Below are positions 1 to 64,000 of a stretch of DNA of 64,000 nt, piece after piece. Below the pieces are notes generated by a model. That model was not told where the DNA came from and did no database searches. It saw only the letters and a list, made by a program, of their open reading frames with translations. Within the stretch, counting starts at the first letter, position 1. Each line of letters opens with the position of its first letter. The position numbers and the translations under genes were made by a program. Source of the DNA: a virus. The stretch is taken from IMG/VR virus record IMGVR_UViG_3300044712_000340, positions 1-64,000 of that record; one strand, given 5' to 3'.

Positions 1-119
1 TAAGCTCCTTCCAATAAACCCCCATAAGCAATATGTCTTGTGTCTGTTACTATACCCTTCTGTTTCTTTATGTACCTAACTTCTATTTTCTCATTAGGTA
101 ATTGAAATACTCCTGCCAT
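1..119 (-). CDS. 5' part of conserved structural-module gene downstream of the major capsid gene (runs off the window)
   Basis: ATG at 119, open frame MAGVFQLPNEKIEVRYIKKQKGIVTDTRHIAYGG to the window edge. Confidence 0.6.
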   Translation of the reverse strand, partial: MAGVFQLPNEKIEVRYIKKQKGIVTDTRHIAYGGLLEGA

Positions 120-143
120 TTTTTTTTTATTTTTAAAGTTAGT

Positions 144-173
144 AAAAATTCAGGAGGATTTCTCCCCCTGAAT
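144..173 (-). terminator. Intrinsic terminator after major capsid gene
   Basis: ATTCAGG..CCTGAAT stem followed by a T-run on the minus strand. Confidence 0.7.
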
Positions 174-181
174 GAATATAA

Positions 182-1678
182 TTATGCTAGAATTGTTGGT
201 AACAATGTAGCTGTTTTACCTGGGTCAAGAACAGCAGCACCTAACTGTGCATAACGAGTATAAGTAGCTGAATCTTCCATAGTTCCCATGTATTTAATAT
301 CACGTTCACCAGTAAATGCATTACGGAAACCTGACATATAACCTCTAAATTCACCTTCAGTAGTTTCTACCCTTTGAATATTGGCTTCTGAGTTAGTAGC
401 TTGACTACCCATATAAAGAATATCGTAACGATAACTTTCTGCAACACCTCCATTTGGATGAAGAATCTTGTTACGAACTTTATCATCATACATAGCATCA
501 ACTTCTAACTTAACTTTAATTCCGTTAGGAGCTAACCATTCTGTAAATTGATAACCAGCAGTAAGAGCATTTGAATGTAGAGGAGATTGAGTCTTCATAA
601 TATTTGCAGGATTATCACCACGCAAATTGAACCAACCTTTACCTAACTCAGTAACTGCTTTAGAAAATTGAGAAGCACCTCTAGTACCTGTACGAATCAA
701 GAATTCCCTATCTCCTAGGTCAGTTTTACCTTCAACTAAGTCATTAAGAATTGATTCAAGTAAGTCTAAACTGAATGTGTTATAGAATTCAGTATTAGAT
801 ACTTCCATTTGTTCCCTGATACCAGCCCCTTGTTTAATATAAAAACCAGATTTTCCAATATCATAATAAGAACCATCAGAAGCTCTATTAGACCTAGAGA
901 ACATTAAAGCTACTGCTTTTTCTTGTGCCCATTGACGTTCAAATTGCCACTCAGCATATTGCATCCAAGCAGTAAATGATTTCAAGTTTCCTTGAGCGTC
1001 TTTACCTTCAATAGTTGTAGCAACACGTCTGTTTAACAAATTACCAGGAACTTTATGTTCCATACGCAATGAAGTAAAGCTATTTCTCATATCAATAGGA
1101 GTAGAAAAATGAATATTTCCACCTTTTACTGACATAGTATCTTCTACAGGAGAGAACTCTTTAGAGAACCTTTTACCAGCAATAAGCTCTGATCCAGGAA
1201 CACCATTAGAGTTATAACCCATTACTTGAGTTTTATAAACCCAACCAATAGCTTCTTTAACTGGTTCATCAAGAATTCTGAATTGATACACTTCATTCTT
1301 TTCACCTACAATAACGTTAACATCAGTGAAATATTTTTCACCAAATACAAGGTAGATAATACTACCAGAAGCACCTACTCCTACATCACCTGTAACAACA
1401 GGAGAAGCTGAAGTTGATACGTAAGCCATTAACAAAGGAATGTTCCTGTTGTCACCACCAATAAGTTTCCATGTAAAATCCTCATCATTTTCTAAACGTT
1501 TAACTGGGTATCTGCTTAACACAGTCTCCAAGTTATTAACGCCAGAAGAAGCTAAGATTTGAATCATGGCTTTGGTTAAAATTTGTGGTTGAGATCCAAA
1601 AATCAATCCAAGATGGTTCTTGGTTGTAAGACCTGACCAGTTTTTAACCTCAGTCATTTGAAATTTTCCTAATTCCAT
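182..1678 (-). CDS. Major capsid protein, crAss-like
   Basis: 498 aa; N-terminal WSGLTTKNHL and GAGIREQ motifs resemble crAss-type capsid proteins; order terminase-portal-scaffold-capsid. Confidence 0.9.
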   Translation of the reverse strand: MELGKFQMTEVKNWSGLTTKNHLGLIFGSQPQILTKAMIQILASSGVNNLETVLSRYPVKRLENDEDFTWKLIGGDNRNIPLLMAYVSTSASPVVTGDVGVGASGSIIYLVFGEKYFTDVNVIVGEKNEVYQFRILDEPVKEAIGWVYKTQVMGYNSNGVPGSELIAGKRFSKEFSPVEDTMSVKGGNIHFSTPIDMRNSFTSLRMEHKVPGNLLNRRVATTIEGKDAQGNLKSFTAWMQYAEWQFERQWAQEKAVALMFSRSNRASDGSYYDIGKSGFYIKQGAGIREQMEVSNTEFYNTFSLDLLESILNDLVEGKTDLGDREFLIRTGTRGASQFSKAVTELGKGWFNLRGDNPANIMKTQSPLHSNALTAGYQFTEWLAPNGIKVKLEVDAMYDDKVRNKILHPNGGVAESYRYDILYMGSQATNSEANIQRVETTEGEFRGYMSGFRNAFTGERDIKYMGTMEDSATYTRYAQLGAAVLDPGKTATLLPTILA

Positions 1679-1700
1679 TTCTTAAGTTTTAAACTTGTTA

Positions 1701-2783
1701 TTAATCTATTAAACTAACTATAGGAGAATCATATGAATCTTGATCATCTAATCCTACAGATGATCCTCCTGATTTTATGTAAGTGCTATTTTGTATAGCA
1801 TCTCTTAATTTCTTTGAAGCTGTAGTATTGGATTTGTTTATAAACTTGTTTATATCTTTAAATCCATTAGTTAAATCATACATATAATATAAACTTTTTT
1901 CAAACCCTACAGGATCTTCTAATCTATGTTTCATTAATTTATTTAAAGGCTCTCCTTGTTGTGAGTATTCAACTACTTTAGTCATAGTGTCATATACTCT
2001 TTGTTTTAATCCTTGATCTACTTTAAAAGAACCTAAAAAATTATCTTCTTCAAATACAGCTTTTTTTAAGTTATTTACTTGTTCTTCAGCTCTTTTCTTT
2101 TGCTCTAGCTCGTTTTGTTTCTCTAGTTTGATTGTATTTTCATATTCTTGTGCTTCCTTTAATTTTAGATTATCCCTAGAAGCTTTTGCTTCTTCATAAG
2201 ATTCTCCAGCATCAAAAATACGTTTATAATCTCTTTCTGCTCTAGACTGATCAAAACCACTAGCAAGTCTGTCATTTATTATTAGTTGTTTCCTTATCTC
2301 TTCATCTTCACTTAAAATATCATCTGTAATATTTTCAAAGATCGTTCTTGTTTTTTGATGTGATTGAATTACTTCACTTGGTACTCCTTCTCTTAAAGCT
2401 TCAAGATATTCTCTTTGTAACTCATTCAAATCTGCTAACTCATTCTTTTTAATTTCCTGCCTAAAAGCTTCTGCTAAATCTTCTTCATTTTTAATCTTAA
2501 TATCAAGGTCAGAAAAGAATCCCTGTTCTTTAAGAAACGAAGCTAAAGGCTCAAACACATCTTCAGCGGCAGGAGAATCAGGGTCATTAGTCTCTTCTTC
2601 TTTTTCTTTGAGATCCTCTTCTTTCCTATCTTCACCTACGTTCTCCTGCTTTTCAGCATCGGCAATTTCATTAGTATTAGTTATTTCTTGTGTAGTATCA
2701 ACTACCTTATCTTCTGGTTCTTCTGAGTTAAAATCTATTAAACTCATGTCAAATGTAAAATCTTCTCCTGCCATAAAAATCAT
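1701..2783 (-). CDS. Acidic scaffold-like protein between portal and capsid genes
   Basis: Acidic disordered N-terminus, coiled coil, synteny. Confidence 0.65.
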   Translation of the reverse strand: MIFMAGEDFTFDMSLIDFNSEEPEDKVVDTTQEITNTNEIADAEKQENVGEDRKEEDLKEKEEETNDPDSPAAEDVFEPLASFLKEQGFFSDLDIKIKNEEDLAEAFRQEIKKNELADLNELQREYLEALREGVPSEVIQSHQKTRTIFENITDDILSEDEEIRKQLIINDRLASGFDQSRAERDYKRIFDAGESYEEAKASRDNLKLKEAQEYENTIKLEKQNELEQKKRAEEQVNNLKKAVFEEDNFLGSFKVDQGLKQRVYDTMTKVVEYSQQGEPLNKLMKHRLEDPVGFEKSLYYMYDLTNGFKDINKFINKSNTTASKKLRDAIQNSTYIKSGGSSVGLDDQDSYDSPIVSLID

Positions 2784-2796
2784 AATTAATTTGTAA

Positions 2797-2804
2797 CAAA
2801 TATA
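2797..2804 (-). promoter_or_regulatory. Bacteroidetes -7 promoter element (TATATTTG)
   Basis: Matches TAnnTTTG just upstream of the scaffold gene. Confidence 0.7.
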
Positions 2805-2826
2805 ATAAGACTTTTATTAAAAATAA

Positions 2827-2860
2827 AAGAGAACTAAAGTACTGATACCTTAGTTCTCTT
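2827..2860 (-). terminator. Hairpin/terminator after portal gene
   Basis: AAGAGAACTAA/TTAGTTCTCTT inverted repeat with T-rich tail on the minus strand. Confidence 0.6.
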
Positions 2861-2883
2861 GTCAACTTATAGCTAAACTAATA

Positions 2884-5187
2884 TTATTTCTTGGAAGGTT
2901 TTGACCTTTCTACTTTCATTTTATCTTTATGTTGTTCCATCTCAGATTGTAGTTCTTTAATCCTTAACATTATTTCATCTTTGCTAAGTTCTGTGTTAGA
3001 GTCTATCTGTTTATTAGTTGTATCTTGCTGCATCTGAGCTACAAGAAGTTTAGTAGCATTATTGGCATCTATAGTATATAAAGCTAACTCACGTTCTTTG
3101 TCTTTTTCTATAGAAGCAGCCTGTAATTGCTCCTGTTGTATTTGCATTTGTTGTTGTGCTTGTTGTTGTTCTATTTGTCCTCGTTCAAATTCAGCTAACT
3201 CTATTCTTCTTTTCTTATCTGACATAGATTCTGAGAACAATATATCCATAACAACACTTAAAGACCCCCCATTCTGCATAAAGGCATGAGCAAACTGATT
3301 GAGTGTTTGTTCCATTTCTTTAGCTTTACTTTCAGCAGATACAAATATATCATAATCTAATTCTGAAAATTCGTCCCCATCTAGTTCAAATACTTCAGCA
3401 GAAAAGTCATCTAATATATTCTGAAGCTTCATCTTATTTCCTCTTAAAGCTATTTTAGCTGTTTCAAGAAATATAGTAAGTGCTCTTACTTTTACAGATT
3501 CATGTTTTTTAAACCACCATTCTGTATTGTTAGAAGATTGAATTACTGATCTTTCTACACCACCTAAAGTTTCAGAAGAAGTTGTAGCTCCTTGTCTTTG
3601 AGGAGTAATACCTACTATTTCAGACATTTCTGCCTTTATATAAGATAATAAGTTTATATGTTGTTGTATGTAATTACCTGTATCTACATCTATACCTCTA
3701 CCTGAAGTATTAAATTGTCCCGCTAGTTTACCTGTTGCTGCTCCTTTATTAATCTCTTTAGCAGAATCTATAAACCCAATACCATAATCTTTAGCAAAAG
3801 ACATCCATTTATGAACACCCCAACCTTTAGGTATCTTAGCCATATCTACCTCTAGTATCTGACCTAAGTTCTTTTCAATAGCTCTTATAACTCTATACCA
3901 TATAATATCATATAGGTATTGGTATGATTTCATTCTATCTACAAGAGATATAGATTTACCTTGATTATAGTTATATATTTCTCCTACAATACCAGGATGC
4001 CCTATTGAAGGATTGCCCATACGAGAGTATTGTACAGGCTTAGGTCTCATATTAAGATAAATATCAGCTATTTTAGTTCCTTCCCACCATTCATTTACCC
4101 ACATCTTTTCTACTGTCTCTCCTCTTGATGGGTCTGGAATATATTCTTCTGACATTATTTTAGTTTCAGGATCTCCATTCTCATCAAAGCCTGACACTTT
4201 AAGAACTAATTTTTTAGATCTCCAATAACATCTAAGAACCCTTATATTTCCTGAACTATCTACAAGTACTTTAGAATATGTAGAACCTGAAAGTTGTGTA
4301 GCAGCAACAAATCCATCTACAATAGATCCTGCTGTATCACCTATAATAAAACTATCTGCAAATGAAGCAGTAGCAAAGTTATTACCTGTATTTAGAAATC
4401 CTCCTGATATTCTATCTACATCTTCAGGTTTTAATTGGTCATAATATACATCAATTACTTTGCCTGGATTCCAATATTCTTCTACTATAATTACATCAGA
4501 ATCTTCTATCCTACCAGAGAAACCACTTCTAAGAACATGTACTCTTTGAGGGTTTAGTTTTTCAAATGTAGGCTCATTACCTTGAATATCACATTGATAT
4601 ATCTCTTCTCCTTGTACTAAGACATCTCTAAACCCTTCATTAAATTTAGATTTCATTTCTAAAGCCCTAAAGTAGTGTTTGAGTAATTTATTAGCTCTTA
4701 CTTCTCTTAGGTCTTTCCATTCATACTTAAAGTATATCTTTAGTTTCTCAAGTTCTGTTTTTATTTCTTCTTCAGATTTATCTTGACTTATAAGATCTGT
4801 TATTTTTTTATCTATAATAGATTTCTTTTCTTGCATCTTCATAGATATACCTGTAGAATCTCCTACCATTATAGTAAAATCAAAAGGTCTTTTAAGTTCT
4901 TCCCCCACAAGTAAATCTATTTTAGGGACAAGTATTGGTTGGTGTTGTATATCATTAGGAACATAATCTGCTATAGTATTGGAAGGATTTATGACTTTCA
5001 TCATATCAGGTATATTTAATTTACCTTCATATAAATCCTGACAGATTATTTTACTTCTTATAGTACGTCTAGTACCTAAATTATATTGATAAGATAGTCC
5101 TGTATCTAAAGCATTTAGACATGCTTTTCTCCATTCTTTATCTTTCTGTTTATATGTTTTCTTTTGTGGAGGTAATTTTATATCCAT
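2884..5187 (-). CDS. Portal protein
   Basis: 767 aa; IVGITPQRQG, WVNEWWEGTKI motifs, Q-rich C-terminal coiled coil; adjacent to terminase. Confidence 0.9.
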   Translation of the reverse strand: MDIKLPPQKKTYKQKDKEWRKACLNALDTGLSYQYNLGTRRTIRSKIICQDLYEGKLNIPDMMKVINPSNTIADYVPNDIQHQPILVPKIDLLVGEELKRPFDFTIMVGDSTGISMKMQEKKSIIDKKITDLISQDKSEEEIKTELEKLKIYFKYEWKDLREVRANKLLKHYFRALEMKSKFNEGFRDVLVQGEEIYQCDIQGNEPTFEKLNPQRVHVLRSGFSGRIEDSDVIIVEEYWNPGKVIDVYYDQLKPEDVDRISGGFLNTGNNFATASFADSFIIGDTAGSIVDGFVAATQLSGSTYSKVLVDSSGNIRVLRCYWRSKKLVLKVSGFDENGDPETKIMSEEYIPDPSRGETVEKMWVNEWWEGTKIADIYLNMRPKPVQYSRMGNPSIGHPGIVGEIYNYNQGKSISLVDRMKSYQYLYDIIWYRVIRAIEKNLGQILEVDMAKIPKGWGVHKWMSFAKDYGIGFIDSAKEINKGAATGKLAGQFNTSGRGIDVDTGNYIQQHINLLSYIKAEMSEIVGITPQRQGATTSSETLGGVERSVIQSSNNTEWWFKKHESVKVRALTIFLETAKIALRGNKMKLQNILDDFSAEVFELDGDEFSELDYDIFVSAESKAKEMEQTLNQFAHAFMQNGGSLSVVMDILFSESMSDKKRRIELAEFERGQIEQQQAQQQMQIQQEQLQAASIEKDKERELALYTIDANNATKLLVAQMQQDTTNKQIDSNTELSKDEIMLRIKELQSEMEQHKDKMKVERSKPSKK

Positions 5188-5204
5188 AGTAAAATAATTT
5201 ACTA

Positions 5205-5212
5205 CAAATATA
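5205..5212 (-). promoter_or_regulatory. Bacteroidetes -7 promoter element (TATATTTG)
   Basis: TAnnTTTG upstream of portal ATG. Confidence 0.7.
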
Positions 5213-5224
5213 TGTACTATTTAA

Positions 5225-7474
5225 TTAAAAATCAAACTGTAAGTTACTATTAGCTAACATAGGATTTTGGGATTGTCTTCTATGATAGTTATTAGTTAGA
5301 AAAGCATCGTTAGCATATTCATCTTCATCATCATTATCTGTATTTCTTGTAGCTTCCACTTGTTTATATCTATCAGCCCTTAGTACAAATACCATATTAG
5401 CAGCAGACACTCTATCAAAGTTTCCATCTAAATTCCAGGATATACATTCTTGTAAGTAACCAAAAGACCTAATAGACTTAACATTTAAATTATACTCTAC
5501 TTTTTCTTCCCCTTCTGAATTTGTAATTATTATAGGTCTTTGTTTATTTTCACTTCTCATCCAATCTGCTTGTTGTTTTCTAGCCCAAGCATTTATTTGT
5601 ACAGATGCAGGAGTGCCATAAGATCTATTTCCTATAAGTCTAGCATCCTTTATATAATTCATATCTTTTAATATAGAAGGTGTTTCAGCAAGGTATCTTA
5701 ATTTATTCCTTCTATTAATATACTCATATAATCCTTTTCTATTATTCTCATAATTTATTTGAGCGTTATAAAATACAGCTAACTTTAGAGCTATGTCAAA
5801 ATTATCGTCTGCTAAAGGGTGTCTCCCTATCCATTCAGCTACAAATACATCATTCCATAAATCAAATACATGTACCCCAAATAGTGATATTCCATATGTT
5901 TTATATGTATCGTCGTCTACTGGGTCAATTCCGGCTATATATCTACCGTTAGGTATTTCTTTGCCTTTAGTGGCTTGAGGTAATTCGAATATCTCTATAG
6001 CCCCTAATAAGTTAGTACCTTTATAAGGCCACTCTCTAATAGGATGTTTATCAAATACAGGTTTATATTCTACCTTATCTGAGCCTATCCAGGTTAAATC
6101 TACTATATAGTGATTAGATAGAAATTGTTCTCTTGCAGGAGATATATTAGCTAAATGTTCTTTTAATTCATGTACAGGAAACTCTGAACCTTGTATTCTC
6201 ATAAAAGCTTCTTGAGGAGTTATAGGTTCTTCTGCCTTTACACGAGACAAGTACTGAGTATCATCAGAACTATATTTCACTTCTAACCTATGTTCTATAT
6301 CTTCTCCTAGTGCTTTTATTACGTCTGAATTTCCATCTCTATCATAACAGTCTGCCCTGTTGAGATAATCTGGTATAAATAAAGCACATGTGTTTTTTTC
6401 AGAGTTTTTATCAAATACATTTCTAATACCATAAACGTGATATGCTTTACATTTATAAAATAATTGCTCTAATCCTTGGAAGTTAGACGCTTCATCTCCT
6501 CCTGTACCAAAAGCTATTTGAAATCCAAATACCCTTTTACCGTCCTCTAATGATTTTAAAGCAATATTCCAAGATTGAATTAGATTAGGATTAGACCCCG
6601 ATTCTTCCCATGCTATAAGCTTTCCCCTTTTTCCTCTCGATTTCTGGGGATTATTTTTAAGGGTTACACCTATTCTTTCAGATTTAAACCCATATTTAGT
6701 AGAATCTCCAGGTTTAGTATATCCTGAAATTCTATGCATTAAAGAATCTTTTAAGGCTAACTTCTTACTAAACCCACAATGAGTATTAACAAAAGAGAAA
6801 TTATCATCTGCTTTATTTAATATACCATCTGCATCAAGATATTCTGATTCAGCAGCAAAAGCATATGATTTACTTTTAGATATAAGAAAGAAATTTCTAT
6901 TTAACATACTAGCTAACTTAAAAGAGTAACCTTTACCCCTAGCTTTAAGAGTTGCTCCATGCTTTCCTGCCTTTTCAGCTTGGTCTACATAGTGAAAAAA
7001 CATATAATCTCCATCCCATATATCAGGAAACCCTTCTACCCTATCTACTCTGCTAGCCTCACCTTCAACTCTTTTAGTTAATAGTATAGGCCCATAGTTA
7101 AGATAATAATAGTAGTATCCTGGTATCCATTCTCCATCCTCTTCTCTTACATATCCTTCAAGACACCTTCTAATTTCTTCATCCCAAAACTTCTTATAAG
7201 GACTGTTAGGACTTCTTGAAGGGTAATAAGGACAGTATTTGCCTGTAGTTAAAAAAGTCTCTCTTGTTTTAATAAAGTAAGACATATTTTCAAGTATATG
7301 AGGTCTAGACACGTCTACTATGATTCTACCTTTAGAATCTCTAGGCATGTCTTTAGATCTTGGACGATTAGGATTAATCATCCAATTAACAAGAGGAATA
7401 TTCAAAACTAAATTAGTTAATTCTGTATATCCCTCTGTACCTTGTTTAAATATATCTTCTACTTTACTAATCAT
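5225..7474 (-). CDS. terL: Terminase large subunit
   Basis: Walker A-like KARGKGYS, Walker B IAWEESG, FGTGG coupling motif, nuclease GIDP and GNFDRVSA. Confidence 0.93.
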   Translation of the reverse strand: MISKVEDIFKQGTEGYTELTNLVLNIPLVNWMINPNRPRSKDMPRDSKGRIIVDVSRPHILENMSYFIKTRETFLTTGKYCPYYPSRSPNSPYKKFWDEEIRRCLEGYVREEDGEWIPGYYYYYLNYGPILLTKRVEGEASRVDRVEGFPDIWDGDYMFFHYVDQAEKAGKHGATLKARGKGYSFKLASMLNRNFFLISKSKSYAFAAESEYLDADGILNKADDNFSFVNTHCGFSKKLALKDSLMHRISGYTKPGDSTKYGFKSERIGVTLKNNPQKSRGKRGKLIAWEESGSNPNLIQSWNIALKSLEDGKRVFGFQIAFGTGGDEASNFQGLEQLFYKCKAYHVYGIRNVFDKNSEKNTCALFIPDYLNRADCYDRDGNSDVIKALGEDIEHRLEVKYSSDDTQYLSRVKAEEPITPQEAFMRIQGSEFPVHELKEHLANISPAREQFLSNHYIVDLTWIGSDKVEYKPVFDKHPIREWPYKGTNLLGAIEIFELPQATKGKEIPNGRYIAGIDPVDDDTYKTYGISLFGVHVFDLWNDVFVAEWIGRHPLADDNFDIALKLAVFYNAQINYENNRKGLYEYINRRNKLRYLAETPSILKDMNYIKDARLIGNRSYGTPASVQINAWARKQQADWMRSENKQRPIIITNSEGEEKVEYNLNVKSIRSFGYLQECISWNLDGNFDRVSAANMVFVLRADRYKQVEATRNTDNDDEDEYANDAFLTNNYHRRQSQNPMLANSNLQFDF

Positions 7475-7647
7475 TTAGATTCATTAAACCTTTGTCCTAA
7501 CCAATTAGCAATATCAGCATCATATACTTTTTGTAAGTATTCTGCTGGATCTTCATGATTTGCAGTTATCAACTCTATCCTAGAATCTGATAATAAGTAA
7601 TTACCAAAAGATACTAAATCATCTAAGTTAAATTTTTGTTCTTCCAT
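7471..7647 (-). CDS. Small hypothetical protein (58 aa), not in ORF track
   Basis: MEEQKFNLDDLVSFGNYLLS..., fills gap, ATGA overlap with terL. Confidence 0.65.
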   Translation of the reverse strand: MEEQKFNLDDLVSFGNYLLSDSRIELITANHEDPAEYLQKVYDADIANWLGQRFNESK

Positions 7648-7648
7648 A

Positions 7649-7834
7649 TTATTTAATTTTAATTCTAATTCTTTTTCTTTGTATTAAAAGTTCAAGAAAT
7701 TCTTTAGTACTATTACACATTTTAGATATAGTAAGTTCTTCTGACCATACTCCAGATATAGGTTCAAGTACCTGATATACAGTACCTCTACTAAAATCAT
7801 TTACTTGTTTAGGGTAAATATAATCAGTCTCCAT
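7649..7834 (-). CDS. Hypothetical protein
   Basis: ORF packed in operon. Confidence 0.55.
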   Translation of the reverse strand: METDYIYPKQVNDFSRGTVYQVLEPISGVWSEELTISKMCNSTKEFLELLIQRKRIRIKIK

Positions 7835-8372
7835 CTTCGTAAATTCCTTTCTGTCCAGACCCTCTAATACTACCTTCTATTTCTTGTTCTTTTTTAATCT
7901 GTTCTTTAAGTTCTCTTATAGCTTGCATAAGTTTGGGAGATTCCTTTATAGAATCTATAACTTTCTTAGGATCATAAACCAAAGAACCTTTCATATCTCT
8001 TTCAGAATAATCTACATCATCAAAATATCTTCCGGTTTTATCAAGAGCATTTAATACCCTGTCAAGATATAAAGAAGTAGGTGTATGGCTTCTACTTTTA
8101 TAGAAATCAATAGCTTCTTGAGTAACTTTATCTATTTTTAGTTTATCAGATTCTGACATAGATAATAATATAGCCTCACTTCTCTCTTTTTCATCCCTTA
8201 TATCAGAATACTCTGACTTAGGATTGCACATAAAAGCAATGTAAGATAATTCAGATATACCATATCTTTTATCTTTATACTTATCTAATACCTTTTTAAA
8301 ACAAGATAATGTAAGTACTTGTGGGTTTATCTCTACCTCAAAATCATCATTAAATTCAAATAAACTATTCAT
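7824..8372 (-). CDS. Conserved protein upstream of terL, possible small terminase subunit
   Basis: 182 aa helical protein ending in RGSGQKGIYED; function inferred from position only. Confidence 0.45.
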   Translation of the reverse strand: MNSLFEFNDDFEVEINPQVLTLSCFKKVLDKYKDKRYGISELSYIAFMCNPKSEYSDIRDEKERSEAILLSMSESDKLKIDKVTQEAIDFYKSRSHTPTSLYLDRVLNALDKTGRYFDDVDYSERDMKGSLVYDPKKVIDSIKESPKLMQAIRELKEQIKKEQEIEGSIRGSGQKGIYEDGD

Positions 8373-8488
8373 TATGTTTTTATCTTACCGCAATTCAAAC
8401 ATTGTCTATACATTATAAATTTACCATTTTTCATGGATGCTTTCCTAATCCATCTATGCCCAAAAAAGAAACAATAAATTCTTTTCAT
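8372..8488 (-). CDS. Small Cys/His zinc-binding protein (DUF1660-like), not in ORF track
   Basis: MKRIYCFFFGHRW...CLNCGK. Confidence 0.55.
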   Translation of the reverse strand: MKRIYCFFFGHRWIRKASMKNGKFIMYRQCLNCGKIKT

Positions 8489-8489
8489 A

Positions 8490-8945
8490 CTAACAAGGTT
8501 TTACATTTACATCTAAAGTAGTTGTCGTATTACCTGTAATGGTATTATACTCTTGTTCTAATTCCTTAATTTCTTCTAATTCATCTATGTTAACATAAAC
8601 ATATTTTACTTCTCTTGAAGAAATAAACAAGTAAGGCTTTTTATCTATAATCTCAATAGGAGGAATAATTTCATAATTATCTGGCCCTATATCACTTACA
8701 GAACCTATTTGTCTAGCACCTTTGTTCTTTTTAGGAAATCTATCTACAAATAATTCTATTTCTTCTCCAGCACTAACATTAGCATTAGGCCCTGCTACAA
8801 GTACAGTCTGCCTTGATAATATTTCACCTGTTTCTTTTGATGTTAGTATAACTCCTCCAGGGGATATCTTTCTTGTATTTGCTGTAGTAATAATATGATC
8901 ATACATACATCTAATTGGCAACTTCTCTATTCTTTTCTTTTTCAT
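8490..8945 (-). CDS. GroES-like co-chaperonin fold protein
   Basis: IRCMYDHII..SPGGVIL..TVLVAGP..V.AGE resembles GroES mobile loop and strands. Confidence 0.6.
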   Translation of the reverse strand: MKKKRIEKLPIRCMYDHIITTANTRKISPGGVILTSKETGEILSRQTVLVAGPNANVSAGEEIELFVDRFPKKNKGARQIGSVSDIGPDNYEIIPPIEIIDKKPYLFISSREVKYVYVNIDELEEIKELEQEYNTITGNTTTTLDVNVKPC

Positions 8946-9159
8946 TTAACTTACTTCTATTTAATTTATTTTTAACTGCTAATTTACCAAATCCAGGTAA
9001 AGAAAAATTAGTCTTTACACCTTCTAAACTATCTAAATTCCTGTATACCTTCTTAGTAATATTCATTCTTATATAACTCATAAAAGTAGTAATAACACTT
9101 TTAACTGTATTTACTGGTATACCTAAAGTATCTGCTACTTCTTTAAATATTTCATCCAT
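8911..9159 (-). CDS. HU/IHF-like DNA-binding protein
   Basis: EVADTLGI..VKSVI..F and FSLPGFGKL motif. Confidence 0.7.
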   Translation of the reverse strand: MDEIFKEVADTLGIPVNTVKSVITTFMSYIRMNITKKVYRNLDSLEGVKTNFSLPGFGKLAVKNKLNRSKLNEKEKNREVAN

Positions 9160-9521
9160 TATAGAAACACTAACTTTAATTCAAAAGATTCTTTTGGTGG
9201 AATATAAGATGGATTTATACCTTTATCTTTAAGTGCTCCTTTCTTTCTAAGAATAGTAAGATAATTATGTAATACACCGTCCTTCATATTAAACTTAACC
9301 TTTATATTCTTCTTAACATCAATATCAAATAGTAACTTATTAATAAGTAAGTCATCATGTACAGGATATTTATTTACTATCTCATAATACTTTAATATTA
9401 ACTCTACTAATATATCTATTTCTTTATCTCTAAGGCTATGCCACTTATGAAGTGTATCTAGGTACAATCTAACTCTCTGCTCAACAGATGTTGATTTAAT
9501 AGGAATACTTATTGATTTCAT
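9159..9521 (-). CDS. Putative winged-helix protein; probable start at 9521
   Basis: NYLTILRKKG helix; promoter at 9540-9547 overlaps the longer track start. Confidence 0.5.
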   Translation of the reverse strand: MKSISIPIKSTSVEQRVRLYLDTLHKWHSLRDKEIDILVELILKYYEIVNKYPVHDDLLINKLLFDIDVKKNIKVKFNMKDGVLHNYLTILRKKGALKDKGINPSYIPPKESFELKLVFL

Positions 9522-9539
9522 GCCGCTTATTTTACAGTA

Positions 9540-9613
9540 CAAATATAAAACAAAAATAATTAAAACAAAATATAACCTATAATAAAAATTATATTATAAA
9601 TATAATACATTTG
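9540..9613. promoter_or_regulatory. Divergent pair of Bacteroidetes -7 elements
   Basis: TATATTTG on minus (9540-9547) and TACATTTG on plus (9606-9613). Confidence 0.65.
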
Positions 9614-9638
9614 TATTAACAAACAAATAAATTAAAAT

Positions 9639-9851
9639 ATGGAAAAATTAATTAAAGAATTTGAACGTATATGTGATCAAGGTATATACCCTTGGAAAAT
9701 GGCAAAAGAATGTACAGAAGTGAGCAAGAAAATAGCAATTAAATATTCTGATTATATTTACGATAATTTTCAATCCTATGACGGATTAGATTTACCTGTA
9801 TCACAAGAAGAACTATTTGATAAATTTATAGAAGAAGAATATGGAAAGTAA
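9639..9851 (+). CDS. Hypothetical protein
   Basis: ORF with AT-rich leader after promoter. Confidence 0.6.
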   Translation: MEKLIKEFERICDQGIYPWKMAKECTEVSKKIAIKYSDYIYDNFQSYDGLDLPVSQEELFDKFIEEEYGK

Positions 9852-9954
9852 TGTAAACCATCCTACTCATTATGGTGGAGATGACCCTCTAGAAGTAATA
9901 AACATAATAGAATATTATAAACTAGGATTCTGTTTAGGTAATGTATGTAAGTAA
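9841..9954 (+). pseudogene. Truncated DUF3310-like gene
   Basis: MESNVNHPTHYGG..EVINII....GFCLGNVCK then stop where the family continues KY..R. Confidence 0.65.
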
Positions 9955-10794
9955 CATAGAAATTTTAGGATGGAAACAAGGCAAATTACCTTATCAATTC
10001 TTTGATGGTATACATATGCTAGTATTTTCAGATCATCATAAAATACAAATAAATCACCTAGCAGATGATGTATGTATATTTGATGGTATTATAAAAAACA
10101 AGTCACAATTAAAAATTTTAATGCAATGGTTAAATATAAATTAAGATTAGTACATTATTGGAGAATACTATGGTATACATTTTTGTTATATTTAACAATA
10201 GTACATGTAATACAAAGGTTTAAATCTCCAAAATTAACAGAAACACAGCTATTACAAGAAATACCTAATAATTTAGTTTTAAAATTTAAACTTTAATGAA
10301 ACAATTAAATATAATTTAATATGGGATGTAATGATGATAGAATAGATGGAATACCTACTTTTAGTGAACTTACATCTAAATTTGATTTGAGTAAGTATTT
10401 AGGTAAAGGAATACATGAACAAATACAAGAAAGTAATATTACTAACTACAATACATTAACACCACAAATACTAGAAAAATTTATACAAGATTCGGTAAGT
10501 AAACAACAAAATATAGATCCTGAATTTAAACAAATAATAGATGATAATTTCTTTAACTTAATTTAAATTATTATGAAAGATAGATGGGTTAATGTAAAAC
10601 GAGCTGTTCCAAATATAGATGAAGAAGTATTAGTTTGGGTAGGAGATGATCAACAATGTTTTGATGTAGCTAGATATAATCCTATTTGTGCATCTCACAA
10701 TAATGGGTTTCAATGCAACTTAACCCCAAACAATTATAGAAATATAACTCATTGGAAATACATAGGAAATAAACCTATTATTAAAAATAAATGA
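9941..10794 (+). CDS. Cluster of small hypothetical ORFs (9941-10144, 10321-10566, 10573-10794; last is DUF551-like)
   Basis: ORF track; WVNVK..P...EEVLV...ITHW pattern in the last. Confidence 0.55.
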
Positions 10795-10795
10795 G

Positions 10796-10872
10796 TATAT
10801 TTGTAAGTGTTTTTTCATACTTTGAATTTAATTGATTAGTTTCAAGTCCCTACTTGTTAGGGACTTTTCTTT
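10796..10872 (+). ncRNA. Candidate small RNA: TATATTTG promoter, U-rich body, intrinsic terminator
   Basis: Promoter 10796-10803; terminator AAGTCCCTA/TAGGGACTT-TTCTT 10844-10872. Confidence 0.45.
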
Positions 10873-11050
10873 ACTCCTTAAATACAGTTAATTCTATATC
10901 CCCAGCATCAGTAGTGGCTTCATGTATTTTATCCATAATTCTAGTCATCGACTTCATTAATTTCTTATCAAACAATCCGTAAGAATCCATAACTGTGTAT
11001 AACTTCCATAACTGATCTAAGTCTTCCTTTTCTATCGTTATTGCATACAT
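10871..11050 (-). CDS. Hypothetical protein (59 aa), not in ORF track
   Basis: MYAITIEKEDLDQLWKLY..., directly downstream of the RepL-like gene. Confidence 0.6.
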   Translation of the reverse strand: MYAITIEKEDLDQLWKLYTVMDSYGLFDKKLMKSMTRIMDKIHEATTDAGDIELTVFKE

Positions 11051-11053
11051 AAT

Positions 11054-11497
11054 TTACCCTCCGAATTCTACATTAAGTGTTAATTTACCTGTTTTTAAAA
11101 ATTCATTTCTAGTATCATTTCTTCCTTTCCAAAATACCATAGGATTAATAAAGTAAGTTCCTTTATCCCCCTCTAGCAATCCATTAACTTTTAAATGTTT
11201 TATAGCATTAGATAATTGTTGAGAACTTATACCTAGAAACTCAACTAATCTATTTCTTTCCCCTGAAGGTAAAAGTACTCTACCTGTATTGTATTCTGCC
11301 ATTATGCAGAACTTAGTTAATACTTTCATTTCAACTACAGATTTTAAATTAAAGAATCCTGCCATATTTTCTATATAAGTCATATAGAACTCATCTTGGT
11401 TAACCCTAACTGAGAAAGTTTTAGAGGTAGTTGTAATCTCTCCTGTCTCAGGATCCACAACTGTTTGCTCATGTTTTAATTTCTTATTCTTTATCAT
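11054..11497 (-). CDS. RepL-like replication/HTH protein
   Basis: VVDPETGEI motif, HTH, YFINPMVFWKG; TAAATTTG promoter at 11518-11525. Confidence 0.75.
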   Translation of the reverse strand: MIKNKKLKHEQTVVDPETGEITTTSKTFSVRVNQDEFYMTYIENMAGFFNLKSVVEMKVLTKFCIMAEYNTGRVLLPSGERNRLVEFLGISSQQLSNAIKHLKVNGLLEGDKGTYFINPMVFWKGRNDTRNEFLKTGKLTLNVEFGG

Positions 11498-11567
11498 GTG
11501 TACATTTTATTAGTGTACAAATTTAACAAAAACTTGTGTAATTTACAAACTTTATTTTACAATTCAA

Positions 11568-11614
11568 TTCACTCATGAGTGAACCGTTTTATGCCATGAG
11601 TGAATAGCATAACG
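11568..11614. repeat. 16-bp perfect palindrome plus a repeated half-site
   Basis: TTCACTCATGAGTGAA at 11568-11583; CATGAGTGAA again at 11595-11604. Confidence 0.85.
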
Positions 11615-11973
11615 GTAGGAATGAACGACAAATCTTGTAACTAATTAACATTCAATTATATCCTTACTTACCCCTTCTTATCTATTATGATAGGGTAGAT
11701 TTATCTACCTATATGATAAAATAAATTGAACTACAGTATGTTATCATCCCTTATGCATAATATCATACCTATAAGATAACAAGCAACCTGTATGATAACA
11801 CAGTAATGTCCAGTAAATTATAAAAAAAAACTGGACAAACATAAGCCTATACTGTAGACTAGATGGTAGATATATGAGAAGTACATATTAGTAATTTCAA
11901 AAAAAAATTATAAAAATTTTTAAAGTAACATGTATATCGTTATGTGTTTACTATTCCATAAACATACCCCCAC

Positions 11974-12325
11974 TAAGTTAGAGCGAGTGACAGTATCCCT
12001 GTCATTGTTTAGTGTGACCAAGATTGCTGAATATCCTAGAGATATTACAAATCGGAAGACTACATACTAATCACTCACTAACTTACACTGCTGATAGGCC
12101 AGATATAGTCTATCACTTATTTTGACTATCCTCTTCAGCCTATCTATATACCACAATGATGTAGTATTAACTTACAGGTTTATAAGCCTTTAGGTTAATA
12201 TTACATATCATTTGATGTAGTACTTAGGTTGATAGGTTATAGTTCTATACAGTTATGATGACATAACGTATAACTTGAATGGAAGTGTTGTTATTGTTAC
12301 AACAGAGAGAATAACACACTTTTCA
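11974..12325 (+). ncRNA. Cluster of tandem structured elements (11974-12085, 12093-12144, 12155-12212 and further hairpins)
   Basis: Nested inverted repeats, e.g. TAAGTTAG/CTAACTTA with GAGTGA/TCACTC; GATAGGC/GCCTATC; no ORF. Confidence 0.55.
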
Positions 12326-12374
12326 CCAATTTTACCAATAATTGAAAATTACTAACTTTAATAATATAGCTAAA

Positions 12375-12464
12375 ATGAAAGCAAATATACCATTAGCAAT
12401 ATACATTATAGGTACTTTAGCTGCTATTGTAGTTACAGTGTACTTCATAGTATTTGTACAATAA
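12375..12464 (+). CDS. Single-TM micropeptide (29 aa)
   Basis: MKANIPLAIYIIGTLAAIVVTVYFIVFVQ. Confidence 0.55.
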   Translation: MKANIPLAIYIIGTLAAIVVTVYFIVFVQ

Positions 12465-12469
12465 CATAA

Positions 12470-12527
12470 AGGATGAGCAAGATTAGGTCTTGTATTAAGT
12501 ATGTCAATCGCATTGACACCTCATCCT
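12470..12527 (+). ncRNA. Three-way-junction element
   Basis: AGGATGAG/CTCATCCT enclosing CAAGA/TCTTG and TGTCAAT/ATTGACA hairpins. Confidence 0.55.
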
Positions 12528-12534
12528 ATTCATA

Positions 12535-12600
12535 CATCACAAGCAGGTTTGCAACTATGAATAAGCATAGTTAAGGGTTCGATTCCATTTGTGGTGCTAA
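12535..12600 (+). ncRNA. Miniature tRNA-like element
   Basis: Acceptor CATCACA/TGTGGTG, T-loop GGTTCGATTCC, central AACTATG/CATAGTT hairpin with 6-nt loop. Confidence 0.5.
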
Positions 12601-12690
12601 TAAACGTAGAGCTGTTCTAGATACTCACAGTATTGTATAGTGATTAGGGTATTGCTTTAGCGAGCTAATTATACAAGTCTTTACGTTTAT
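12600..12690 (+). ncRNA. Structured element with terminal stem
   Basis: ATAAACGTAGA/TTTACGTTTAT closing stem, internal TTGTATA/TATACAA. Confidence 0.5.
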
Positions 12691-12749
12691 ATCTTACAGG
12701 TTAAACAGTGTTGCCTGAAAATACACTGTAATATCTTAATATCAATATT

Positions 12750-13121
12750 ATGTCATTCAATTCAATGTGTCTAGTTAATGCAGTAGCATTCAATTCAGGT
12801 AAAACCGATAAAAATGGTGAAACACCAGTATTACTTAATGTTCTTGCAGGCAAAGCTCCTAATAGGACTGTTATCTCTGGTACAATTGCAAAACGCAATG
12901 GTTATGAGTTAGGTAAGATGTACATTGTACAGATTACTGAAGGTAAAGAAGATCCTCAATATGGACGTCAATTCAACATTAACAAAATCTCTGAATGCTC
13001 AGTAACAGAAATGTTCTCAGCTATCAAGGGATTTGGTGCTGCTGAAATCTTTACGGTAGGACAAGAGCAAGATGCTTCTGTAGAAGAAGTTATTACTGTA
13101 GTTGATACAGAGATTAAGTAA
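12750..13121 (+). CDS. Early hypothetical protein, possible OB fold
   Basis: Beta-rich, DPQYGRQF motif, followed by strong hairpin 13135-13168. Confidence 0.65.
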   Translation: MSFNSMCLVNAVAFNSGKTDKNGETPVLLNVLAGKAPNRTVISGTIAKRNGYELGKMYIVQITEGKEDPQYGRQFNINKISECSVTEMFSAIKGFGAAEIFTVGQEQDASVEEVITVVDTEIK

Positions 13122-13191
13122 TCTTCTTGCAAAATAATGAAAGGTGTAGCAATGCACCTTTCTTATTACTAATTTAAAACTTATAGAAGAA

Positions 13192-13377
13192 ATGAAGATA
13201 TTTGCATTAATTTGTTTTGCATTGATTATTACTTTTGGAATAATTAATTCTTTAAATAAACCCAAAGAATTAACAATATCACTACCTGAAGAAATAAGAC
13301 AAGCTACATCTCAAGATACTTTAATATGTATTAAGAGAAATGATACATTATTCATAGAATTTAATAATAAATACTAA
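13192..13377 (+). CDS. Small membrane-anchored protein
   Basis: N-terminal hydrophobic helix. Confidence 0.6.
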   Translation: MKIFALICFALIITFGIINSLNKPKELTISLPEEIRQATSQDTLICIKRNDTLFIEFNNKY

Positions 13378-13380
13378 CAA

Positions 13381-13690
13381 TATAAAACAAGGTAATACCT
13401 AAATAGGTCTTATTAAAAGATAATTAATAAGGTTGGAAAAGACCATAATTACCTTGTTTATTTTATAGTATTGTCACGATTCCTCTAACCTCGTGAATAT
13501 CCTGTAAGTTTCAGGCTGTACCTATACTAGATGTAAATAGGATATTATACATTTGAGGCTAGTTAATTTGTATAATATGATAAAGTGAAAGGAAAGCACT
13601 TGTCTACTTTGACAAACCCAAGTTCCACGTAGCTTAATTAATTGCTATTGTATAGCTATGCTAGCAGACCAGATAGTCTGCTTTTAATTT
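13381..13690 (+). ncRNA. Structured non-coding cluster
   Basis: AAACAAGGTAAT/ATTACCTTGTTT (13385-13459), AATATCCT/AGGATATT, terminal AGCAGAC/GTCTGCT-TTT. Confidence 0.5.
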
Positions 13691-13713
13691 GTAAATCTTT
13701 AAATCTTAATATT

Positions 13714-14139
13714 ATGGAAAACTTATATTTAGGAAAGTATAATTCTGCTGAAAGTTCTAAAGAAATAACAGTAGGAAAAGGAAATTTTATGTGGCATGGA
13801 ATGATGTCTCATTTATACTTTAATAGAAGTATAATTGAATTAAATTCTATAGTAAACGAAATACAACGTATAAAAAATACTAAAGCTACTCTAATAGAAA
13901 AAGCAGTAGATTTAATAAATAATTTTCATTGGACTCATATGATGGAAGATAACAGTAACGCTACTACAAAGCAACGTAAAAAAGAGGAAGAATTAAAAAA
14001 GATTCTTGAAATATGCACAGAAGATATGTTAAAAGATATATATGTTGCTTATATACACAAAGCATTGATTCATTCTATGGGATGGAAAAGCCCTATGTCT
14101 TATGATAAATTTGTATCAAGAGAGTTACCCTTAACATAA
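13714..14139 (+). CDS. Hypothetical protein (probable start MENLYLGK at 13714)
   Basis: ATG after the repeated leader AATCTTTAAATCTTAATAT. Confidence 0.65.
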   Translation: MENLYLGKYNSAESSKEITVGKGNFMWHGMMSHLYFNRSIIELNSIVNEIQRIKNTKATLIEKAVDLINNFHWTHMMEDNSNATTKQRKKEEELKKILEICTEDMLKDIYVAYIHKALIHSMGWKSPMSYDKFVSRELPLT

Positions 14140-14161
14140 ATAATCTTTAAATCTTAATATA

Positions 14162-14752
14162 ATGAAATTAATGAAATCTAATTGGAAATCATTAGTGATA
14201 TTAATGGTTCCTGTAATCTTATTAGTTGCAGCTATTGTATATAATGTTGTAACAGTTGGAACTAGTTGCTATTTAGTAACTATGTAAGCTCAAAAAGTGA
14301 GAACATATTTAATATGTTATTACATCTCACCTTATTATTTTTCTTCTTAAATTTGTTAAACTTTAAAACTTAAAATATGACCTGGAATCAAAAACTATGG
14401 AGGGACACTCCAGAAGATGACACAGATCAAGATACTTACTGCTTGCAATGTGGTAGATATATTGATCCTAATTTCAGTAATCATAATGGATTATGTGATT
14501 ACTGTAATGAAAGAAAGTATGATAATGAAGAATTAGATTGTTGTAATAAAGTTAAATAATTATGAAAACAATCTATAAAGTACTCAAAGTTATTACTATT
14601 GTTATAGTAATATTAGCTATTATAGTATTAATTACACCTTTAATAGCATTAATATGAACTGGAACGATTTTAAAAATGAATTATTGCCTTATATTTTTAT
14701 GATAGTAACCTCTGGGTTACTGTTATATATTTATGTAAGGTATATAATATAA
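14162..14752 (+). CDS. Micro-ORF cluster: TM peptides 14162-14287, 14562-14657, 14654-14752 and Zn-finger ORF 14377-14559
   Basis: Hydrophobic 31-41 aa ORFs with ATGA coupling; CxxC..CxxC in 14377-14559. Confidence 0.55.
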
Positions 14753-14757
14753 GATAC

Positions 14758-15867
14758 TAATTAAGCTAGTTTATGAACAGCCACACCATTCGTTGTATAC
14801 AAGGAGTAATAAGGTGTAAAGAGGTGAGATGCCTCATTCGAGTAATATCTGGTTGCTAGCCAGAAATAACATATAATATTAATTAAAGAGTTGTTGTACA
14901 ACTATCCAGTAAGTTGCTGGCCATTTGAATAGTAAGCATACTTTTAAATCAGGGATACGTTTGTAATAGAAATATTATTTAGCTTTCATGAACTAGCTAT
15001 CTCAAATGAGAAATATGAATCAGTGTAATTCTGACCTACAAAGGAATAGTATTCCAATGTAACTGCTATAGGCAGTAATTAAAAAAAAATAAAGATTTGG
15101 TAACTAAATAATAATTCGGATAGAAAACCTGTAGAAATTACAGTTAATTAGACTATCAAGAGTAAAATCTTATATTATTTAGTCAACTTAGGTTGAAGTT
15201 TGAATTCAATGGTTTAGCTTACGAGCATTAAAACAATGGAGTTTCCAGTAGTTCAAACTTTACCAAATCTTTTTAAAATATAGTAATAAGTAATAATTCA
15301 GAGAATACTGATGATATTGAATAATAGAAGTAAATGTCTTTTACAATTACTAAAGAATAGTATTACTTATTACTTTAACATAATAACAAATAATATTGGT
15401 GGAGTAATTACCCAGTTTATACTACAATATGAGAGTCTATAAAGTGTCAGGTATAAGTAAATCTCCTTGGTGACTTGTGAGTAGGACACCTGCTTTGTAA
15501 TCGTATAATTAACCAATTATTTGTTATTTTTTTTAATAAAACTCTAGTTAAATCTTTTTAAAATATAACTATAAATTGATGTTTTAATGGAGTACTATGA
15601 ACAGTTTAAGAACACTTACAAGTATACCGAGTGCCATTTGAGTAATTGGTTGTGATGGAAAGAAGACAAACTAGACATTTATAGTTATTATAGAACTCTA
15701 GCTAAAGAGGATAAAGAAAGCCATGAGATAACTTATTAATTGGTTATAAGAAATAGATCGAAATAAATCTATACCAAAGATTAGAATAAAATGTAACAAT
15801 TTGTTATAGTAAAGGCTAAATTAATAAGAAGTTTATCAGGCTGTAGTGAGATTCTACAGCCACTTTT
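14758..15867 (+). ncRNA. Dense tandem array of structured RNA-like modules ending in a terminator
   Basis: Closing stems at 15091-15272, 15282-15374, 15382-15528, 15565-15688, 15727-15837; terminator GGCTGTAG/CTACAGCC 15839-15867; no ORF over 1.1 kb. Confidence 0.65.
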
Positions 15868-15885
15868 AATTTAAAATTAGTAAAT

Positions 15886-16098
15886 ATGGAATACATTACA
15901 TTGATAGGATGGAAATCTAACATAGGAAGATCATTAAATTGGTTAACAATATCAGATATTGAATGTAGTCAAAAATGGAAAAATAAAATATATTTTCCTC
16001 AAGATGTATTAACTACTGAAAAAGGATTTTTATTAGTTCAAACTACAGAAGGAATAAAAGAATTCTCTAAAAGTCATTTTGAAATTTATAAAGAATAA
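15886..16098 (+). CDS. Hypothetical protein
   Basis: ORF track. Confidence 0.55.
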   Translation: MEYITLIGWKSNIGRSLNWLTISDIECSQKWKNKIYFPQDVLTTEKGFLLVQTTEGIKEFSKSHFEIYKE

Positions 16099-16445
16099 AA
16101 TCTCTTTGCTTAGGAAGCAAGCAATAAGTTGCGGTGAATATCCGCCATGCAAGGCAAGCTAACTATAAGCTTATGATTTGGCAAATCAGCTTGCGGAATA
16201 AGACACTTAACAGAGATAGTAAACTCTTTAAAACGTAAGGTGTTACAGCCAAGTACAGAGAGATTTTTTAATATAATAGTTAATAAACCAAGAAAATTGG
16301 TTGAAGATCATTTGTTAGATATATAGATTAATTGACATAGATAACATTAAGAGTTAAAACCTGCTATAATAAGTGCGCCACTTATGATGGGATTGAAAGC
16401 AGTAGCAAGTATAATTATAGAATACAGAAATTCATATTAACTATT
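16097..16445 (+). ncRNA. Two adjacent multibranch modules (16097-16267, 16275-16445)
   Basis: AAAATCTCT/AGAGATTTT and AATAGTTAATA/TATTAACTATT closing stems with internal hairpins. Confidence 0.6.
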
Positions 16446-16476
16446 TTAATTGGAAATTAACTAAAATAATAAATAT

Positions 16477-16855
16477 ATGTGTTTAATTTTAAATAAAGAC
16501 TCAAAAAAATTGTTAGCAAAAAAAAGATATTTTTTGCTATAAATGGTTATTTAAAATACCTATTAAAGATTCAATAGATAAAAATTATAATTATAAAACA
16601 GTATATCAAAAAGTAGATGTCGTAATTGGTGAGACTTATATTTCCGAACTTAGACGTATAGACTCTGTATATTTTTCTTATATTACAAAAGGGTTACATT
16701 CATATAAACATATACCTGTTGATGTATTTTATAACGCTATTCTTGTGGAATGTATTATACCAAAAGGAGCAAAATATTATAGTGGACGATTTAATGCTAT
16801 GTCTAGTTATGCTTCTGATACATTGAAATACATTAAAATAATAAATAACTTATAA
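16477..16855 (+). pseudogene. Frameshifted phage gene (one extra A in A8 run)
   Basis: MCLILNKDSKKLLAKK / DIFCYK...GLHSY...ECIIPKGAKYYSG...YASDTL joined by removing one A at 16518-16525. Confidence 0.75.
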
Positions 16856-17002
16856 TCCAACGGAGGAATACTCATGTAACATTCGAGGATACTAATCTAT
16901 GCAGTTGAAGTGGAATTGGCTTGATCCAATCGATAGATATAGAAGGACACTCAAAAGGGATGCAGGTAGCCAATGTCTTAGAAAGGTCTGCATAAGTTAT
17001 TT
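16843..17002 (+). ncRNA. Structured module
   Basis: AAATAACTTAT/ATAAGTTATTT closing stem, internal ATGCAG/CTGCAT. Confidence 0.55.
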
Positions 17003-17025
17003 AAACTAATTAAAACAAAAGTAAA

Positions 17026-18449
17026 ATGTATATTGTAGATATTGAAAAGTTTACTTTTTTGCAAAGAGATTTTCTAGTGCCTATTTACATGGCTAGAGGG
17101 TGCTTTAACGGTAGAGATCTGCATCCAATAATTACTATTGAAGATAAAATATATGTTCTATCTCATACAAAACAAAAAGGAAAAAGATTAAATATTAAGA
17201 TAAGAATCTATGATATAGAAGGGGAATTTATTACAGGTATAAAATCTTTCAATAGCCATCTTACTGGAAATCAGTATTTAACTTTACCTTTATTTAAGCC
17301 TAATAAAATTTATTCTAATATAAGTGGGTATATAATGATAAAACCTTATTTATATGATTTAGGTCTAACTGTTAAAAAATTCAAACTAATTAAAACTGTA
17401 TAATATGAAATACAATTTAGTGGCTAGATGGCCTGGAACAGATTTATGTTATAGGGATAAGCAATGCCCTAAGTGTAAAAAAGAATATTTAGATACAGAT
17501 AAAATATTTTGTGATATTTGTGAATGTACTAAAGAAGAAACAATTGAAGAAGCTATGCAAATATCTTTAAAAGATAAATTTTCTGGTTGGACTGTATCAC
17601 CTGTTTTTGATGGGAATGAATTAGAAGATGCTTGGATGAGAGGAGCAAATTGGCAAAAAGAACAAGATCTTACTCTTATTAAAGAAGGAGTAATATGTCT
17701 GAAAGAATCTAATATTCTTCTAGAAGCAATGTCTAATAAAATAGATAAAATGTATACTGAAGAAGAAGTTTACAATATTGCATTTTTATTATGGGAAGGA
17801 TATATTCACGAAACAAAAGAATATCCTGATTATTGCACATGGTTTGAACAAAATAAAAAGAAATAATATGCCAGAAATAATAACATTAAATGATTTGCTA
17901 TTAGGGACTTTAGTAGCAATCATAATTGTAGTAGCTTATAAAGTAGCTACAGGAAAAAATTTCATTTCAAAGGAAGATAATAGTCCCACTTGGAGTGAAT
18001 TAGAAAGTAGAAGATTAAATAAAAGATGAATCCTTTGATAAAATTCTTGCTTGTCATAGCTATTATGATAAGTATAATAACATTTTGTTATATAGTATAT
18101 ACTATTATAACAAACAATAAAAACAAATAAAATGGAACTATTAGTGAGACAGAAAAGGCCATTACAGGACTTTTCAAGTGGTAAATGGGTAAATAAACAA
18201 TTTCCTATTATCTTTTATACAATAAAGGATAATAAAAGATTGGTTATAACTCATATGAGTGAGGATGTAAGATCATATGTATTGACATTAACTATAAACA
18301 ACAATTCGTGTATAGGTAAATACAATACACATGAAGATTCTTTATTGTTCAATTTAAATATGGAAGACAATAATTTAAGAATAAAAGATAATACAAGGAT
18401 AGAAGGTCTTGTATTATTAGAAAGAATTGCACCAAATGAGCCAATTTAA
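17026..18449 (+). CDS. Early hypothetical ORFs (17026-17403, 17405-17866 Zn-ribbon, 17868-18029 TM, 18026-18130 TM, 18132-18449)
   Basis: ORF track plus manual reading; tight packing. Confidence 0.6.
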
Positions 18450-18694
18450 GGCTGTGATTTAATTGATTTTAGGGTAGGTGCACCCATCTTAAAGGGGTAG
18501 ACAGTCTGGTTTTCAATAAGGCTATTCGTTTCCAGGCTGCCCTTTATAAATTTAAAAGGGGCTTAATAATTAATAACATTGATTGTTAGTATTATATGTA
18601 ATAGGTAGGCAGTTTTCCCCTCTGCCGTTATTAGGATGTGTTGGATTTATTTTCATAATTTTTAGGTTTAGGTTAATAATGTTTTGGTTAGTAT

Positions 18695-18730
18695 AGTACT
18701 ACAGGTTGCATCCTACTGTAGTGCTTTTTT
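18695..18730 (+). terminator. Intrinsic terminator
   Basis: AGTACTACAG/CTGTAGTGCT followed by T-run. Confidence 0.7.
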
Positions 18731-18752
18731 ATTTTATATTTGTAGAATATTT

Positions 18753-18863
18753 GGGTTGTATGTTACTGGGTGGTAATATCCTAATGGTATGATTTAGGAA
18801 GTGATAGAAATATGTGATATCCTAATACTATCTTATGAAGTTCGAATCTTCAACAACCCACTA
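18753..18863 (+). ncRNA. tRNA-like RNA with long variable arm and non-canonical anticodon loop
   Basis: Acceptor GGGTTGT/ACAACCC, T-arm TGAAG-TTCGAAT-CTTCA, D-stem TGTTAC/GTAATA, TCCTAA/TTAGGA with 9-nt loop; TATATTTG promoter at 18735-18742. Confidence 0.7.
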
Positions 18864-19010
18864 AAATAGTAATAATTTTATAGAAATCTATAGGAAACTG
18901 TAGACGTAAATACAATACAATATTAAGAAGATAATTTATTAATGTTGGAATGCTGGAGTTTGTATATTGGTAGTAAGAAAAGGCTAGACTATCTTAAACT
19001 ATTACTATTT
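18864..19010 (+). ncRNA. Structured module abutting the tRNA-like RNA
   Basis: AAATAGTAATA/TATTACTATTT closing stem; TCTATAG-GAAA-CTGTAGA tetraloop hairpin. Confidence 0.55.
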
Positions 19011-19031
19011 ATTGTTTAACTTAAAAAGAAA

Positions 19032-19508
19032 ATGATGAAATGGATATTAACATTAGTATTATGTCTTATTTACTTGAACATAAATCCAAGTATAAAAGAA
19101 TTAAAGGGAAATAAATTAAATTCTATTAAAAGTTTATCTATTGAAGGTAAAGAGCTAATTTACAAGAAAGTATATCAAGAAACAATAGAAACACTAAAGA
19201 GACAAGAAGGATTTAGAGCTTATTTCTACTCAGATAACGGATATCAATGTATTGGTTATGGTCAAAGAATAAAGTTTTATTCTGAGAAGATACAAGAACC
19301 AGTTACAAAAGAGCAAGCAACTAGGATTCTTGAAAAGAGTTTTAATAATCATATTAAACTAGTAAAAAGAATATATCCTAAATTAGATGATATAAGAGTT
19401 ATAGAATTAGCTCATATATCATATCAAAGTGGAATAGTAAAAGTAATTAAACTAATGAAAAATCAATATGAATTACAAAATAGTAACCAACGAACAACAG
19501 TTAATTGA
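19032..19508 (+). CDS. Phage lysozyme (GH24-like) with N-terminal hydrophobic anchor
   Basis: EGFRAYFYSD..QCIGYG motif. Confidence 0.65.
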   Translation: MMKWILTLVLCLIYLNINPSIKELKGNKLNSIKSLSIEGKELIYKKVYQETIETLKRQEGFRAYFYSDNGYQCIGYGQRIKFYSEKIQEPVTKEQATRILEKSFNNHIKLVKRIYPKLDDIRVIELAHISYQSGIVKVIKLMKNQYELQNSNQRTTVN

Positions 19509-20148
19509 GTTCATTGATTGGCTACCAGAGCTTAGATACAATGAGACTTTTTATGTGTGTCTATTTGCACGTAAGAAGTATTGTCAGCATTTAGTTCATA
19601 TAGCTAGTGATAAAGGTCAAATGAAACGATTTACTTCTAAAAAAGATTATCTTATTCAAAAGATAAAACAATTAGAATGTGAAGTAGGAAATTATACTGT
19701 TAAAGGTGTAATTGCACCCCAAGAAAGTTTAGCTTTGTATATCAATCCTAACCCCAGGGACATGGAGAAAGCAGCCAAACAATCTTTAAAACATTTTGCT
19801 GAGTTAATTACTAAACCTTATGGAGGATGGAATCCTCAAGCAGAAGTTATATCAGAAATACAGAAAGCTAAAAGTAGAACTATTTATTTTGACATTGATT
19901 TTGATGGAGTAGAGATATCTTCTATAAAAGACAGATTGTTAGGAATATTAAATTATTCTTCCTGCCATTTTCTTAAAACTAGAGGGGGATTCCATTTATT
20001 AGTTGAAATAGATAAAATTAATGAAGAATATAAGAAAACTTGGTACAAATCTGTAACTTCTTTTGAGGGTATAGATATTAAAGGAGACAATATGATTCCT
20101 GTACCAGGATGTACACAAGGAGATTTTACACCTTATTTTATAAAATAA
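19468..20148 (+). CDS. Putative AEP/PrimPol-superfamily protein
   Basis: FDIDFD and KTRGGFH motifs. Confidence 0.5.
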   Translation: MNYKIVTNEQQLIEFIDWLPELRYNETFYVCLFARKKYCQHLVHIASDKGQMKRFTSKKDYLIQKIKQLECEVGNYTVKGVIAPQESLALYINPNPRDMEKAAKQSLKHFAELITKPYGGWNPQAEVISEIQKAKSRTIYFDIDFDGVEISSIKDRLLGILNYSSCHFLKTRGGFHLLVEIDKINEEYKKTWYKSVTSFEGIDIKGDNMIPVPGCTQGDFTPYFIK

Positions 20149-20163
20149 TAAATCTAAAATAAA

Positions 20164-20649
20164 ACGGAAAAAGAAATTAAAATACAAGTACCTGATGGGT
20201 ATGAAATTGATAAAGATAAAAGTACTTTTGAAAGAATAGTATTTAAAGAGATTAAGAAAAATTTGACTTATAATGATATTGCCAAAAATCTATTTACTGG
20301 AAAAGACTTATGGAATTTAGAAGAAGGTGATGTAGATAAACTTGATTGGTCTTTAACAGACATTTTATATGCAGATAATTCTAAAACAAGAGAGCAATTA
20401 GAATCAATTTTAGCTTTAAATAAGTTATGTAATGTAGCTAAATACTTGAATGGTGACTGGATTCCTAATTTTATGGATTCTAGTAGAAAATGGTATATTT
20501 ACATAAGTGAAGGTGGAGCATTAAATATTCATAACTTTATTTCTACTAAGTTTAGTATTGTCTATTTTAAAACAGAACAACTAGCACAACAAGCTATAGA
20601 AATTTTAGGTGAAGAAGAAATAAGAAAAGCATTAACTTTAAATTGGTAG
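20164..20649 (+). CDS. Phage protein, probable start at ACG 20164
   Basis: In-frame EKEIKIQVPDGYEIDKDKSTFERIVFK upstream of the track start. Confidence 0.6.
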   Translation, partial: TEKEIKIQVPDGYEIDKDKSTFERIVFKEIKKNLTYNDIAKNLFTGKDLWNLEEGDVDKLDWSLTDILYADNSKTREQLESILALNKLCNVAKYLNGDWIPNFMDSSRKWYIYISEGGALNIHNFISTKFSIVYFKTEQLAQQAIEILGEEEIRKALTLNW

Positions 20650-22031
20650 ATATGGGAACTCAAGATTTAATAAAACTTAGTTTAGAAAAAGGATTTATGC
20701 CTATATTGTGGCATATCTCTTCATCTCCGCCAACAAAATTAGCTGAAAAATTCTATCCTTTATGGTTAAGTGATTTGCAGAAATGGTTAAGAGAAGCACA
20801 TAATATTCATATTGAAATACAAGCTATTAAAGGTGGGTATATCTCTACTAAGTTAGATGAACCTAAAATTCATTATAGACAAACTGTGTATACTGATTTA
20901 GTTACAGAAGATACATTAGATGAAACAAAATATAACATATATGAAGAGGCTTTAGAGTCTGCTTTAGAAGAAGCATTAACACTAATAAAATAAAATATGG
21001 AAATGTTTATAGGTTGCTGGAATAGTAGGCTAGATATTGTTCCAGAGCTTACTGAACAGGAAAAACAAGAAATATATGGAACTAATTGGAAATTTTTAAC
21101 TAATAAAAACTTAAATTATGGAGACTTACAAGACAAAATTAACAGACAGAGTTGCTGTATTATATCAATCAACAATGTTGGAAGCAGCAAAACCTGTGAC
21201 AAGACAGGAATTAATTAATAGAGAATGGGTAATAGACTTACCTGTTATAAGAAAACCACACAATAGGTACAGAAAAGATACACTATTATCTCCTGAACAA
21301 AAAGAAAGCCTTAAAGAAAACTATGGTAATCTTTATCTTAAAGGTATGACAGAACAAGACATTCTTAAAGTACTAAGAAAAAGACACAAGAACCACAAAT
21401 TAACTATGTTTGCTATAATTAGAAATTAATATTAACCTTAAAAATTTATTATTATGCCGCTATTTTGTGAAGTATGTAAAGTTGTTGTTAGTAAATTTAC
21501 TAAGCAACATTCAGATCCTTTTCAGCCTTATAATGATTTAACAGCTAAATTAGCTGAGATTCAGGCTAAAGAGGATATGAAGAAAGAAAAAGAACAAGAA
21601 AAGAAGAAAGAGAAAAAGTCATGAGAAAACTATTGGTTTTATTTAGTTTACTCTTAGTAGTAAACTCTCAAGCACAAACTAAGGATCAATTCAAAATCTT
21701 ATTAGATAAACTTGATTGTAAAGTTATAGTAGATACTACATCTTTTATTATAGGTGAGGTAGAATGTGAAAGGTTGATATCAGGTGTAAAATATAGAGTT
21801 GATTTATATGTTACAGGAATATTAGATAGAAATACTTTAACTTCCTGGACTGAGAGTTGGACTGATGCTACTAAACAAGATGTAATTCAAACTCTTAATG
21901 ATAATGAGTATCTAAAAAGAGCTGGGGAATCTAATGTATGGTTAGGTAGATTTGCTAATAAAGATTTTATGTGTATGCCATTGTTCTCTTATGAGAGGGA
22001 ATATTGGTATATATTATTTGTATTTATATAA
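20643..22031 (+). CDS. Hypothetical ORFs (20643-20993, 21118-21429, 21621-22031 with signal peptide)
   Basis: ORF track; terminator hairpin follows at about 22036-22065. Confidence 0.55.
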
Positions 22032-22091
22032 GATAATAAGGGTAGAAATGCCCTTATTATTTTTTCCTTAAGGCATTTAAATTAAATAAGT

Positions 22092-22649
22092 ATGGAAACA
22101 GAAGAAATATGGAAACCAATTAAAGGGTATGAAGATTTATACGAAGTGTCTAATCTGGGTAGAGTTAAAAGATTAGATTCTAATATAATATTGAAATATA
22201 ACAAGGATATTAAAAATAAATTAAAAGTTTGTTTGTGTAAACAAGGAAAAATAACTTATAAAGTAGTATCACGTATTGTAGTAGAATCCTTTTTAGGTCT
22301 TTCTTATAAACATTTTATTAAGTTTAAAGACTCAAATAGCTTGAATGTTAAACTAAATAATTTAGACACCAATAATATTAGATACTGTTCTGATTGCGGA
22401 AAAGAACTATTTTTAATAAATAAAGAAAGAATTAAATGTGATTACTGCTTTAAAGTACCTTATTATAAAATAAGTAAAATAAGTAAAAGAAATAAAATTA
22501 AAGACTTACATCCTACATATGTAAATTTCCTTTTAAAAGACAAGGGGTTTGCTAAAGAAGAGATAAATCCTATATTATATGATATACAATTATTAATGGT
22601 TAAAACAAAAAGATTATGCAAAACATTAAAGAACTCAGAGATGCTTTAG
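22092..22649 (+). CDS. NUMOD4-domain protein, degenerate HNH-like
   Basis: EIWKPIKGYEDLYEVSNLGRVK; HNH histidines not evident. Confidence 0.75.
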   Translation: METEEIWKPIKGYEDLYEVSNLGRVKRLDSNIILKYNKDIKNKLKVCLCKQGKITYKVVSRIVVESFLGLSYKHFIKFKDSNSLNVKLNNLDTNNIRYCSDCGKELFLINKERIKCDYCFKVPYYKISKISKRNKIKDLHPTYVNFLLKDKGFAKEEINPILYDIQLLMVKTKRLCKTLKNSEML

Positions 22650-22846
22650 CTAAAAATTATGAAAGATTAGAAGAAGCTTATTCAAATCAAAATGTAACTA
22701 AAGAATTACAGTTTATTACAAAAGAGGTAACTAATATGACAGGTAAATTTATGCAATCTGTAGCTTTAGAAGTAAAAACACAGCAACATTTAGGAATAAA
22801 AGAATCAATACCTTTCATGAAATATAATAAAACTAGTAAAAAATGA
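22616..22846 (+). CDS. Hypothetical protein
   Basis: ORF track. Confidence 0.6.
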   Translation: MQNIKELRDALAKNYERLEEAYSNQNVTKELQFITKEVTNMTGKFMQSVALEVKTQQHLGIKESIPFMKYNKTSKK

Positions 22847-23089
22847 AGTATAAGTAATGAAAAACTGTAATGGAGTACTGGAACTTCACATTAAATAATA
22901 AAACGGTTCGGAGCAGAAGTGCTGATGCTATTACTTATATTTAATATGTAATTATACAGAGTAAAGAGTGTAGCAACAGGTGAATAGAGATTGTAGCCTA
23001 AAAGCACCGACGATTTGGCATAGTGGGTACAGTCTCCTGTATAGTTATATATTTATAGGTTTTCACTGTTGTACCTTAAACAATAGTGA
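22846..23089 (+). ncRNA. Two abutting structured modules plus hairpin
   Basis: Stems 22846-22942 and 22943-23053 (17 bp with G-T pairs); TCACTGTTG/CAATAGTGA hairpin. Confidence 0.6.
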
Positions 23090-23110
23090 TTTTAAATTAA
23101 ATTAATTATT

Positions 23111-24199
23111 ATGAATAATATAAAGTGGAAAACATATAATCCTAAAACAACAGGTAAGTATCTAACATGGGTACAACATAGCCACTCTACCTTAGAAAAA
23201 TCTTTCTATTTCTTTTTAACTACTTATGATTCAGACAATGGATGGCATACAAGTCCAAATGTTACAGTACTATGTTGGACACATCTACCTGATATGCCTA
23301 AATTTGAAGTAGATTTAGTAGATGAAAAGATGGAGGAATTTATTGATAAAGTGGATAAACTTTGTTATGACTATGGGTATGAAATAAGTGCCCTTACTAC
23401 AGTTGAAATGAACTCTTTATTAGTAATAGAGGGAGAAAATGAAAGAGTTAAACTTAAATCCATTATAGGGGATGGAAGAGGTAAATTATGAGAATATATA
23501 AGAGACATAAAATAAAATATGTAATAGATACAGAGTGGTATTTGAATACTTTAAAGTTACATTCATGGTATAAAAATGAGTGGAAAACAAGTTCTGTAGG
23601 AGTTAAGGTATTTACAATATTACCTAGTCTGTATTTAACTTTTCCTTATTGGAGAGGTATTACACATGATTCTAATACTGTATGTGTTATATGTAGTTTT
23701 CTAACTTTTTGGTTTAAACTAAGTATTTATTATAAATTTACTCCTATACAAAAATTAGAAGACGGTAAAACAATTGATTATAGTAATACTATAGATATAT
23801 GAAAAAATTTGTACAATGTTGTACTAAGATAACTTGTAAAGATATAAACGAATTATGTAGTAAAATAAATGCTTTAGAGGCAGCTAGTGAATACCCTATA
23901 AGTGTTTCTCCTTCTATAGCTAATAGAACAGATACTAATTTTTGGTATAATGTATTTTATTATAAACAAGTAGCAAATGACGAAAATTTATGAAAATAAA
24001 TTGGTATACAGGTGATCCTGTACTTGAAGGATGGTATATAGTTTATGCTAATTATACTTGGGAAGAGCAACACTTGGTTGGAATACAAGCTATGTTTAAA
24101 TGGAGCAAAGTAGATTTATGGCATTGCCCTCTTGGATATGAAATACTTTATTGGACTTATTTACTAGATGAACCTACAGATGAAAATATTATTTCTTGA
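23111..24199 (+). CDS. Four coupled hypothetical ORFs
   Basis: ATGA overlaps. Confidence 0.6.
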
Positions 24200-24659
24200 T
24201 TTTGACGGAGTATTAAACTCTTTAGATAATATGGAAGCTAATTATTTTCTTTGGAAAAGTGGAATACAACATAAATCTAAAGATAGATTTGGGGATTTAT
24301 TTGACCAAAGATGTGTTAATTGGTTAACATATATTGTAATGAAAACAAACTGTAAAATAGTTATATCTAGTTCTTGGAGAAAGTCTGGTAAATTTGCTAT
24401 GATAGAAGTATGGGAAGAAAGAAAAATGCCTGGATACTTAATAGGTACTACACCCATACTAGAGGATCAACTAAGAGGATACGAGATAAAAGAATTCTTA
24501 TTACAAGAAGAGATGATAGGTGGGGGTAATGTAGAGTCTTATTGTATTGTAGATGATGATAATGATATGTTAGAAGGGCAACCATTAGTACAAACTAATC
24601 CTATATATGGATTAGATAAAACTGCTGCAATACAAGTAATGAATATTTTAAATAAATGA
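24168..24659 (+). CDS. HAD-superfamily phosphatase (RNA-repair-type HAD)
   Basis: FLDFDGVLN, ISSSWR, RGYEI, IVDDD. Confidence 0.85.
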   Translation: MNLQMKILFLDFDGVLNSLDNMEANYFLWKSGIQHKSKDRFGDLFDQRCVNWLTYIVMKTNCKIVISSSWRKSGKFAMIEVWEERKMPGYLIGTTPILEDQLRGYEIKEFLLQEEMIGGGNVESYCIVDDDNDMLEGQPLVQTNPIYGLDKTAAIQVMNILNK

Positions 24660-24687
24660 ATTATTAATAATTAAATTAAGTATAAGT

Positions 24688-25317
24688 ATGAATAAATTTT
24701 TAGATTTTAGTTCATTAATGAACTTGGAAGTAGCTACTCCAGAAAAAGTAAAAGTACAAAGAGGTACTTTAAAAACTGATATTAAAGGTGATTTTAGAAT
24801 TACTAAGTCAGGACATATCTATTATTCTGATTCTTTTAAGAAAGAATTAGAAGTTCTAGTAGATGTGCAAGTAGAAGAAACAGGTACTATTGAACCTAAA
24901 CCATTTCTAAAATACCTTGATGTAATAGATGGAACAAAAGTAAAATGGTCTAATGACCAAAAAGCTGATTTTATGTTTGTTGCTATTCAACCTGTAGGAA
25001 CAGCTAAAGCAGCTATTCAAGGTGGTGAAGGTAAAGTAGCATTTGTTGATAAATGGTTCAAACAAATTGCTAATGCTTGTTATGCTGTTAATTGGGAAAC
25101 AGAATCTTTTATTGATTTTACTTTATTGAAAGATAAAGCTAAAGAATTTAAAATTTTCAATATTCCAAGAACTAATAAGAAAGGTGAGCCTGATTATGCA
25201 AGAAGGGAAAATATTACAATGTACCCTTGTGTACCTACTAGTATGATTCCACCTGTAGTAGTACAACAAGAAATAGAGTTTCCTGAAGTTGTTAATGAAT
25301 CAGTAACAATAGAGTAA
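24688..25317 (+). CDS. Hypothetical protein upstream of DNA polymerase
   Basis: 209 aa ORF followed by terminator AGAAGGTAC/GTACCTTCT-TTT. Confidence 0.7.
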   Translation: MNKFLDFSSLMNLEVATPEKVKVQRGTLKTDIKGDFRITKSGHIYYSDSFKKELEVLVDVQVEETGTIEPKPFLKYLDVIDGTKVKWSNDQKADFMFVAIQPVGTAKAAIQGGEGKVAFVDKWFKQIANACYAVNWETESFIDFTLLKDKAKEFKIFNIPRTNKKGEPDYARRENITMYPCVPTSMIPPVVVQQEIEFPEVVNESVTIE

Positions 25318-25368
25318 TTTTTAATTTTAGAAGGTACAATAAAGTACCTTCTTTTAATTTTTACACAG

Positions 25369-27690
25369 ATGAAACTTAATTATTTAGGTACAAAAGTAAA
25401 TGGTATTGATACTGGGGATTTTGAAGTATTTAAATCTTGGGTAATACAACAAAAGAAATTAGGGTTAGATTTGGAATCCAATGTCACCCAATCCATACTA
25501 GACAGGTTCTTAGTTACTGTTCAATTAGCAAATAAAGAGGAGACTTGGAGTTTTCAATGGTCATTTTTAACTTCTAAACAACAACAATTTATACTAGACA
25601 GACTAAATAAATCAGATATACTTTATATAATTCATGGAAGTACTTTTGAGTATACTTTATTACTAAAATATGGGGTAAGGCTTAAGAATATATGGGATAC
25701 ATATAGAGCAGAACAAGTATTGAATAAAGGAAGAGGCATAGAACAATCTCAATTTGATTTAGGTTCTGTAATATTTAAAAGATTTGGAATCACATTGAAT
25801 AAAGAACTTCAAACTTCTTTTGGTGACAATGTAATGACTAAAGAAAAAGTTTATTATATGAATATGGATGTAGCTAAGTCTGTAGAATTATATGAAATTC
25901 AATTAGGTGAGATGAAATCGTTTGATAAAGCATATCCTCAGAAATTTCATAAAGGTTTAGTTAAAACTATGTGGTGGGATAATGAATTTGCTTTAGTTGC
26001 TGGAGATTTAGAGTATCAAGGTGTAGTATTAGATACTAATAAATGGATGGAATGCTATAATAAATACTACCCTAAAATGTTAGAAGCTAAAGCTAAATTA
26101 GATGCTATTGTAATAGAAGAGTTTAGTGATTTTGCTAAAGGACAAGGTTGGTTATCAGATGTTGATAGATTTGAATCTATATGGGGAAGTACAGAAAAGA
26201 AAAGGGAAATACTGAAATTAGTATTTCCTAATATTGAATCTGTAACTAAATTAGGATTAAAAGAATATCTTAGAGATAATGATCCTGATTTTCCTAATGA
26301 ATTAAAAGACAAAAAAATAGTTGTAACTAAATGGAATGAGGATAAAACTCAAACTATAGAAGAAATAAAGTATAAATCTTTATTAAATACTAAACAATGG
26401 GATAATCATAAATATGAAAGGGATTTAAATAATAGTAAATACGATTTAATAAAGCTTTTACTTATTACAGGTAAAGACGAAGATTATACCCCTAATCTAA
26501 ACCAATTCTTCTATAAGAATTTTCCAGAGTTTATGTTAGAACATGAATATGTTATTCCTGCTAATACTTTAAGTTTAAACTGGGCTAGTCCTTCTCAAGT
26601 ATTGGATATATTCAAGCAAATAAAACCTACTATAGAAGATACTAAAGCATTAACTGTAGAAGATAACTTATTAACTCATAAACTATTTAAGGCTTACGAG
26701 GAATTTAAAGAGTATATTACTTTAGTTACTAAATACGGCCCAGAGTATTTAAATCATGTACAAGTTGACGGTAGAATTAGAACAGTCTATAATACAGTGC
26801 TGGCAACTGGACGTTTATCAGCAAAAGAACCCAACATGCTGGGCCTACCCAGGAATAATGATTATAGAGCTTGTTTCACAGCTCCTGAAGGATTTAAAAT
26901 AATAGACGCAGACTGGGACAGTCAAGAATTAACTATAATAGCCTCATTATCAAATGAATATATATGGTTACACCATTTAGAGTTAGCTCATGACCTACAT
27001 TCTGTTAATGCTGAGATTGTGTTGGAAGATGAATGGAAGAACAATGCTTTAGATGATTGTAATTATTATAAGAATTTTGATAAATGTAAATGCCCTAAAC
27101 ATAAAGAGCAAAGAACTTTTATTAAATCTATTGACTTTGGATTAGCTTATGGTTTAAGTGCTTATGGTTTAGCTGCTAGACAACATAAAACAGAAGAAGA
27201 AGCTAAGCTTGTAATAGATAAGTTTTTCTCTAAATTTACTAAAGTAAAAGAATTTTTAGATAAATGCGGAAAATTTGCAGTAACTTCTAGTATGATAAAT
27301 AACAGTGCTCTAGGAGGTATAAGATTCTTTGATAAATGGAAAACTGCTAAAAAACAAGACTATACAGGAATGTGGGTATATGCTAATCCTGAAGAAGCTA
27401 GAGGTGTTATGAGAGCTGGAATGAATTATCCTATTCAATCTTTTGGGGCTGATTTATTAAAAGTAGCTTTTGTACTTTTAAGAAGATGGATTATTAATAA
27501 CAATTTGACTAAAAATATTCAAATAGCACTTCCATATCATGATCAAGCTATACTATATGCCGATAATGAGCATACTATACTAGCAGCAGAAAAGCTAGAG
27601 TATTTTATGAAACTATCAGGCAAGTTGTTATTAAAGAATGATTTACTTAGAGCTAGTGCTTCAATAAGTGATTTTTGGAAAAAAGATTAA
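25369..27690 (+). CDS. polA: DNA polymerase family A with 3'-5' exonuclease
   Basis: ExoI LDLES, ATGRLS..PN, motif A DWDSQEL, motif B KSIDFGLAYG, NYPIQS, motif C YHDQ. Confidence 0.95.
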   Translation: MKLNYLGTKVNGIDTGDFEVFKSWVIQQKKLGLDLESNVTQSILDRFLVTVQLANKEETWSFQWSFLTSKQQQFILDRLNKSDILYIIHGSTFEYTLLLKYGVRLKNIWDTYRAEQVLNKGRGIEQSQFDLGSVIFKRFGITLNKELQTSFGDNVMTKEKVYYMNMDVAKSVELYEIQLGEMKSFDKAYPQKFHKGLVKTMWWDNEFALVAGDLEYQGVVLDTNKWMECYNKYYPKMLEAKAKLDAIVIEEFSDFAKGQGWLSDVDRFESIWGSTEKKREILKLVFPNIESVTKLGLKEYLRDNDPDFPNELKDKKIVVTKWNEDKTQTIEEIKYKSLLNTKQWDNHKYERDLNNSKYDLIKLLLITGKDEDYTPNLNQFFYKNFPEFMLEHEYVIPANTLSLNWASPSQVLDIFKQIKPTIEDTKALTVEDNLLTHKLFKAYEEFKEYITLVTKYGPEYLNHVQVDGRIRTVYNTVLATGRLSAKEPNMLGLPRNNDYRACFTAPEGFKIIDADWDSQELTIIASLSNEYIWLHHLELAHDLHSVNAEIVLEDEWKNNALDDCNYYKNFDKCKCPKHKEQRTFIKSIDFGLAYGLSAYGLAARQHKTEEEAKLVIDKFFSKFTKVKEFLDKCGKFAVTSSMINNSALGGIRFFDKWKTAKKQDYTGMWVYANPEEARGVMRAGMNYPIQSFGADLLKVAFVLLRRWIINNNLTKNIQIALPYHDQAILYADNEHTILAAEKLEYFMKLSGKLLLKNDLLRASASISDFWKKD

Positions 27691-30299
27691 TAATATGAAT
27701 AAACATTTAGAAATAATACTTAAAAAGATGTGTGAAATGGTAGAAGCTGATTACTCTTTAATTGATTTTAAAGAAGAAGGCTGGTTTACTAAATATACAT
27801 GGACTTTAGAACGAGAAAAAGAATTTAAAGTATGGTTACAGAATTATTTAAAGGATAATAAAGAAGTCAGACAAGCTTTATTAAGTTATCCTATTTTAAG
27901 GAAAAGTAATTACTCTAAAGCAGTAGATGAATTTTGTTTTAACTATGGTTGGAAATATGAAAAAGATAAAACTATTTAATCCTATTAATGTAGTAGGTTG
28001 TCCTAAATGTGGTCAAAGAACATTTAAGAAGATAGTTAATTCGGATAATAGTTTTTACTGGAAATGTACTCATTGTCTTTATGAAACACAAGTAAACAAA
28101 AAGAAATGAACTACTTTGAAATGAGGTATATTTGGGATGACCCACAACAAGCTGCATATTCTAAAACCATAAGTTTTGAATGCAAAGGCCTATTTAAAAC
28201 TTGGAAATTAGAGAATGAAACTGACGAAATATTTAAGTGTCGGTCTGAAAAAGCTGCTATAGAACAATTAGGTAGAATAAATAGAAAAAGTAGGATTCCT
28301 GCTTTAGTAGAAATATTTGAATTTTATTAAAAGAAATGACACAAGAAGAATTAGAAGGTAATAAATTAATAGCTAAATATATTGGAGCTACTAAACGTGA
28401 GCAAGGTAGTTTTGAATTATATAATTTTCCAGAGAAAACCAAAGAAGGGTTTAAATCCTATGATGTAATTTACTTAGAGTTTCATTGTTCAATGGATTGG
28501 TTATATCCAGTATATCAAAAGATTGTGAAGTGGCATGAAAAAGGTAATAATGATAAATTAGATATTTATTCTAAAACATTGTTAAATAGTAAGTACTTAG
28601 ACTGTATATTGAAAGTTTCTGGAGGAGAATCTGTTTCTGAAATATTCAAAAAGATAGTTGAATGGATTAAAATTTACAATTTAAAAGTATTAGAAAATGA
28701 CAAAACTTGAAGAAATAATAAATAAACATCGTATAGATGCAAACCATTGGGCAGACCAAGATTTTACAGATGAAACTGTTGAAATTATTGCTAAAGAATA
28801 TGCAGAGTTCTGTTGTGAAGAGCAAAAGAAAACTTGCGCTGAGAATGCTAGTTTAACAAGTATGACTTTAGAAGAAATACCTGAGAATTGTAATTTTATG
28901 CATTTTCAATTATTAGACTCAGATTTTGCTATCGTTGATAAAGAATCAATTTTAAATTGTCCGACTTATAAAGAAGAAGATGGAAAGTAAATATAAAGAA
29001 AGAGTTGTTAATCTATTCGAAGTGTATAAAAATTTATACCATTTTGAAGAGGGTTCACCTGAATATCTTATAGATAAAGAGGATTTTATTGAAGTAATGT
29101 GTCAATTAGCTGAAGAAGTTGAAAAAGAAGTAGTAGATCAGTTTTTAGGTAATCCAGGTTATATTTGGTATACTAAAGAACAAGCAGAAGAATTACTTCA
29201 GAAACAAAGAGAATTATGTGCTAAAGTTGATAGAGATAGTATTTTAAATACAAAACTTAAACTGGATGGAAAAGATATTAAGAAAAGTTAAATGTAGTGA
29301 AAGATTGCCAACTGAAGAAGGATATCGATTTGTATTAATGCCTACAAGTGAGAAAAGAAAACTAATGTTTATAAAACTGGATAATACCTGGTATTCTGAT
29401 GCAAATGAAATAAAAAATCCTGAATATTGGTATGAAGAAGTTGAGTTAGATTTGATAGCGATTGAAAGACTTGGGTTAAAAGATAAATTTATACATTCTG
29501 AATTATTTGCTAAAGAGAGGTATGAAAAAGCTTTAAACTATATTGAAGAACATTCAGGAAATATAATATGCTATTTAGAAGAAGCAAGAAAAGCACTTAG
29601 AATAGCTGCTGGATTGGAGGAAGTATGACAAAAGCACATAAGTATTTAAAAGATTTCCATTTACCTAATGATGAAAAACTCTTGCAATTAATTAAAAAAG
29701 TGCAAGAAGATACAATCAAAGAAACTGTTGAAGAATGTTCTAAAAATTTATTTCTCATCGGGTCTTGGCAAGAACCTAATTATATGCAAACTATGGGATA
29801 TAGAAATACTGTTAGTTTTGTTAAAACGTGGGAATTAAAAGCTCTTAATCTTAAAGTAAGAATAAATATTGAAACAGATAAAAACCATGTTTTATCAGTA
29901 GCTGAGAAATTAATAAAAAAATTATGACAAAAGAAAGTACAATTAGATCTATTAAAGCTAGAATTATAGCTGAACATTCCAAGCATAGTAATTTAGATTG
30001 GATGGAAATAACTGCTAGAAAATTATATTCTGGTATTATTCAAGATTTACAAAGAGATGCTTTTGAAGCTGGTAGAGAAGGACATATAGAAGTCATTGGA
30101 GCAACTTATTATAAAACATTTGAAGATTATTTAAAAGAGATAAATGAATGATATAAAATATTTATATGGGTTTAATATAGGGATACTAGTAGAGTTTATA
30201 GTTAGAGTAGATTCTACTAATTTATTTGCTTGGATTTGTCTTAGTTTATTGTTATTAATAGTTATTTTAGATACAATAGAAGAAAGAATAAAAAGATGA
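27668..30299 (+). CDS. Run of about ten small coupled hypothetical ORFs
   Basis: ORF track, overlapping stop/start codons. Confidence 0.6.
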
Positions 30300-31585
30300 A
30301 TGATATAAAAAGTAGAAAACAAAGAGAATTTGCTGATAAGTATATTGAATTATTTAATGATTATTATTCTATAGCAGAACCTTGTAATTTCTCTATTATA
30401 AGTGCCACTGGTACAGGAAAGTCTATGATTACTTTTCTTATTCTTGATGAAATACATAAGTATTTTGATAAAATAATTATATTAGTTAATGCTGATAGAC
30501 TTAGAGATTTTACTTGGAAAGAAGAATTCAAGAAGTGGAATAGACAAGATATATTAGCAAAAACAGAATTAGTTAATTATCAAACTGCTTATAAATGGAC
30601 TCAAGATAAAGTAGATTTATCTAAGACTTTTTTAGTATTGGATGAAATAGATTTCATTATTGGCACTGACAATTACGGGAGACTATTCCAAAACTACCCT
30701 GATGTTTCTATGTTAGGATTAACAGGTTATTGTGCTATAAGTAAAAGAGAAGAATTGAATAGAGTATGTAGACCTATTGTAGAATATACATTTGAACAAG
30801 CTGTAGCTGATGGAGTTATAAATGATGTAAAATTTGTATTTGTTAAGTTTGATTTAGATAAAGAAAAATCTATAAAAGTAGAATATACTGATAAAATAAC
30901 TAAACAAAGAAAATCATTTTATCAATCAGAAAATGATGCTTATGATTATGCAGATGCTGCATTTAGAATAGCCTATGGTAAGTGGGATAAAGCTAATTCA
31001 GATTATACATTAGGTATGTGTACAGCTAAAGAGTTATCTAATCTTGAGTATGATATGAAGAGAAAAAGAGATGCTAGATTGAAAATACTTTATAATGGTA
31101 TAGCATCTAAGAAGATAGCTTTAGGATTACAAGAATCTATTCTTAAGGAGTCTAATAATAAAGTTATAACTTTTAGTAGATATACAGCTCAATGTGATAA
31201 TATTAACAGTTATACCTATCATTCTAAAAATACAGACATTCAAAACGATTCTAATTTATCTAATTTTAATGAAGGTAAAATAAGAAGTTTAGGTGTTTGT
31301 AGTAAGATAGATAGAGGAGAAAACTTAAAAGGACTGAATAATATAATCCTAGAAAGTTATACCTCTAGTGATACTATTATCACGCAAAGAAGAGGGCGCT
31401 CCTCACGGTTAGGTGTAAATGAAGTTGCTACATTTTATGTTCTTCTTCCTTATTTTATGAGAAAGAACAAAGACAAGAGCTATACTTTAGCTGAAACTCA
31501 GGCTGTTACATGGGCTAAAAATATGTTAGCTCAAGAAGATACAAGTGATTGTAAAGTAATTGATTTACGAACAATAAAAGAATAA
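30296..31585 (+). CDS. Superfamily 2 helicase
   Basis: ATGTGKS, LDEID, GLTG, QRRGRSSR. Confidence 0.9.
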   Translation: MNDIKSRKQREFADKYIELFNDYYSIAEPCNFSIISATGTGKSMITFLILDEIHKYFDKIIILVNADRLRDFTWKEEFKKWNRQDILAKTELVNYQTAYKWTQDKVDLSKTFLVLDEIDFIIGTDNYGRLFQNYPDVSMLGLTGYCAISKREELNRVCRPIVEYTFEQAVADGVINDVKFVFVKFDLDKEKSIKVEYTDKITKQRKSFYQSENDAYDYADAAFRIAYGKWDKANSDYTLGMCTAKELSNLEYDMKRKRDARLKILYNGIASKKIALGLQESILKESNNKVITFSRYTAQCDNINSYTYHSKNTDIQNDSNLSNFNEGKIRSLGVCSKIDRGENLKGLNNIILESYTSSDTIITQRRGRSSRLGVNEVATFYVLLPYFMRKNKDKSYTLAETQAVTWAKNMLAQEDTSDCKVIDLRTIKE

Positions 31586-31918
31586 TATGTCATCAGAGGA
31601 ATTTTATAAAGAACAAAATGTTAAAGCTTTATATGATATGCCAGCAGGTATAGTAGCTTTGAAAGAAAAAGATTTATTTAAATTAATGGAAGATTACGCT
31701 TTACATTGTCAAGTAGAATCTGTAGTAGTTACTATGATAGATAATAAAGTTTTAGAAAAAGATTAAAATTTAATTTATGTGGTTATATAAAGCAATAATA
31801 GTAGCTATAGTTTTATTAATTCTAGTTGCTACTATGTATATAGTATACAATATACTAGTAATACAAAGAAAAGATAAAAAAGAACTAGATGAGTTAATTA
31901 AAAGAATTAAGGAAAGTC

Positions 31919-32341
31919 ATGACACAACAGGAGATACTTGATAATGAGTTAATTGCTGAATTTATGGGTATAGAAGTTACCAGATTTAAATTTAGAACTT
32001 GGGATGCTTTAATTATTGGGGATGAAGATGATGCAATGGATTACGGTAATCTAGTTTATTATAATCCTAATCATAATTGGAACCAATTGATGCCTGTAGT
32101 AGAGAAAATAGAATCTTTAAAGATGGATACAACTATCTCTATTTTTGAAGTTAAAATAGGTATTAACAGATGTTTTATTGAGAAGCATCCTCAATGGGAT
32201 TGGAATTTTGAAATATACCCTCAACCTATAGAAATAATAGATGATTCTATTAATAAAATTGAAGTTGTATGGAAAGCAGTTATTGAATTTATAAAATGGT
32301 ACAATGAACAAGGAAGAGATACTTCAAGTATTGATAGATAA
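31919..32341 (+). CDS. Hypothetical protein, paralogue of 28336-28710
   Basis: Shared MTQ.E...N.LIA...G, W.L.PV..KI and EFIKWYN/EWIKIYN motifs. Confidence 0.65.
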   Translation: MTQQEILDNELIAEFMGIEVTRFKFRTWDALIIGDEDDAMDYGNLVYYNPNHNWNQLMPVVEKIESLKMDTTISIFEVKIGINRCFIEKHPQWDWNFEIYPQPIEIIDDSINKIEVVWKAVIEFIKWYNEQGRDTSSIDR

Positions 32342-32753
32342 TAAAGTTATATTTAGATTGAATGATGAATACTTCTTGATTGATAAAAAAACTAATAAAG
32401 TTAAAGGTGGAAAATGTAAAAACTTACCAGACAAATATTTAGGAGTTACTTCAAAACAAAGCTATAAATATTTTATGGAAGATTGTGAAATTCCTTTTTT
32501 TAGTTCTGGTAATTTAGTATATTCGCTTCGGGAGGAGAGCATAGGTGCATTAGCTGTATTGAAGACTATACTTGAAAATCCTACCATTGACTATTTAATT
32601 TTAGTTTCAAAAATCAAATCTTTTTATAAACTTCCAGGTAAAACAACTGTACATCCTAAATTTAGTAAATTCTTAGAAACAGGTGTTTGGGAAGGTGTCT
32701 ATGAAAGTAAAATTAATAAAAACAACAATGATGAATATGTTGATAGTATGTAA
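32304..32753 (+). CDS. Hypothetical protein upstream of helicase
   Basis: ORF track. Confidence 0.6.
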   Translation: MNKEEILQVLIDNKVIFRLNDEYFLIDKKTNKVKGGKCKNLPDKYLGVTSKQSYKYFMEDCEIPFFSSGNLVYSLREESIGALAVLKTILENPTIDYLILVSKIKSFYKLPGKTTVHPKFSKFLETGVWEGVYESKINKNNNDEYVDSM

Positions 32754-32756
32754 GGT

Positions 32757-33833
32757 ATGAGTTACTATGAAATAGCCAAAGAACAAAGAGATAGAGGTAA
32801 GTTAGGATTAAATAAAGGTATACCAATACTTCTTCCTAAGTTTAGAAGGTATATACCTAATATACAAAAAGGTAAGTTCTATTTGATAGCAATGGATTCT
32901 GGGACAGGTAAAACAAAGTTGACAAATTATCTATTTATGTATACACCTTTCTTTCAATGGGTAAAAGCTAAAGGTAATTTTGATATTGATATTAGATACT
33001 ACACAGCAGAGATGCCTATAGAAGAAATAATAGCAGAATTTCATGCTTATTGGGTGTTTCTTAATAGTCAAAAACTAACAGACATGGATCATATCTACTC
33101 TTTTGGTGAGAACAAGCTAGATAAAGAGATTGATGATATGTTAGAATCTAATGAATGTAAAGATATTACTAAGGAATTTGAAAAGAAAGTAAAAATTATA
33201 AATGAATCCTTTGGTAGAAAGTATATTTACAAACAACTAATAGCTAGTGCTGAAAGAAATGGTACAATATCCTGGGAAACCAATAATGACTCACATTTTA
33301 TAAAATCCTACAAAGAACACAATCCTAATATGTATAATATCAATATAGTAGATAACTTTCAAAGACTGGTTAGTTTACCAGGTGAAAGTTCTAAACAAAC
33401 TATTGATGAGTTATCAAGACAGATGGATTGGGGAAGACAGAAGTTTAACCAAATATGGGTTGGATTACAACAAATCAATAGAAACACTAAGAATCTTGAT
33501 AGGTATAAATTAGGCCAGTATTTTCCTGGCCCAGAGTCTTTAAAAGATACAGAAAACCCTTTTCATGATTGTCAAGTGTGTATAGTTGGTATTAGTCCTA
33601 AAGCTTTAAACCTTAAAGAGTATGATGGGTATAAAGTAGCTCATGACAAGGAAAGTAAAGGATTAATGGATAGACTTAGACCTATTAGAATATTGAAAAA
33701 TAGAGGAGGTATATCTAATAAAACAGGATATTTAGGATTTCTAGGAGAATGTGCCCATTTCTTTGAACTACCAGAAGCAGATAAAATATCTGTTAAATTT
33801 TATGATGATTTTTATAATAATTATGGAGAGTAA
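32757..33833 (+). CDS. DnaB-like replicative helicase
   Basis: DSGTGKT, AEM, IVDN, QQINR, LKNRGG. Confidence 0.85.
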   Translation: MSYYEIAKEQRDRGKLGLNKGIPILLPKFRRYIPNIQKGKFYLIAMDSGTGKTKLTNYLFMYTPFFQWVKAKGNFDIDIRYYTAEMPIEEIIAEFHAYWVFLNSQKLTDMDHIYSFGENKLDKEIDDMLESNECKDITKEFEKKVKIINESFGRKYIYKQLIASAERNGTISWETNNDSHFIKSYKEHNPNMYNINIVDNFQRLVSLPGESSKQTIDELSRQMDWGRQKFNQIWVGLQQINRNTKNLDRYKLGQYFPGPESLKDTENPFHDCQVCIVGISPKALNLKEYDGYKVAHDKESKGLMDRLRPIRILKNRGGISNKTGYLGFLGECAHFFELPEADKISVKFYDDFYNNYGE

Positions 33834-34358
33834 TGTTACACCAAGAGAAAATATTAAAAGAAATTTTAGTTGATTCATATCGTACATGTGATAAATGCAA
33901 TAAAACTATACAAGAATGTAGTGAAGAACTAATAAAGCTACTTGAAGAAAATGAGTACAATGTACAGCATAAAACATGGGATATTTAACTAGTAATTATG
34001 ATAGTAGAAGTAACATATCAATCAAGTGATTTGTATAGAGGTAAATGCTCAAATTGTGGTGAATGGACTACTACTCTTGTTAAAGGAGAAGGTAGGTGTA
34101 TTGACTGCATTGAAGATGAGAGATTCTTTGATGAAACTATGAAAATAAAACAAAATGAAATTAGAGATTGAGTATGGAAGAAGACAATGATGTTACAGAA
34201 AATACTGTTTTACCTAAATTAATACTAGAATCTAAAGGTATGAAATTGAATGGTAAACAGTATGAGAAGCTTATTACTTTTCTTGAAAAGTTCAGAGAAG
34301 ATTTAAGCTATACTTCAGAATTTATAATAACAGGTTTTTATATTAATTATACAGAGTA

Positions 34359-35063
34359 ATGGCAGATATTATATTAAATATTGGAAAATCAGGTAGTGGT
34401 AAAACTTCAGGTCTAAGAAATTTACCAGCAGAAAAAACATTTATGATTAGACCAAACAGTAAATCTTTACCTTTTCCTGGTGGAGATAAGAATTTTGTAG
34501 AAGGTAAAAATTTGTTGATTACAGATGCTATGTCTACTGTAAAATCTACTTTGATTCAAGCTAGTAAAGCAGCTAATAATCCTTATAAGTACTACATAAT
34601 TGAAGATTTAAATCATTTCTTTAATGCAAGAACTACAAGTGATGCTTTTATAGCTCAAAATTCAGGGGGTGCAGCTTTCAGTAAATGGAATCAATTTGCA
34701 GCAGATATTATACAATCATTTATTGTAGTAGCTAAAGCTTTACCAGCAGATAGTTATTTGATTATCTTAGCTCATACAGAGGAAAAAGATGATGGTACTA
34801 TTGGAATGCAAACATCAGGTAAATTGTTAGAAAGTAATCTTTATATTCCTGGATATGTAACTTATGTATTACATAGCATGATTACAGGGGATGCTAAAGA
34901 TCCTAATTATGTGTATTTAACTAATGCGGATGGATTACATTTAGCTAAATCACCGGCAGGTAGTTTAGATAAAACTATGCCTAATGATATGTACAAAGTT
35001 GTATTAGCTGTAGACGCTTATAAAAAAGGTGAAAGTAAAGTTCAAGTTAAATGGAAAGAATAA
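34359..35063 (+). CDS. AAA ATPase (Sak4/AAA_24-like)
   Basis: GKSGSGKT, IIED, ILAH, AKSP. Confidence 0.8.
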   Translation: MADIILNIGKSGSGKTSGLRNLPAEKTFMIRPNSKSLPFPGGDKNFVEGKNLLITDAMSTVKSTLIQASKAANNPYKYYIIEDLNHFFNARTTSDAFIAQNSGGAAFSKWNQFAADIIQSFIVVAKALPADSYLIILAHTEEKDDGTIGMQTSGKLLESNLYIPGYVTYVLHSMITGDAKDPNYVYLTNADGLHLAKSPAGSLDKTMPNDMYKVVLAVDAYKKGESKVQVKWKE

Positions 35064-35088
35064 TTATTAATATATTAAAAATCAAATT

Positions 35089-35844
35089 ATGGTAGGAATA
35101 GGTATCAATGAAAATGTAACAATTAGTAGTGAAACAAAAATTAATGATAAAGGTACATTAGAATTAATTTTAAAACAAGGCAGTTTGTCAGAAGAAGAAA
35201 AAGTGTTAGCTTCTTTAGGGGGTAACGATGTAGATGATAAATCTACTAAATTATTATTGTTTAATCCAAAACTAACTAATGATAGTACTGGTGTAGTAAA
35301 AGCTCCTGGTCAAATTATGAAAGAAATTCAAGATTTTAGAAAACAACTGGCTGAATTTCTATTGTGTTATATGACTACAGAGGAAGTAGAATCTTTATTT
35401 GGCTCAAATATTCCAAAGACTTTATCTAAAATTGAAGATGATAAAGCTTTTGTTGTAGCATTAAAGAAAGACACTACTGTAGATGCTATTACAACAGGGA
35501 TGGTTACATTATTTGTTAAGTTATGTAAAGAGAATAATATATTTGATAGTAAGAAAACATTTAGATTGAAACTTTGGAGACAAAAGAAAGAGAAGAACTT
35601 TCCTAAACTTCCAGCAGGGTTTTCTAAATGGGTTGAGCCTATGGACGTACCTACACCCAAAGTTAAAATTGAAAAATTTGATGAACAGCCTTATGATAGT
35701 ACAACTAAATTATGTAGAGTAAGTAAAGAACCTATGGAAGCGGATACAATTTCTCCAGAAGTTGTAGAAACTACCAACAGTGTATTTAATAATTTAGAAG
35801 AAGAATCTAAAGGGTTTGTATTTCCAGATTCATTAAATTCATAA
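35089..35844 (+). CDS. Putative ssDNA-binding protein
   Basis: Follows Sak4-like ATPase; acidic C-terminus; function inferred from synteny. Confidence 0.45.
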   Translation: MVGIGINENVTISSETKINDKGTLELILKQGSLSEEEKVLASLGGNDVDDKSTKLLLFNPKLTNDSTGVVKAPGQIMKEIQDFRKQLAEFLLCYMTTEEVESLFGSNIPKTLSKIEDDKAFVVALKKDTTVDAITTGMVTLFVKLCKENNIFDSKKTFRLKLWRQKKEKNFPKLPAGFSKWVEPMDVPTPKVKIEKFDEQPYDSTTKLCRVSKEPMEADTISPEVVETTNSVFNNLEEESKGFVFPDSLNS

Positions 35845-35851
35845 AAAAAAT

Positions 35852-36886
35852 ATGTGTTTAGTAGATGAGTTAGTAAATGAAAGCTTGTCTATTACAAACA
35901 TATTAAGGTATATTGATGATTACTCAATATATTCTAAATATATAGGAGAAGAGTTAGAGTTAAATACTTGTTACTCTTCTCCCATTAGAGAAGGGGATGA
36001 TATACCTTCCTTTTGTTTGTATAAGACAAATAATAAAATTAAATTCAAGGATTTTGCAAGAGCAGAACTGAAAGGAGATATTTTTGATTTTGTAAAAATA
36101 CTTATAGGAAAGGAAAAATTCAAAGAAATCCCCTTGTATAGAGTATTACAACAAATAGATTCTGATTTTCAATTAGGTCTATATACAGATGTAGGAGAGT
36201 TACCTAAACTACAAATAAGAAAAATAAGTGATATTAAAGTTAAAGATAAATACACTATTAATGTTACTTCCCACAAAATACCAACACAAGAATTTACAGA
36301 TTATTGGGAAAATAAATATGATATAACAGAGGATATATTAAAAATGTACAATTGTACCAATCCTCAAATATTACACTTTACCTCTAAATCAAATAAATTT
36401 CATGTATACCCTAAAAGTTTATGCATATCTTATCAGATAGGAGGAAAATATAAAATTTATTTTCCATTCGAACATAAATCAAAAAAATTCAGAAATGACT
36501 TTCCTTCCAATTGGGTAGAAGGTTATATGCAACTAAAAAGGAAGAATAATTTCTTTATTATAACTAAAGCCATGAAAGAAGTTATGTTTTTTAGAAAGCA
36601 TTTTGATTGGGACACAGTAGCAGGTAAATCAGAAACTACGATGATACCAAATCATCTTATGATAAAACTCTTTAATGATTATGAAAAAGGTTATATATGG
36701 TTAGATAGGGATGAAGCAGGTAGACAATCTCAAAAAGATTATATTGCTAAATACCCTAATTTAATACCAATAGTATATCCTGATTATATAACACAAAAAG
36801 ACGTAACTGATAGGTATGATTTTATGAAACAGGCTGGATTACAGCAAATTGCATTAAATGAAATAAAACAATTAATAAATAAATAA
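35852..36886 (+). CDS. DNA primase (TOPRIM)
   Basis: SPIRE.D..PSF, FKDF, WLDRDEAG, KDVTD. Confidence 0.85.
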   Translation: MCLVDELVNESLSITNILRYIDDYSIYSKYIGEELELNTCYSSPIREGDDIPSFCLYKTNNKIKFKDFARAELKGDIFDFVKILIGKEKFKEIPLYRVLQQIDSDFQLGLYTDVGELPKLQIRKISDIKVKDKYTINVTSHKIPTQEFTDYWENKYDITEDILKMYNCTNPQILHFTSKSNKFHVYPKSLCISYQIGGKYKIYFPFEHKSKKFRNDFPSNWVEGYMQLKRKNNFFIITKAMKEVMFFRKHFDWDTVAGKSETTMIPNHLMIKLFNDYEKGYIWLDRDEAGRQSQKDYIAKYPNLIPIVYPDYITQKDVTDRYDFMKQAGLQQIALNEIKQLINK

Positions 36887-36889
36887 AGT

Positions 36890-37498
36890 ATGAAAACAAT
36901 TAAATTAAAGTTATTAACTCAAAATCAATTACAACCAATTACAACAAATGCAAGTACTTTTGCAGAATTTAAAGCAGATGAACAAGTTAAAGCTTTAGGT
37001 ATTGATTGGAGTAGTCATAAATTAATAGACAGGGCTACAAGGGCTACATTTGAATTGGACGAAGCTAAGATGCCAGAAGTAGACTCCATCATGTTTGTTA
37101 CCCCTACTAAAACTAAATCAGGCATGTTATCTTATAAAGAAGCCAAAGAAGAAATTCAAAAACTTATATCTGAAGGTAAAATTGAGAAAATCAGTTGGGT
37201 AGGTAAATCCACTAAAGATTTGAATGATCTTTTACAAAAATCTTTTACAGAAAAAACTGGGAAATTAGTTACTGAAAAAGTAGCACAAGAATTAAACGAA
37301 AAGGATACTATTGTAGAAGAAATTCAAGAGTTACTTACTAAAGTATCTAACAAAGTAAATGAATTATCTAAATTATCAGGTAATGATACTTCTGTTCTTG
37401 CTAAAGAACTTAAAGAGTTTAAAGAAAACTTAGCAGATTTTGTCACTAATGATGATCTAACTAAGGAGTTAAAAGATATTCAAAGCAGACTTAAATAA
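36890..37498 (+). CDS. Ubiquitin-like (beta-grasp) protein with C-terminal extension
   Basis: 78-aa N-terminal domain ending KTKSG; adjacent E2/JAB/E1 genes. Confidence 0.6.
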   Translation: MKTIKLKLLTQNQLQPITTNASTFAEFKADEQVKALGIDWSSHKLIDRATRATFELDEAKMPEVDSIMFVTPTKTKSGMLSYKEAKEEIQKLISEGKIEKISWVGKSTKDLNDLLQKSFTEKTGKLVTEKVAQELNEKDTIVEEIQELLTKVSNKVNELSKLSGNDTSVLAKELKEFKENLADFVTNDDLTKELKDIQSRLK

Positions 37499-37502
37499 TA
37501 GT

Positions 37503-37524
37503 AAAGAGCCGAAAGGCTCTTTTT
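37503..37524 (+). terminator. Intrinsic terminator between Ubl and E2 genes
   Basis: AAAGAGCC-GAAA-GGCTCTTT-TT. Confidence 0.85.
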
Positions 37525-37543
37525 CATTTTAAATAGTTATAAA

Positions 37544-38743
37544 ATGGTGATACCAGAAGAATTATTAAAAATGTCAGAAAAAGAGCTTAAAGAGGCTCTA
37601 CCTGATAATATATTTAAAGCAACCTACATACAACATCACTCAGAAATATATAAAATACTACATAAATTAAATAAAATTTTAACTGTTTATTCTTACACTG
37701 ATAAAGTTATCACTACAATATCTAATCAATTACACGAGGATTACTATGAGCCTTTTACAATAAGTAGCTTTAAAATTGCAGTAGAAAGTAAGAGAGAAAA
37801 ATATTTAAAAACTTTAGATGTAGATAAGTTCATTAATTGGATAGAAAGTGTAGTAAAATCTTATATAGACGAAGATAAATATGATATACAAAAAATAAAT
37901 GAAAGTAGAGTAGAGTTAATACTATACTATCCTGAAATATCTATTACTAATAGTGTAGAATTTAAGCATACTTTAAGAGATGTATATTTAAAGTATATAT
38001 TTATTAAATCAAAAAATCTATGGGGATTTAATTCTATATCTATGTGTAGAAATACTTATACTGAAAAAGAATGGTTAGATTATTATATGCATTCTCATAT
38101 CGCTGTGTCTTACTTAAATTCATATTCTTCTAGTTTTTGTATGGGCAGTAATACTCCTACAAGTAACTTGTTAACTCAGTTTCAAAAAAATTTATTAAAA
38201 TTTAGAGAATTTATACTATTATTTGAAGCTTATTTAAGTTGGGAAAGCATAGAAGGTAAACCTTATAGGTATATAGAAAATGTATTGAAACCTATAGAAG
38301 CTAATTATGATTTTATAGGTTTAGAAGTTATACCTGATTACATTACTGTAGTATATACTTTAACTAAAAGAGTTTTAAGTATTTTACAAGATATACAATT
38401 TGACTATATTCCTCTTGTATTTAGTAGAAATTACACTATTATATTAAAACAATCTACTGTAGATGAAATAGATGAACTACTTACTAAAGAATACCCTGAG
38501 TATTGTTATACTGTTTTAGATGACAATACAGTAAAATTAAAAGAAAGAGTTAGATTAACTGTAAATGGTAAACATACTGATATTTATTTTAAAGGTGAGA
38601 ATAAATTAATAACTATAATCCCTGAAAAAGATACAGTTAAAGAAGATTTACCTATAAAAATACATAGAAGTTTATTAAATTCAGTAACAAAAGAGATTAA
38701 AGAGCAATTCGAACAATTTATAATTAATAAAATATTAGGATGA
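37544..38743 (+). CDS. Prokaryotic E2-like conjugating enzyme
   Basis: HSH(183-185)...FC199MG signature; operon context. Confidence 0.65.
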   Translation: MVIPEELLKMSEKELKEALPDNIFKATYIQHHSEIYKILHKLNKILTVYSYTDKVITTISNQLHEDYYEPFTISSFKIAVESKREKYLKTLDVDKFINWIESVVKSYIDEDKYDIQKINESRVELILYYPEISITNSVEFKHTLRDVYLKYIFIKSKNLWGFNSISMCRNTYTEKEWLDYYMHSHIAVSYLNSYSSSFCMGSNTPTSNLLTQFQKNLLKFREFILLFEAYLSWESIEGKPYRYIENVLKPIEANYDFIGLEVIPDYITVVYTLTKRVLSILQDIQFDYIPLVFSRNYTIILKQSTVDEIDELLTKEYPEYCYTVLDDNTVKLKERVRLTVNGKHTDIYFKGENKLITIIPEKDTVKEDLPIKIHRSLLNSVTKEIKEQFEQFIINKILG

Positions 38744-39759
38744 AAGAAGAAAATATAGGAGTGATTGGTACACTTAAAATAAGTAAAAGATTACAAAAGA
38801 TAATAGATTATCTTCATTATAAAATAGGATCTGTAGAGTGGTCAGGAGTTTTATACTATAAATTAACTAAAGGTAATTTAGAGGATTTAGAAGATTTAGA
38901 ATTTGAGGCTACTTTTATGTATCCTATGAATATAGGATCTTCAACATATACTGAGTTTGATTACAATGGAGAACTAGTATCTGCTTATGATATATTTGAG
39001 GAAGGACTTGAGCAATCTACATCTCTCATACATACACATCATTCTATGGGAGCATTTCATTCTGGTACAGATTTAAAAGAACTTACAGATAATGCAGATA
39101 AATATAATTATTATCTATCATTAGTAGTAAATTTCTCACATACTTATTGTGCTAAATTAGCTATTCCTTCTACTGAAATTGTAAATTATACCTCATATAT
39201 TAAAAATCAAGAAGGTAAATTGGTTAATTTTCATGGAGAAAGAGAAGAGAAGATACTCCTTATAGGTGATTTAAATATTGTATTTGAAGAAGAAGTAACT
39301 AATGAATCTTGGCTAGATGAGAGAATAAAAACACTACAAGAAAAGTCTAAAGAACAAAAAATTAGATTTAAAGATGCTAATGTTTTTGATATAGGTCTAC
39401 CTAACTTTGGTTTTGATAGATTTAAAGAAAATCTAAAAAGTTCTATAAGTGCTACTACAGAAGTAACTACAGATAAATTTCTAGCTTCTTTACTTTCTTT
39501 AAATGAAAAGATTACAGATAGTTTTGAAGCTATTCTTAAATTGCATTTAGATGCTACAGAAGAAGAATTAGATATACTTGAAGAGGCATTAGAGTCTAAT
39601 TACGAAATTATACATGAGAATTTGTATGGTATGGATGCTGATATAAGAAGTGACTCTATAAATGCTTTACATGAGTTGAATAAATATCTCTCTAAGTATG
39701 GAAAGTATAAAATATTTGATGTTTTAGATTTAATACTATCTAGCTATGTCGCAATTTAA
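38740..39759 (+). CDS. JAB/MPN+ metallopeptidase
   Basis: E33 (EWSG), H98-x-H100, S108, D111. Confidence 0.85.
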   Translation: MKEENIGVIGTLKISKRLQKIIDYLHYKIGSVEWSGVLYYKLTKGNLEDLEDLEFEATFMYPMNIGSSTYTEFDYNGELVSAYDIFEEGLEQSTSLIHTHHSMGAFHSGTDLKELTDNADKYNYYLSLVVNFSHTYCAKLAIPSTEIVNYTSYIKNQEGKLVNFHGEREEKILLIGDLNIVFEEEVTNESWLDERIKTLQEKSKEQKIRFKDANVFDIGLPNFGFDRFKENLKSSISATTEVTTDKFLASLLSLNEKITDSFEAILKLHLDATEEELDILEEALESNYEIIHENLYGMDADIRSDSINALHELNKYLSKYGKYKIFDVLDLILSSYVAI

Positions 39760-40405
39760 TGATAGATTTAAAGACGCTCCTTGGTACAATCAAAGTTGTA
39801 ATGAAGAAATATTAGTTGTAGGAGCAGGAGGTATAGGCTCTAATTTTGTTTATTGCTTGGGTAAATCTACTTTAATGAGAATATTTTTAATGGATTCAGA
39901 TAAAGTAGAATATCACAATGTAGGTACACAGTTTTTCACAAAAGAAGATGTAGGGAGTAATAAAGTACGGGCAATGTATGAATACATGAGTAAATGTAAT
40001 AGGTACATTGGTACGATACAAAGAAGGTATGATAGCTCATTTTCTCCAATTATGGTAGCTGCTGTAGATAACATGAAAACTAGAAAAGAGATATTCGATG
40101 CATGGAGGCAAAAAGAAAATAGAGAGCTATTACTTGATGGTAGATTGCGTGCAAATTATTATGAAATTTATGCTGTTATTTCAGGTAAGGAAGATGAATA
40201 TGAAAAAACATTATTCTTAGATTCAGAAGTAGACTCAGGGCCTTGTACATTTAAGCAAACAGCTTATTTTGGTATGTTGATAGGAGCTAGAATGACACAA
40301 ATAATAGTTAATTACTTAACTAATAAGTATTCAGAAGAACCTATTTGTAATGTACCATTTAAAGTCAGTGAATTTGGTGAACCTTTTAGTATAGAAATAT
40401 TATGA
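39746..40405 (+). CDS. ThiF/E1-like activating enzyme
   Basis: GAGGIG, D.D.VE..N...Q, AVDN...R, DGR, Cys167. Confidence 0.9.
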   Translation: MSQFNDRFKDAPWYNQSCNEEILVVGAGGIGSNFVYCLGKSTLMRIFLMDSDKVEYHNVGTQFFTKEDVGSNKVRAMYEYMSKCNRYIGTIQRRYDSSFSPIMVAAVDNMKTRKEIFDAWRQKENRELLLDGRLRANYYEIYAVISGKEDEYEKTLFLDSEVDSGPCTFKQTAYFGMLIGARMTQIIVNYLTNKYSEEPICNVPFKVSEFGEPFSIEIL

Positions 40406-40902
40406 TTTTAAAAAGAAATGATAAGATTTTACCATTGATTTTTACTTTGCCTGAGTATGAGAATTCTAAGTATATAGACCTAGTGTTTCCAACTTATTGT
40501 TCTACTGTGTATAAAGAATCAGCATATAATTTTGTTACTGATAATAATCATGGGTATGTACATAGAACAAGGTATAATGAGTACTATAAGACTTTCTATT
40601 TAGGAATAATAGATAAAAAAGAAGAAAGTATAATTTCAATGTTAGTAAAGTACAATAATGAAAATTATTTATTATTATGTAAAGATTTTGCAGAAAAAAA
40701 CACAAGTGCTACAAGAAAAATAAAGAAAAGCGCAGTAGAAACATATAACATAGATGTAAAAAAGAAATTAATACTAGCTGAAGAAAGCGAATTATATGAA
40801 TATTATTTAAAACTTATAAGTCCTACATTTGAAGATTATAAACAAGAGAATAAAGTAAAATTAGCTAAAGAATTTATAGAATGGAAGAAAAACAACGATT
40901 AG
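40402..40902 (+). CDS. Hypothetical protein coupled to E1 gene
   Basis: ATGA overlap. Confidence 0.65.
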   Translation: MILKRNDKILPLIFTLPEYENSKYIDLVFPTYCSTVYKESAYNFVTDNNHGYVHRTRYNEYYKTFYLGIIDKKEESIISMLVKYNNENYLLLCKDFAEKNTSATRKIKKSAVETYNIDVKKKLILAEESELYEYYLKLISPTFEDYKQENKVKLAKEFIEWKKNND

Positions 40903-41684
40903 CTTTAATAGATTTAGATACTTTAATTTATATTGTGGCTTATAATCAACACAAGAATGGTAATAGAGACAATTCTGCACTAGTAAAACTACATGTAAAG
41001 GAATTTATATCTACCATTCTTGTAAGGTGTAGAGCTAACTTAGTTTCTATGGTTTATCAAGACAAAGGACACAGTAACTTTAGAAAGTATTTTTATCCTG
41101 ATTATAAAGCTAATAGACCAGAAGCTCCTGAATTTATAGTATTATGGAAAGATACTATAATAGAGATTTTCTCAGAAATAGGGGCTGTAGGTGTCAAAGT
41201 AATAGAATCAGATGATGTATTAAATATAGGGTACAATAGATTTAAAAATGAATATGATTTAATAATAGTTTCAGGGGATAAAGATTTAAATCAAATACCA
41301 GGTGAACATTACAATCCTAGAGAAAACAAAAGTTATGTTGTTAGTAACAAGGAGGCATTGTATAATCTTAGTTTACAGTTACTTATGGGGGATTCTACAG
41401 ATAATGTGAAAGCTATCCCTAAAATGGGAACTAAAATATCCTCTAAACTTTTAAATGAAGTATTAGGAAATACTGATTTAACTTTTTCTTTTATAGGTAT
41501 TTGTTATGATCAGTATAGAAAAGCTTTTGGAGATATTTGGTATTCTGAGTATTTAAAAACTAAGTTTTTAGTGACAATGTTACCTGAAATAGATTATAAT
41601 TCTTATCCATTTAATCAAGAAGTATCTGAATTATTTAATATAATACCTTGTTCTAATTTAATAGTAACTAGTGTATTTATGTAA
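40881..41684 (+). CDS. 5'-3' exonuclease / RNase H (FEN-like)
   Basis: IDLD, YKANR, ESDD, SGDKDL.Q, GDSTDNV. Confidence 0.92.
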   Translation: MEEKQRLALIDLDTLIYIVAYNQHKNGNRDNSALVKLHVKEFISTILVRCRANLVSMVYQDKGHSNFRKYFYPDYKANRPEAPEFIVLWKDTIIEIFSEIGAVGVKVIESDDVLNIGYNRFKNEYDLIIVSGDKDLNQIPGEHYNPRENKSYVVSNKEALYNLSLQLLMGDSTDNVKAIPKMGTKISSKLLNEVLGNTDLTFSFIGICYDQYRKAFGDIWYSEYLKTKFLVTMLPEIDYNSYPFNQEVSELFNIIPCSNLIVTSVFM

Positions 41685-41687
41685 TTT

Positions 41688-42419
41688 ATGACGAGAAATG
41701 ATAAAATATTAAAAGTTTATGTGTTGCCTTTATATGGAATAGAAACTTCTGATAAAGATGTGGAAAAGATCTACCTTAATAAAGATGGAAGTTATCTATT
41801 CTTACAATTAAAAGAGTTAAGCCCTAAGTTAGAATCTAACCTACTCTATTCGGGAGTATTTGAATATTGTAATAAAGAATTTTATATGTTTAAAACTTCT
41901 ATAGCTTATGCCAAAGATATAATAAAGATAATTAAAGGAGAGTATAGTAAGTTAAGTAAAAATGCTAAAAATACTATAATTCAATTGAGTGGTTTACCTT
42001 ATATGAAGAAACAAGGTAAAGAAACAATAACTCACTCTTTTTTATTAGCTTTGTTAAAACACAAAAAGTATAAGAAAATACTAGAAGATAGACTAGGTGT
42101 AGAATTACAAGAAGAGAATGAACTTATGGATAAACTAACAAAAGAAACGTTTATTGATAATTTAATAACTTAAAATATGGGAAAATATAATATAAGAGAT
42201 GAAGTATACTTCATGGAATGTGATGTAGCTAGAAAAGGTAAGATAACTGGAATAATTACATACGAGGGGCATATTAAAACCATGAGTTTTGATGATAAAG
42301 TACCTGAAGGACAGATTGTAATTAATTATGTAATAGATTGTTATACTACAAGAAGAGAAGAAGCTTTGTATAATTCTGTTTTAGAGTTACAATCTAGTGT
42401 TTTTAAGAATTTAAAATAA
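41688..42419 (+). CDS. Two hypothetical proteins (41688-42173, 42177-42419)
   Basis: ORF track; terminator AGAAGTCC/GGACTTCT follows. Confidence 0.65.
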
Positions 42420-42457
42420 CATAGAAGTCCTGAAAAGGACTTCTTTAATGTAAATAT

Positions 42458-42961
42458 ATGAGTAATAGAAATAAACAAGTAGGCTCAAATTTAGAACGCA
42501 AGTTGTTCCAGCTTATTAATAGAAGAACAATAGCATCACAACAAGGGGTAGAATTAACAGAAAAGGAATTATCTAATAAAGATTTAGAGGCTATACCAGA
42601 AAGTAATTTTGTATTATTTCCTAAATTAGGGTCTACAAGAAAGTTGAGTAGAAGTATGGATGCTAAAAAGAAAGATATTACTCCTGAGAACATGGATAGA
42701 TTACATGACTTTCCTTATATATTACAAGCTAAAAGTTTAGCTGTAAGTGCTGCTCCTTATGCCAAATTATTAGCAGAAGTTAAAGAAAATAATAAATGGG
42801 GAATACCTGTAGTTATTCATGAGCAAACTAAAAAACAAGGAAGTAGATTTGTAAAGCAAGATGATTTTGCTATAATGTATCGTAAAGATTTTATTGATAT
42901 GATATTTAAAATAGCTGAGTTAGAATTTGAGTTAAAACAAAAAGAACATTTTGAAAAATGA
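42458..42961 (+). CDS. PD-(D/E)xK nuclease, Holliday junction resolvase-like
   Basis: NKQVGSNLER, DI, LQAK motifs. Confidence 0.6.
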   Translation: MSNRNKQVGSNLERKLFQLINRRTIASQQGVELTEKELSNKDLEAIPESNFVLFPKLGSTRKLSRSMDAKKKDITPENMDRLHDFPYILQAKSLAVSAAPYAKLLAEVKENNKWGIPVVIHEQTKKQGSRFVKQDDFAIMYRKDFIDMIFKIAELEFELKQKEHFEK

Positions 42962-43479
42962 GTAGTACAGGTAGAGGGGGAGTTAAATTAGACCAAGATA
43001 AATATTATACACCTATTTGGTGTGTAGAAAAACTTATATCTAAGATACATATTACTGAAATAAAATCTTTCTTAGAACCTTGTAAAGGAGATGGTAGAAT
43101 ACTTACTTATATACCCACAGATATTACTAGAGATTGGTGTGAATTAAGTGATGATAAAGACTATTTAACTTTTATTCCTTCAATGGAGTATGATTTGATT
43201 ATTACCAATCCTCCTTTTAGTTTATCCATAGAGTTTTTAACTAAATCTTTAAAGGAGGCTAAAACAGTTTGTTATTTACAAAGATTGAATTGGTTAGGTA
43301 GTAAAACTAGAAAAGATTTTTGGAATACTAATACTCCAGACAAGTTATTTATATTGTCACAAAGACCTCAGTTTATGAAAGAAATGGGATTAAAGTCTGG
43401 AAGTGATAGTACAGAATATGCTTGGTTTATATGGGATAAATTAGGAATTGTAAATGGTAAACATATAGAAATATTATAA
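42958..43479 (+). CDS. DNA amino-methyltransferase
   Basis: YYTP, LEPCKGDG, ITNPPF. Confidence 0.88.
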   Translation: MSSTGRGGVKLDQDKYYTPIWCVEKLISKIHITEIKSFLEPCKGDGRILTYIPTDITRDWCELSDDKDYLTFIPSMEYDLIITNPPFSLSIEFLTKSLKEAKTVCYLQRLNWLGSKTRKDFWNTNTPDKLFILSQRPQFMKEMGLKSGSDSTEYAWFIWDKLGIVNGKHIEIL

Positions 43480-43481
43480 CA

Positions 43482-44153
43482 ATGAATAAATTAAGAATAA
43501 CAACAGGTAATGGATGGTATAAAAAATCAATAGGGCAGGTATTTCCTGTTTTAGATTTTAACAGAACAGACGGTTATTTAGTAGATATTGATGGAGAAGA
43601 GGGTTTAATGTTTTATGTTAAACCTTCTGATTGTGAAGTAGTAGAAGAATCTAATTTACCTATAAGTGGTAAAAAAGTTAAATTTGATGATACACAAGAA
43701 CTTCTTATTAAGTTAATACCAAATAGTGAAGGTAAATGCGTGGATTTTCCTGTTAAACTAGAGCAAGGAGATTGGATTGATTTAAGGGCTTGCGTTAATG
43801 CTGAAAAGTATATAAAATATCAAACAAGTGTTCCGTTTACTGTGTCTCTAGGTATATCTTGTAAATTACCTGAAGGTTATGAGGCCATTATAGCACCTAG
43901 AAGCTCCCTATTTAAAAAACAAGGGTTAACTTTAGTTAATTCCATTGGAATAATTGATTCTAGTTACTGTGGAAATGATGATATATGGATGGCAGTATTT
44001 ATGCCACATAGAGATGGTTTATTATCTTTTAATGAAAGAATTTGCCAGTTTAGGATACAGAAGAATCAACCTACTTTAAAACTTACTCAAGTAGATAACT
44101 TAGAAGGAATTAATAGAGGAGGATTTGGTGAAGGAACTAAAAATGAGAAATGA
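43482..44153 (+). CDS. dut: Trimeric dUTPase with small extra N-terminal domain
   Basis: IDLRA, PRSS, GIIDSSYCG, RICQ, RGGFG. Confidence 0.9.
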   Translation: MNKLRITTGNGWYKKSIGQVFPVLDFNRTDGYLVDIDGEEGLMFYVKPSDCEVVEESNLPISGKKVKFDDTQELLIKLIPNSEGKCVDFPVKLEQGDWIDLRACVNAEKYIKYQTSVPFTVSLGISCKLPEGYEAIIAPRSSLFKKQGLTLVNSIGIIDSSYCGNDDIWMAVFMPHRDGLLSFNERICQFRIQKNQPTLKLTQVDNLEGINRGGFGEGTKNEK

Positions 44154-46051
44154 TGGAAAAATTTAAAGTAGGAGATTGGGTTATAGATGATAGCGCAAAC
44201 AAACCAGAAGCTAGAAAAATAATACAAATAGAAGGAAAAGCTTTATTTATAACTAGTGCTAGCTGTTTTTATTCTTCTAATGATTTTTTGAGATTAGCAA
44301 CACCAGAAGAAATAGCTAAAGTTGCTGAAGAATTTGTTTTGCCTGCGAAATGGTGTATTAAAGTAACGGAAGAGAATAAAAATATTATTTGGAAATGGGC
44401 AGAATTTACTTTCTCTTGTAATACAGCGAGTCATAGATATGTTTCCAGTGATAAAACACATTTTGGTGGACAATACGGTACTTACGATTATACAGAAATC
44501 ACATTTGACCAATTTAAGAAGTATGTTTTAAAAGAAAAAGTAATTGATAAAGAAGAGTTATTAAGAGAAGCACGTAAAAGATACCCAGTTGGAACTAAAT
44601 TTGATAATCATAACTTAGGGTACACTTGTACACAAACAATAATTAAACAAGATTTTTATGTGTTAGATGATTTATCTGAAGTATCAGCTAACAAAGACTC
44701 AACAGATGGTACAGGATCTTATACTATTTATAAAAATGATAAATGGGCTAAAATAGTACAAGATACTTTAGGAGTAGAAGATTTGGTTGAAAATGAGATT
44801 TATGTAACTTCTTATCCAAATCAAGGTAATTATATATTTAAGTATCAATCTAGGGGTTATGAACCCTGGATTAATGATAAATCAAAATTGTATCATTTAA
44901 ATTATTCTAATATAAGACCTATAAATGGTTTTACTGAATTTAAAGTAGCTCAATTCTCTGACAGACAGTGGCTTGAAAAATGTATTGAAGCAGATAAATT
45001 TATACCTAAAGAAGAAGCATTAAAAAGTAAAGAAATGAAATTTGAAGTTGGAAAGTGGTATAAATGCTCTTGCAATAACAATTTTTATAGATATAAGTCT
45101 CATACAAAAGATAAATTCATTAACGATGCTGTAATAAATTTTTATGACTCTCAAGAAAATGGTGTAGGGTATATTGAAAGATTAAAAACAGATACCTGTT
45201 TAGAGTATTTTAATCCTGATGCAATATGTTCTGATTCTGAAATAAAGTCATATTTACCTACAAATTATAACAATACTGTATCTAACGAATGGTGGAAAAC
45301 ACTTAAAAAAGGAGATGTTGTTAGATGTATTGCTAATCCTGGTAAAGTAGTATCAAGAAAGGTAGGTCAAGAGTATATAGTACAAGAAGATTTCAAGGGT
45401 TCTATAGAGTACACTTATTATCATGCTAGTACTGATTTTGAAGATTGGAAACTTGTAAAAAGAGCTAATGAAGTAGAAAAATGGAGTGTTGGGACTTACG
45501 TTGTATTTAAAATTAAAAAACTAAATCATAGTAAAGGTGAAATTGGTAGAATAGTAAGTAAAGATACAACTACATTTGATTTAGAGGATGAAAAAAGAAT
45601 AGGTTATACTAGTGCTTATGCAGAAGATTTAGAATGGTTTCCAAATCTACAAGAAGCACAAGCATTTGCAAAGTCCTTAGTTAAAGAAGAAAAGTATAAA
45701 ATAGATGATGCTACTTGCCATGAATGCAATGGAGAAGGTAAAGTAATGGTTGCCAAATTGTATCCTTCAGGACATACAGAAGTATGGGAAACTTGTGAAA
45801 CTTGCAGTGGAGAAGGTTATATAGAAGAAGAGAAAGAACATGAAAAGCACGATTTTAAACAAGCTAGTGATGTAAGTGCCTGGTTACATGGAGAAGAGTA
45901 TGTAAAGAAATTTAATTGGAACGGATTAACAATTAAGAGTCATTTATCTTCTATATTTACTAAAGAAATTGATGATGATAAAGTACAATTACCTAAATTT
46001 GTACTTAATAAAGATTACACAAATTATTTTGAAAAAGAATTAGAAAATTAA
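44150..46051 (+). CDS. Mosaic multi-domain protein with DnaJ-type zinc finger
   Basis: Repeated KF.VG.W-type starts; CHECNGEG and CETCSGEG. Confidence 0.7.
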   Translation: MMEKFKVGDWVIDDSANKPEARKIIQIEGKALFITSASCFYSSNDFLRLATPEEIAKVAEEFVLPAKWCIKVTEENKNIIWKWAEFTFSCNTASHRYVSSDKTHFGGQYGTYDYTEITFDQFKKYVLKEKVIDKEELLREARKRYPVGTKFDNHNLGYTCTQTIIKQDFYVLDDLSEVSANKDSTDGTGSYTIYKNDKWAKIVQDTLGVEDLVENEIYVTSYPNQGNYIFKYQSRGYEPWINDKSKLYHLNYSNIRPINGFTEFKVAQFSDRQWLEKCIEADKFIPKEEALKSKEMKFEVGKWYKCSCNNNFYRYKSHTKDKFINDAVINFYDSQENGVGYIERLKTDTCLEYFNPDAICSDSEIKSYLPTNYNNTVSNEWWKTLKKGDVVRCIANPGKVVSRKVGQEYIVQEDFKGSIEYTYYHASTDFEDWKLVKRANEVEKWSVGTYVVFKIKKLNHSKGEIGRIVSKDTTTFDLEDEKRIGYTSAYAEDLEWFPNLQEAQAFAKSLVKEEKYKIDDATCHECNGEGKVMVAKLYPSGHTEVWETCETCSGEGYIEEEKEHEKHDFKQASDVSAWLHGEEYVKKFNWNGLTIKSHLSSIFTKEIDDDKVQLPKFVLNKDYTNYFEKELEN

Positions 46052-46076
46052 TTATTAACTATTTAAATTTAAAAGT

Positions 46077-46541
46077 ATGGCAAGATATGCTAAAGTAACA
46101 AAGAACAATGTAAGTGATGTTAAATTAACATTTGGTAAAAGAGTAGCAGAGTTTAAAAATGTAACTACAGAAGAAAATGTAGATATGTTTGGAGCAAAAG
46201 TAATAGCAGAATGGAGTAAACAAATCAGAATTAGAGAGACTAAACTTAATTCTATGGAAGAGGATTACAACAATGCTATGATTGATCATAATCAAAAACT
46301 TGATGAGTATAAACAAGCTTATGAAAATTCATTCTTGGATATTGATGAAAAAAGGGTTGATTCTGTTGATAAAAGAAGTTCTTATCTATCCACTTATGAA
46401 GCTCAAATCAACCAAGCTTTACAGAATTATGAAACTTACAAGAAAGCTGTTAGTAATTTTGGTTTGGATTATGTTGCTGAAGTAGCTAAAATAGGAGCTA
46501 AAATCAATTTTTATAAAGATTGTTTAGCTAAAATTAAATAG
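46077..46541 (+). CDS. Coiled-coil hypothetical protein
   Basis: ORF followed by terminator AAGGAGTA/TACTCCTT-TT. Confidence 0.7.
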   Translation: MARYAKVTKNNVSDVKLTFGKRVAEFKNVTTEENVDMFGAKVIAEWSKQIRIRETKLNSMEEDYNNAMIDHNQKLDEYKQAYENSFLDIDEKRVDSVDKRSSYLSTYEAQINQALQNYETYKKAVSNFGLDYVAEVAKIGAKINFYKDCLAKIK

Positions 46542-46739
46542 TAATAAGGAGTAGCAATACTCCTTTTAAATTTTACTTATGAAAAAAGATTCAATATATT
46601 TTGTTATTACTTATATTCTCTTGTATTTTTCTACCTTTTATATTTATAGGAACTATCCTAATTCTTATTCAAATGTGGGGACAATGGGTTTATAAGGAGC
46701 TAAATGAAAGGATAGAATATTTTATAGATTCAGTAACAA

Positions 46740-47233
46740 ATGATAGAAATTAAACTAGTAGCACCTATAACAGAGGAAATTCCTTATATAACTGTGCCTA
46801 ATCAAGAGCTTATTAAAGGTATACTAGCTATGCCTGAGAACGAATATAGAGAAGTAATTACAGGTGTATTATCTGTGGATAAATTAAATGTAAAAAGATT
46901 TATGATATTGTTTGCTTATGCTGGAAATTGTATCAGAACTATGGAATTAGATCCAGCACAGAAGTCTGTAGTAGAAGAGTATATAAAGAATTTTAAGTTA
47001 TGAGAATACCAGAATATAAAGTAAATAAAATACTTAAATTATATGAAGAAGGATTTAAAACTTGTACTAAGTGCAAAAGAGTTAAACCAATAGATGAATT
47101 TTATACTATTACAAAAGGAACGAGATTATTACCTTTATCACCTAATTGTAAGCATTGTGCTAAAGTGGTTTCAAGAAAAAGGTATAAGGCATTAAAATGG
47201 ATTAGAGATGTAAAGAAAAGTAAAAAGGAGTAG
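46740..47233 (+). CDS. Two small ORFs, second with CxxC zinc finger
   Basis: KTCTKCKRVKPIDEFY..NCKHC. Confidence 0.6.
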
Positions 47234-47280
47234 GTTTTGCCCTATTCCCTTTTTTATTTAAGGCATAAGTTGTATATTTG
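47228..47280 (+). promoter_or_regulatory. Terminator followed by TATATTTG promoter at the start of the tail module
   Basis: GGAGTAGG/CCTATTCC hairpin with T-run; TATATTTG at 47273-47280. Confidence 0.7.
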
Positions 47281-47301
47281 TACAGACTAGTATATTGTGT
47301 T

Positions 47302-48239
47302 ATGGGAAGTTATGTTCAACAACTTAAAATACTTAGAGATAAAGATAGAAACTCACTTACAAAACAAGTAGAGGAGTTTATTATTAACAGGTGTGTTAAG
47401 AAAGTTGACTTTTATCAAAATACCTCCCAATTAGATTATGTACCTAGACATGAAGCTTATATATATTATACAGAACCTAATCCACCCACAGCTACTTTAG
47501 ATTTAATTTTAGGTTTAAATTTAATATTTAATATAAACGTAGAATCTAATATAGTTGTACCTTTAAAAGAAGTAGGTATATGTTATAATACTACAGGACA
47601 TCCTACTACAAGAAATACCAGAATAAAACTACAACCTAAGTATGGTACGCAAATATTAACTTTGGATAGTTCTTATTTTGATCTATTTCATAATTGGTAT
47701 TTTAGGGTGTATGTTAAATCTTGTGTAGGTATTATATATAGTAATCAAGAACTTATAAATAATGAAGTAGAATATATATTGGATTCTTTTGAGAATCCTA
47801 TACTAGATTCATATGAAGACGCTTTAATTGAATAATTATAAAAATATATACAATGAAAAATATTGATAAAAATAATAAAGGTACAAGAGGAGGATTTAGT
47901 TTTCCTATATCTGATGAAGCTACTCCTGTAACTACAGGTATAAAATATACAGATACTTTAATATATGGATTAGAATTAGAAGAAGTTTATGCTGTATGCA
48001 ATGTAGCTCCTACAACTACAGATATAATTATAGATATGTTAAAGAATGGTATATCTATGTTAACAAATAAAATCATTATCCCTATAGGAACAACTACAAG
48101 TAGAAATACTACTACTCCTGCTGCTATAAATGATAGTACTATACTAGATACAGATATAATAGCTTTTGAGATAATTCAAGGAGATGTAGCTGGTGCAGGT
48201 GTAAAAGTTCACGGTAAAGGATGGGAATTAAATAACTAA
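47302..48239 (+). CDS. Two tail-module proteins (47302-47835, 47853-48239)
   Basis: Downstream of promoter; second is Thr-rich beta protein. Confidence 0.55.
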
Positions 48240-48241
48240 TT

Positions 48242-48973
48242 ATGATACAAATAGGAAATTCATATAATTTTGTAGTACCTGAACCAGTTATAACTTCAAA
48301 TATAAAGTACGGAAGGTTGTATAATTGGTACGCAGTGAGTAATGCATTATTTGCTCCTGAAGGATGGCATGTTCCCACAGATGCAGAATACACTACATTA
48401 GGAAATTACCTTATTTCAAATGAATATAACTACGATGGAACAACATCAGGGAATAAAATTGCCAAATCTATGTGTGATACTAAATATTGGTACACTACTA
48501 CAAATGTAGGAACCCCAGGGAATACGGATTTTCCTTTGTTTAGAAATAAAAGTGGTCTAAATTACGTACCATCAGGGCAAAGAACTTCTTCCTTTAGTAT
48601 GATTGAATGGTTTACATTTTTATGGAGCAGTAGTTCCATGAATGCAGATTTTTCTTACAGTAGAGATATAAGAACTGATACTGTTAATTTTCATTCTGGC
48701 TCTAATTATAAATATTATGGGTTTGCAGTAAGACTAATCAAAGATGATTCCACATTAATTGATAATCTAACAGATTTAGAAGGTAATATTTATAGAACAG
48801 TAAAAATTGGAAACCAAGTATGGTTAGCAGATAATTGGGCTTGTACTAAATTAAATGATGGTACACCGATTCCAAATGTAACAGATAACACAGAATGGGC
48901 GGGATTAGTAACTGGAGCTTATTGTAATTATGATAATGATATAACTAATGTATTTATAGAAGTCCCTAACTAA
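48242..48973 (+). CDS. Fib_succ_major (FISUMP)-domain protein, circularly permuted
   Basis: YGRLYNW, PEGWHVP, GFAVRLIKD precede DLEGNIYRTVKIGNQVW. Confidence 0.8.
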   Translation: MIQIGNSYNFVVPEPVITSNIKYGRLYNWYAVSNALFAPEGWHVPTDAEYTTLGNYLISNEYNYDGTTSGNKIAKSMCDTKYWYTTTNVGTPGNTDFPLFRNKSGLNYVPSGQRTSSFSMIEWFTFLWSSSSMNADFSYSRDIRTDTVNFHSGSNYKYYGFAVRLIKDDSTLIDNLTDLEGNIYRTVKIGNQVWLADNWACTKLNDGTPIPNVTDNTEWAGLVTGAYCNYDNDITNVFIEVPN

Positions 48974-51900
48974 TGAGAATAGATAAATATCCTAAAAGAC
49001 CTGGAGGAGTTCAGGGAGATGAAGAAATAGTAATAGTATGGGGTAGTGTAGGAGATCCAGGAGACCCTGACTATGTTCAAGGATTTACTTGGAAAGCTAC
49101 TTTAGATGAAGTTCTTGCTTTATTTCAAGAAACAGACCCTGTATTTAGTTCTAGTGCTTCTTTTGGAATAGATTCAACAGATATAAATAATTGGAATAAT
49201 GCTTATGGATGGGGTAATCATGCAGATGCAGGTTATTTAACTTCAGAAAGTGATCCAGTATTTACTACTTGGATAAGTACAACACCCCCTGCCTACCCTG
49301 GCGATATTCCAACTAATACAAGTGATTTAGATAATGATTCAGGATTTATTACTATCAATGATATACCTAGTGAAACAGATCCAGACTTTAATGCTTGGTT
49401 ATCTGCTACGCCTCCTGCATATCCAGGAGATATACCTACAGCTTTATCAGACCTAAGTGAAGACACTACTCATAGAACTGTAACAGATACTGAAAAATTT
49501 ACTTGGAATGCTAAATTAAGTAGTGAAACAGACCCACTGAGTTTACACTTAGATCAAACTGTACCTCAAACACTAATAAATGGTTCTCCTACAGTACAAG
49601 GGATTATATTTAATCAAACTACTGCTGAAACTAATGCACCAGGTAAATTATGGTGGAATGCAGCAGCTAAAACATTATCAATAGGATTAATTGATGGAGG
49701 GTCTTTTGAATTAGGACAAGAATTAGCAGATAATTATACATTTTCTACAGGTACTCCTCATGAAGGAGACATAGTATCTATAGTTACTGGCGCAGGGAAT
49801 CAAGATTATGTTGCTTTAACAGATGCTACAAATAAAATATCTGCTTATACCTGTATAGGTATGATAACATCTGTATTTAATACAAATAAAGTAAGGGTAA
49901 CTAAGATAGGTAAAATACATGATGTAAATACTAATTCATTTACTGAAGGTGATATATTATATGTAGACCCTGCAAATCCTGGAAAAATTATAAATACAAT
50001 ACCTACTTCACCTAATTATAGTATATCAGTAGGTGTAGTATCAGTTAAATCATCGACAGTAGGTGTTGTAGACTGTCACATATCTATAATACCAAGATTA
50101 CAAGATTTATCTGATATAAATGGAACAGCATTAACTCAAGATGGTCAATTTGCTGTATGGAATAATACAACTAAATTATTTGACTTTACTTCTAAAGTAT
50201 CTGACTTTGCTACATCATCTCACAATCACATACACAACAACTTAGATAGTATAGAAGGTGGAGACACCTCTCATAGATATCATTCAGACCAACAAATAAA
50301 CAAAACAAATGATGTAGAATTTAATACAATTAAATCTACAGTTCTTGCTACTACAGAAGTAGATAGAGGTACAGACTCTAAAATGGGTACTGGTATACCT
50401 GATATAGAAAAAAAGAAATTTAAGATAATAACTTCATATAATTCAGGCACTAATCAAATAACAGTTAGTGTTGCTTTTGTAGGAGCTTATACTTCCTTTA
50501 CTTATTACATTAATAATAAAAGATTTACTGTAACAGCATCTAATATAGCTGCATATACTCAAACTGCTACAGCAGCAGAAAGAGGTTGGTTCTTTTATAT
50601 TAATCAAAACACCGCAAGTGCTGACACACCTGTAATGGTACTAACACAAACACCTTGGGGGATATCTGATCCAGATGTTTTACTATGGAGTCAATCATGG
50701 GACGACACTAACAAAGAATTTCTATGGATAGGCCATGAAAAACATACATATGGTAGAGATATATTCAATCATGCAAGAAACCACGCTCAAGGAGCAGTAT
50801 ATCATTCAGGATTTTTATTTAGTCAGTATAACGGATTAACTAACTTCTCTGGTAATACAGATGATAACTTTGGTAGAGCTTTTACACAAATTGCTGGTGG
50901 TTACTTCTTTGATGAAGATTTAAAGAATGGTATTGCACATTCAGATACAGCTATTAGTGCTTCATTAGCTAATCCAGAAACAGATTGGGATAAGTTTGTA
51001 TATCAATTTTTGGGATTTAATGCTTTAGCAACTACAGGAACAACAACTACATCTATTGTATTTGGTTCTTCCCATACCTTAGTTACTGGGCAAGCTGTAA
51101 CTGTAATGGCTGGTAATACTACAACAATTAGGGGTACAACCACTATAACTACAGGTGGTACAGGAACTACATTTGCAGTAACTTCTGTAACAGGACTTGT
51201 TTCAGGTGATATGATTGTATTAGGTGGTAGAATACCAATATATTATATATCAGCAGTATCAGGTTCAAGCTACACATGGAGAAAATTATCTGCTACTTCA
51301 TTCTTAGGTGTTACTACATCAGCAGCAACATGGACTAGAAGCACAACTACTGCAACAATTACTGCTACCAATCATGGTATGCAAACTGGGGATAAAATAT
51401 CAGTTACAATATCTTCTGATGTTACTTCTATACCACTTAAAGATTATGTAATTACAAGAACTGGTGTAAGTACTTTTACTATAACATGCTTAAATGCTGG
51501 TGGTGCAAGTGGTAGTATGACGTATTATAATGCTTATAATCCAACCACAATAGCTTCTGGTGTTGCTCAATATAATAATGCAGTAGCAGGATTATTTACA
51601 ACCTGCAATGGTAATAGATATTATCCAATGTATATTGCAGCAACAAATTTTATTAATGAGCCAATTATTGCAATACTTGGTCAAGGACAAAGCACTAACG
51701 CTACATTAGCTACAGCTTTAACAGAAGCCCCATTTCAATTTACTAATTTAGTAGGTTTAAGTGGATTAGGAATACAAGAAATTGTCCCTATTTATAGACT
51801 TGTATTTCATTACAATACAACAGGCAGTTTTTCTAATACAAAGATAAAAGTAGTTAGTGTAACTTGGTTAGATATTAGAGTAGCAACAGTATCAGGAACA

Positions 51901-52857
51901 ATAGTTTCTGGTGGTGGGACTTCAGATCATGCTTTGTTAACACATTTAGACTGGCCTAATAGTAATCATACAGGTACAGCAAGTACAATAGCTGGGTTTG
52001 ATGCGGGTGGATTACCTACAACGTATGCGGCTTCATCATTAGGTGTACCTTATTTTGATGCAACTGTTGGTACTGGTGGTGATTATGCTACAATTACATT
52101 AGCTAATGCAGCAAGTAAAAGGGTACTAAAACAAGTTGGAAATATAGTAGAAACTACTGGTGACTTAGGAACAAATACTTTTGTTTTTGGCGATAAAAAC
52201 TATACTATAACTATACCAGCAGCTTCAACAGGAACAGTTAAATTTTTAAATTGTTTTTTAATCATAACTGGAGGTACTGATTTAATTGCTAAAATAGAAT
52301 TATCTACAGTTACATTTTCTGGTGGAGCTTTTAATAGCACATCTACAGTAATTTCTAATAGTACTATTATTCATAACAGTGGGCTTGGGCCATACAGAGC
52401 TAGTATTAGTAATTGTGTAATCACTTTAAGCATATCAATATATTTACAATTTACTGTTAATACCTTAATAACTGGAAATTATAATATTACAAATGGTGGT
52501 TATATGAGTAATTGTACTTACACCGGCACTGCTAATATATCACAAGTGACAATGAGTAATTGTTCTGTTTTAAATGGAACTGTTTATTGTAACGCTGGAG
52601 TATCTGTTATAGGTTCAAAAATAAAAGACTTGACTATTGGTACAGTAAATGCAGGAATAGTAAATTCTAATGTTATTACAGGGAATGTTGTTATAAGTGG
52701 AACTGATTATAATATATTTACATCAAATCAAGTAACTGGAACTTTAACATTGAATTCTGGCTCAGAATATAATATAATAACTGGAAACAAAATAACAGGA
52801 GGAGTGATTAATAATTCTGGCAATTCAACAAATGAAATTAATAATAACATTGGGTAA
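48973..52857 (+). CDS. Tail fibre/spike protein
   Basis: 1294 aa Thr/Gly-rich; ETDP repeats; C-terminal beta-helix-like repeats. Confidence 0.8.
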   Translation: MRIDKYPKRPGGVQGDEEIVIVWGSVGDPGDPDYVQGFTWKATLDEVLALFQETDPVFSSSASFGIDSTDINNWNNAYGWGNHADAGYLTSESDPVFTTWISTTPPAYPGDIPTNTSDLDNDSGFITINDIPSETDPDFNAWLSATPPAYPGDIPTALSDLSEDTTHRTVTDTEKFTWNAKLSSETDPLSLHLDQTVPQTLINGSPTVQGIIFNQTTAETNAPGKLWWNAAAKTLSIGLIDGGSFELGQELADNYTFSTGTPHEGDIVSIVTGAGNQDYVALTDATNKISAYTCIGMITSVFNTNKVRVTKIGKIHDVNTNSFTEGDILYVDPANPGKIINTIPTSPNYSISVGVVSVKSSTVGVVDCHISIIPRLQDLSDINGTALTQDGQFAVWNNTTKLFDFTSKVSDFATSSHNHIHNNLDSIEGGDTSHRYHSDQQINKTNDVEFNTIKSTVLATTEVDRGTDSKMGTGIPDIEKKKFKIITSYNSGTNQITVSVAFVGAYTSFTYYINNKRFTVTASNIAAYTQTATAAERGWFFYINQNTASADTPVMVLTQTPWGISDPDVLLWSQSWDDTNKEFLWIGHEKHTYGRDIFNHARNHAQGAVYHSGFLFSQYNGLTNFSGNTDDNFGRAFTQIAGGYFFDEDLKNGIAHSDTAISASLANPETDWDKFVYQFLGFNALATTGTTTTSIVFGSSHTLVTGQAVTVMAGNTTTIRGTTTITTGGTGTTFAVTSVTGLVSGDMIVLGGRIPIYYISAVSGSSYTWRKLSATSFLGVTTSAATWTRSTTTATITATNHGMQTGDKISVTISSDVTSIPLKDYVITRTGVSTFTITCLNAGGASGSMTYYNAYNPTTIASGVAQYNNAVAGLFTTCNGNRYYPMYIAATNFINEPIIAILGQGQSTNATLATALTEAPFQFTNLVGLSGLGIQEIVPIYRLVFHYNTTGSFSNTKIKVVSVTWLDIRVATVSGTIVSGGGTSDHALLTHLDWPNSNHTGTASTIAGFDAGGLPTTYAASSLGVPYFDATVGTGGDYATITLANAASKRVLKQVGNIVETTGDLGTNTFVFGDKNYTITIPAASTGTVKFLNCFLIITGGTDLIAKIELSTVTFSGGAFNSTSTVISNSTIIHNSGLGPYRASISNCVITLSISIYLQFTVNTLITGNYNITNGGYMSNCTYTGTANISQVTMSNCSVLNGTVYCNAGVSVIGSKIKDLTIGTVNAGIVNSNVITGNVVISGTDYNIFTSNQVTGTLTLNSGSEYNIITGNKITGGVINNSGNSTNEINNNIG

Positions 52858-52861
52858 ATAA

Positions 52862-53461
52862 TTGATTATGAAACAATTAAATAACATACAAACAGGAGAA
52901 ATTATCAGATACCAAAAATCTAAAGATTCAGGCATCTACTATAAAATATATGAAAACTCATTCATCATAGATGATAAAAAGTGTATTGACAAAAGATGTG
53001 ACTACTTTGATGAAAATGTAGAACTAGACAAAACACTGTTCGAAGGAGATACAGTTTCATTAAATGATGTAAAACATTATCAAACTTTATTAAAAATACA
53101 AGAATCAGAACCTAGTTGTATTCTTTCAGATGATGAAAGAAACTGGTTTATACAAACAGGTTCAACAGGATTAGAAACTCTATTTAGACTATTTATACCT
53201 AACAAAGCATATGATAATGCATTAAGGGATAAAGACAAAGATGGTAGTGTAGATGAAATGGGTGAATACTATCCGCTTTGGCAAGTGATAAGTTACGGAA
53301 CTGCTAATATTGACAGTAAGTTCAGTCAGATAACTGATAACTCTATTGTGTTATATCTTGAGGAATTGAATGAACAGCATAGAGCTATTATTGAAATGTA
53401 CTCTAAAGATAATGTGATAGTTGAAGATAAGTATCCTGTAAATCCAATGTTGGGTGTGTAA
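52862..53461 (+). CDS. Hypothetical tail-module protein
   Basis: ORF track. Confidence 0.6.
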   Translation: MIMKQLNNIQTGEIIRYQKSKDSGIYYKIYENSFIIDDKKCIDKRCDYFDENVELDKTLFEGDTVSLNDVKHYQTLLKIQESEPSCILSDDERNWFIQTGSTGLETLFRLFIPNKAYDNALRDKDKDGSVDEMGEYYPLWQVISYGTANIDSKFSQITDNSIVLYLEELNEQHRAIIEMYSKDNVIVEDKYPVNPMLGV

Positions 53462-53473
53462 TAAATATGTTTT

Positions 53474-54274
53474 ATGGCGATAATTAGTAGGAATAATAGG
53501 ATATTAATACCATTAAGTGATCCAGATGCTAGAACATTTATCTCTATCGCTGGTATTACGGATGGGACTCAGAAGGATGCTATTAATTATCTGGTGATAA
53601 ATCTTAAACAATATAATTTATGGTCAAAAATGAAAGCTGTTTATCCATTTGTTGGTGGAACAGCTAGTACTCATAAATGGAATCTAAAAAATCCTGTTGA
53701 TGCTAATTATGCTTATAGATTAACATTTTTTAATTCATTTACACATTCTTCAACTGGTTGTAAAGGAGATGGGTCTTCTGCATACATTAATACATATATA
53801 CAACCAAGTGTTAATCTTTTATCTAATAACGTACATTTATCATTTTATGCAAGATATGACAATTTATCTGGGTATTTATTTAGTGCATCGGATAATAATC
53901 CAGATAAAACATTTAATTTATACGGTATAGTTCCTATTAGTTCTAGTATATATAGCTTTAATACTGATGGTATATTGACTAGTCCTGGACCAGGTAAGGG
54001 ATTGATAATAGGTACTAGAACATCCTCATCTTATCACGCATTATTTTTAAATGAAAATAAATTAACAAGTCAAATAACAAGTAGAGGGACAGCTCCAACG
54101 GTTTCAAATTTATTTATGTTTGTTTTTAGCACTTTTAACAGTCCATCTAGCAATTATAGTGCAAATGAATGTGCATTTGCTTCAGTTGGTGATGGATTAA
54201 GTGATAGTGATTCGATAAATTTAAGTTTAATTGTTAAACAATATCAAGTAATTTTAAATAGAGCCGTAGTATGA
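53474..54274 (+). CDS. Tail-associated lectin-like protein, paralogue 1
   Basis: SKMKAVYPFVGGTA..HKWN..NP motif. Confidence 0.7.
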   Translation: MAIISRNNRILIPLSDPDARTFISIAGITDGTQKDAINYLVINLKQYNLWSKMKAVYPFVGGTASTHKWNLKNPVDANYAYRLTFFNSFTHSSTGCKGDGSSAYINTYIQPSVNLLSNNVHLSFYARYDNLSGYLFSASDNNPDKTFNLYGIVPISSSIYSFNTDGILTSPGPGKGLIIGTRTSSSYHALFLNENKLTSQITSRGTAPTVSNLFMFVFSTFNSPSSNYSANECAFASVGDGLSDSDSINLSLIVKQYQVILNRAVV

Positions 54275-55044
54275 TATACACCCTAAATCCAACAGCATAC
54301 AACTTTGCTCTTGCAGCAAACATAACTGATAAGACACAGCTATGGGCATTACATCGTCTTGGTGAAGGACTTACTAAATACGGATTATTATCTAAGATGA
54401 AAGCTGTATATCCTTTTGTAGGAGGAACAGCAGATAAGCATAAATGGAATTTTGTTAATCCTGTTGATAGTGATGCTGCTTTTAGAATTACATGGACTGG
54501 TAATTGGGTCCATAATTCAGTTGGAATTGACCCAGATGGCTCTACTGCAATAGGAGATACATATTTTGATGTTTGGACAAATAGTATGCAAAATAATATA
54601 CATTTATCATATTATACTGATGATAATACATTAGAACCAAATACAGGAGGTAGGTTTACATTCGGAAGTAGTATAGATACAAATAGAAATTGTTCTATTA
54701 TAATAAATAGAGATGTTTATATTGTTGCATCAGACATAGGGACAGATGGGTCTATTGTAGCAATGGGAGGGAGTACAGCTATTAAAGGATTTGTTGTTGG
54801 TAATAGAACACCATTACCAACACATAGAGTTTATTTAAACGGTATATTAAAGGGTTCAAAAAACGAGGCAACTACTGGAACACTATATAATCAAAATATA
54901 AGATTTGGAAAAGTAAATAATTCAGTTTATACTACAATACGATGCTCTTTTGCTTCGATAGGTTTGGGGCTTACTGATACCGATGCTTTAAACCTCTATA
55001 ATATAGTTCAAGAAATGAACCAAATTTTAAATCGGGCTGTTTAA
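54271..55044 (+). CDS. Tail-associated lectin-like protein, paralogue 2
   Basis: Same motif and C-terminal CxFAS.G.GL...Q.ILNRAV. Confidence 0.7.
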   Translation: MIYTLNPTAYNFALAANITDKTQLWALHRLGEGLTKYGLLSKMKAVYPFVGGTADKHKWNFVNPVDSDAAFRITWTGNWVHNSVGIDPDGSTAIGDTYFDVWTNSMQNNIHLSYYTDDNTLEPNTGGRFTFGSSIDTNRNCSIIINRDVYIVASDIGTDGSIVAMGGSTAIKGFVVGNRTPLPTHRVYLNGILKGSKNEATTGTLYNQNIRFGKVNNSVYTTIRCSFASIGLGLTDTDALNLYNIVQEMNQILNRAV

Positions 55045-55081
55045 AAATCTTAATTAAAACTATTTATAACAAAACAATATA

Positions 55082-55990
55082 ATGGCAATTACAAATCAAA
55101 CAAATCAACCTCAACAATTCAATCAACTTGCTGGAACCACTAACAGGATGGCTCAGGTTGATAGTGCTGGATTGTTAAGTGCAAGTCAGGATATAGTCAA
55201 TGGTAAGATAACTGATGGAACGGTTATTACACTGTTGACTACTGATACTAACTGGACAAGACTAGGTGCATATGTAGGGACTGCAATAACAGGAACTTAT
55301 GAGGGTCAGTATTATGCAGACGGTAGTTATGATTTTCTTGCTTATGCTGATAATACCTGGAGAAGAATTAAGAAGAATCAGGAAAGAAGTTACACAACCA
55401 CAGCAACAGCAGCAGGAACAACTACTCTGACAGTATCATCTAGTTATATGCAATATTTTACAGGTACTACAACTCAAACTATTGTGATGCCTGATGTAAC
55501 TACTTTAGTATTAGGGTTTCAGTTTAAGATTGTTAATCTTTCAACTGGAGTATTGACTGTTAATTCAAGCGGTAGTGATTTAATTACTACTATATCAATA
55601 GGTCAATCAGCTACAATAACTTGTATTGCAATTCCAGGCACTACAGCAGCTAGTTGGGATAAAGAGATAGCAGGTAGAAAAGTACCAAGAATACAGAGTG
55701 TTACATCTTCTGCAACTGTTACACCTAATGTAGACACGGACGATGTAGTAGATATCACAGCTCAAGCAGTAGGTTTAACTATTGCTAATCCTACAGGTAC
55801 TCCTGTAAATAAACAAGTGTTAATGATTGACATTAAAGACAATGGAGGTGCGCAAACAATAGCTTTTGGAAATGCTTATGCTGCTGGTGGTACAGCATTA
55901 CCTACAACAACTGTTGCAGGGTTACAAATGAGTATGGTATTTGTCTATACTAACTCATTATATAAATTAAGAAGTTTAGCACAAGAATAA
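55082..55990 (+). CDS. Tail fibre-like protein
   Basis: Thr-rich beta segments TTTATAAGTTTLT, IANPTGTP. Confidence 0.65.
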   Translation: MAITNQTNQPQQFNQLAGTTNRMAQVDSAGLLSASQDIVNGKITDGTVITLLTTDTNWTRLGAYVGTAITGTYEGQYYADGSYDFLAYADNTWRRIKKNQERSYTTTATAAGTTTLTVSSSYMQYFTGTTTQTIVMPDVTTLVLGFQFKIVNLSTGVLTVNSSGSDLITTISIGQSATITCIAIPGTTAASWDKEIAGRKVPRIQSVTSSATVTPNVDTDDVVDITAQAVGLTIANPTGTPVNKQVLMIDIKDNGGAQTIAFGNAYAAGGTALPTTTVAGLQMSMVFVYTNSLYKLRSLAQE

Positions 55991-57582
55991 TGGCTACATA
56001 CTATATAGATCCTTCAGGTACAGATTCAGCAGGTAGAAATGGAAGTGTAGGTCAGGAATGGGTATCACTATCATATGCATGTAGTAGAGTTACTGCATCT
56101 GGAAATACTATTTTTGTAAATGCAGGTACTTATAATGAATCTTCTCAAAGCAATTTGTCAGTCGGGGTAAATATTGATGGAACTGGGAATACATCAATTA
56201 TAAATTCAACATATGCTGGTGGATATACAATAAGACTTAATTCAACAGCAGGAACTTCTGGTAATCAGACTATTTCCAATATAAAAATGGATGGTAATAG
56301 TTACACTTCATATGGAGCTATTCAAGTATATGGTAGAAGTGATGTGATTATTCATGATTGTACTTTTGATAATTTCAGTGATTATGGATGTTCTTTTGAT
56401 TCGGCAACTTTAAACAATGATAATTTCTTTAGTCCTCCTGCAAGTTTTGCTACTGGTAATCTGTTCTATAATAATACAATGAATAATTGTGGTGGTCAAG
56501 GTGGCACATCTGGAACTAATAGAGATGCCTTACAGGTAAATGGTCAAGACGGAATGTTAATACATAATAACACAATTACAAATAACAAAGCAACATATTT
56601 AAATGGTAATTGCATTGGTGGGAGGAAAGGTTATATTAAAAATGTAAAAATTTACAATAATACTTTAAATAAGACATTTGTTGAAGGAACTACGCCTTGG
56701 GATTTTGCAATTGAATTTTGGAATTATTTAGGTGGTGTTGAAATTTATGATAACAATATAAATGGATGTATTGATATTGGTGGATGGTCTAATGTAAAAG
56801 GAAGTTCAACTTATAGTTGTTGGATACACCATAATAATATAGGTCAGAGTTCTTTGTTGGCTAGTCAAAATACTGTTGGTGTTATTATTGAAGGAGCTAA
56901 TGATAGCGTGATTGTAGAAAAAAATCATATATTTAATGTTGCTGGAGGGGTTAAATTTCCTATTGCTACAACAGGTAAGAATCAAACCAATATTAGAATA
57001 AGTTATAATCTAATGACTAATATAGGTTCAGCAACAAGTGGAACTTATTATGGATGGGGGATTAGGTGGTCAAATAGTGTATCAGGATGCAATGTAGATA
57101 ACATTATGATATGGAATAATGTTATTATTGGTGCTGTTAATTCAAATAATACAATGTGGGGAATTAATTTACCTGCAATTGGTACAGCTTCAAATATTAG
57201 TATCAGAAACAATATAATAGAAAATTTTGAATACTATCCAATTTTTGGAAATGACCCTCAAAGTATTGGAGCGACTATTGATGTTTTAAATATTGATAAT
57301 AATATTTTGTATGGTAATATTAGTAACACTATAAATATAACAGGTATTGTACCAACAAATTATTCACATGTAAATAATCTAACAAGTAATCCATTATTCA
57401 TATCGAGTTCAAATTTTCATTTACAATCTGGTAGTCCTGCAAAAGATGCTGGAATAGATGTAGGTTTAACTTCAGATTATGATGATCACACTGTACCTTA
57501 TAATTTAGTACCAGATATAGGAGCCTTTGAGTATTTTGTTGCTGCTATTGGATCAAAACATTTTTATGTATTATGTATGTAG
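55990..57582 (+). CDS. Parallel beta-helix protein, putative polysaccharide depolymerase
   Basis: TYYIDPSG.D, repeated I.NN motifs, C-terminal FHLQSGSPA.DAG..PDIGAFEY. Confidence 0.8.
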   Translation: MATYYIDPSGTDSAGRNGSVGQEWVSLSYACSRVTASGNTIFVNAGTYNESSQSNLSVGVNIDGTGNTSIINSTYAGGYTIRLNSTAGTSGNQTISNIKMDGNSYTSYGAIQVYGRSDVIIHDCTFDNFSDYGCSFDSATLNNDNFFSPPASFATGNLFYNNTMNNCGGQGGTSGTNRDALQVNGQDGMLIHNNTITNNKATYLNGNCIGGRKGYIKNVKIYNNTLNKTFVEGTTPWDFAIEFWNYLGGVEIYDNNINGCIDIGGWSNVKGSSTYSCWIHHNNIGQSSLLASQNTVGVIIEGANDSVIVEKNHIFNVAGGVKFPIATTGKNQTNIRISYNLMTNIGSATSGTYYGWGIRWSNSVSGCNVDNIMIWNNVIIGAVNSNNTMWGINLPAIGTASNISIRNNIIENFEYYPIFGNDPQSIGATIDVLNIDNNILYGNISNTINITGIVPTNYSHVNNLTSNPLFISSSNFHLQSGSPAKDAGIDVGLTSDYDDHTVPYNLVPDIGAFEYFVAAIGSKHFYVLCM

Positions 57583-57825
57583 ATTAGAATTAATTATATA
57601 GTATTGTATACAGAAGGAAATATTATAAGTAAATCTCATTGAGTTAAGATGAAACTAGAAAGCACTAATTTCAATTATATTAGAGTTACAGAAAATAAAA
57701 ATGTATATTATATTTTAGATCCTAAAAATATAGAGGAATTTATATATGGATATAATAATGACTTGTTATACCCTAATATAAAAACTTTAGTTTATAGAAA
57801 TCTTACTATAGATATAAAAGATTCA

Positions 57826-60800
57826 TTAATTTGTTTGAATTAATTCATCTCCAAATCTTTTCATTCTTTCAACAGAATTTAGTAAAGGTAATTGTGATTC
57901 TATAAAAGGAGACCATTTACTTTCATCTTTATGGTAACCTGATTGGTATATCATGTCTTCATCTTCACCAAACATTTCTGTAATACTTAAACTATATAAT
58001 TTCCACATATCATCTAATAGTGATGTCATTGATGTAGGGTTTTTAATTAAGTCTGACCAAGCTTTAGGATTGTAGTAGAATTGAATATCTTTATTTATTT
58101 TTTGCATGATGTTCATGATACTTAGTTGTGCTATATTAGCATTTTTACATTTCTTATCATCGCCACACATTCCTTTTTTCATTAAAGCATATAATCCAAA
58201 ACTAAGAACCAAAGTACTTAATTCAGCTAAATTTACTTTCATATTTGCTTTATCTACTTCTGATAGTTCTCCTGTTTTCCATGCTTTATATATAGCACTA
58301 GGATTTAACTTGTATTTCTTTGTTAATTCTACCCAAGTTCTATATCTACCTTTAGTAGTAATGTTTCTATTATAATCCATCTTCTCTACTCCAAATCTAG
58401 AATGAAAAGCCTCAAAGAACCATAATCTAAACATAGATCCCATTCTACCTGCAAGTGTGTCTTTTACCATTAAAGGATTTGTATAATCTCCATGTATTTC
58501 CTGGATTTGAGATTTTACTCTAGTTACCATAGCTGTAATAGCATCTGCCCCTCTTTTATTTTCAAATACCCATTCATCAGATAAAGTACCATTTTCATTA
58601 ATGGCTTCCCACATTGATTTAGTTTCTCCTTTATCATTAGTAACTTTTGCATGTAACATCATAGCTATCATTACAGTACCCTGATTAGATTTCTCTGTAG
58701 CTGTTTGAATAGCATAAGGTTTAATAGACTTTGTTAGTTTGAAAAACCAGTTCTTACCTTCATCAAATTTATTTGATTGTTTAAATTCATATAGAATATC
58801 TCCTAAAATATTATAGTTTTCTGTTACTTTATTGAATTTTTTACTTTGAGTATATAACATAGATTCTGCTTGTAACCATTCTTTCATATTATATAATCTG
58901 CCTTCAGCAGCTTTATACATATTGGTTATCTTGCCTATAGCTAAGTTAGCTATACCAGCAGGTATATTCCATCCCATACCTTTAAGTCTCATGAAAGACA
59001 TTAAACCTTTAACTAAACTATTTGTTGTAACTCTAGTACCTAAAGAATCTAATTCCCTATTTAAAATATCTTGTTCTTCTTTAGTTATATTAGGATTCTC
59101 TAGTAGTTGTTTTATCTCTTTTTGTCTTTGTTTATCTTGTTTTGTAGTTACTGTAAATAAATTTTTAGAAGTATCCCCTTTAGGTTGTTTATAGTATGCT
59201 TCCTTTAAAAAGTAATCTACCATTTCTTTTAAGTTATCTATATATCCTTGACCTACTGTATTACCTTTTGAGTCTATTATTTCATCCCCAGTATTTACTG
59301 TAGAATTAGGTAAATAAGTCATAGCTACATTAACCATATCTTCTATCATTACAGAATGTTTATATGTAGTAGCGGCTAAGTTTAATAAATTTAGAGATTT
59401 AAATAAAGTACCTGAATCTTTATCTGTATTCATTTTATTAAATATCTCATTAGATGCATCAATATATAATTGTTTTCTCTCAGTATCATCTAACTCTCTA
59501 TCTAGTTTTAATTGTGTCTCTAATTTCTTTTTATTGTATAGTTCTTTTATCATTCCATCTATTGTAGATGTTCCTAGTCTGATAGTTCTTATTGGTTTTC
59601 CTGTTATAGGATCTATTTTTTCTTTTAAAGGTTTTCCACCCTCTAATTCTCCTAATATTTCATTAACTAATTCTTTAGTAAGAAATTCAGGTACACCGAC
59701 TTTATTTAATTTAGCTAGCATATCTGCTTCTATAAAAGTTAAAGAAGTAGACTTTAAATCGCTATGTCCATATAATTTTTGAGCGGTATTTGTTATTTCT
59801 TTAGCCTTTTTATAGAACTCATAAGCTACAGGAATTGCTTCTATTTGTTCAAAATTAGTATCATAATATCCTAAATCTACTCCAGATTTAGTAAATCTTT
59901 TTGGAACTATAACTAGGAAAGTGTCTTTACCTACAACATCATATATAGATCCACCTTTAGCATTATTAATAGCTTTTATTCTATAAATAGGGGAATTATT
60001 TCTTTCCCATACTTCTAAATCTGCTTTTTGTTCATTAGTTAGTTCTTCTTCTCCATACTCTACAGATATATGATCTTCTCTAACCTTTAGATAATTCTCA
60101 TAGGCTGTTTTAGCTTTTTCTATATATTCTTTAGTCCCTATTACACCTAAATTAGTTTCTATTTCTTTTATATATTTAGGATCATTAAGTTTAGTAGGGT
60201 CTATAGTGAATTGATTATTTTTTCTAAAAGAAACATTTTGATTATCATGTTTGTCACTAAAATACTTTTGAGAGAATTTATGTACTAATCTACCTGTAGG
60301 TGTCTTATGTTTAATATCATCTATTTCTACATCAGTAGTCTGGAAGAATAGACTCTCATTAAATCCAGAAGATTTCATAGATTTATATAATTCTGCTAAA
60401 TCTCTTGATTTAATCTTTACTTCTCTATATGCAGAATCATTAGCTTCATTAACTATTTTAGCTACATACTGTGCTAAGGCTTGTCCTACTCTATTTAAAG
60501 ATAGTGTATTTTTAAACCATGCACCTAACTTATGAGGTAAGGATATAATTTGTTCAAATGTAAGTCCTGTATTGAATGTAGAGTTAACTCCATTAGATAG
60601 TATTACTTTACCTTTGTTTAATAGTTTAGGCATCAATAATGCAGCTCTTCTACTTATATCTGAAAATTTATCCTGTATAATTTCAGAATCTCTCATTTCT
60701 TCATCAAGAAACATATGAGTTTCCTCACTAAAATCACCAGACTTAATCCACATCTTTAATTTAGTTACAGAATCATTAAACTCTGCTGGGCTTAACTTAG

Positions 60801-62088
60801 GTTTATTTAGTATTTTTTCTATTTCAATTAAGTTTCTTTCAGCTTCATTGTATATATCTGTTAATTCACCATTCTTGTGTATTTTATCAATTCTATCATT
60901 TAAGGATTCTATTCTATTATCAAGATTATTTATATCAGATTGTTTTCCACCTGAAGACTCTAAAGTAGATTTCTCTTTTACAACTTGATTCTTTTCTTCA
61001 TATAGTTTCTGTTCTAATACAGACATATCTAAATCTTCTGATGCTTCAGATTCATTTCTCATTTCCATGTATTGTTGCATAGAATTAAGATACTGAGTAT
61101 ACTTAGCATCATTGTATTCCTTCATAGCATCTTCATCAAAACTTACAATACCTATAGTGTGATTCAGTCCTTTCTTAGTTACTTCTCTTAATTGAATAAC
61201 ATTTCTACCAATAGTATTATAATACTCTTGATTTTGATTGTATAATCTACGTCTGTTCCTCTTGTATATGTTTTCTTTTCTTTTAGGCTCAGTTAAATCT
61301 GTCCATGTAATTCCATAATCTTCATCAGTAACTACTACCCAATTAGCCTTATCATGCTTGTGTAATACACCATGTTCTGCTATTTTATTAGTTTTATTTT
61401 CTTCTCTTGATTTTGTATTTAGATTATTTATAAGTTTCTTCTCATCTACAATACTTTCAAATAAATTGGCATTTAGATTCATAATATATGAATCACCTCT
61501 ATGATTAAATAATCCATTTTCTATAAAACTTTCATTTGTACTTAACATGGATTTTAATCTATTTATATCTTTAACCCAATTAGGATTTTCTGTAGTAACT
61601 ACATCTTCTTTAAATACTTTAGTTATATCTCTATCAGTAGTTGTACTAAGGAAGTTTAAAGCCCTGGCTTGTAAGTTATTATACTTTATAATTCTTGGAC
61701 TTTCTCCAGGACTATTGAATTTTGATAATACAGAAGTATTACTGAATATATTAGTCCTAGGAAATACAATAGGTCTTGTTTCTCCTTTTTTATTAACAAA
61801 CATATTATTTTCTATAGTTGGTTCTTCTATACTATTTAACCAACTTTTAAAAGATTTTGAGTATATTACAGCCTTAGTTTTTAAGGCTTTACTTCTATTA
61901 TTTCCTATTTCAGGTAATTTCATTAAATCTTGGAATAACTTAGATTCTAAACCTTCTGTAGTATAATCTAAATTATATCCATTATTATTGGCAAGTAAAG
62001 CATAAGCTATATCTTTATTGTCAAATACATTAACAAGTTCATCGTAATCTGAAGCAACTTGTGGAATATTAAAGTTTAAACAAATCAT
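57826..62088 (-). CDS. Large virion (cargo/ejection-type) protein
   Basis: 1420 aa helical; MICLN..ESKLFQDL N-terminus; TATCTTTG promoter at 62108-62115. Confidence 0.6.
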   Translation of the reverse strand: MICLNFNIPQVASDYDELVNVFDNKDIAYALLANNNGYNLDYTTEGLESKLFQDLMKLPEIGNNRSKALKTKAVIYSKSFKSWLNSIEEPTIENNMFVNKKGETRPIVFPRTNIFSNTSVLSKFNSPGESPRIIKYNNLQARALNFLSTTTDRDITKVFKEDVVTTENPNWVKDINRLKSMLSTNESFIENGLFNHRGDSYIMNLNANLFESIVDEKKLINNLNTKSREENKTNKIAEHGVLHKHDKANWVVVTDEDYGITWTDLTEPKRKENIYKRNRRRLYNQNQEYYNTIGRNVIQLREVTKKGLNHTIGIVSFDEDAMKEYNDAKYTQYLNSMQQYMEMRNESEASEDLDMSVLEQKLYEEKNQVVKEKSTLESSGGKQSDINNLDNRIESLNDRIDKIHKNGELTDIYNEAERNLIEIEKILNKPKLSPAEFNDSVTKLKMWIKSGDFSEETHMFLDEEMRDSEIIQDKFSDISRRAALLMPKLLNKGKVILSNGVNSTFNTGLTFEQIISLPHKLGAWFKNTLSLNRVGQALAQYVAKIVNEANDSAYREVKIKSRDLAELYKSMKSSGFNESLFFQTTDVEIDDIKHKTPTGRLVHKFSQKYFSDKHDNQNVSFRKNNQFTIDPTKLNDPKYIKEIETNLGVIGTKEYIEKAKTAYENYLKVREDHISVEYGEEELTNEQKADLEVWERNNSPIYRIKAINNAKGGSIYDVVGKDTFLVIVPKRFTKSGVDLGYYDTNFEQIEAIPVAYEFYKKAKEITNTAQKLYGHSDLKSTSLTFIEADMLAKLNKVGVPEFLTKELVNEILGELEGGKPLKEKIDPITGKPIRTIRLGTSTIDGMIKELYNKKKLETQLKLDRELDDTERKQLYIDASNEIFNKMNTDKDSGTLFKSLNLLNLAATTYKHSVMIEDMVNVAMTYLPNSTVNTGDEIIDSKGNTVGQGYIDNLKEMVDYFLKEAYYKQPKGDTSKNLFTVTTKQDKQRQKEIKQLLENPNITKEEQDILNRELDSLGTRVTTNSLVKGLMSFMRLKGMGWNIPAGIANLAIGKITNMYKAAEGRLYNMKEWLQAESMLYTQSKKFNKVTENYNILGDILYEFKQSNKFDEGKNWFFKLTKSIKPYAIQTATEKSNQGTVMIAMMLHAKVTNDKGETKSMWEAINENGTLSDEWVFENKRGADAITAMVTRVKSQIQEIHGDYTNPLMVKDTLAGRMGSMFRLWFFEAFHSRFGVEKMDYNRNITTKGRYRTWVELTKKYKLNPSAIYKAWKTGELSEVDKANMKVNLAELSTLVLSFGLYALMKKGMCGDDKKCKNANIAQLSIMNIMQKINKDIQFYYNPKAWSDLIKNPTSMTSLLDDMWKLYSLSITEMFGEDEDMIYQSGYHKDESKWSPFIESQLPLLNSVERMKRFGDELIQTN

Positions 62089-62147
62089 ATATTTAATTTT
62101 ATATTAGCAAAGATAATGAATTTAGTAATTAATTAATTAACAACAAA

Positions 62148-62723
62148 ATGAAAAAAATGATTTTAATTTTATTAACTATTTTAGCAATAGGATGTAAAGT
62201 ATCTACAACAGATATAGAAGTAAGTCCTTACATTGAACCGTCTTTAAATCTTAGAAATAACTTACCAACTAATCATAGATTTGGTATGCCTTTAAATTAT
62301 CCTAGCGGTAAAGGGTATTATGATGCTAACCCATTTGGAAACATAACTAAATATGGAAAGCATTTAGGAAGTGATTTAAATAAATTAGGAGGGGGAGATA
62401 ACGATTATAGAGATACAATATACTCTATAGGATACGGTGTTGTAGTACTCAGTACAGGAGCCTTAGTAGCAATTCTACATAAAACTATAAGTCAGGACAC
62501 TTCTTTTATAGTATCTAGTTACTTTCACTGTGATACTATATTTGTTCATGATGGAAAATATGTTACTGCGGGAGAACCTATAGCATTGGTAGGTAAAAAA
62601 TATACCAATAAAGCACATTTACATTTTGAGATTCTTACAGATACCACTAAAACTAACGGGTTTTATGGGGATTTACCTTGTTGTATAGATCCTGTAAAAT
62701 ATATAAATAATTATAACAAATAA
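62148..62723 (+). CDS. M23 peptidase lipoprotein
   Basis: Lipobox LAIGC, HLGSD and HLHFE zinc motifs; terminator hairpin 62728-62759. Confidence 0.85.
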   Translation: MKKMILILLTILAIGCKVSTTDIEVSPYIEPSLNLRNNLPTNHRFGMPLNYPSGKGYYDANPFGNITKYGKHLGSDLNKLGGGDNDYRDTIYSIGYGVVVLSTGALVAILHKTISQDTSFIVSSYFHCDTIFVHDGKYVTAGEPIALVGKKYTNKAHLHFEILTDTTKTNGFYGDLPCCIDPVKYINNYNK

Positions 62724-62736
62724 ATAAACCCAAGCT

Positions 62737-63930
62737 TTATTGCTTGGGTTCTTTTTTTCTTACTACTTTGTTTCCTTGCCCTATTCCTATAGATGTTGCA
62801 AATTGTTTTAACATATCTGGTGGTACTTTTATTCCTTCTTTTAAAGCTTTTTGGTAACTGCCTTTAGGCTTCCATCCTGCTTCTTCATCCAATCTTATAG
62901 ATTCTAGCATGTCTTTTTTGTATTGATCTATATCCTTCAATACTTGCTCTTGTTTAGGTCTTTCATATACTACTTCAGACTTAGGTTTTTCTTGTCCTGT
63001 AGCTTTCCAGTAATCTATGTCAGAACTATATCTTTTTACAATACCTCTCATTCCAGCGCTCTCTCCAGAACCTCCCCTAGAACTAACATAACCTTTCCAT
63101 GTAGACCAAGCATTTTTGCCAGGCCCTATAGTCTTAAGACCTAATTCATCAACTACTAAGTTATATACTTTATTGCCCTCTTCATCTACGTCTTCTACAT
63201 AACCTAATGTAGTTCCTCCATGTTGAGTGAGTGCTGTATTTTCTTCTCCTCTCCAGTTTTTAGCTTTAGGATTAACATATTTACCTCTAGCCTCTCCAAA
63301 TGTAAGCATAGAACCTATAGGTATGTCTCTGACATCTAAATCCATTAATTTTTGTAGATATTCTGGATCATTTGCATCTACTATATGTTCACCTAATTTA
63401 TTATATACAATGAAATCAGCAGCCTCCCAAGCATCTACACCTTTACTGCTACCTTGAGGTTTTTCTGCACCTGTATTATCTGTTACTACTTGTCCTTTAT
63501 ATTCTGGATGTTCTTTATAAGCTTTTTCATAATCCTCATAAAATCCTGTAAGAGAAGGGTGTAAAGTTTTAAAATTCTTACAACTAGAGCCAACACAACC
63601 AGCACCCTTAGTTTCTGCACTATACTTTATGTATTTTGGATTAGATAAATACTCATTTTCTAATTGCTTGTACTGATCAGGAGTAAATATTGCTTTAGTA
63701 TAATTAGGGGATTTTGTTTCTTTTTTAGGTACAGGATCTGTAGTTACTAGTGTACCATCTTCAGCATAATCTTCTCTCACAGGTAGTTTCTCTATAAGTC
63801 TATCTAAACCTGTATGATCTCCTTTCTCAAGTAATTCTAATACTCTTTTTCTATGAATTACAGGTATTATAGCTATATCGCCTTTCTTATTCTTTACCAC
63901 TAATTCTTTATTCTCAGCATTAATTTTCAT
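62737..63930 (-). CDS. Structural-module protein with possible CHAP/NlpC-like Cys-His domain
   Basis: GAGCVG, VDAWE, IPIGSML, TQHGG. Confidence 0.45.
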   Translation of the reverse strand: MKINAENKELVVKNKKGDIAIIPVIHRKRVLELLEKGDHTGLDRLIEKLPVREDYAEDGTLVTTDPVPKKETKSPNYTKAIFTPDQYKQLENEYLSNPKYIKYSAETKGAGCVGSSCKNFKTLHPSLTGFYEDYEKAYKEHPEYKGQVVTDNTGAEKPQGSSKGVDAWEAADFIVYNKLGEHIVDANDPEYLQKLMDLDVRDIPIGSMLTFGEARGKYVNPKAKNWRGEENTALTQHGGTTLGYVEDVDEEGNKVYNLVVDELGLKTIGPGKNAWSTWKGYVSSRGGSGESAGMRGIVKRYSSDIDYWKATGQEKPKSEVVYERPKQEQVLKDIDQYKKDMLESIRLDEEAGWKPKGSYQKALKEGIKVPPDMLKQFATSIGIGQGNKVVRKKEPKQ

Positions 63931-64000
63931 TATACTAAGGTTTTAAGGTGATTGTCAAACAAAAATAAAGATTCTTTAGAAGTACCAAAAGCATCTAAGA

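What the first reader, a model, noticed from the sequence alone, without database searches (positions are those of the whole stretch)
11974..23089. Array of about 20 tandem structured RNA-like modules, each closed by an AT-rich terminal stem, across the early region
Seen: the ORF-free stretches between early genes are almost fully tiled by 50-185 nt units. Each has complementary ends (8-17 bp) enclosing several internal hairpins: 11974-12085, 12093-12144, 12155-12212, 12470-12527, 12600-12690, 13381-13467, 14951-15055, 15091-15272, 15282-15374, 15382-15528, 15565-15688, 15727-15837, 16097-16267, 16275-16445, 16843-17002, 18864-19010, 22846-22942, 22943-23053. Many abut with 0-10 nt spacers, interiors are mutually unrelated, and G-T mismatches in stems fit plus-strand RNA pairing. 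Inference: a polycistronic repertoire of distinct ncRNAs released from the early transcript at their closing stems, possibly acting as decoys or sponges against host defence proteins or as host-takeover RNAs. I cannot assign any to a known family.
Basis: partly seen in the sequence, partly recalled or inferred. Interest (0 to 1): 0.9.

Follow-up and report, generated by a model that had tools for sequence, protein, structure and literature searches.

The report
Stem-closed RNA cassettes in crAss-like phage
The gene-free stretches of this crAss-like phage's early region hold about fourteen well-supported, mutually unrelated folded-RNA modules, each closed by its own long-range helix; several are kept through compensating mutations in related phages and in an unrelated jumbo phage, but no RNA data were available and their function is unknown.

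Summary
The window is the left 64 kb of a complete 93.5-kb Crassvirales genome. Its ORF-free early stretches carry 9 perfect long-range inverted repeats of 11 bp or more, against 0.54 expected in shuffles (0 of 1000).

About 14 of the 18 units are solid. Four are weak or plain hairpins. Listed units cover about 55% of all ORF-free sequence, and 88-98% in the two densest blocks.

Four modules have homologues in five other phage lineages, and their helices survive through compensatory changes:
- Unit 12470-12527: 7 double changes in 19 pairs, none broken.
- Unit 16097-16267: 92% of cells paired in five lineages, against 38-56% in slid controls.

Wobble pairs and energies favour the + strand. No module matches Rfam, a tRNA, a permuted tRNA or a repeat family.

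In one relative, the same kind of closing helix encloses ordinary tRNAs and two circularly permuted tRNA genes.

Published RNA-seq of phage phi14:2 shows abundant, stable early non-coding RNAs from the same genomic position, but I found no sequence homology to them.

Best reading: autonomous plus-strand RNA cassettes of a tRNA-gene-like array, with the closing helix acting as an insulating or processing handle. Release at the stems and a decoy role remain untested. This scan has noted similar stem-closed cassettes in other phages.

The parts
11893..12006 (+). Conserved start of the early region: an A/T tract, a conserved block (..ACTATTCCAT..TACCCCCAC.AAGT..GAGC.AG) and hairpin 11986-12006. 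Candidate first early promoter or leader.
   Evidence: About 70% identical to G001 and alignable to L014. The hairpin stem differs by two compensatory pairs in G001 and is rebuilt with another stem in L014.
11974..12085 (+). Unit 1 (weak): 8-bp closing stem around the leader hairpin.
   Evidence: z -2.3. I did not see its closing stem in G001 (by eye).
12093..12144 (+). Unit 2: simple hairpin, terminator-like.
   Evidence: z -4.4. Also listed in the terminator scan.
12155..12212 (+). Unit 3: one long hairpin (about 20 bp) rich in G.U.
   Evidence: MFE -22.7 on +, -12.8 on -; z -7.3.
12470..12527 (+). Unit 4: 58-nt three-helix RNA with the invariant junction GUAUUAAGUAU.
   Evidence: Homologue in G001: 19 pairs, 7 with both sides changed, 0 broken. 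Slid controls give 26-40% paired and no double change. A covariance model finds it only in the window and G001.
12535..12598 (+). Minimal tRNA-like element with a GGTTCGATTCC T-loop. The next module starts 2 nt after it.
   Evidence: One of only two T-loop motifs in the window. A counterpart with the same T-loop and acceptor 3' strand exists in G001. ARAGORN does not call it at default settings.
12600..12690 (+). Unit 5: 12-bp closing stem (one G.U) around two hairpins.
   Evidence: Recovered as a separate MFE domain.
13381..13467 (+). Unit 6: 12-bp perfect stem (13385-13459) around small hairpins.
   Evidence: z -4.0.
14886..14923 (+). Most conserved non-coding block: two short hairpins, AGTTGT-TGT-ACAACT and CCAG-7 nt-CTGG.
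   Evidence: 94% identical in G004 and 85% in L033/L041. Variation lies in the second loop.
14951..15055 (+). Unit 7 (weak as delimited).
   Evidence: Poor terminal pairing; z -1.5. Homologues support hairpins at 15037-15061 and 15062-15076 instead, one with C-G to U.G.
15091..15272 (+). Unit 8 (U8): 13-bp closing stem and an inner stem ACTAAATAATA/TATTATTTAGT with a variable insert.
   Evidence: Homologues in G001, G003 and G004. One closing pair reads G-C, A-U and G.U in different lineages. The tip insert is 59 nt here, 37 nt in G003, 15 nt in G004 and a 5-nt loop in G001.
15282..15374 (+). Unit 9: 14-bp perfect closing stem.
15382..15528 (+). Unit 10: 13-bp perfect closing stem.
15265..15282 (+). 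First copy of the 18-nt direct repeat AAATCTTTTTAAAATATA. The second copy is at 15550-15567. Together they bracket units 9 and 10.
   Evidence: (family D3). The same junction joins U8 directly to U13 in G004.
15565..15688 (+). Unit 11: 12-bp perfect closing stem with a weak interior.
   Evidence: (z -0.55).
15727..15837 (+). Unit 12 (U12): closing stem GATAACTTATTAAT/ATTAATAAGAAGTTTATC.
   Evidence: Homologue in L033/L041 with an A-U to G-C change in the closing stem.
15839..15861 (+). Intrinsic-terminator-like hairpin that ends the 1.1-kb block.
   Evidence: One G-C to A-U compensatory change in L033.
16097..16267 (+). Unit 13 (U13): a helical RNA (five helices counted) with an invariant core around GATTTGGCAAATCAG.
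   Evidence: Five lineages including the jumbo phage. 36 pairs, 91.7% of cells paired against 38-56% slid; 5 pairs with both sides changed. The covariance model scores 155-190 bits in the homologues. On four sequences the plus strand consensus is -12.5 kcal/mol and the minus strand -7.1.
16275..16445 (+). Unit 14: 11-bp perfect closing stem.
   Evidence: L033 has a closed module at the same position with another stem and no interior similarity that I could see (read by eye).
16843..17002 (+). Unit 15: 12-bp perfect closing stem, standing alone between two ORFs.
   Evidence: z only -1.0.
18753..18861 (+). tRNA-like element with a 7-bp acceptor stem and a GTTCGAATC T-loop. The next module starts 3 nt after it.
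   Evidence: Called by ARAGORN only at relaxed thresholds. T-loop motif. Separate MFE domain.
18864..19010 (+). Unit 16: 11-bp perfect closing stem.
   Evidence: + strand -28.1, - strand -19.3.
22846..22942 (+). Unit 17: 13-14 bp closing stem with G.U pairs, starting at the stop codon of ORF 22616-22846.
22943..23053 (+). Unit 18: 17-bp closing stem with two G.U pairs, followed by the terminator-like hairpin 23063-23089.
   Evidence: + strand -33.1 (z -4.4), - strand -18.1 (z -1.3)..

Best explanation
The ORF-poor stretches of the early, rightward-transcribed region encode a set of autonomous plus-strand RNA cassettes. They belong to the same kind of stable-RNA gene array as the phage's tRNA-like genes.

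Each cassette is a cargo of one to several hairpins whose two ends pair in a long-range, AT-rich helix of 10-17 bp. That helix makes each cassette fold independently of its neighbours. It probably also marks the unit for processing or protection within a long early transcript, much as leader-trailer helices do around rRNAs. I put physical release at about 50%.

The cassettes are gained, lost and exchanged as units at short AT-rich junctions (TTAAAATAT, TTAACAT, TTAATAT).

Shown here: the helices exist, exceed chance, are kept by compensatory change and are strand-specific.

Inferred: early transcription by the virion RNA polymerase, by analogy with phi14:2; processing at the stems; and action in trans on host RNA metabolism, translation or defence.
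For: (1) Excess of long-range stems: 9 against 0.54 expected, 0 of 1000 shuffles. Across four phages the density is 1.08 per kb in non-coding sequence and 0.23 per kb in coding sequence.

(2) Domain tiling and z-scores of -4 to -6 for three of the six stretches folded whole; the other three give -1.1 to -2.7.

(3) Covariation: U4 has 7 double changes in 19 pairs and none broken. U12 and its terminator have 5 in 27. U13 is 91.7% paired in five lineages against 38-56% slid. One pair of the U8 closing stem reads G-C, A-U and G.U. The tip of a U8 hairpin carries inserts of 5 to 59 nt, as expansion segments do.

(4) Strand: the U13 consensus is -12.5 kcal/mol on + and -7.1 on -, with C.A mismatches on -. 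Thirteen of 18 units and five of the six stretches folded whole have lower energy on +. Examples are -133 against -85 and -65 against -39.

(5) Autonomy: the order is U8-U13 in G004; one module lies between them in G001 and several in the window; the order is reversed in jumbo phage G003, which has no crAss-type terminase. Sequence cores are invariant across these phages.

(6) In relative G001, closing stems enclose two ordinary tRNAs and two circularly permuted tRNA genes. These permuted genes only gain a tRNA shape if the closing helix forms in RNA.

(7) Both tRNA-like elements in the window abut modules with a 2-3 nt gap.

(8) Drobysheva et al. (10.1101/2020.03.07.982082) report two long early intergenic regions of phi14:2 transcribed rightward above most genes and persisting through infection. 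This genome has a 2451-aa ORF with a DFDxD motif, like that virion polymerase.
Against: I found no sequence homology to the phi14:2 non-coding regions, so the expression argument rests on analogy of position.

Homologues are few (two to five lineages), and 10 of the 14 solid modules have none. Those 10 rest on the stem statistics alone.

A count of G:T against A:C mismatches inside stems is only 6:3. Per-unit z-scores are similar on both strands.

Nearly all closing stems are perfect Watson-Crick, so the stems alone would also fit a constraint at the DNA level.

Stems of 11-14 bp are at the lower limit for RNase III.

Several blocks lie just before terminators and could be long 3' UTRs acting only in cis.
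Confidence: 0.7

Rival explanations
1. The blocks are one or a few long multidomain RNAs, or long structured 3' UTRs, that are never cut into units. The closing helices only organise domains, and the RNA acts in cis, for example as an exonuclease barrier that stabilises or insulates the early mRNAs upstream.
For: Blocks 14753-15837 and 22846-23053 end at terminator-like hairpins directly after ORFs. phi14:2 is described as making 'long' non-coding RNAs. Domain-closing helices separated by short linkers are normal in large RNAs. No processing data exist.
Against: Modules occur alone between ORFs (16843-17002, 18864-19010). They appear in other orders and beside other genes in relatives and in an unrelated jumbo phage. 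Unpaired cores such as GUAUUAAGUAU and the ~30-nt U13 core are invariant while the flanks diverge, which generic stabilisers would not need. There is no Rfam match to GOLLD or ROOL.
Confidence: 0.2
2. The inverted repeats act in DNA. They would be ends of small mobile or recombination cassettes, or hairpin or cruciform signals for the virion RNA polymerase or for replication, and the RNA folds are incidental.
For: Closing stems are almost all perfect Watson-Crick. Cassettes are gained and lost at the junctions. An 18-nt direct repeat brackets units 9 and 10, and other direct repeats bracket ORF cassettes. gp66 of phi14:2 was assayed on denatured DNA.
Against: Arms lie 50-170 nt apart, too far for cruciform extrusion. 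Internal helices covary too. Conserved G.U pairs become A.C on the other strand, and the minus-strand consensus loses helices. No two modules share arm or interior sequence, unlike MITE or REP families. The permuted tRNAs in G001 need the helix at the RNA level.
Confidence: 0.06
3. The pattern is chance self-complementarity in AT-rich DNA, or the stretches hide coding sequence through small ORFs or another genetic code.
For: GC is only about 26-28%, and AT-rich sequence gives many short inverted repeats. Background is about 0.2 per kb in coding sequence. One real small membrane ORF (about 12375-12464) and one frameshifted ORF (16477-16855) lie among the modules.
Against: 0 of 1000 shuffles reach the observed count. 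Helices are kept by compensatory change in other phages. Codes 4 and TAG=Q open nothing. I found no ORF conserved inside U4, U8, U12 or U13.
Confidence: 0.02

Closest known systems
Early 'long non-coding RNAs' of Cellulophaga crAss-like phage phi14:2 (g004-g005 and g005-g006 intergenic regions; Drobysheva et al., 10.1101/2020.03.07.982082)
   Same: Same order of phages. Both are ORF-free kilobase stretches at the start of the rightward early region. In phi14:2 they are transcribed above most genes from the earliest time point and stay abundant, with function unknown.
   Different: No detectable sequence or model homology. phi14:2 shows no clear excess of perfect long-range stems. Part of its region is a tmRNA-like gene, which the window lacks. 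The paper does not describe a modular stem-closed architecture.
Phage tRNA gene arrays and the stable non-tRNA RNAs in them (T4 species 1 and 2 / bands C and D; named from my own knowledge)
   Same: Head-to-tail stable-RNA genes, each closed by a terminal helix, separated by a few nucleotides and probably made as a polycistronic precursor. tRNA-like elements are embedded, and relatives carry real tRNAs in the same blocks.
   Different: The window has no canonical tRNA. Modules are 50-185 nt with 10-17 bp AT-rich closing helices and no cloverleaf. No permuted tRNA was found in this genome.
Leader-trailer processing helices of bacterial rRNA operons, cut by RNase III (established knowledge)
   Same: A long-range helix formed by sequences on either side of a structured stable RNA within a longer transcript. 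In G001 such helices flank ordinary tRNAs.
   Different: Stems here are much shorter (10-17 bp) and AT-rich. No cleavage has been shown. The host and its RNases are unknown.
Y RNAs / YrlA (Rfam RF02553) and circularly permuted tRNA genes of red algae (named from my own knowledge)
   Same: RNAs whose 5' and 3' ends pair in a closing stem. tRNA mimicry occurs in the same loci. G001 has two permuted tRNA genes inside closing stems.
   Different: No Rfam hit. No TROVE/Ro60 or RtcB gene in this phage. The window's own modules lack T-loops, apart from the two linear tRNA-like elements.
GOLLD and ROOL large ornate RNAs of phages and prophages (Rfam RF01998, RF03087)
   Same: Phage-borne, near tRNA genes, kilobase-scale structured non-coding sequence of unknown function.
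   Different: No match even at E<5. The modules here reshuffle independently between genomes, which argues against one obligatory large fold.

Membership tests
Any Rfam 15 family (including tRNA, tmRNA, Y RNA/YrlA, GOLLD, ROOL, 6S, ribozymes) | Covariance-model score at the family's gathering threshold, or at least a suggestive E-value | tested here: not met
   No hit at gathering thresholds in the whole window. In 11400-19100 at E<=5 the only hit was one chance-level match, E 3.3.
Canonical tRNA | Cloverleaf detected by ARAGORN at default settings | tested here: not met
   0 genes in 64 kb. Only two degenerate candidates at relaxed thresholds.
Circularly permuted tRNA gene | The interior of a closed module gives a tRNA once its two halves are re-joined | tested here: not met
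   A rotation screen of all closed modules (35,322 trimmed variants) recovers the two positive cases in G001 but none in this genome.
MITE / REP / Correia-type repeated palindromic elements | Many copies sharing terminal inverted repeats and interior sequence | tested here: not met
   All-against-all comparison gives only chance 9-12-mers, and there are no further copies in the genome.
phi14:2 early non-coding RNAs | Sequence or structure homology to phi14:2 1278-1984, 2904-3590 or 3910-4602 | tested here: not met
   blastn, nhmmer and the two models R1 and R2 find nothing.
phi14:2 early non-coding RNAs | Same genomic place and orientation in a Crassvirales genome that has a virion RNA polymerase | tested here: met
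   Head genes are crAss-type. The ORF-free stretches sit at the start of the + strand block upstream of the DNA polymerase. There is a 2451-aa ORF with a DFDxD motif. The phi14:2 layout is.
phi14:2 early non-coding RNAs | Abundant, stable early transcript | not testable with these tools
RNase III leader-trailer processing stems | A long-range helix flanking a stable RNA cargo | tested here: met
   Closing helices around every solid module. In G001 they surround tRNAs at 11003-11075 and 11461-11532 of L040rc.
RNase III leader-trailer processing stems | Cleavage within the helix | not testable with these tools
   No RNA-end data. The 10-17 bp stems are short for this enzyme.
Y RNA / YrlA with Ro60 | A Ro60 (TROVE) partner gene nearby and a tRNA-like domain on a closing stem | tested here: not met
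   No TROVE gene in the phage, and no T-loop inside the closed modules. The host genome is unknown.

The most novel reading that the evidence does not exclude
Stem-closed RNA cassettes are a mobile gene class exchanged between unrelated phages of low-GC Bacteroidota (crAss-like and jumbo). The closing helix would be a handle for a cleavage, and possibly ligation, pathway, the same one that matures the canonical and circularly permuted tRNAs found inside such helices in a relative. The diverse non-tRNA cargoes would be trans-acting RNAs, made by the injected polymerase, that each target a different host component such as RNases, translation factors or defence sensors.
Probability: 0.2. Interest if true: 0.88.

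Novelty: new variant of a known kind. Interest (0 to 1): 0.68.

Why it matters
Crassvirales include the most abundant phages of the human gut, and their early programme is run by an injected RNA polymerase. The one transcriptome available, for phi14:2, showed that the most abundant early products are unexplained non-coding RNAs.

This locus gives that observation some anatomy in one lineage. It shows discrete, independently folding cassettes with covariation-supported helices, invariant single-stranded cores that look like binding sites, cassette-wise turnover, and sharing with a jumbo phage.

It offers concrete RNAs to test, chiefly the 58-nt U4 and the roughly 170-nt U13. Through the relative G001 it also links the architecture to tRNA maturation, including what may be the first circularly permuted tRNA genes seen in a phage.

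If the cargoes prove to be anti-defence or host-takeover RNAs, that would open an RNA-based layer of phage-host conflict in Bacteroidota.

Tried and rejected
- Alternative genetic codes (4, TAG=Q) do not open the stretches.
- Nucleotide searches of 50,697 phage records found no relative. Protein searches gave only distant Crassvirales at 38-49% identity.
- Sigma-70-type promoters are not enriched: 72 found against 82 expected. A Bacteroidota-type TTTG..TAnnTTTG motif is absent from the + strand of the region. The junction motif TCTTTTTAAAATATA occurs only twice. So 'one promoter per module' has no support.
- No k-mer is shared by the hairpin loops of different modules, which argues against a CsrB-like sponge.
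- The G:T against A:C count in stems was indecisive at 6:3.
- The U13 17-mer gave mostly chance hits in IMG/VR, with 4 of 10 true. The metagenome and GTDB scans added only L038, L039 and L041, which are near-duplicates or fragments.
- Models R1 (U13) and R2 (U4) found no copies in phi14:2 or in 14-16 other crAss-like loci.
- ARAGORN's relaxed 'tRNA-Asp with a 360-nt intron' at 12149-12597 is probably spurious. Its 5' half is the long hairpin 12155-12212.
- A tmRNA search of the window was negative.
- No TROVE or RtcB gene in the phage.

Full report
**What the window is.** The window is the first 64 kb of a complete 93,532-bp phage genome with direct terminal repeats and about 28% GC. The portal, large terminase and major head protein on the minus strand at 182-7474 match crAss-type PHROGs. 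The head protein is 49% identical to that of Cellulophaga phage phi14:2, a member of Crassvirales. A 2451-aa ORF outside the window carries the DFDxD motif of the crAss virion RNA polymerase. From about 11.9 kb the genes run rightward towards the DNA polymerase at 25369-27690. This matches the layout of the phi14:2 early region.

**Checking the observation.** Between the small early genes lie stretches without ORFs under code 11, code 4 or TAG=Q. They are 11500-12749, 13378-13713, 14753-15885, 16099-16477, 16843-17025, 18450-19031 and 22847-23110.

In 3.8 kb of ORF-free sequence I count 9 perfect inverted repeats of 11 bp or more spanning up to about 260 nt. Dinucleotide shuffles give 0.54, and none of 1000 reaches 9. 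Six of the 11 repeats of 12 bp or more in the whole genome fall within 13385-17003.

When each ORF-free stretch is folded whole, the minimum-energy structure splits into separate domains that coincide with most of the listed units. The z-scores are -5.0, -5.9 and -4.0 for the three richest stretches. Coding controls average -0.42. The modules share no sequence with one another.

Some points are weaker:
- 14951-15055 is poorly closed.
- 12093-12144 and 12155-12212 are plain hairpins.
- The closing stem of 11974-12085 is not conserved in G001.
- Listed units cover about 55% of all ORF-free sequence. 'Almost fully tiled' is true only for 15091-15837 and 16097-16445.

**Known families.** ARAGORN finds no tRNA. 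Rfam finds nothing at gathering thresholds, or at E<=5 in the region. The window contains only two T-loop motifs, both in degenerate linear tRNA-like elements at 12535-12598 and 18753-18861. In each case a closed module begins 2-3 nt after the tRNA-like 3' end.

**Relatives.** No nucleotide relative exists among 50,697 phage records. Scans of IMG/VR, JGI metagenomes and GTDB genomes brought in five other lineages:
- G001 (IMGVR_UViG_3300037067_002156; loci L001, L027, L040; terminase 64% identical; L038 is near-identical).
- The L033 = L037 = L041 phage, whose full 104.8-kb contig is binned into an Omnitrophota MAG.
- G004 (IMGVR_UViG_3300031537_000001; locus L054).
- The fragment L039.
- G003, a 334-kb jumbo phage rated complete that has no crAss-type terminase.

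All of these have ORF-free early stretches rich in closed modules. Across four genomes the density of long-range stems is 1.08 per kb in non-coding sequence and 0.23 per kb in coding sequence. G001 has a run of four abutting modules separated by 7-nt spacers of the form TTCTTAT.

**Covariation.** Four window modules have recognisable homologues.
- U4 (12470-12527) against G001: 19 predicted pairs in three helices. Seven have both sides changed and none is broken. The junction GUAUUAAGUAU is invariant. Sliding the partners gives 26-40% pairing and no double change.
- U12 (15727-15837) with its terminator against L033: five double changes in 27 pairs, including one in the closing stem and one in the terminator.
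- U13 (16097-16267) in five lineages: 36 pairs in five helices, 91.7% of cells paired against 38-56% slid, and five pairs with changes on both sides. Closing-stem columns read C-G, U.G and U-A in different phages.
- U8 (15091-15272): one closing-stem pair reads G-C, A-U and G.U. An inner hairpin keeps its stem while its tip carries 5, 15, 37 or 59 nt in different phages, which is how RNA expansion segments behave.

The hairpin at 11986-12006 also shows two compensatory pairs in G001 and a rebuilt stem in L014.

**Strand.** Folding the U13 alignment as the reverse complement lowers the consensus from -12.5 to -7.1 kcal/mol. It introduces C.A mismatches in the closing stem and loses the long-range helix. 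Thirteen of 18 units have lower energy on the + strand, and so do five of the six stretches folded whole, some by a wide margin: -133 against -85 for 18450-19031 and -65 against -39 for 22840-23110. A neutral count of G:T against A:C mismatches in stems is only 6:3. The strand call therefore rests mainly on the homologues and the energies.

**Cassette behaviour.** In G004, U8 is followed by the spacer TTAAAATAT and then directly by U13. G001 has one further closed module between them. The window has several modules, a terminator and an ORF between them. In the jumbo phage the order is U13 then U8. In the window an exact 18-nt direct repeat, AAATCTTTTTAAAATATA, brackets units 9 and 10, as if a block had been inserted at the junction. 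L033 has a tRNA bracketed by a repeated terminator half. The modules therefore behave as independent units that are gained, lost and exchanged, even between unrelated phages. This argues for autonomous, probably trans-acting products rather than parts of one obligatory large fold.

**What the closing helix does.** The most informative clue comes from G001. Rfam finds ten ordinary tRNAs there on the early strand. Two lie inside 10-bp closing stems. Two further closed modules are circularly permuted tRNA genes, ordered T-arm and acceptor 3' strand, a 2-5 nt linker, then acceptor 5' strand, D arm and anticodon arm. Once the halves are re-joined in silico, ARAGORN at default settings calls tRNA-Thr(UGU) and tRNA-Leu(CAG). 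A blind rotation screen recovers both. These permuted genes acquire a tRNA shape only if the closing helix forms in RNA. The helix is therefore an RNA-level device that holds or joins the ends of stable-RNA cargo. The same screen finds no permuted tRNA in the window's genome, so its cargoes are of other, unknown kinds.

**Expression.** The only evidence is by analogy. In phi14:2 two long early intergenic regions are transcribed rightward above most genes from the earliest time point and do not decline, and the authors left their function open. I find no homology between those regions and this window. One of the phi14:2 regions contains a tmRNA-like gene.

**Function.** I found no shared loop motif, so a sponge for one common factor is unlikely. 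No RNA-binding or RNA-processing gene is evident among the early ORFs. The exception is a HAD domain of the 'Swiss Army Knife' RNA-repair type at 24168-24659. The phage has no Ro60 or RtcB gene.

I commit to the following reading, at about 0.7 confidence. These are autonomous plus-strand RNA cassettes of a tRNA-gene-like array, made early, whose closing helices insulate their folds and probably serve as processing or protection handles.
- Physical release at the stems: about even odds.
- A defence-decoy or host-takeover role: plausible but untested.
- Main rival: unprocessed long structured RNA or 3' UTR acting in cis, about 0.2.
- DNA-level function: about 0.06.
- Chance or hidden coding: about 0.02.

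**Novelty.** Abundant early non-coding RNA in a crAss-like phage is in print. My searches of the paper library did not turn up a description of the stem-closed cassette architecture, its covariation support, its cassette-wise turnover, its sharing with a jumbo phage, or its link to enclosed and permuted tRNAs. Earlier notes of this scan describe similar stem-closed RNA cassettes in other phages, so the pattern may be widespread.

Noticed in passing
L040 (G001, IMGVR_UViG_3300037067_002156), reverse-complement coordinates 10774-10889 and about 11326-11452: Two stem-closed modules are circularly permuted tRNA genes. Re-joined in silico they are called tRNA-Thr(UGU) and tRNA-Leu(CAG) by ARAGORN at default settings. 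Neighbouring closing stems enclose ordinary tRNAs. As far as I know, permuted tRNA genes are described only in some algae and archaea.
   Followed up: partly
L018 (phi14:2, NC_021806.1) 4031-4502: The published g005-g006 'long non-coding RNA' region of phi14:2 contains a tmRNA-like gene. Rfam RF00023 scores 46 bits against a threshold of 47, E 2.6e-16. ARAGORN predicts the tag GSSVQKLAMVA, with a G3.U70 acceptor pair. It is not annotated in the record.
   Followed up: partly
L051 (G003, IMGVR_UViG_3300049436_000052, 334 kb), reverse-complement 8351-9878: A jumbo phage without a crAss-type terminase carries homologues of modules U13 and U8, in reversed order, in its own 1.5-kb ORF-free stretch with further closed modules. 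This suggests horizontal exchange of RNA cassettes between unrelated phages.
   Followed up: partly
window 16477-16855 (+): An ORF of about 125 aa starting MCLILNKD needs a frame change inside an A8 run near 16515-16525. This could be a sequencing error, transcriptional slippage or a pseudogene. It is bracketed by a 23-nt imperfect direct repeat at 16453 and 16825.
   Followed up: partly
window 11560-11830: Repeated TATGATAA / TTATCAT-type motifs lie between the divergent structural and early blocks, next to a RepL-like winged-helix ORF (11054-11497, minus strand; PF05732, E 7.7e-8). These may be iterons of an origin or operator.
   Followed up: no
window 24168-24659 (+): ORF with a HAD domain of the 'Swiss Army Knife' RNA-repair type (PF18143, E 1.1e-22), just downstream of the RNA-rich early region.
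   Followed up: no
window 13694-13719 and 14142-14167: A 26-nt direct repeat, AATCTTTAAATCTTAATAT(T/A)ATG, lies immediately upstream of two early ORFs and includes their start codons. It may be a shared translation-start or promoter context.
   Followed up: no
window 12375-12464 (+): A small ORF for a predicted membrane peptide of about 29 aa sits among the modules. G001 has a comparable small hydrophobic ORF, but placed after its tRNA-like element rather than before it.
   Followed up: no
L033 7218-7345: A degenerate tRNA, called by ARAGORN with a two-base anticodon, is bracketed by an 18-nt direct repeat (CCTACAGCTATTTTAAAT) that duplicates the 3' half of the preceding terminator. It looks like a cassette-insertion scar.
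   Followed up: no

Follow-up and report, generated by a model that had tools for sequence, protein, structure and literature searches.

A candidate ubiquitin-like conjugation cassette beside the primase gene of crAss-like phages

Four consecutive plus-strand genes (positions 36890–40405), lying in the replication module of a crAss-like phage and adjoining its DNA primase gene, encode a ubiquitin-like protein (Ubl), an E2-like protein, a JAB metallopeptidase and an E1/ThiF-type adenylyltransferase. The window analysed was a stretch of 64,000 nucleotides (positions 1–64,000 of IMG/VR record IMGVR_UViG_3300044712_000340). We consider a thioester cascade of the four proteins to be their most likely mechanism, with a probability of roughly 0.55. 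The odds are even that crAss-like phages run their own Ubl conjugation pathway, fixed in the replication module and tagging replisome or host proteins; in the same reading, the E2 would be a new sequence-orphan family with built-in targeting domains, and the pathway would be pro-viral and mirror the Bil system of the host. To our knowledge, studies of such kits have been confined to cells and to the defence of bacteria against phages, and bacterial Ubl conjugation has been demonstrated only recently, so far in the service of host immunity to phages (type II CBASS, Bil and Bub). Here, the same toolkit is found on the phage side, with a constant place next to the primase in a very large and varied collection of crAss-like phages. 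If the reading is true, this would be pro-viral Ubl conjugation in a virus of bacteria, from a phage group that ranks among the most abundant in the human gut, and if the 399-residue protein is a working E2, it would define an E2 family missed by every current sequence model. Since the cassette is carried by cultured phage–host pairs (crAss001 with Bacteroides intestinalis and FpV4 with Flavobacterium psychrophilum), the role of a phage Ubl tag is directly testable.

The primase gene (35852–36886, plus strand; PHROG 12622 'DNA primase', 1.4e-26) is context and not a component of the cassette. It is followed, on the same strand, by the genes for the Ubl precursor (36890–37498, 202 residues), the E2-like protein (37544–38743, 399 residues), the JAB/JAMM metallopeptidase (38740–39759, 339 residues) and a minimal E1/ThiF-type adenylyltransferase (39746–40405, 219 residues). 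The open reading frame calls, translations and a codon check confirmed the four-gene set of the initial annotation with all the residues it had named. Since these residues were conserved across relatives (19–139 sequences, depending on the protein), their presence is not a matter of chance. The E2-like, JAB and E1 genes are joined by overlapping stops and starts, with the JAB start overlapping the E2-like stop (ATGA) and a 14-nt overlap between the JAB and E1 genes. A terminator-like hairpin (37503–37522, plus strand; 8-bp stem, GAAA loop and T-run) lies between the Ubl and E2-like genes. In most related loci the same gap holds a strong hairpin and T-run with other stem sequences.

The set had been described as lying between the primase and a 5'-3' exonuclease gene. 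The upstream neighbour was indeed the primase, but the exonuclease (40881–41684) is not the next gene after E1, as a 166-residue open reading frame (40402–40902, plus strand) intervenes, its start overlapping the E1 stop. This frame had no match in Pfam or PHROG, homologues of it were found in no more than 6 of the 27 related loci, and it is doubtful that it belongs to the system. Each of the 27 related viral contigs retrieved for the synteny survey had the Ubl–E2–JAB–E1 order, and in 23 of these loci the cassette was preceded by a primase gene. The complete primase–Ubl–E2–JAB–E1 order was also found in Flavobacterium phage FpV4 and in Bacteroides phage crAss001 (gp79–gp76). The supposition that ThiF and JAB genes are already annotated singly in crAss-like phages proved correct (crAss001 gp76 and gp77): the annotations of FpV4 and crAss001 name only 'ThiF' and 'metalloprotease', leaving two of the four cassette genes unnamed in the reference genomes.

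Residues 1–78 of the Ubl precursor (36890–37123) form a ubiquitin-like beta-grasp. In the AF2 model, a domain of ~75 residues showed the strand-strand-helix-strand-strand order of this fold, with a pLDDT of 95–98 over residues 1–70. Foldseek matched it to ubiquitin, NEDD8, ISG15 and UBX structures in the PDB (target TM 0.64–0.72, rmsd 2.4–2.8 over about 76 columns), and the superposition extended over the full length of ubiquitin, NEDD8 and ISG15. The model and the structure search thus agreed with the beta-grasp that had been predicted for this gene. The domain ends in K74-T-K-S-G78, precisely where the fold stops (Gly78 codon, 37121–37123), with Ser-Gly in place of the usual Gly-Gly. K76 and G78 were conserved at 90% or more in an alignment of 22 relatives, and the equivalent ends are KIKSG in crAss001 gp79 and QVKSG in FpV4 gp53. 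The remainder of the precursor (residues 79–202) is a helical tail composed of a helix-loop-helix, a long helix and a conserved C-terminal helix. Two homologues (L011 and L007) are tail-less and terminate 2 and 4 residues past the equivalent of Gly78. The other homologues have variable tails, and the conserved glycine at the C-terminal end of the beta-grasp would be exposed or exposable, as expected of a modifier.

The JAB protein comprises a catalytic domain (about residues 1–190) followed by a helical C-terminal domain. Its JAMM motif, E33 and H98xH100x7S108xxD111 (nt 39031–39072), has canonical spacing, and all five residues, reported as intact in the initial annotation, were present and invariant in 20 relatives. 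The match to the Pfam Prok-JAB model (PF14464) was 13.5 bits, below the cut-off of 25, and sub-threshold matches to this model were obtained for 15 of 20 family members (best 1.4e-4).

The E1 protein matched Pfam ThiF (PF00899) at 1.2e-15 and 57.7 bits, above the cut-off of 28.1, over residues 20–193. Searched against the PDB, its family profile retrieved UBA5 (1.2e-14), MccB, UBA3, MoeB and ThiF, within a range of 1e-14 to 1e-11. Both landmarks described earlier were found: the GAGGIG of the Rossmann GxGxxG (residues 26–31) and C167 (codon 40244–40246). Invariant in 19 relatives were D50, D52, N58, K73, D108-N109, R113 and R133, which would correspond to residues with ATP/Mg-site roles in MoeB and ThiF. 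C167 was likewise invariant in these relatives and lies 59 residues past the DN motif; in MoeB and ThiF the DN-to-Cys spacing is 57. In the profile search against the PDB, the C-terminal half of the protein did not align by sequence to any solved E1.

The 399-residue protein is probably a carrier enzyme of the E2 type, as indicated by its structural model (pLDDT 95). A small N-terminal beta domain (about residues 1–70) and a C-terminal alpha/beta domain flank a central UBC-like domain (about residues 90–250; nt 37811–38293). In a structure search independent of Foldseek, run over 48,161 chains, approximately 30 of the best 33 rows were E2, UEV or RWD structures, among them bacterial Cap2, and each match covered most of an E2, with modest Z values of 5–6 for the central domain. 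A second structure search gave the same outcome, in line with the UBC fold that had been proposed for this gene. The sequence contains H183-S-H185, C199 (codon 38138–38140) and G201. H185 and C199 were invariant in 139 relatives, C199 being the sole invariant cysteine among three, and a further invariant block, YLSWESxEGxPY, spans residues 230–241. In the model, H185 and C199 sit in the loop 179–204, which connects strand 4 to the helix that follows; E2s carry their catalytic cysteine in the loop that comes after strand 4. When the aligned ranges were interpolated linearly, with C85 of UbcH5b and C93 of Ubc9 as the catalytic cysteines, the E2 cysteine fell near model residues 192–199, an approximate position. 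Classical E2s have an HPN motif, which this protein lacks; its upstream motif is Y-x-(F/H)-S-H185, 14 residues before C199, without Pro-Asn. Prokaryotic E2 families often deviate from HPN too.

Sequence-based searches and Foldseek did not recover an E2. No E2 model of Pfam (UQ_con, Prok-E2_A to E), NCBIfam or PADLOC matched any of 27 family members (Pfam E-values up to 0.1), a profile search of the PDB with the family gave no match, and Foldseek returned no E2 at a meaningful E-value. The nearest clusters in a language-model look-up were Prok-E2_D/PRTRC protein B (0.89), a result to be read as a lead only. PF14460 had no match across the whole phage genome, and hhalign comparisons of the E2-like family alignments with five PF14460 proteins (PRTRC protein B) gave probabilities below 1%.

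In the cascade that we favour, the Ubl would be synthesised as a precursor and cleaved by the JAB protein after Gly78, yielding a beta-grasp with a free C-terminal glycine. The minimal ThiF-type E1 would adenylate Gly78 with ATP and then carry the Ubl on Cys167 as a thioester, from which it would move to Cys199 of the E2-like protein. The extra N- and C-terminal domains of the latter may select the targets, phage or host proteins that would receive the Ubl on lysines, and the JAB protein may reverse the modification as well. The hairpin after the Ubl gene may allow more of the modifier to be produced than of the three enzymes. We favour this cascade because of the beta-grasp with a conserved KxKSG at the end of the fold and the tail-less variants, because of the invariant JAMM motif and an E1 with both ATP/Mg residues and Cys167, because of the E2-like structural neighbours with invariant H185 and C199 in the post-strand-4 loop, and because of a fixed gene order, as in Bil and PRTRC, with no sulfurtransferase in the cassette or its scanned flanks. 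Against it stand the failure of sequence methods and Foldseek to detect an E2, the missing HPN, the approximate placement of Cys199, the small E1 with its unmatched C-terminal half, the Ser-Gly end and the fact that no target, E3 or adaptor was evident. The initial interpretation as a conjugation cassette was supported in part, its list of components having stood.

Alternatively, the Ubl could be a sulfur carrier, trimmed by the JAB protein and adenylated by the E1 to form a thiocarboxylate, as in ThiS/MoaD, CysO-Mec and QbsE-QbsD. The sulfur would be delivered to a nucleotide, a DNA base or a small molecule needed in replication, and the 399-residue protein would act not as an E2 but as an enzyme that relays or accepts sulfur via Cys199. 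It is established that sulfur metabolism uses Ubl, JAB and E1 sets in which no conjugation takes place (Iyer et al. 2006, PMC1779556). The best NCBIfam matches of the E1 were the ThiF and MoeB models, the cassette is surrounded by genes of nucleotide and DNA metabolism, and the sequence methods' failure to recognise an E2 also fits this explanation. However, neither the cassette nor the scanned flanks contained a rhodanese, cysteine desulfurase, sulfur-acceptor or cofactor gene, in agreement with the earlier remark that sulfur-transfer genes are not adjacent. The structural neighbours of the 399-residue protein are not sulfurtransferases, sulfur carriers typically end in Gly-Gly and not Ser-Gly, and the closest resemblance of the Ubl is to ubiquitin, NEDD8 and ISG15. 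We consider a sulfur carrier unlikely.

It is rather improbable that the cassette mainly disrupts Ubl-based immunity of the host (Bil, type II CBASS) and does not serve the replication of the phage by modifying targets. Disruption could proceed through a decoy Ubl, E1 or E2, or through stripping of host-made conjugates by the JAB protein, a peptidase that could undo them. Enzymes of these types are what Bil and type II CBASS direct at phages (PMC11601596), and a 2026 preprint gives such an interpretation to a family of UBA5-like proteins from gut phages (10.64898/2026.03.05.709809). Stripping, however, would need the deconjugating enzyme alone, and genes for anti-defence are as a rule accessory and variable, whereas this cassette has a fixed order and position beside the primase. 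It is also common to very divergent Bacteroides and Flavobacterium phages, its E2-like family spanning 3261 representative clusters.

Processing without conjugation is very unlikely. The beta-grasp would then be a removable N-terminal domain from which the JAB protein frees the helical passenger as the functional product, as has been proposed for lambda proteins I and K, with the E1 and the 399-residue protein acting on something else. Most Ubl homologues do carry a tail, variable in length (60–210 residues) and with a conserved C-terminal helix, and phage Ubl–JAB pairs without conjugation have been proposed (PMC1779556). Yet conservation within the Ubl is lowest in the tail and highest in the beta-grasp with its terminal glycine. 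L011 and L007 lack the tail, yet their E2-like, JAB and E1 proteins are intact with all catalytic residues. Moreover, this reading leaves unexplained why an E1 with a complete adenylation site is present. That the E1 instead adenylates a carboxylate other than the Ubl, on a peptide (as MccB and PaaA) or a nucleoside (as TcdA), is highly improbable: the MccB, PaaA and TcdA structures were among those matched by its profile, but the fixed cassette also encodes a beta-grasp with a conserved terminal glycine and a JAB protein, the partners that typify E1s activating a Ubl, no precursor-peptide gene was evident, and the 219-residue protein has no MccB-type N-terminal peptide-clamp domain.

Compared with known systems, the cassette is a member of none of Bil, PRTRC, Bub and CBASS. 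A phage beta-grasp with a conserved terminal glycine followed by a further domain is known from tail assembly protein I of lambda and T1, which is paired with the JAB domain of protein K, predicted to cut at the glycine (PMC1779556). In contrast to the present cassette, this pair comes without an E1 or an E2-like protein and belongs to the tail module instead of the replication module. In type II CBASS, Cap2 is an E1–E2 fusion and Cap3 a JAB protein, and the substrate is a CD-NTase and not a beta-grasp Ubl; no CD-NTase or effector was found at the phage cassette. Bub (formerly 6E/DUF6527; BubAB, BubCD and BubE) shares the Ubl–E2–JAB–E1 toolkit and precursor processing by JAB, but its E1 and E2 lack catalytic cysteines and act through oxyesters, and it contains Ubl–E2 and JAB–E1 or E2–E1 fusions (BubAB/BubCD or BubBD) and a DUF6527 serine protease (PMC11601596). 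The phage cassette encodes four separate proteins with invariant Cys167 and Cys199, and no DUF6527 match was found among its scanned neighbours.

PRTRC, found on plasmids and integrative elements, has the same core order of protein C (Ubl), B (Prok-E2_D), A (JAB) and ThiF. Its E1 is short, single-domain and similar in profile to that of the phage (hhalign probability 97%, E 4.7e-11), the metal-site motif of protein A is nearly identical to that of the phage JAB protein (hhalign probability 89.6%, E 1.9e-6, covering the motif only, 22 columns), its Ubl also has a C-terminal extension and its E2 a C-x-G motif. However, ParB, E and F of the reference operon (ParB-E-C-F-B-A-ThiF) are absent from the phage cassette, the phage E1 scored 44.1 bits against the PRTRC_ThiF equivalog cut-off of 144.75, and the other three proteins matched no PRTRC model (NCBIfam TIGR03734–03742). 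The phage Ubl had no significant similarity to protein C, and the E2-like protein, at 399 residues, differs from protein B in its two extra domains and showed no profile similarity to it. The phage cassette adjoins the primase gene in the genome of a lytic phage. PRTRC is itself uncharacterised, with no functional study among the literature matches listed.

Bil has the same roles in the same order, BilA (Ubl), BilB (E2), BilC (JAB) and BilD (E1), and no E3, its E2 being thought to choose the targets (PMC11601596). Both systems have candidate catalytic cysteines in E1 and E2 and a ubiquitin/ISG15-like Ubl matured at its C-terminal glycine, a maturation that is proposed for the phage protein. 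They differ in sequence: the PADLOC models of BilA, BilB and BilC matched none of the cassette proteins, and that of BilD matched only the Rossmann part of the phage E1 (residues 20–116, 1.3e-6). BilD combines an inactive and an active adenylation domain with a Cys domain, while the phage E1 is a single domain of 219 residues. Finally, Bil is an anti-phage defence encoded by the host, whereas the present set is encoded by the phage.

The virus record containing the window was complete (93.5 kb, with direct terminal repeats). Its major capsid protein, which shared 49% identity with the Cellulophaga phage phi14:2 homologue and 46% with the one in Bacteroides phage crAss001, placed the virus among the crAss-like phages. 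The cassette (36890-40405) consisted of four plus-strand ORFs encoding a ubiquitin-like protein (Ubl, 36890-37498, 202 aa), an E2-like protein (37544-38743, 399 aa), a JAB peptidase (38740-39759, 339 aa) and an E1 (39746-40405, 219 aa). The genes for the latter three were joined through overlapping stops and starts. All catalytic and terminal residues named in the initial annotation were present at the positions assigned to them, as determined from the translations and a codon check. The cassette had also been placed between a primase and a 5'-3' exonuclease. A DNA primase gene was located upstream (PHROG 12622, 1.4e-26), but the exonuclease was not the immediate neighbour of the E1 gene, as an ORF of 166 aa without a family match (40402-40902) intervened. 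The start of this ORF overlapped the E1 stop codon, and the genes at its position in Flavobacterium phage FpV4 and crAss001 looked unrelated. Since it was conserved only in the 6 closest of 27 related loci, it was not counted as a fifth component.

The 27 related loci were fetched by an IMG/VR pattern scan with the 399-aa E2-like family, which matched 3261 representative clusters in a full-library profile search. Iterative searches recovered all four genes, in unchanged order, from every sufficiently long locus. The primase was upstream of the cassette in 23 loci, with helicase and Sak4-like genes farther upstream. In FpV4, the order was primase, UDG, three 'hypothetical' genes and a 'thiamine biosynthesis protein'; in crAss001, it was primase (gp80), two hypothetical proteins (gp79 and gp78), a 'metalloprotease domain' protein (gp77) and 'ThiF' (gp76). 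The cassette genes of both phages matched the four family profiles at 2e-20 to 5e-85, and the synteny check upheld the order Ubl-E2-JAB-E1 in the related viral loci, FpV4 and crAss001. This constant location next to the primase gene may point to a connection with replication but is no proof of one. The annotated crAss001 gp76 (4536-5693 of the crAss001 locus) was 385 aa long, with the E1 domain confined to residues 152-383; either there is an additional domain at its N-terminus, or its start codon was annotated too far upstream, overlapping the JAB gene. In two related loci, inserts of approximately 1.1-1.2 kb split both the JAB and the E1 gene (L023:6393-7500 and 8530-9754, and likewise L026), and in a third such an insert split the E1 gene alone (L008:7127-8191). 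Each insert contained a LAGLIDADG homing-endonuclease ORF (Pfam PF14528, 1e-9 to 1e-14), and they are probably introns within conserved gene parts.

With tblastn, 75 phage records contained an E1 homologue, versus 117 with a capsid homologue, and the cassette may therefore not be universal among crAss-like phages. Phage phi14:2 had the closest capsid protein (49% identity), yet was not one of the 75 with an E1 homologue. A number of other crAss-like records likewise matched with the capsid protein only, so some members of the group may lack the cassette.

The first ORF had been proposed to encode a beta-grasp protein, and this was borne out by structure prediction. The AlphaFold2 model of the Ubl (22 relatives) had a pLDDT of 95-98 over residues 1-70, with the topology strand-strand-helix-strand-strand, followed by a stretch of lower confidence (residues 71-80) and then helices. 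In Foldseek, the domain aligned at 18-20% identity over approximately 76 columns with whole ubiquitin, NEDD8, ISG15 and UBX domains, at a target TM of 0.64-0.72 and an rmsd of 2.4-2.8 Å. The small size of the domain kept the E-values moderate (1e-3 to 1e-2). The fold ended in P-x-K-x-K-S-G in the alignment, where conservation of K76 and G78 reached at least 90%. After the glycine, the tails of the homologues ranged from 2 to approximately 210 residues, and two homologues (in loci L011 and L007) terminated 2 and 4 residues past it. To judge from the alignment, a fold ended by glycine and followed by variable tails is what one expects of a modifier synthesized as a precursor and then cut back to this glycine. 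In the window, the tail (residues 79-202, 37124-37495) was modelled as a helix-loop-helix and, after it, a helix of 55 residues. The amphipathic helix at its end (L..EA......L) was conserved even where the remaining tail was not.

A sequence scan found a terminator-like hairpin with a T-run (37503-37522) in the 45-nt gap between the Ubl and E2-like genes. In most relatives, among loci L001-L025, this gap likewise contained a strong hairpin with a T-run after it; as the stems were unrelated in sequence, conservation concerns the structure and not the sequence. The hairpin suggests a conserved drop in transcription, by which the modifier would outnumber the enzymes.

The JAB residues E33, H98, H100, S108 and D111 formed the canonical E...HxHx7SxxD motif and were invariant in 20 relatives. 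The JAB protein of the window scored below the Pfam cut-off for Prok-JAB; 15 of the 20 relatives had weak Prok-JAB matches, and no other family was matched consistently. By hhalign, the family profile matched PRTRC protein A at its metal site (89.6% probability); a profile search of the PDB returned nothing relevant. The E1 contained a ThiF domain scoring above the Pfam cut-off, with invariant nucleotide-site residues and an invariant Cys167. Its family profile matched structures of UBA5, MccB, UBA3, MoeB and ThiF (1e-14 to 1e-11) over the N-terminal half of the profile only, and matched a PRTRC ThiF protein at 97% probability (hhalign). With a length of just 219 aa, the protein is a minimal E1 made up of a single domain. 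Two plasmid ThiF matches (H88 and H82) were uninformative on inspection.

The E2-like assignment is the weakest and most critical of the four. The model (139 relatives; pLDDT 95.1, pTM 0.86) had three domains. The central domain (residues approximately 90-250) comprised a helix and four long antiparallel strands, and then a loop of 25 residues that led to further helices. This loop bore S184-H185 and C199-x-G201. H185 and C199 were invariant in all 139 sequences, C199 being the only invariant one of three cysteines; the classical HPN motif was absent. The earlier assignment of this ORF as E2-like drew partial support from a confident model with a UBC-like central domain, but not from sequence, profile or Foldseek searches. 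None of the sequence methods used recognized an E2, the family profile search of the PDB gave nothing relevant, and Foldseek against the PDB gave no significant match, with Ufc1 only at rank 38 (E 0.17). A BFVD search matched uncharacterized crAss-like proteins only. In a language-model look-up, Prok-E2_D (PF14460, the PRTRC protein B family) clusters ranked first for residues 86-262 (0.89, 180/256 shared features), a likeness that we treat as a lead only. A sequence bridge to Prok-E2_D failed by every route tried: the central domain retrieved just four close relatives in a word-indexed search, PF14460 did not match the phage genome, and the five PF14460/PRTRC protein B proteins obtained did not match either alignment of the E2-like family (A5, A7) with hhalign. 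The small alignment of these five homologues found 0 loci in genome contigs and 1 in viral contigs.

The flanking domains of the E2-like protein were without a clear structural match. Residues 1-72 (37544-37760) were confidently modelled as a small beta domain after a conserved helix (EELxKxSEKEL), and residues 263-399 (38330-38740) as an alpha/beta domain with a strand-strand-helix-strand-strand stretch. Given this stretch and faint SAMP1/MoaD matches (E 0.03-0.04), the modelled C-terminal domain could be a second beta-grasp.

We consider a thioester cascade the most economical reading of the cassette, with a probability of roughly 0.55. In the predicted cascade, the JAB would expose Gly78 of the Ubl, and the E1 would adenylate this glycine and then bear the Ubl on Cys167. 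The E2-like protein would take it over on Cys199, its extra domains passing it to targets. A sulfur-carrier pathway would account for the set of Ubl, JAB and E1, but fits neither the E2-like fold nor the Ser-Gly end of the Ubl, and no sulfurtransferase was present in the cassette and scanned flanks; we regard it as improbable. About as improbable, or slightly more so, is a role in counter-defence, which sits poorly with the fixed core position of the cassette. That the JAB serves only to release the Ubl tail is less plausible still, as it is contradicted by the tail-less Ubl variants; variable or absent tails argue against the tail as an essential product. An E1 acting on another substrate would leave the hallmark partner genes out of account and is very unlikely.

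In the literature searched, which excluded subscription journals so that an earlier mention is possible, no description of a Ubl-E2-JAB-E1 cassette in crAss-like phages or Crassvirales was found; a gut-phage protein family resembling UBA5 is mentioned in passing in a 2026 preprint (10.64898/2026.03.05.709809). Between the Ubl family and PRTRC protein C, hhalign matched only a six-residue string containing SKSG, regarded as chance since it was far from the end of the protein C fold. In membership tests, the cassette fell outside PRTRC, Bil, Bub and CBASS; it has the same four roles as these systems, yet is a member of none. Its order Ubl-E2-JAB-E1 equals the core C-B-A-ThiF of a PRTRC operon and BilA-B-C-D of Bil (PMC11601596). 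The Bub pathway is oxyester-based (PMC11601596). With both candidate cysteines invariant, the cassette stands apart from Bub and is in line with the chemistry of Bil and CBASS (PMC11601596).

Follow-up and report, generated by a model that had tools for sequence, protein, structure and literature searches.

Is the ubiquitin-like protein of a phage made as a precursor, from which a peptidase of the same operon releases a conjugatable C-terminus? This question is raised by a locus in a 64,000-nucleotide stretch of DNA from a crAss-like phage (positions 1 to 64,000 of the IMG/VR virus record IMGVR_UViG_3300044712_000340), which is called the window here. The ORF listing shows only one long frame at 36890-37498 on the plus strand. 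It encodes 202 amino acids, ends with a TAA codon (37496-37498), and begins with a ubiquitin-like (Ubl) domain that is fused to a long tail. The cassette to which it belongs lies in an 18-kb co-directional block of replication genes, and the features of the locus are collected in Table 1. In the literature on crAss-like phages, Crassvirales, and crAss001, no paper was found on the Ubl module. In my reading, this ORF probably yields a phage ubiquitin-like modifier in precursor form, which would be cut by the JAB peptidase at Gly78 and activated by the E1 and the E2-like protein, while a hairpin would terminate a part of the transcripts.

Table 1. Coordinates of the precursor gene, its parts, the hairpin, and the downstream genes in the window.
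Feature	Position	Strand	Basis
Ubl-tail precursor gene, 202 aa	36890..37498	+	ORF; 29 homologues; 650 clusters at 50% identity; crAss001 gp79 homologue
Ubiquitin-like beta-grasp, residues 1-78	36890..37123	+	AF2 model, Foldseek, VIA, conservation
Conserved tail head, residues 79-117	37124..37240	+	Predicted helix 82-94, loop 95-107, helix start at 108; 40% mean pairwise identity
Variable helical tail middle, residues 118-177	37241..37420	+	15% mean pairwise identity; length varies
Conserved C-terminal tail motif, residues 178-202, L-A-D-F-V-T-x-D-D-L-x-x-E-x-x-x-[LI]	37421..37495	+	36% mean pairwise identity
Intrinsic-terminator-like hairpin, 8 bp, GAAA loop, with T-tract	37503..37531	+	Fold energy; positional conservation
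E2-like protein, 399 aa	37544..38743	+	UBC-like core at residues about 86-250; invariant S184, H185, C199
JAB/JAMM metallopeptidase, 339 aa, with C-terminal helical domain	38740..39759	+	JAMM motif; start overlaps E2-like stop (ATGA)
Minimal E1, ThiF-type adenylation domain, 219 aa	39746..40405	+	Overlaps JAB gene by 14 nt
Conserved protein, 166 aa	40402..40902	+	Start overlaps E1 stop (ATGA)

The Ubl domain was modelled by AF2 with a pLDDT of 80-92. The Foldseek matches of this model are nearly all ubiquitin, ISG15, and NEDD8 (probability about 0.9, E 0.05-0.3, TM by target about 0.53), and VIA superposed it on ubiquitin with a Z of 4.4-4.7 and an rmsd of 2.6-3.0 A for about 60 residues, in an alignment that spans all of ubiquitin. 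These model-based fold matches are modest, with Foldseek E values of 0.05-0.3 and with VIA Z scores below 5 for the Ubl domain and of 5-6.2 for the core of the E2-like protein described below. Since model residues 1-72/74 align with ubiquitin residues 0-71/73, Gly78 falls at the end of the C-terminal tail of ubiquitin. Its codon is ggc at 37121-37123 and the next codon is atg (Met79); the original prediction had likewise placed the glycine there and a Met directly after it. Met79 had been said to be followed by 124 further residues; Met79 does follow the glycine, but 124 is the total number of residues after Gly78, Met79 included (M-L-S-Y-K-E-A-K...).

Is the glycine conserved? The Ubl domain in the window ends with KTKSG78 (P-T-K-T-K-S-G78), and the motif P-T-K-[TS]-x-[SA]-G is invariant among 29 homologues, whose Ubl domains have a mean pairwise identity of 66%. 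Conservation of the glycine in a K-S/A-G motif had been proposed as a check of the precursor idea, and Gly78 is kept in 29/29 homologues. An equivalent glycine is present in FpV4, crAss001, DAC15, cr128_1, cr85_1, Dulem virus 41, and cr106_1, as well as in 80 IMG/VR loci. It is a single Gly at the end of the Ubl domain, not Gly-Gly. At residues 71-80, which are flanked on both sides by parts modelled with more confidence, the pLDDT is down to 56; in the model, the invariant Gly78 is thus located in a low-confidence linker at the domain boundary. The residue following the glycine varies across the 29 homologues (A in 18, M in four, G in two, V in two, and T, I, or L in one each). A separate translation of the tail from an internal start at Met79 was ruled out, because Met follows Gly in only 4/29 homologues.

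The synteny was drawn from phage loci of IMG/VR and GenBank. All of the 29 homologues are fused, with 84-163 residues beyond the glycine, and no homologues of 30-110 amino acids were found. A profile of the precursor collected 650 clusters at 50% identity, and the proteins exceed 115 amino acids in 148 of the best 150. This family includes crAss001 gp79, DAC15_91, and an FpV4 protein, and the fusion is also present in 80/80 crAss-type IMG/VR loci, where the tails are 118-169 residues in length. In this large phage family, the two parts are thus fused as a rule. The precursor of the window has no family match in PHROGs, and tblastn of the protein against GenBank phages gave no match; the relatives in FpV4 and crAss001 were reached via the E1 and via profile comparison rather than by direct tblastn (hhalign with crAss001 gp79, probability 94.7%, E 5.7e-8). 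The full cassette exists in the cultured phages crAss001 (gp79-gp76), DAC15, and Flavobacterium phage FpV4. Two short relatives of 79 and 81 residues were not counted as stand-alone Ubls, because they lie on contigs of 2092 and 670 nucleotides, respectively, and may be truncated. Relatives of 120-123 residues that begin at an internal M-F-V of the Ubl domain look like 5′-truncated gene calls.

A natural split was found in cr106_1, in which an HNH endonuclease gene divides the precursor gene two residues past the glycine. The halves are a 92-aa Ubl ORF ending with K-S-G-K-F-stop and a 130-aa tail ORF, and over its last 50 residues the tail protein shares 38% identity with the C-terminal end of crAss001 gp79. 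Might the beta-grasp domain otherwise stay uncut and remain for good at the N-terminus of a scaffold or an adaptor, like the Ubl domain of the Ubl-UBA shuttle factors, with the enzymes acting on another substrate? Integral, non-conjugated Ubl domains are common in eukaryotes, and the near universality of the fusion and the conserved segments of the tail itself would agree with such a protein. However, the position of the invariant glycine coincides with the domain boundary and follows a basic, extended tail of the kind that ubiquitin has, and the cr106_1 split falls just past it. Moreover, an E1 requires a free C-terminal carboxylate, and the ORF listing of the inspected loci shows no other evident beta-grasp gene which could supply the modifier. 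It is quite unlikely that the domain is never released.

The original prediction labelled the downstream genes E2, JAB, and E1, and these labels fit a predicted UBC-like fold with an invariant Cys199, a full JAMM motif, and a Pfam ThiF match, respectively. The E2-like protein was modelled with an AF2 pLDDT of 85.8. In a wide VIA search, its core gave Z scores of 5-6.2 to Ubc9, UbcH5b, E2 J2, Ubc13, Cap2, BubB, and UEV/RWD domains, while it has no Pfam E2 match, no UBC match by Foldseek against the PDB, and no PHROGs family. It has S-H in place of the canonical H-P-N motif, and Cys199 lies just before a helix (residues 205-215). In the JAB protein, E33, H98, H100, S108, and D111 are invariant in seven sequences, in agreement with the motif E ... 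H-x-H-x7-S-x2-D. Its Pfam Prok-JAB match is weak (residues 96-125, E 0.066), and a profile search against PDB sequences gave no significant match to solved JABs; the crAss001 homologue gp77 is annotated with a metalloprotease domain. The E1 matches Pfam ThiF (PF00899; 1.2e-15, 57.7 bits against a cut-off of 28.1) with a domain at residues 20-193. It has GAGGIG at residue 26 and a Cys167 that is conserved in 9/9 aligned sequences, and its PDB relatives at an E value of about 1e-6 are Uba1, MccB, UBA3, UBA5, Cap2, and ThiF. The 166-aa protein has no family match in the Pfam, PHROGs, PADLOC, and NCBIfam scans. A protein of 167-208 residues is encoded at the same position in five other loci (L002, L004, L005, L006, and L008), and the corresponding ORF of L001 (108 aa) is cut by the end of the locus. 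It is likely to be the fifth member of the operon. From the E2-like gene through the JAB and E1 genes to the 166-aa gene, all neighbours overlap.

Does the JAB protein pair with the precursor? A complex predicted for JAB residues 1-190 and precursor residues 1-120 scored 0.54, while the best of three controls scored 0.01. The mark for this score is reached by 58/80 solved complexes and 2/110 mismatched pairs; among those that reach it, the score is 0.60 or under for only 7 of the 80 solved complexes but for both of the passing mismatches. The runs, for which I supplied alignments of my own, share at least 74% of the contacts, and the partner pLDDT is at least 81. The prediction weakly supports the pairing, and since solved JAB-Ubl complexes exist, the pass may reflect likeness to those. 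If the precursor reading holds, the JAB/JAMM protein of the operon would most likely cut the Gly78-Met79 bond, the freed carboxylate of Gly78 would be adenylated by the small ThiF-type E1, and the Ubl would pass to Cys199 of the E2-like protein and then to target lysines.

A cleaved and activated Ubl might also serve as a sulfur carrier, forming a thiocarboxylate as in ThiS, MoaD, CysO, and QbsE, for example for a nucleotide or DNA modification rather than for protein tagging. The E1 is indeed of the minimal ThiF/MoeB type, and its best NCBIfam matches are ThiF models, all below their cut-offs. The genes are situated in a block of nucleic-acid metabolism, and JAB processing of sulfur-carrier Ubls has been discussed (Iyer et al. 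2006, PMC1779556). On the other hand, the scanned neighbours include no rhodanese, cysteine desulfurase, or sulfur-accepting enzyme, the operon regularly includes the E2-like protein with its invariant Cys, and the single Gly differs from the Gly-Gly of ThiS and MoaD. Sulfur transfer seems very unlikely to be the role of this Ubl.

Are there precedents for such a precursor among known systems? Eukaryotic ubiquitin is translated in fused form, either with ribosomal proteins or as polyubiquitin, and is cut after its C-terminal Gly by a peptidase, so that the products are equal in amount. Unlike in the phage case, the eukaryotic peptidases are Cys-protease DUBs that cut after Gly-Gly, and a ribosomal protein serves as the passenger. 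The original prediction invoked the ribosomal protein fusions; this is fair as an analogy, but closer precedents exist in bacteria and phages, namely BubAB of Type I Bub, the overhangs of the Bil Ubls, and TAPI of phage lambda.

Type I Bub operons encode BubAB, a Ubl-E2 fusion, from which the BubCD JAB domain frees the Ubl by cleavage (Ye et al. 2024, PMC11601596). Here too, the Ubl is the N-terminal part of a longer protein, and the Bub JAB cuts directly after a conserved Gly with the release of a second polypeptide, as I infer for the phage cassette. In contrast, the Bub passenger is an E2 while the phage passenger is a non-enzymatic helical tail having no UBC-like region, and the Bub JAB is fused to the E1 while the phage E2-like protein, JAB, and E1 are encoded by three separate genes. 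The phage cassette also lacks the DUF6527 protein BubE (no DUF6527 match was found among the neighbours). Bub works via oxyesters, whereas the phage E2-like protein and E1 retain conserved cysteines, and Type I Bub belongs to bacterial defence loci while the phage cassette belongs to the replication modules of lytic phages.

The Bil operons have the order Ubl-E2-JAB-E1, and their JAB (BilC) removes the residues after a conserved Gly before activation by the E1 (Chambers et al., PMC10557695). The phage cassette resembles Bil in both the gene order and the presence of extra residues after a conserved Gly. However, the Bil overhangs are of 1-9 residues (PMC10557695; Hor et al., 10.1101/2023.09.04.556158) as opposed to 84-169 in the phage family. 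BilA often has two beta-grasp domains, unlike the phage precursor, and BilD is a multidomain E1 (IAD-AAD-CYS), while the phage E1 is a single ThiF domain of 219 residues. A PADLOC scan at E <= 0.1 gave no match of the cassette to BilA, BilB, or BilC; matches were confined to the E1 core, with BilD (1.3e-6, partial) and with Cap2-type E1-E2 models. While Bil defends the host, the present system is encoded by phages. The TAPI protein of phages lambda and T1 has an N-terminal Ubl and a small C-terminal domain, and release at the last Gly of the Ubl by the neighbouring JAB (TAPK) was predicted (Iyer, Burroughs and Aravind 2006, PMC1779556). It is alike in layout, being a phage protein in which a Ubl is joined to a C-terminal domain. 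Unlike the phage cassette, TAPI is encoded among tail-assembly genes with neither an E1 nor an E2, and its linker is Gly-rich.

The comparison of homologues and loci supports the precursor reading, although it is no proof of it. So far, bacterial ubiquitin-like conjugation has been characterised as host anti-phage defence (Bil, Bub, and CBASS Cap2/Cap3). Here, a full conjugation-type kit adjoins the primase gene in lytic crAss-like phages. Should cleavage and conjugation be borne out, a phage group that is among the most abundant of the human gut would have a tagging pathway run by the virus itself. A second product in a 1:1 ratio would then come with the layout, as would a simple transcriptional route to more tag than enzymes.

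What, then, is the tail? Two of its segments are kept from Flavobacterium phages to Bacteroides crAss-like phages, and the head aligns with the corresponding segments of crAss001 gp79, FpV4, and others. In the family of the window precursor, T186 and E193 of the C-terminal motif are nearly invariant, while crAss-type tails close with a different conserved motif, E-I-[DN]-x-M-F. The latter is similar to QADMF, with which E. coli Pol III alpha binds the clamp. The coiled coil that had been claimed for the tail is helical but takes the form of a predicted helical hairpin (helices 108-163 and 168-201, pLDDT about 50-75), and the segment is poorly conserved (15%). A wide VIA search with the whole precursor model was filled by helical hairpins, with no UBC-like region in the tail, and an ESM Atlas search with residues 79-202 returned only generic helical models with no usable feature match.

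The released product had also been described as HeH/LEM-like and possibly DNA-binding. This label did not gain support; a helix-loop-helix pattern is present, with no Pfam or PDB profile match. Pfam scans at E up to 10 of the window tail, the 29 family members, and the crAss and FpV4 tails revealed no HeH, SAP, LEM, or Rho_N, which are short motifs that are hard to detect, and the tail-head alignment, searched as a profile against the PDB, gave chance matches only. The profiles neither confirm nor exclude the label. HeH/SAP/LEM motifs have two helices joined by an extended linker; the tail model has a helix at 82-94, a coil at 95-107, and a helix from 108, but the latter runs on to 163. By eye, the L008 and P0116 relatives look more SAP-like.

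In the preferred reading, the passenger would be a separable module made 1:1 with the Ubl, in which a variable spacer connects the conserved helix-loop-helix head to the conserved motif at the C-terminus, and its job may be targeting, that of a pro-domain, or partner recruitment. It may be only a pro-domain or a handle, which keeps the Ubl inert, offers the cleavage junction to the JAB (or else the E2-like protein), and is then discarded with no free function. The poor conservation and variable length of the tail middle and the failure to find a known domain would agree with this, as would the fact that Bil Ubls function with overhangs of only 1-9 residues (PMC10557695; 10.1101/2023.09.04.556158). 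However, two segments of the tail are conserved over the distance from Flavobacterium to Bacteroides phages, and in cr106_1 the tail survives intact in a gene of its own that is followed by a separate terminator, which is hard to square with a role only in cis. A mere pro-domain is, in my estimation, somewhat unlikely. A far more speculative possibility, which I consider improbable, is that the precursor is parked at replicating DNA, with the tail head on DNA and the C-terminal motif on a replisome component, and that the JAB frees the Ubl there so that tagging is confined to host or phage replication proteins. If true, a virus would thereby bring a spatially targeted tagging system into bacteria.

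The hairpin follows the stop codon of the precursor gene. Its stem-loop (37503-37522) has 8 bp, four of which are G-C, and a GAAA loop, and is followed by TTCATTTTA. The folding energy is -12.2 kcal/mol (z = -3.7), and 0/200 shuffles fold as well. Under a stricter scan, it is the sole terminator-like site on the plus strand between 25352 and 43534. The claim that a strong GAAA-loop terminator separates the Ubl gene from the enzyme genes was thus borne out in its form: the hairpin is stable, contains G-C pairs, and leads directly into a T-tract just past the gene, as is typical of intrinsic (factor-independent) terminators. Is its position conserved? A hairpin and a T-run were found 3′ of the precursor gene in 12/13 inspected loci. 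With one uniform criterion, a hairpin is present there in 75/79 crAss-type loci as against 4/433 other genes of those loci. The crAss-type hairpins have 30 distinct sequences with a median dG of -23.8. Across these loci, the position of the terminator is conserved while its sequence is variable.

The stem begins 4 nucleotides after the stop codon, and the T-tract ends 12 nucleotides before the next start codon. Since a promoter would not fit between the hairpin and that start codon, it is a reasonable inference that the hairpin may give an excess of modifier over enzymes, as originally proposed. Most likely, the hairpin and T-tract would stop a part of the transcripts. Expression of the E2-like, JAB, E1, and 166-aa genes, which are translationally coupled, would then depend on read-through alone and stay below the level of the precursor. 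A separate transcription start may lie upstream of the hairpin. Could the hairpin instead be a full boundary of transcription units, or a stabiliser or processing site of an RNA 3′ end, with the enzyme genes transcribed independently? A sigma-70 promoter scan gave as many matches as expected by chance, and such a scan does not cover promoters specific to crAss-like phages. The hairpin of the window also reads as a terminator on both strands. However, no minus-strand genes lie nearby, and the gaps of 12 and 4 nucleotides mean that transcripts of the enzyme genes must begin upstream and cross the hairpin. A role other than the setting of stoichiometry is unlikely. Two exceptional arrangements were seen: Dulem virus 41 has overlapping genes with no terminator, and the hairpin of cr106_1 follows the tail gene, not the Ubl gene.

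The Ubl-tail gene lies inside a co-directional replication block of a complete virus record of 93,532 bp with direct terminal repeats, whose first 64 kb form the window (see table). It was confirmed that Gly78 stands directly before a methionine. The long extension described in the original prediction is also present, while its length was overstated by one, since 124 residues in all follow the glycine. Is the fusion conserved? The original prediction, which placed a JAB cut after Gly78, looked to conservation of the surrounding motif, and this was found: in 29 homologues of 166-244 aa, the motif P-T-K-[TS]-x-[SA]-G hardly varies and all have G78. The next residue is variable, and every homologue continues for 84-163 residues past the glycine. 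Averaged over pairs of sequences, the Ubl is 66% identical; in the tail, identity is 40% across residues 79-117, drops to 15% across residues 118-177, and rises again to 36% over the final 25 residues. A word-based search found no relatives of 30-110 aa. Searched with a profile, 1.84 billion representatives yielded 650 clusters at E <= 0.001, and 148 of the best 150 are longer than 115 aa. Two short relatives, of 79 and 81 aa, end one and five residues past the Gly; their contigs are 2092 and 670 nt long, and both proteins may be truncated. The precursor reading, in which the JAB would cut after Gly78, is well supported by comparison.

Features of the window and of related phage loci (window positions unless a locus or gene name is given)
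Feature	Location	Strand	Remark
DNA polymerase	25369-27690		replication block
Two helicases			replication block
Sak4-like ATPase	34359-35063		replication block
Primase	35852-36886		replication block
Ubl-tail precursor ORF	36890-37498	+	202 residues
Gly78 codon ggc	37121-37123	+	atg next
8-bp hairpin, GAAA loop	37503-37522	+	four nt past the TAA stop, then TTCATTTTA
5'-3' exonuclease	40881-41684		replication block
Module in crAss001	gp79-gp76
Module in DAC15	DAC15_91-88
Split locus of cr106_1 (uncultured phage, MT774378.1)	L010:722-1925		Ubl ORF, HNH gene, tail ORF
HNH endonuclease gene of cr106_1	L010:1002-1517		between Ubl and tail ORFs, which are one gene in crAss001

A search with the window E1 led to the FpV4 group of Flavobacterium psychrophilum phages and to Steigviridae crAss-like phages. 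The order primase, Ubl-tail, ~400-aa protein, JAB ('metalloprotease domain'), and ThiF is common to six phages (FpV4, crAss001, DAC15, cr128_1, cr85_1, and Dulem virus 41), and eight window-type IMG/VR loci share this synteny. When the profile of the window family was compared with crAss001 gp79, the match reached a probability of 94.7% (E 5.7e-8) and extended through the Ubl and the Gly to tail residue 45. All 80 crAss-type IMG/VR loci fetched have the fused form, with tails of 118-169 residues. In cr106_1, the Ubl ORF encodes 92 aa ending in K-S-G-K-F-stop, so that the break lies two residues past the Gly. The tail ORF encodes 130 aa, opens with the pattern of the tail head, and over its last 50 residues shares 38% identity with the C-terminal end of gp79. 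Thus, the Ubl and the tail can be separate polypeptides, since cr106_1 encodes them as two ORFs. Of all the comparative evidence, this split argues most strongly that a functional boundary lies at the Gly. An extra ORF of 110 aa lies between the Ubl-tail and E2-like genes of one IMG/VR relative (L005:6615-6947).

In an AlphaFold2 model of the precursor built on the 29-sequence alignment, strands and helices succeed one another as in a beta-grasp. The pLDDT is 80-92 for residues 1-70 and falls to 56 at residues 71-80, past which helices follow. The Foldseek matches of the Ubl domain are nearly all ubiquitin, ISG15, and NEDD8 (E 0.05-0.3, probability about 0.9, TM by target about 0.53), and include 8tyx, a bacterial Ubl of a Ubl-deubiquitinase complex. 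VIA re-alignment to ubiquitin placed model residues 1-72/74 on ubiquitin 0-71/73 (Z 4.4-4.7, rmsd 2.6-3.0 A). These scores are modest and the matches are consistent; judged from the model, the N-terminal domain is ubiquitin-like, and Gly78 would fall at the end of the C-terminal tail of ubiquitin.

The head of the tail (residues 79-117) is predicted to be helix, loop, helix, and is alignable between Flavobacterium and Bacteroides phages. The HeH/LEM-like label first given to the tail was not upheld: searches of Pfam, PDB profiles, the Atlas, and structures gave no support for HeH, SAP, or LEM. By eye, the tails of a few relatives, among them P0116 and the IMG/VR locus L008, are more SAP-like. 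The tail ends in L-A-D-F-V-T-x-D-D-L-x-x-E in the window's family and carries E-I-[DN]-x-M-F-[DAN]-[FG] within the last 12 residues in the crAss type (L011:5100-5178 in crAss001; 80 IMG/VR loci, L017-L096). As a lead only, the crAss-type E-I-[DN]-x-M-F resembles QADMF, the clamp-binding (beta clamp) motif of E. coli Pol III alpha (PMC3664792).

A terminator between the precursor gene and the E2-JAB-E1 genes had also been proposed, and the hairpin is indeed there (dG -12.2 kcal/mol, z -3.7). In my stricter scan, it is the sole + strand terminator-like site in 25352-43534. The four genes 3' of it overlap one another (ATGA, 14 nt, ATGA), which leaves the precursor gene as the only one standing apart. 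Immediately past the Ubl-tail gene, a strong hairpin that leads directly into a T-run was found in the window, six IMG/VR relatives, FpV4, crAss001, DAC15, cr128_1, and cr85_1, with a different stem in every locus; in cr106_1 the terminator is 3' of the tail ORF, not of the Ubl ORF. Under a single definition applied throughout (a hairpin of dG <= -10 kcal/mol that runs into >=5 T, within 110 nt of the stop), such a site follows the Ubl-tail gene at 75 of 79 crAss-type loci (30 distinct sequences, median dG -23.8) and 4 of 433 other + strand genes of the same loci. Of the four exceptions, three carry an inserted gene directly past the stop, and in the fourth the hairpin is there but the T-run is broken. 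In the crAss-type IMG/VR loci L065, L074, and L080, an ORF starting a few nt past the Ubl-tail stop takes the terminator's place; its translation starts M-V-E-I-W-R-P-I-Q-E-Y-E-G-L-Y-E-V-S-N-L-G-N-V-K-S and by eye looks like a homing endonuclease. Insertions may thus recur in the junction region. Dulem virus 41 (PP511520.1, L014:4001-5802) has no terminator, and its Ubl-tail gene overlaps the next gene (ATGA), the one inspected locus with this overlap. A locus can thus do without the terminator.

As a conserved element the terminator is established, whereas its quantitative role is inferred. The gene 3' of the window hairpin starts at 37544, only 12 nt from T-tract to ATG, and transcripts of the enzyme genes must therefore cross the hairpin. 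Partial termination, which would yield more precursor than enzymes, is hence the simplest reading.

The JAB has an invariant JAMM motif (E33, H98, H100, S108, D111). The E1 is a single ThiF-type domain (57.7 bits against a cut-off of 28.1) with GAGGIG and a conserved Cys167, and its solved relatives are Uba1, MccB, UBA3, UBA5, Cap2, and ThiF. An N-terminal extension of ~165-180 residues on crAss-type E1s (cr106_1, L010:4482-5693; crAss001 gp76, L011:7760-8911) is missing from the 219-aa E1 of the window and of FpV4. A complex prediction of JAB(1-190) with precursor(1-120) scored 0.54 against 0.01 for the best of three controls. Of 80 solved complexes, 58 reach the mark, as do 2 of 110 mismatched pairs; at <=0.60 it is reached by only 7 of the 80, and by both mismatches that pass. 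At least 74% of contacts agree between runs, with a partner pLDDT of at least 81. The prediction used my alignments, and its pass may reflect likeness to JAB-Ubl complexes already solved; it lends weak support to the pairing.

The 399-aa protein (model pLDDT 85.8) resembles many E2, UEV, and RWD chains, including Cap2 and BubB, at residues about 86-250 (Z 5-6.2). S184, H185, and C199 do not vary, and the cysteine sits immediately N-terminal to a helix, as in E2s. It is named 'E2-like' because neither a Pfam E2 match, a Foldseek match, nor an H-P-N motif was found. Its C-terminal part (38399-38623, residues about 286-360) was modelled as strand-strand-helix-strand-strand, with faint matches to the SAMP1 and MoaD models (E 0.03-0.04, far under their cut-offs), and may be a second beta-grasp domain. 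Its N-terminal domain (37544-37800, residues 1-85) is modelled as a small beta-barrel; its only Foldseek matches of high probability are to a PWWP domain in complex with ssDNA (6kco, probability 0.95-0.99, E 0.03-0.05), and this domain might bind nucleic acid or a target.

The principle of precursor processing is already known. In Bil, which has the same gene order as the phage module, BilC removes 1-9 residues past a conserved Gly (PMC10557695; 10.1101/2023.09.04.556158). In Type I Bub, a Ubl-E2 fusion is cut past a conserved Gly by the JAB of BubCD (PMC11601596). Iyer et al. 2006 predicted processing of this kind for TAPI of lambda, which joins a Ubl to a small C-terminal domain and adjoins a JAB (PMC1779556). 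The PADLOC models of BilA, BilB, and BilC did not match the phage module, and it is thus not a Bil or Bub family member. A literature search found no paper on the phage Ubl-tail module. Four points are new: the long conserved non-enzymatic passenger, the minimal E1, the setting in a lytic phage replication module, and the conserved terminator. Cultured phage-host pairs exist, which opens the precursor reading to testing and lends the module its interest.

A 166-aa protein of no known family (40402-40902) starts on the E1 stop codon (ATGA). Its position is held by a protein of 167-208 aa in five IMG/VR relatives (L002, L004, L005, L006, and L008), and in another, L001, the ORF there is cut by the locus end. 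It may belong to the module as a fifth component, perhaps as target or adaptor.
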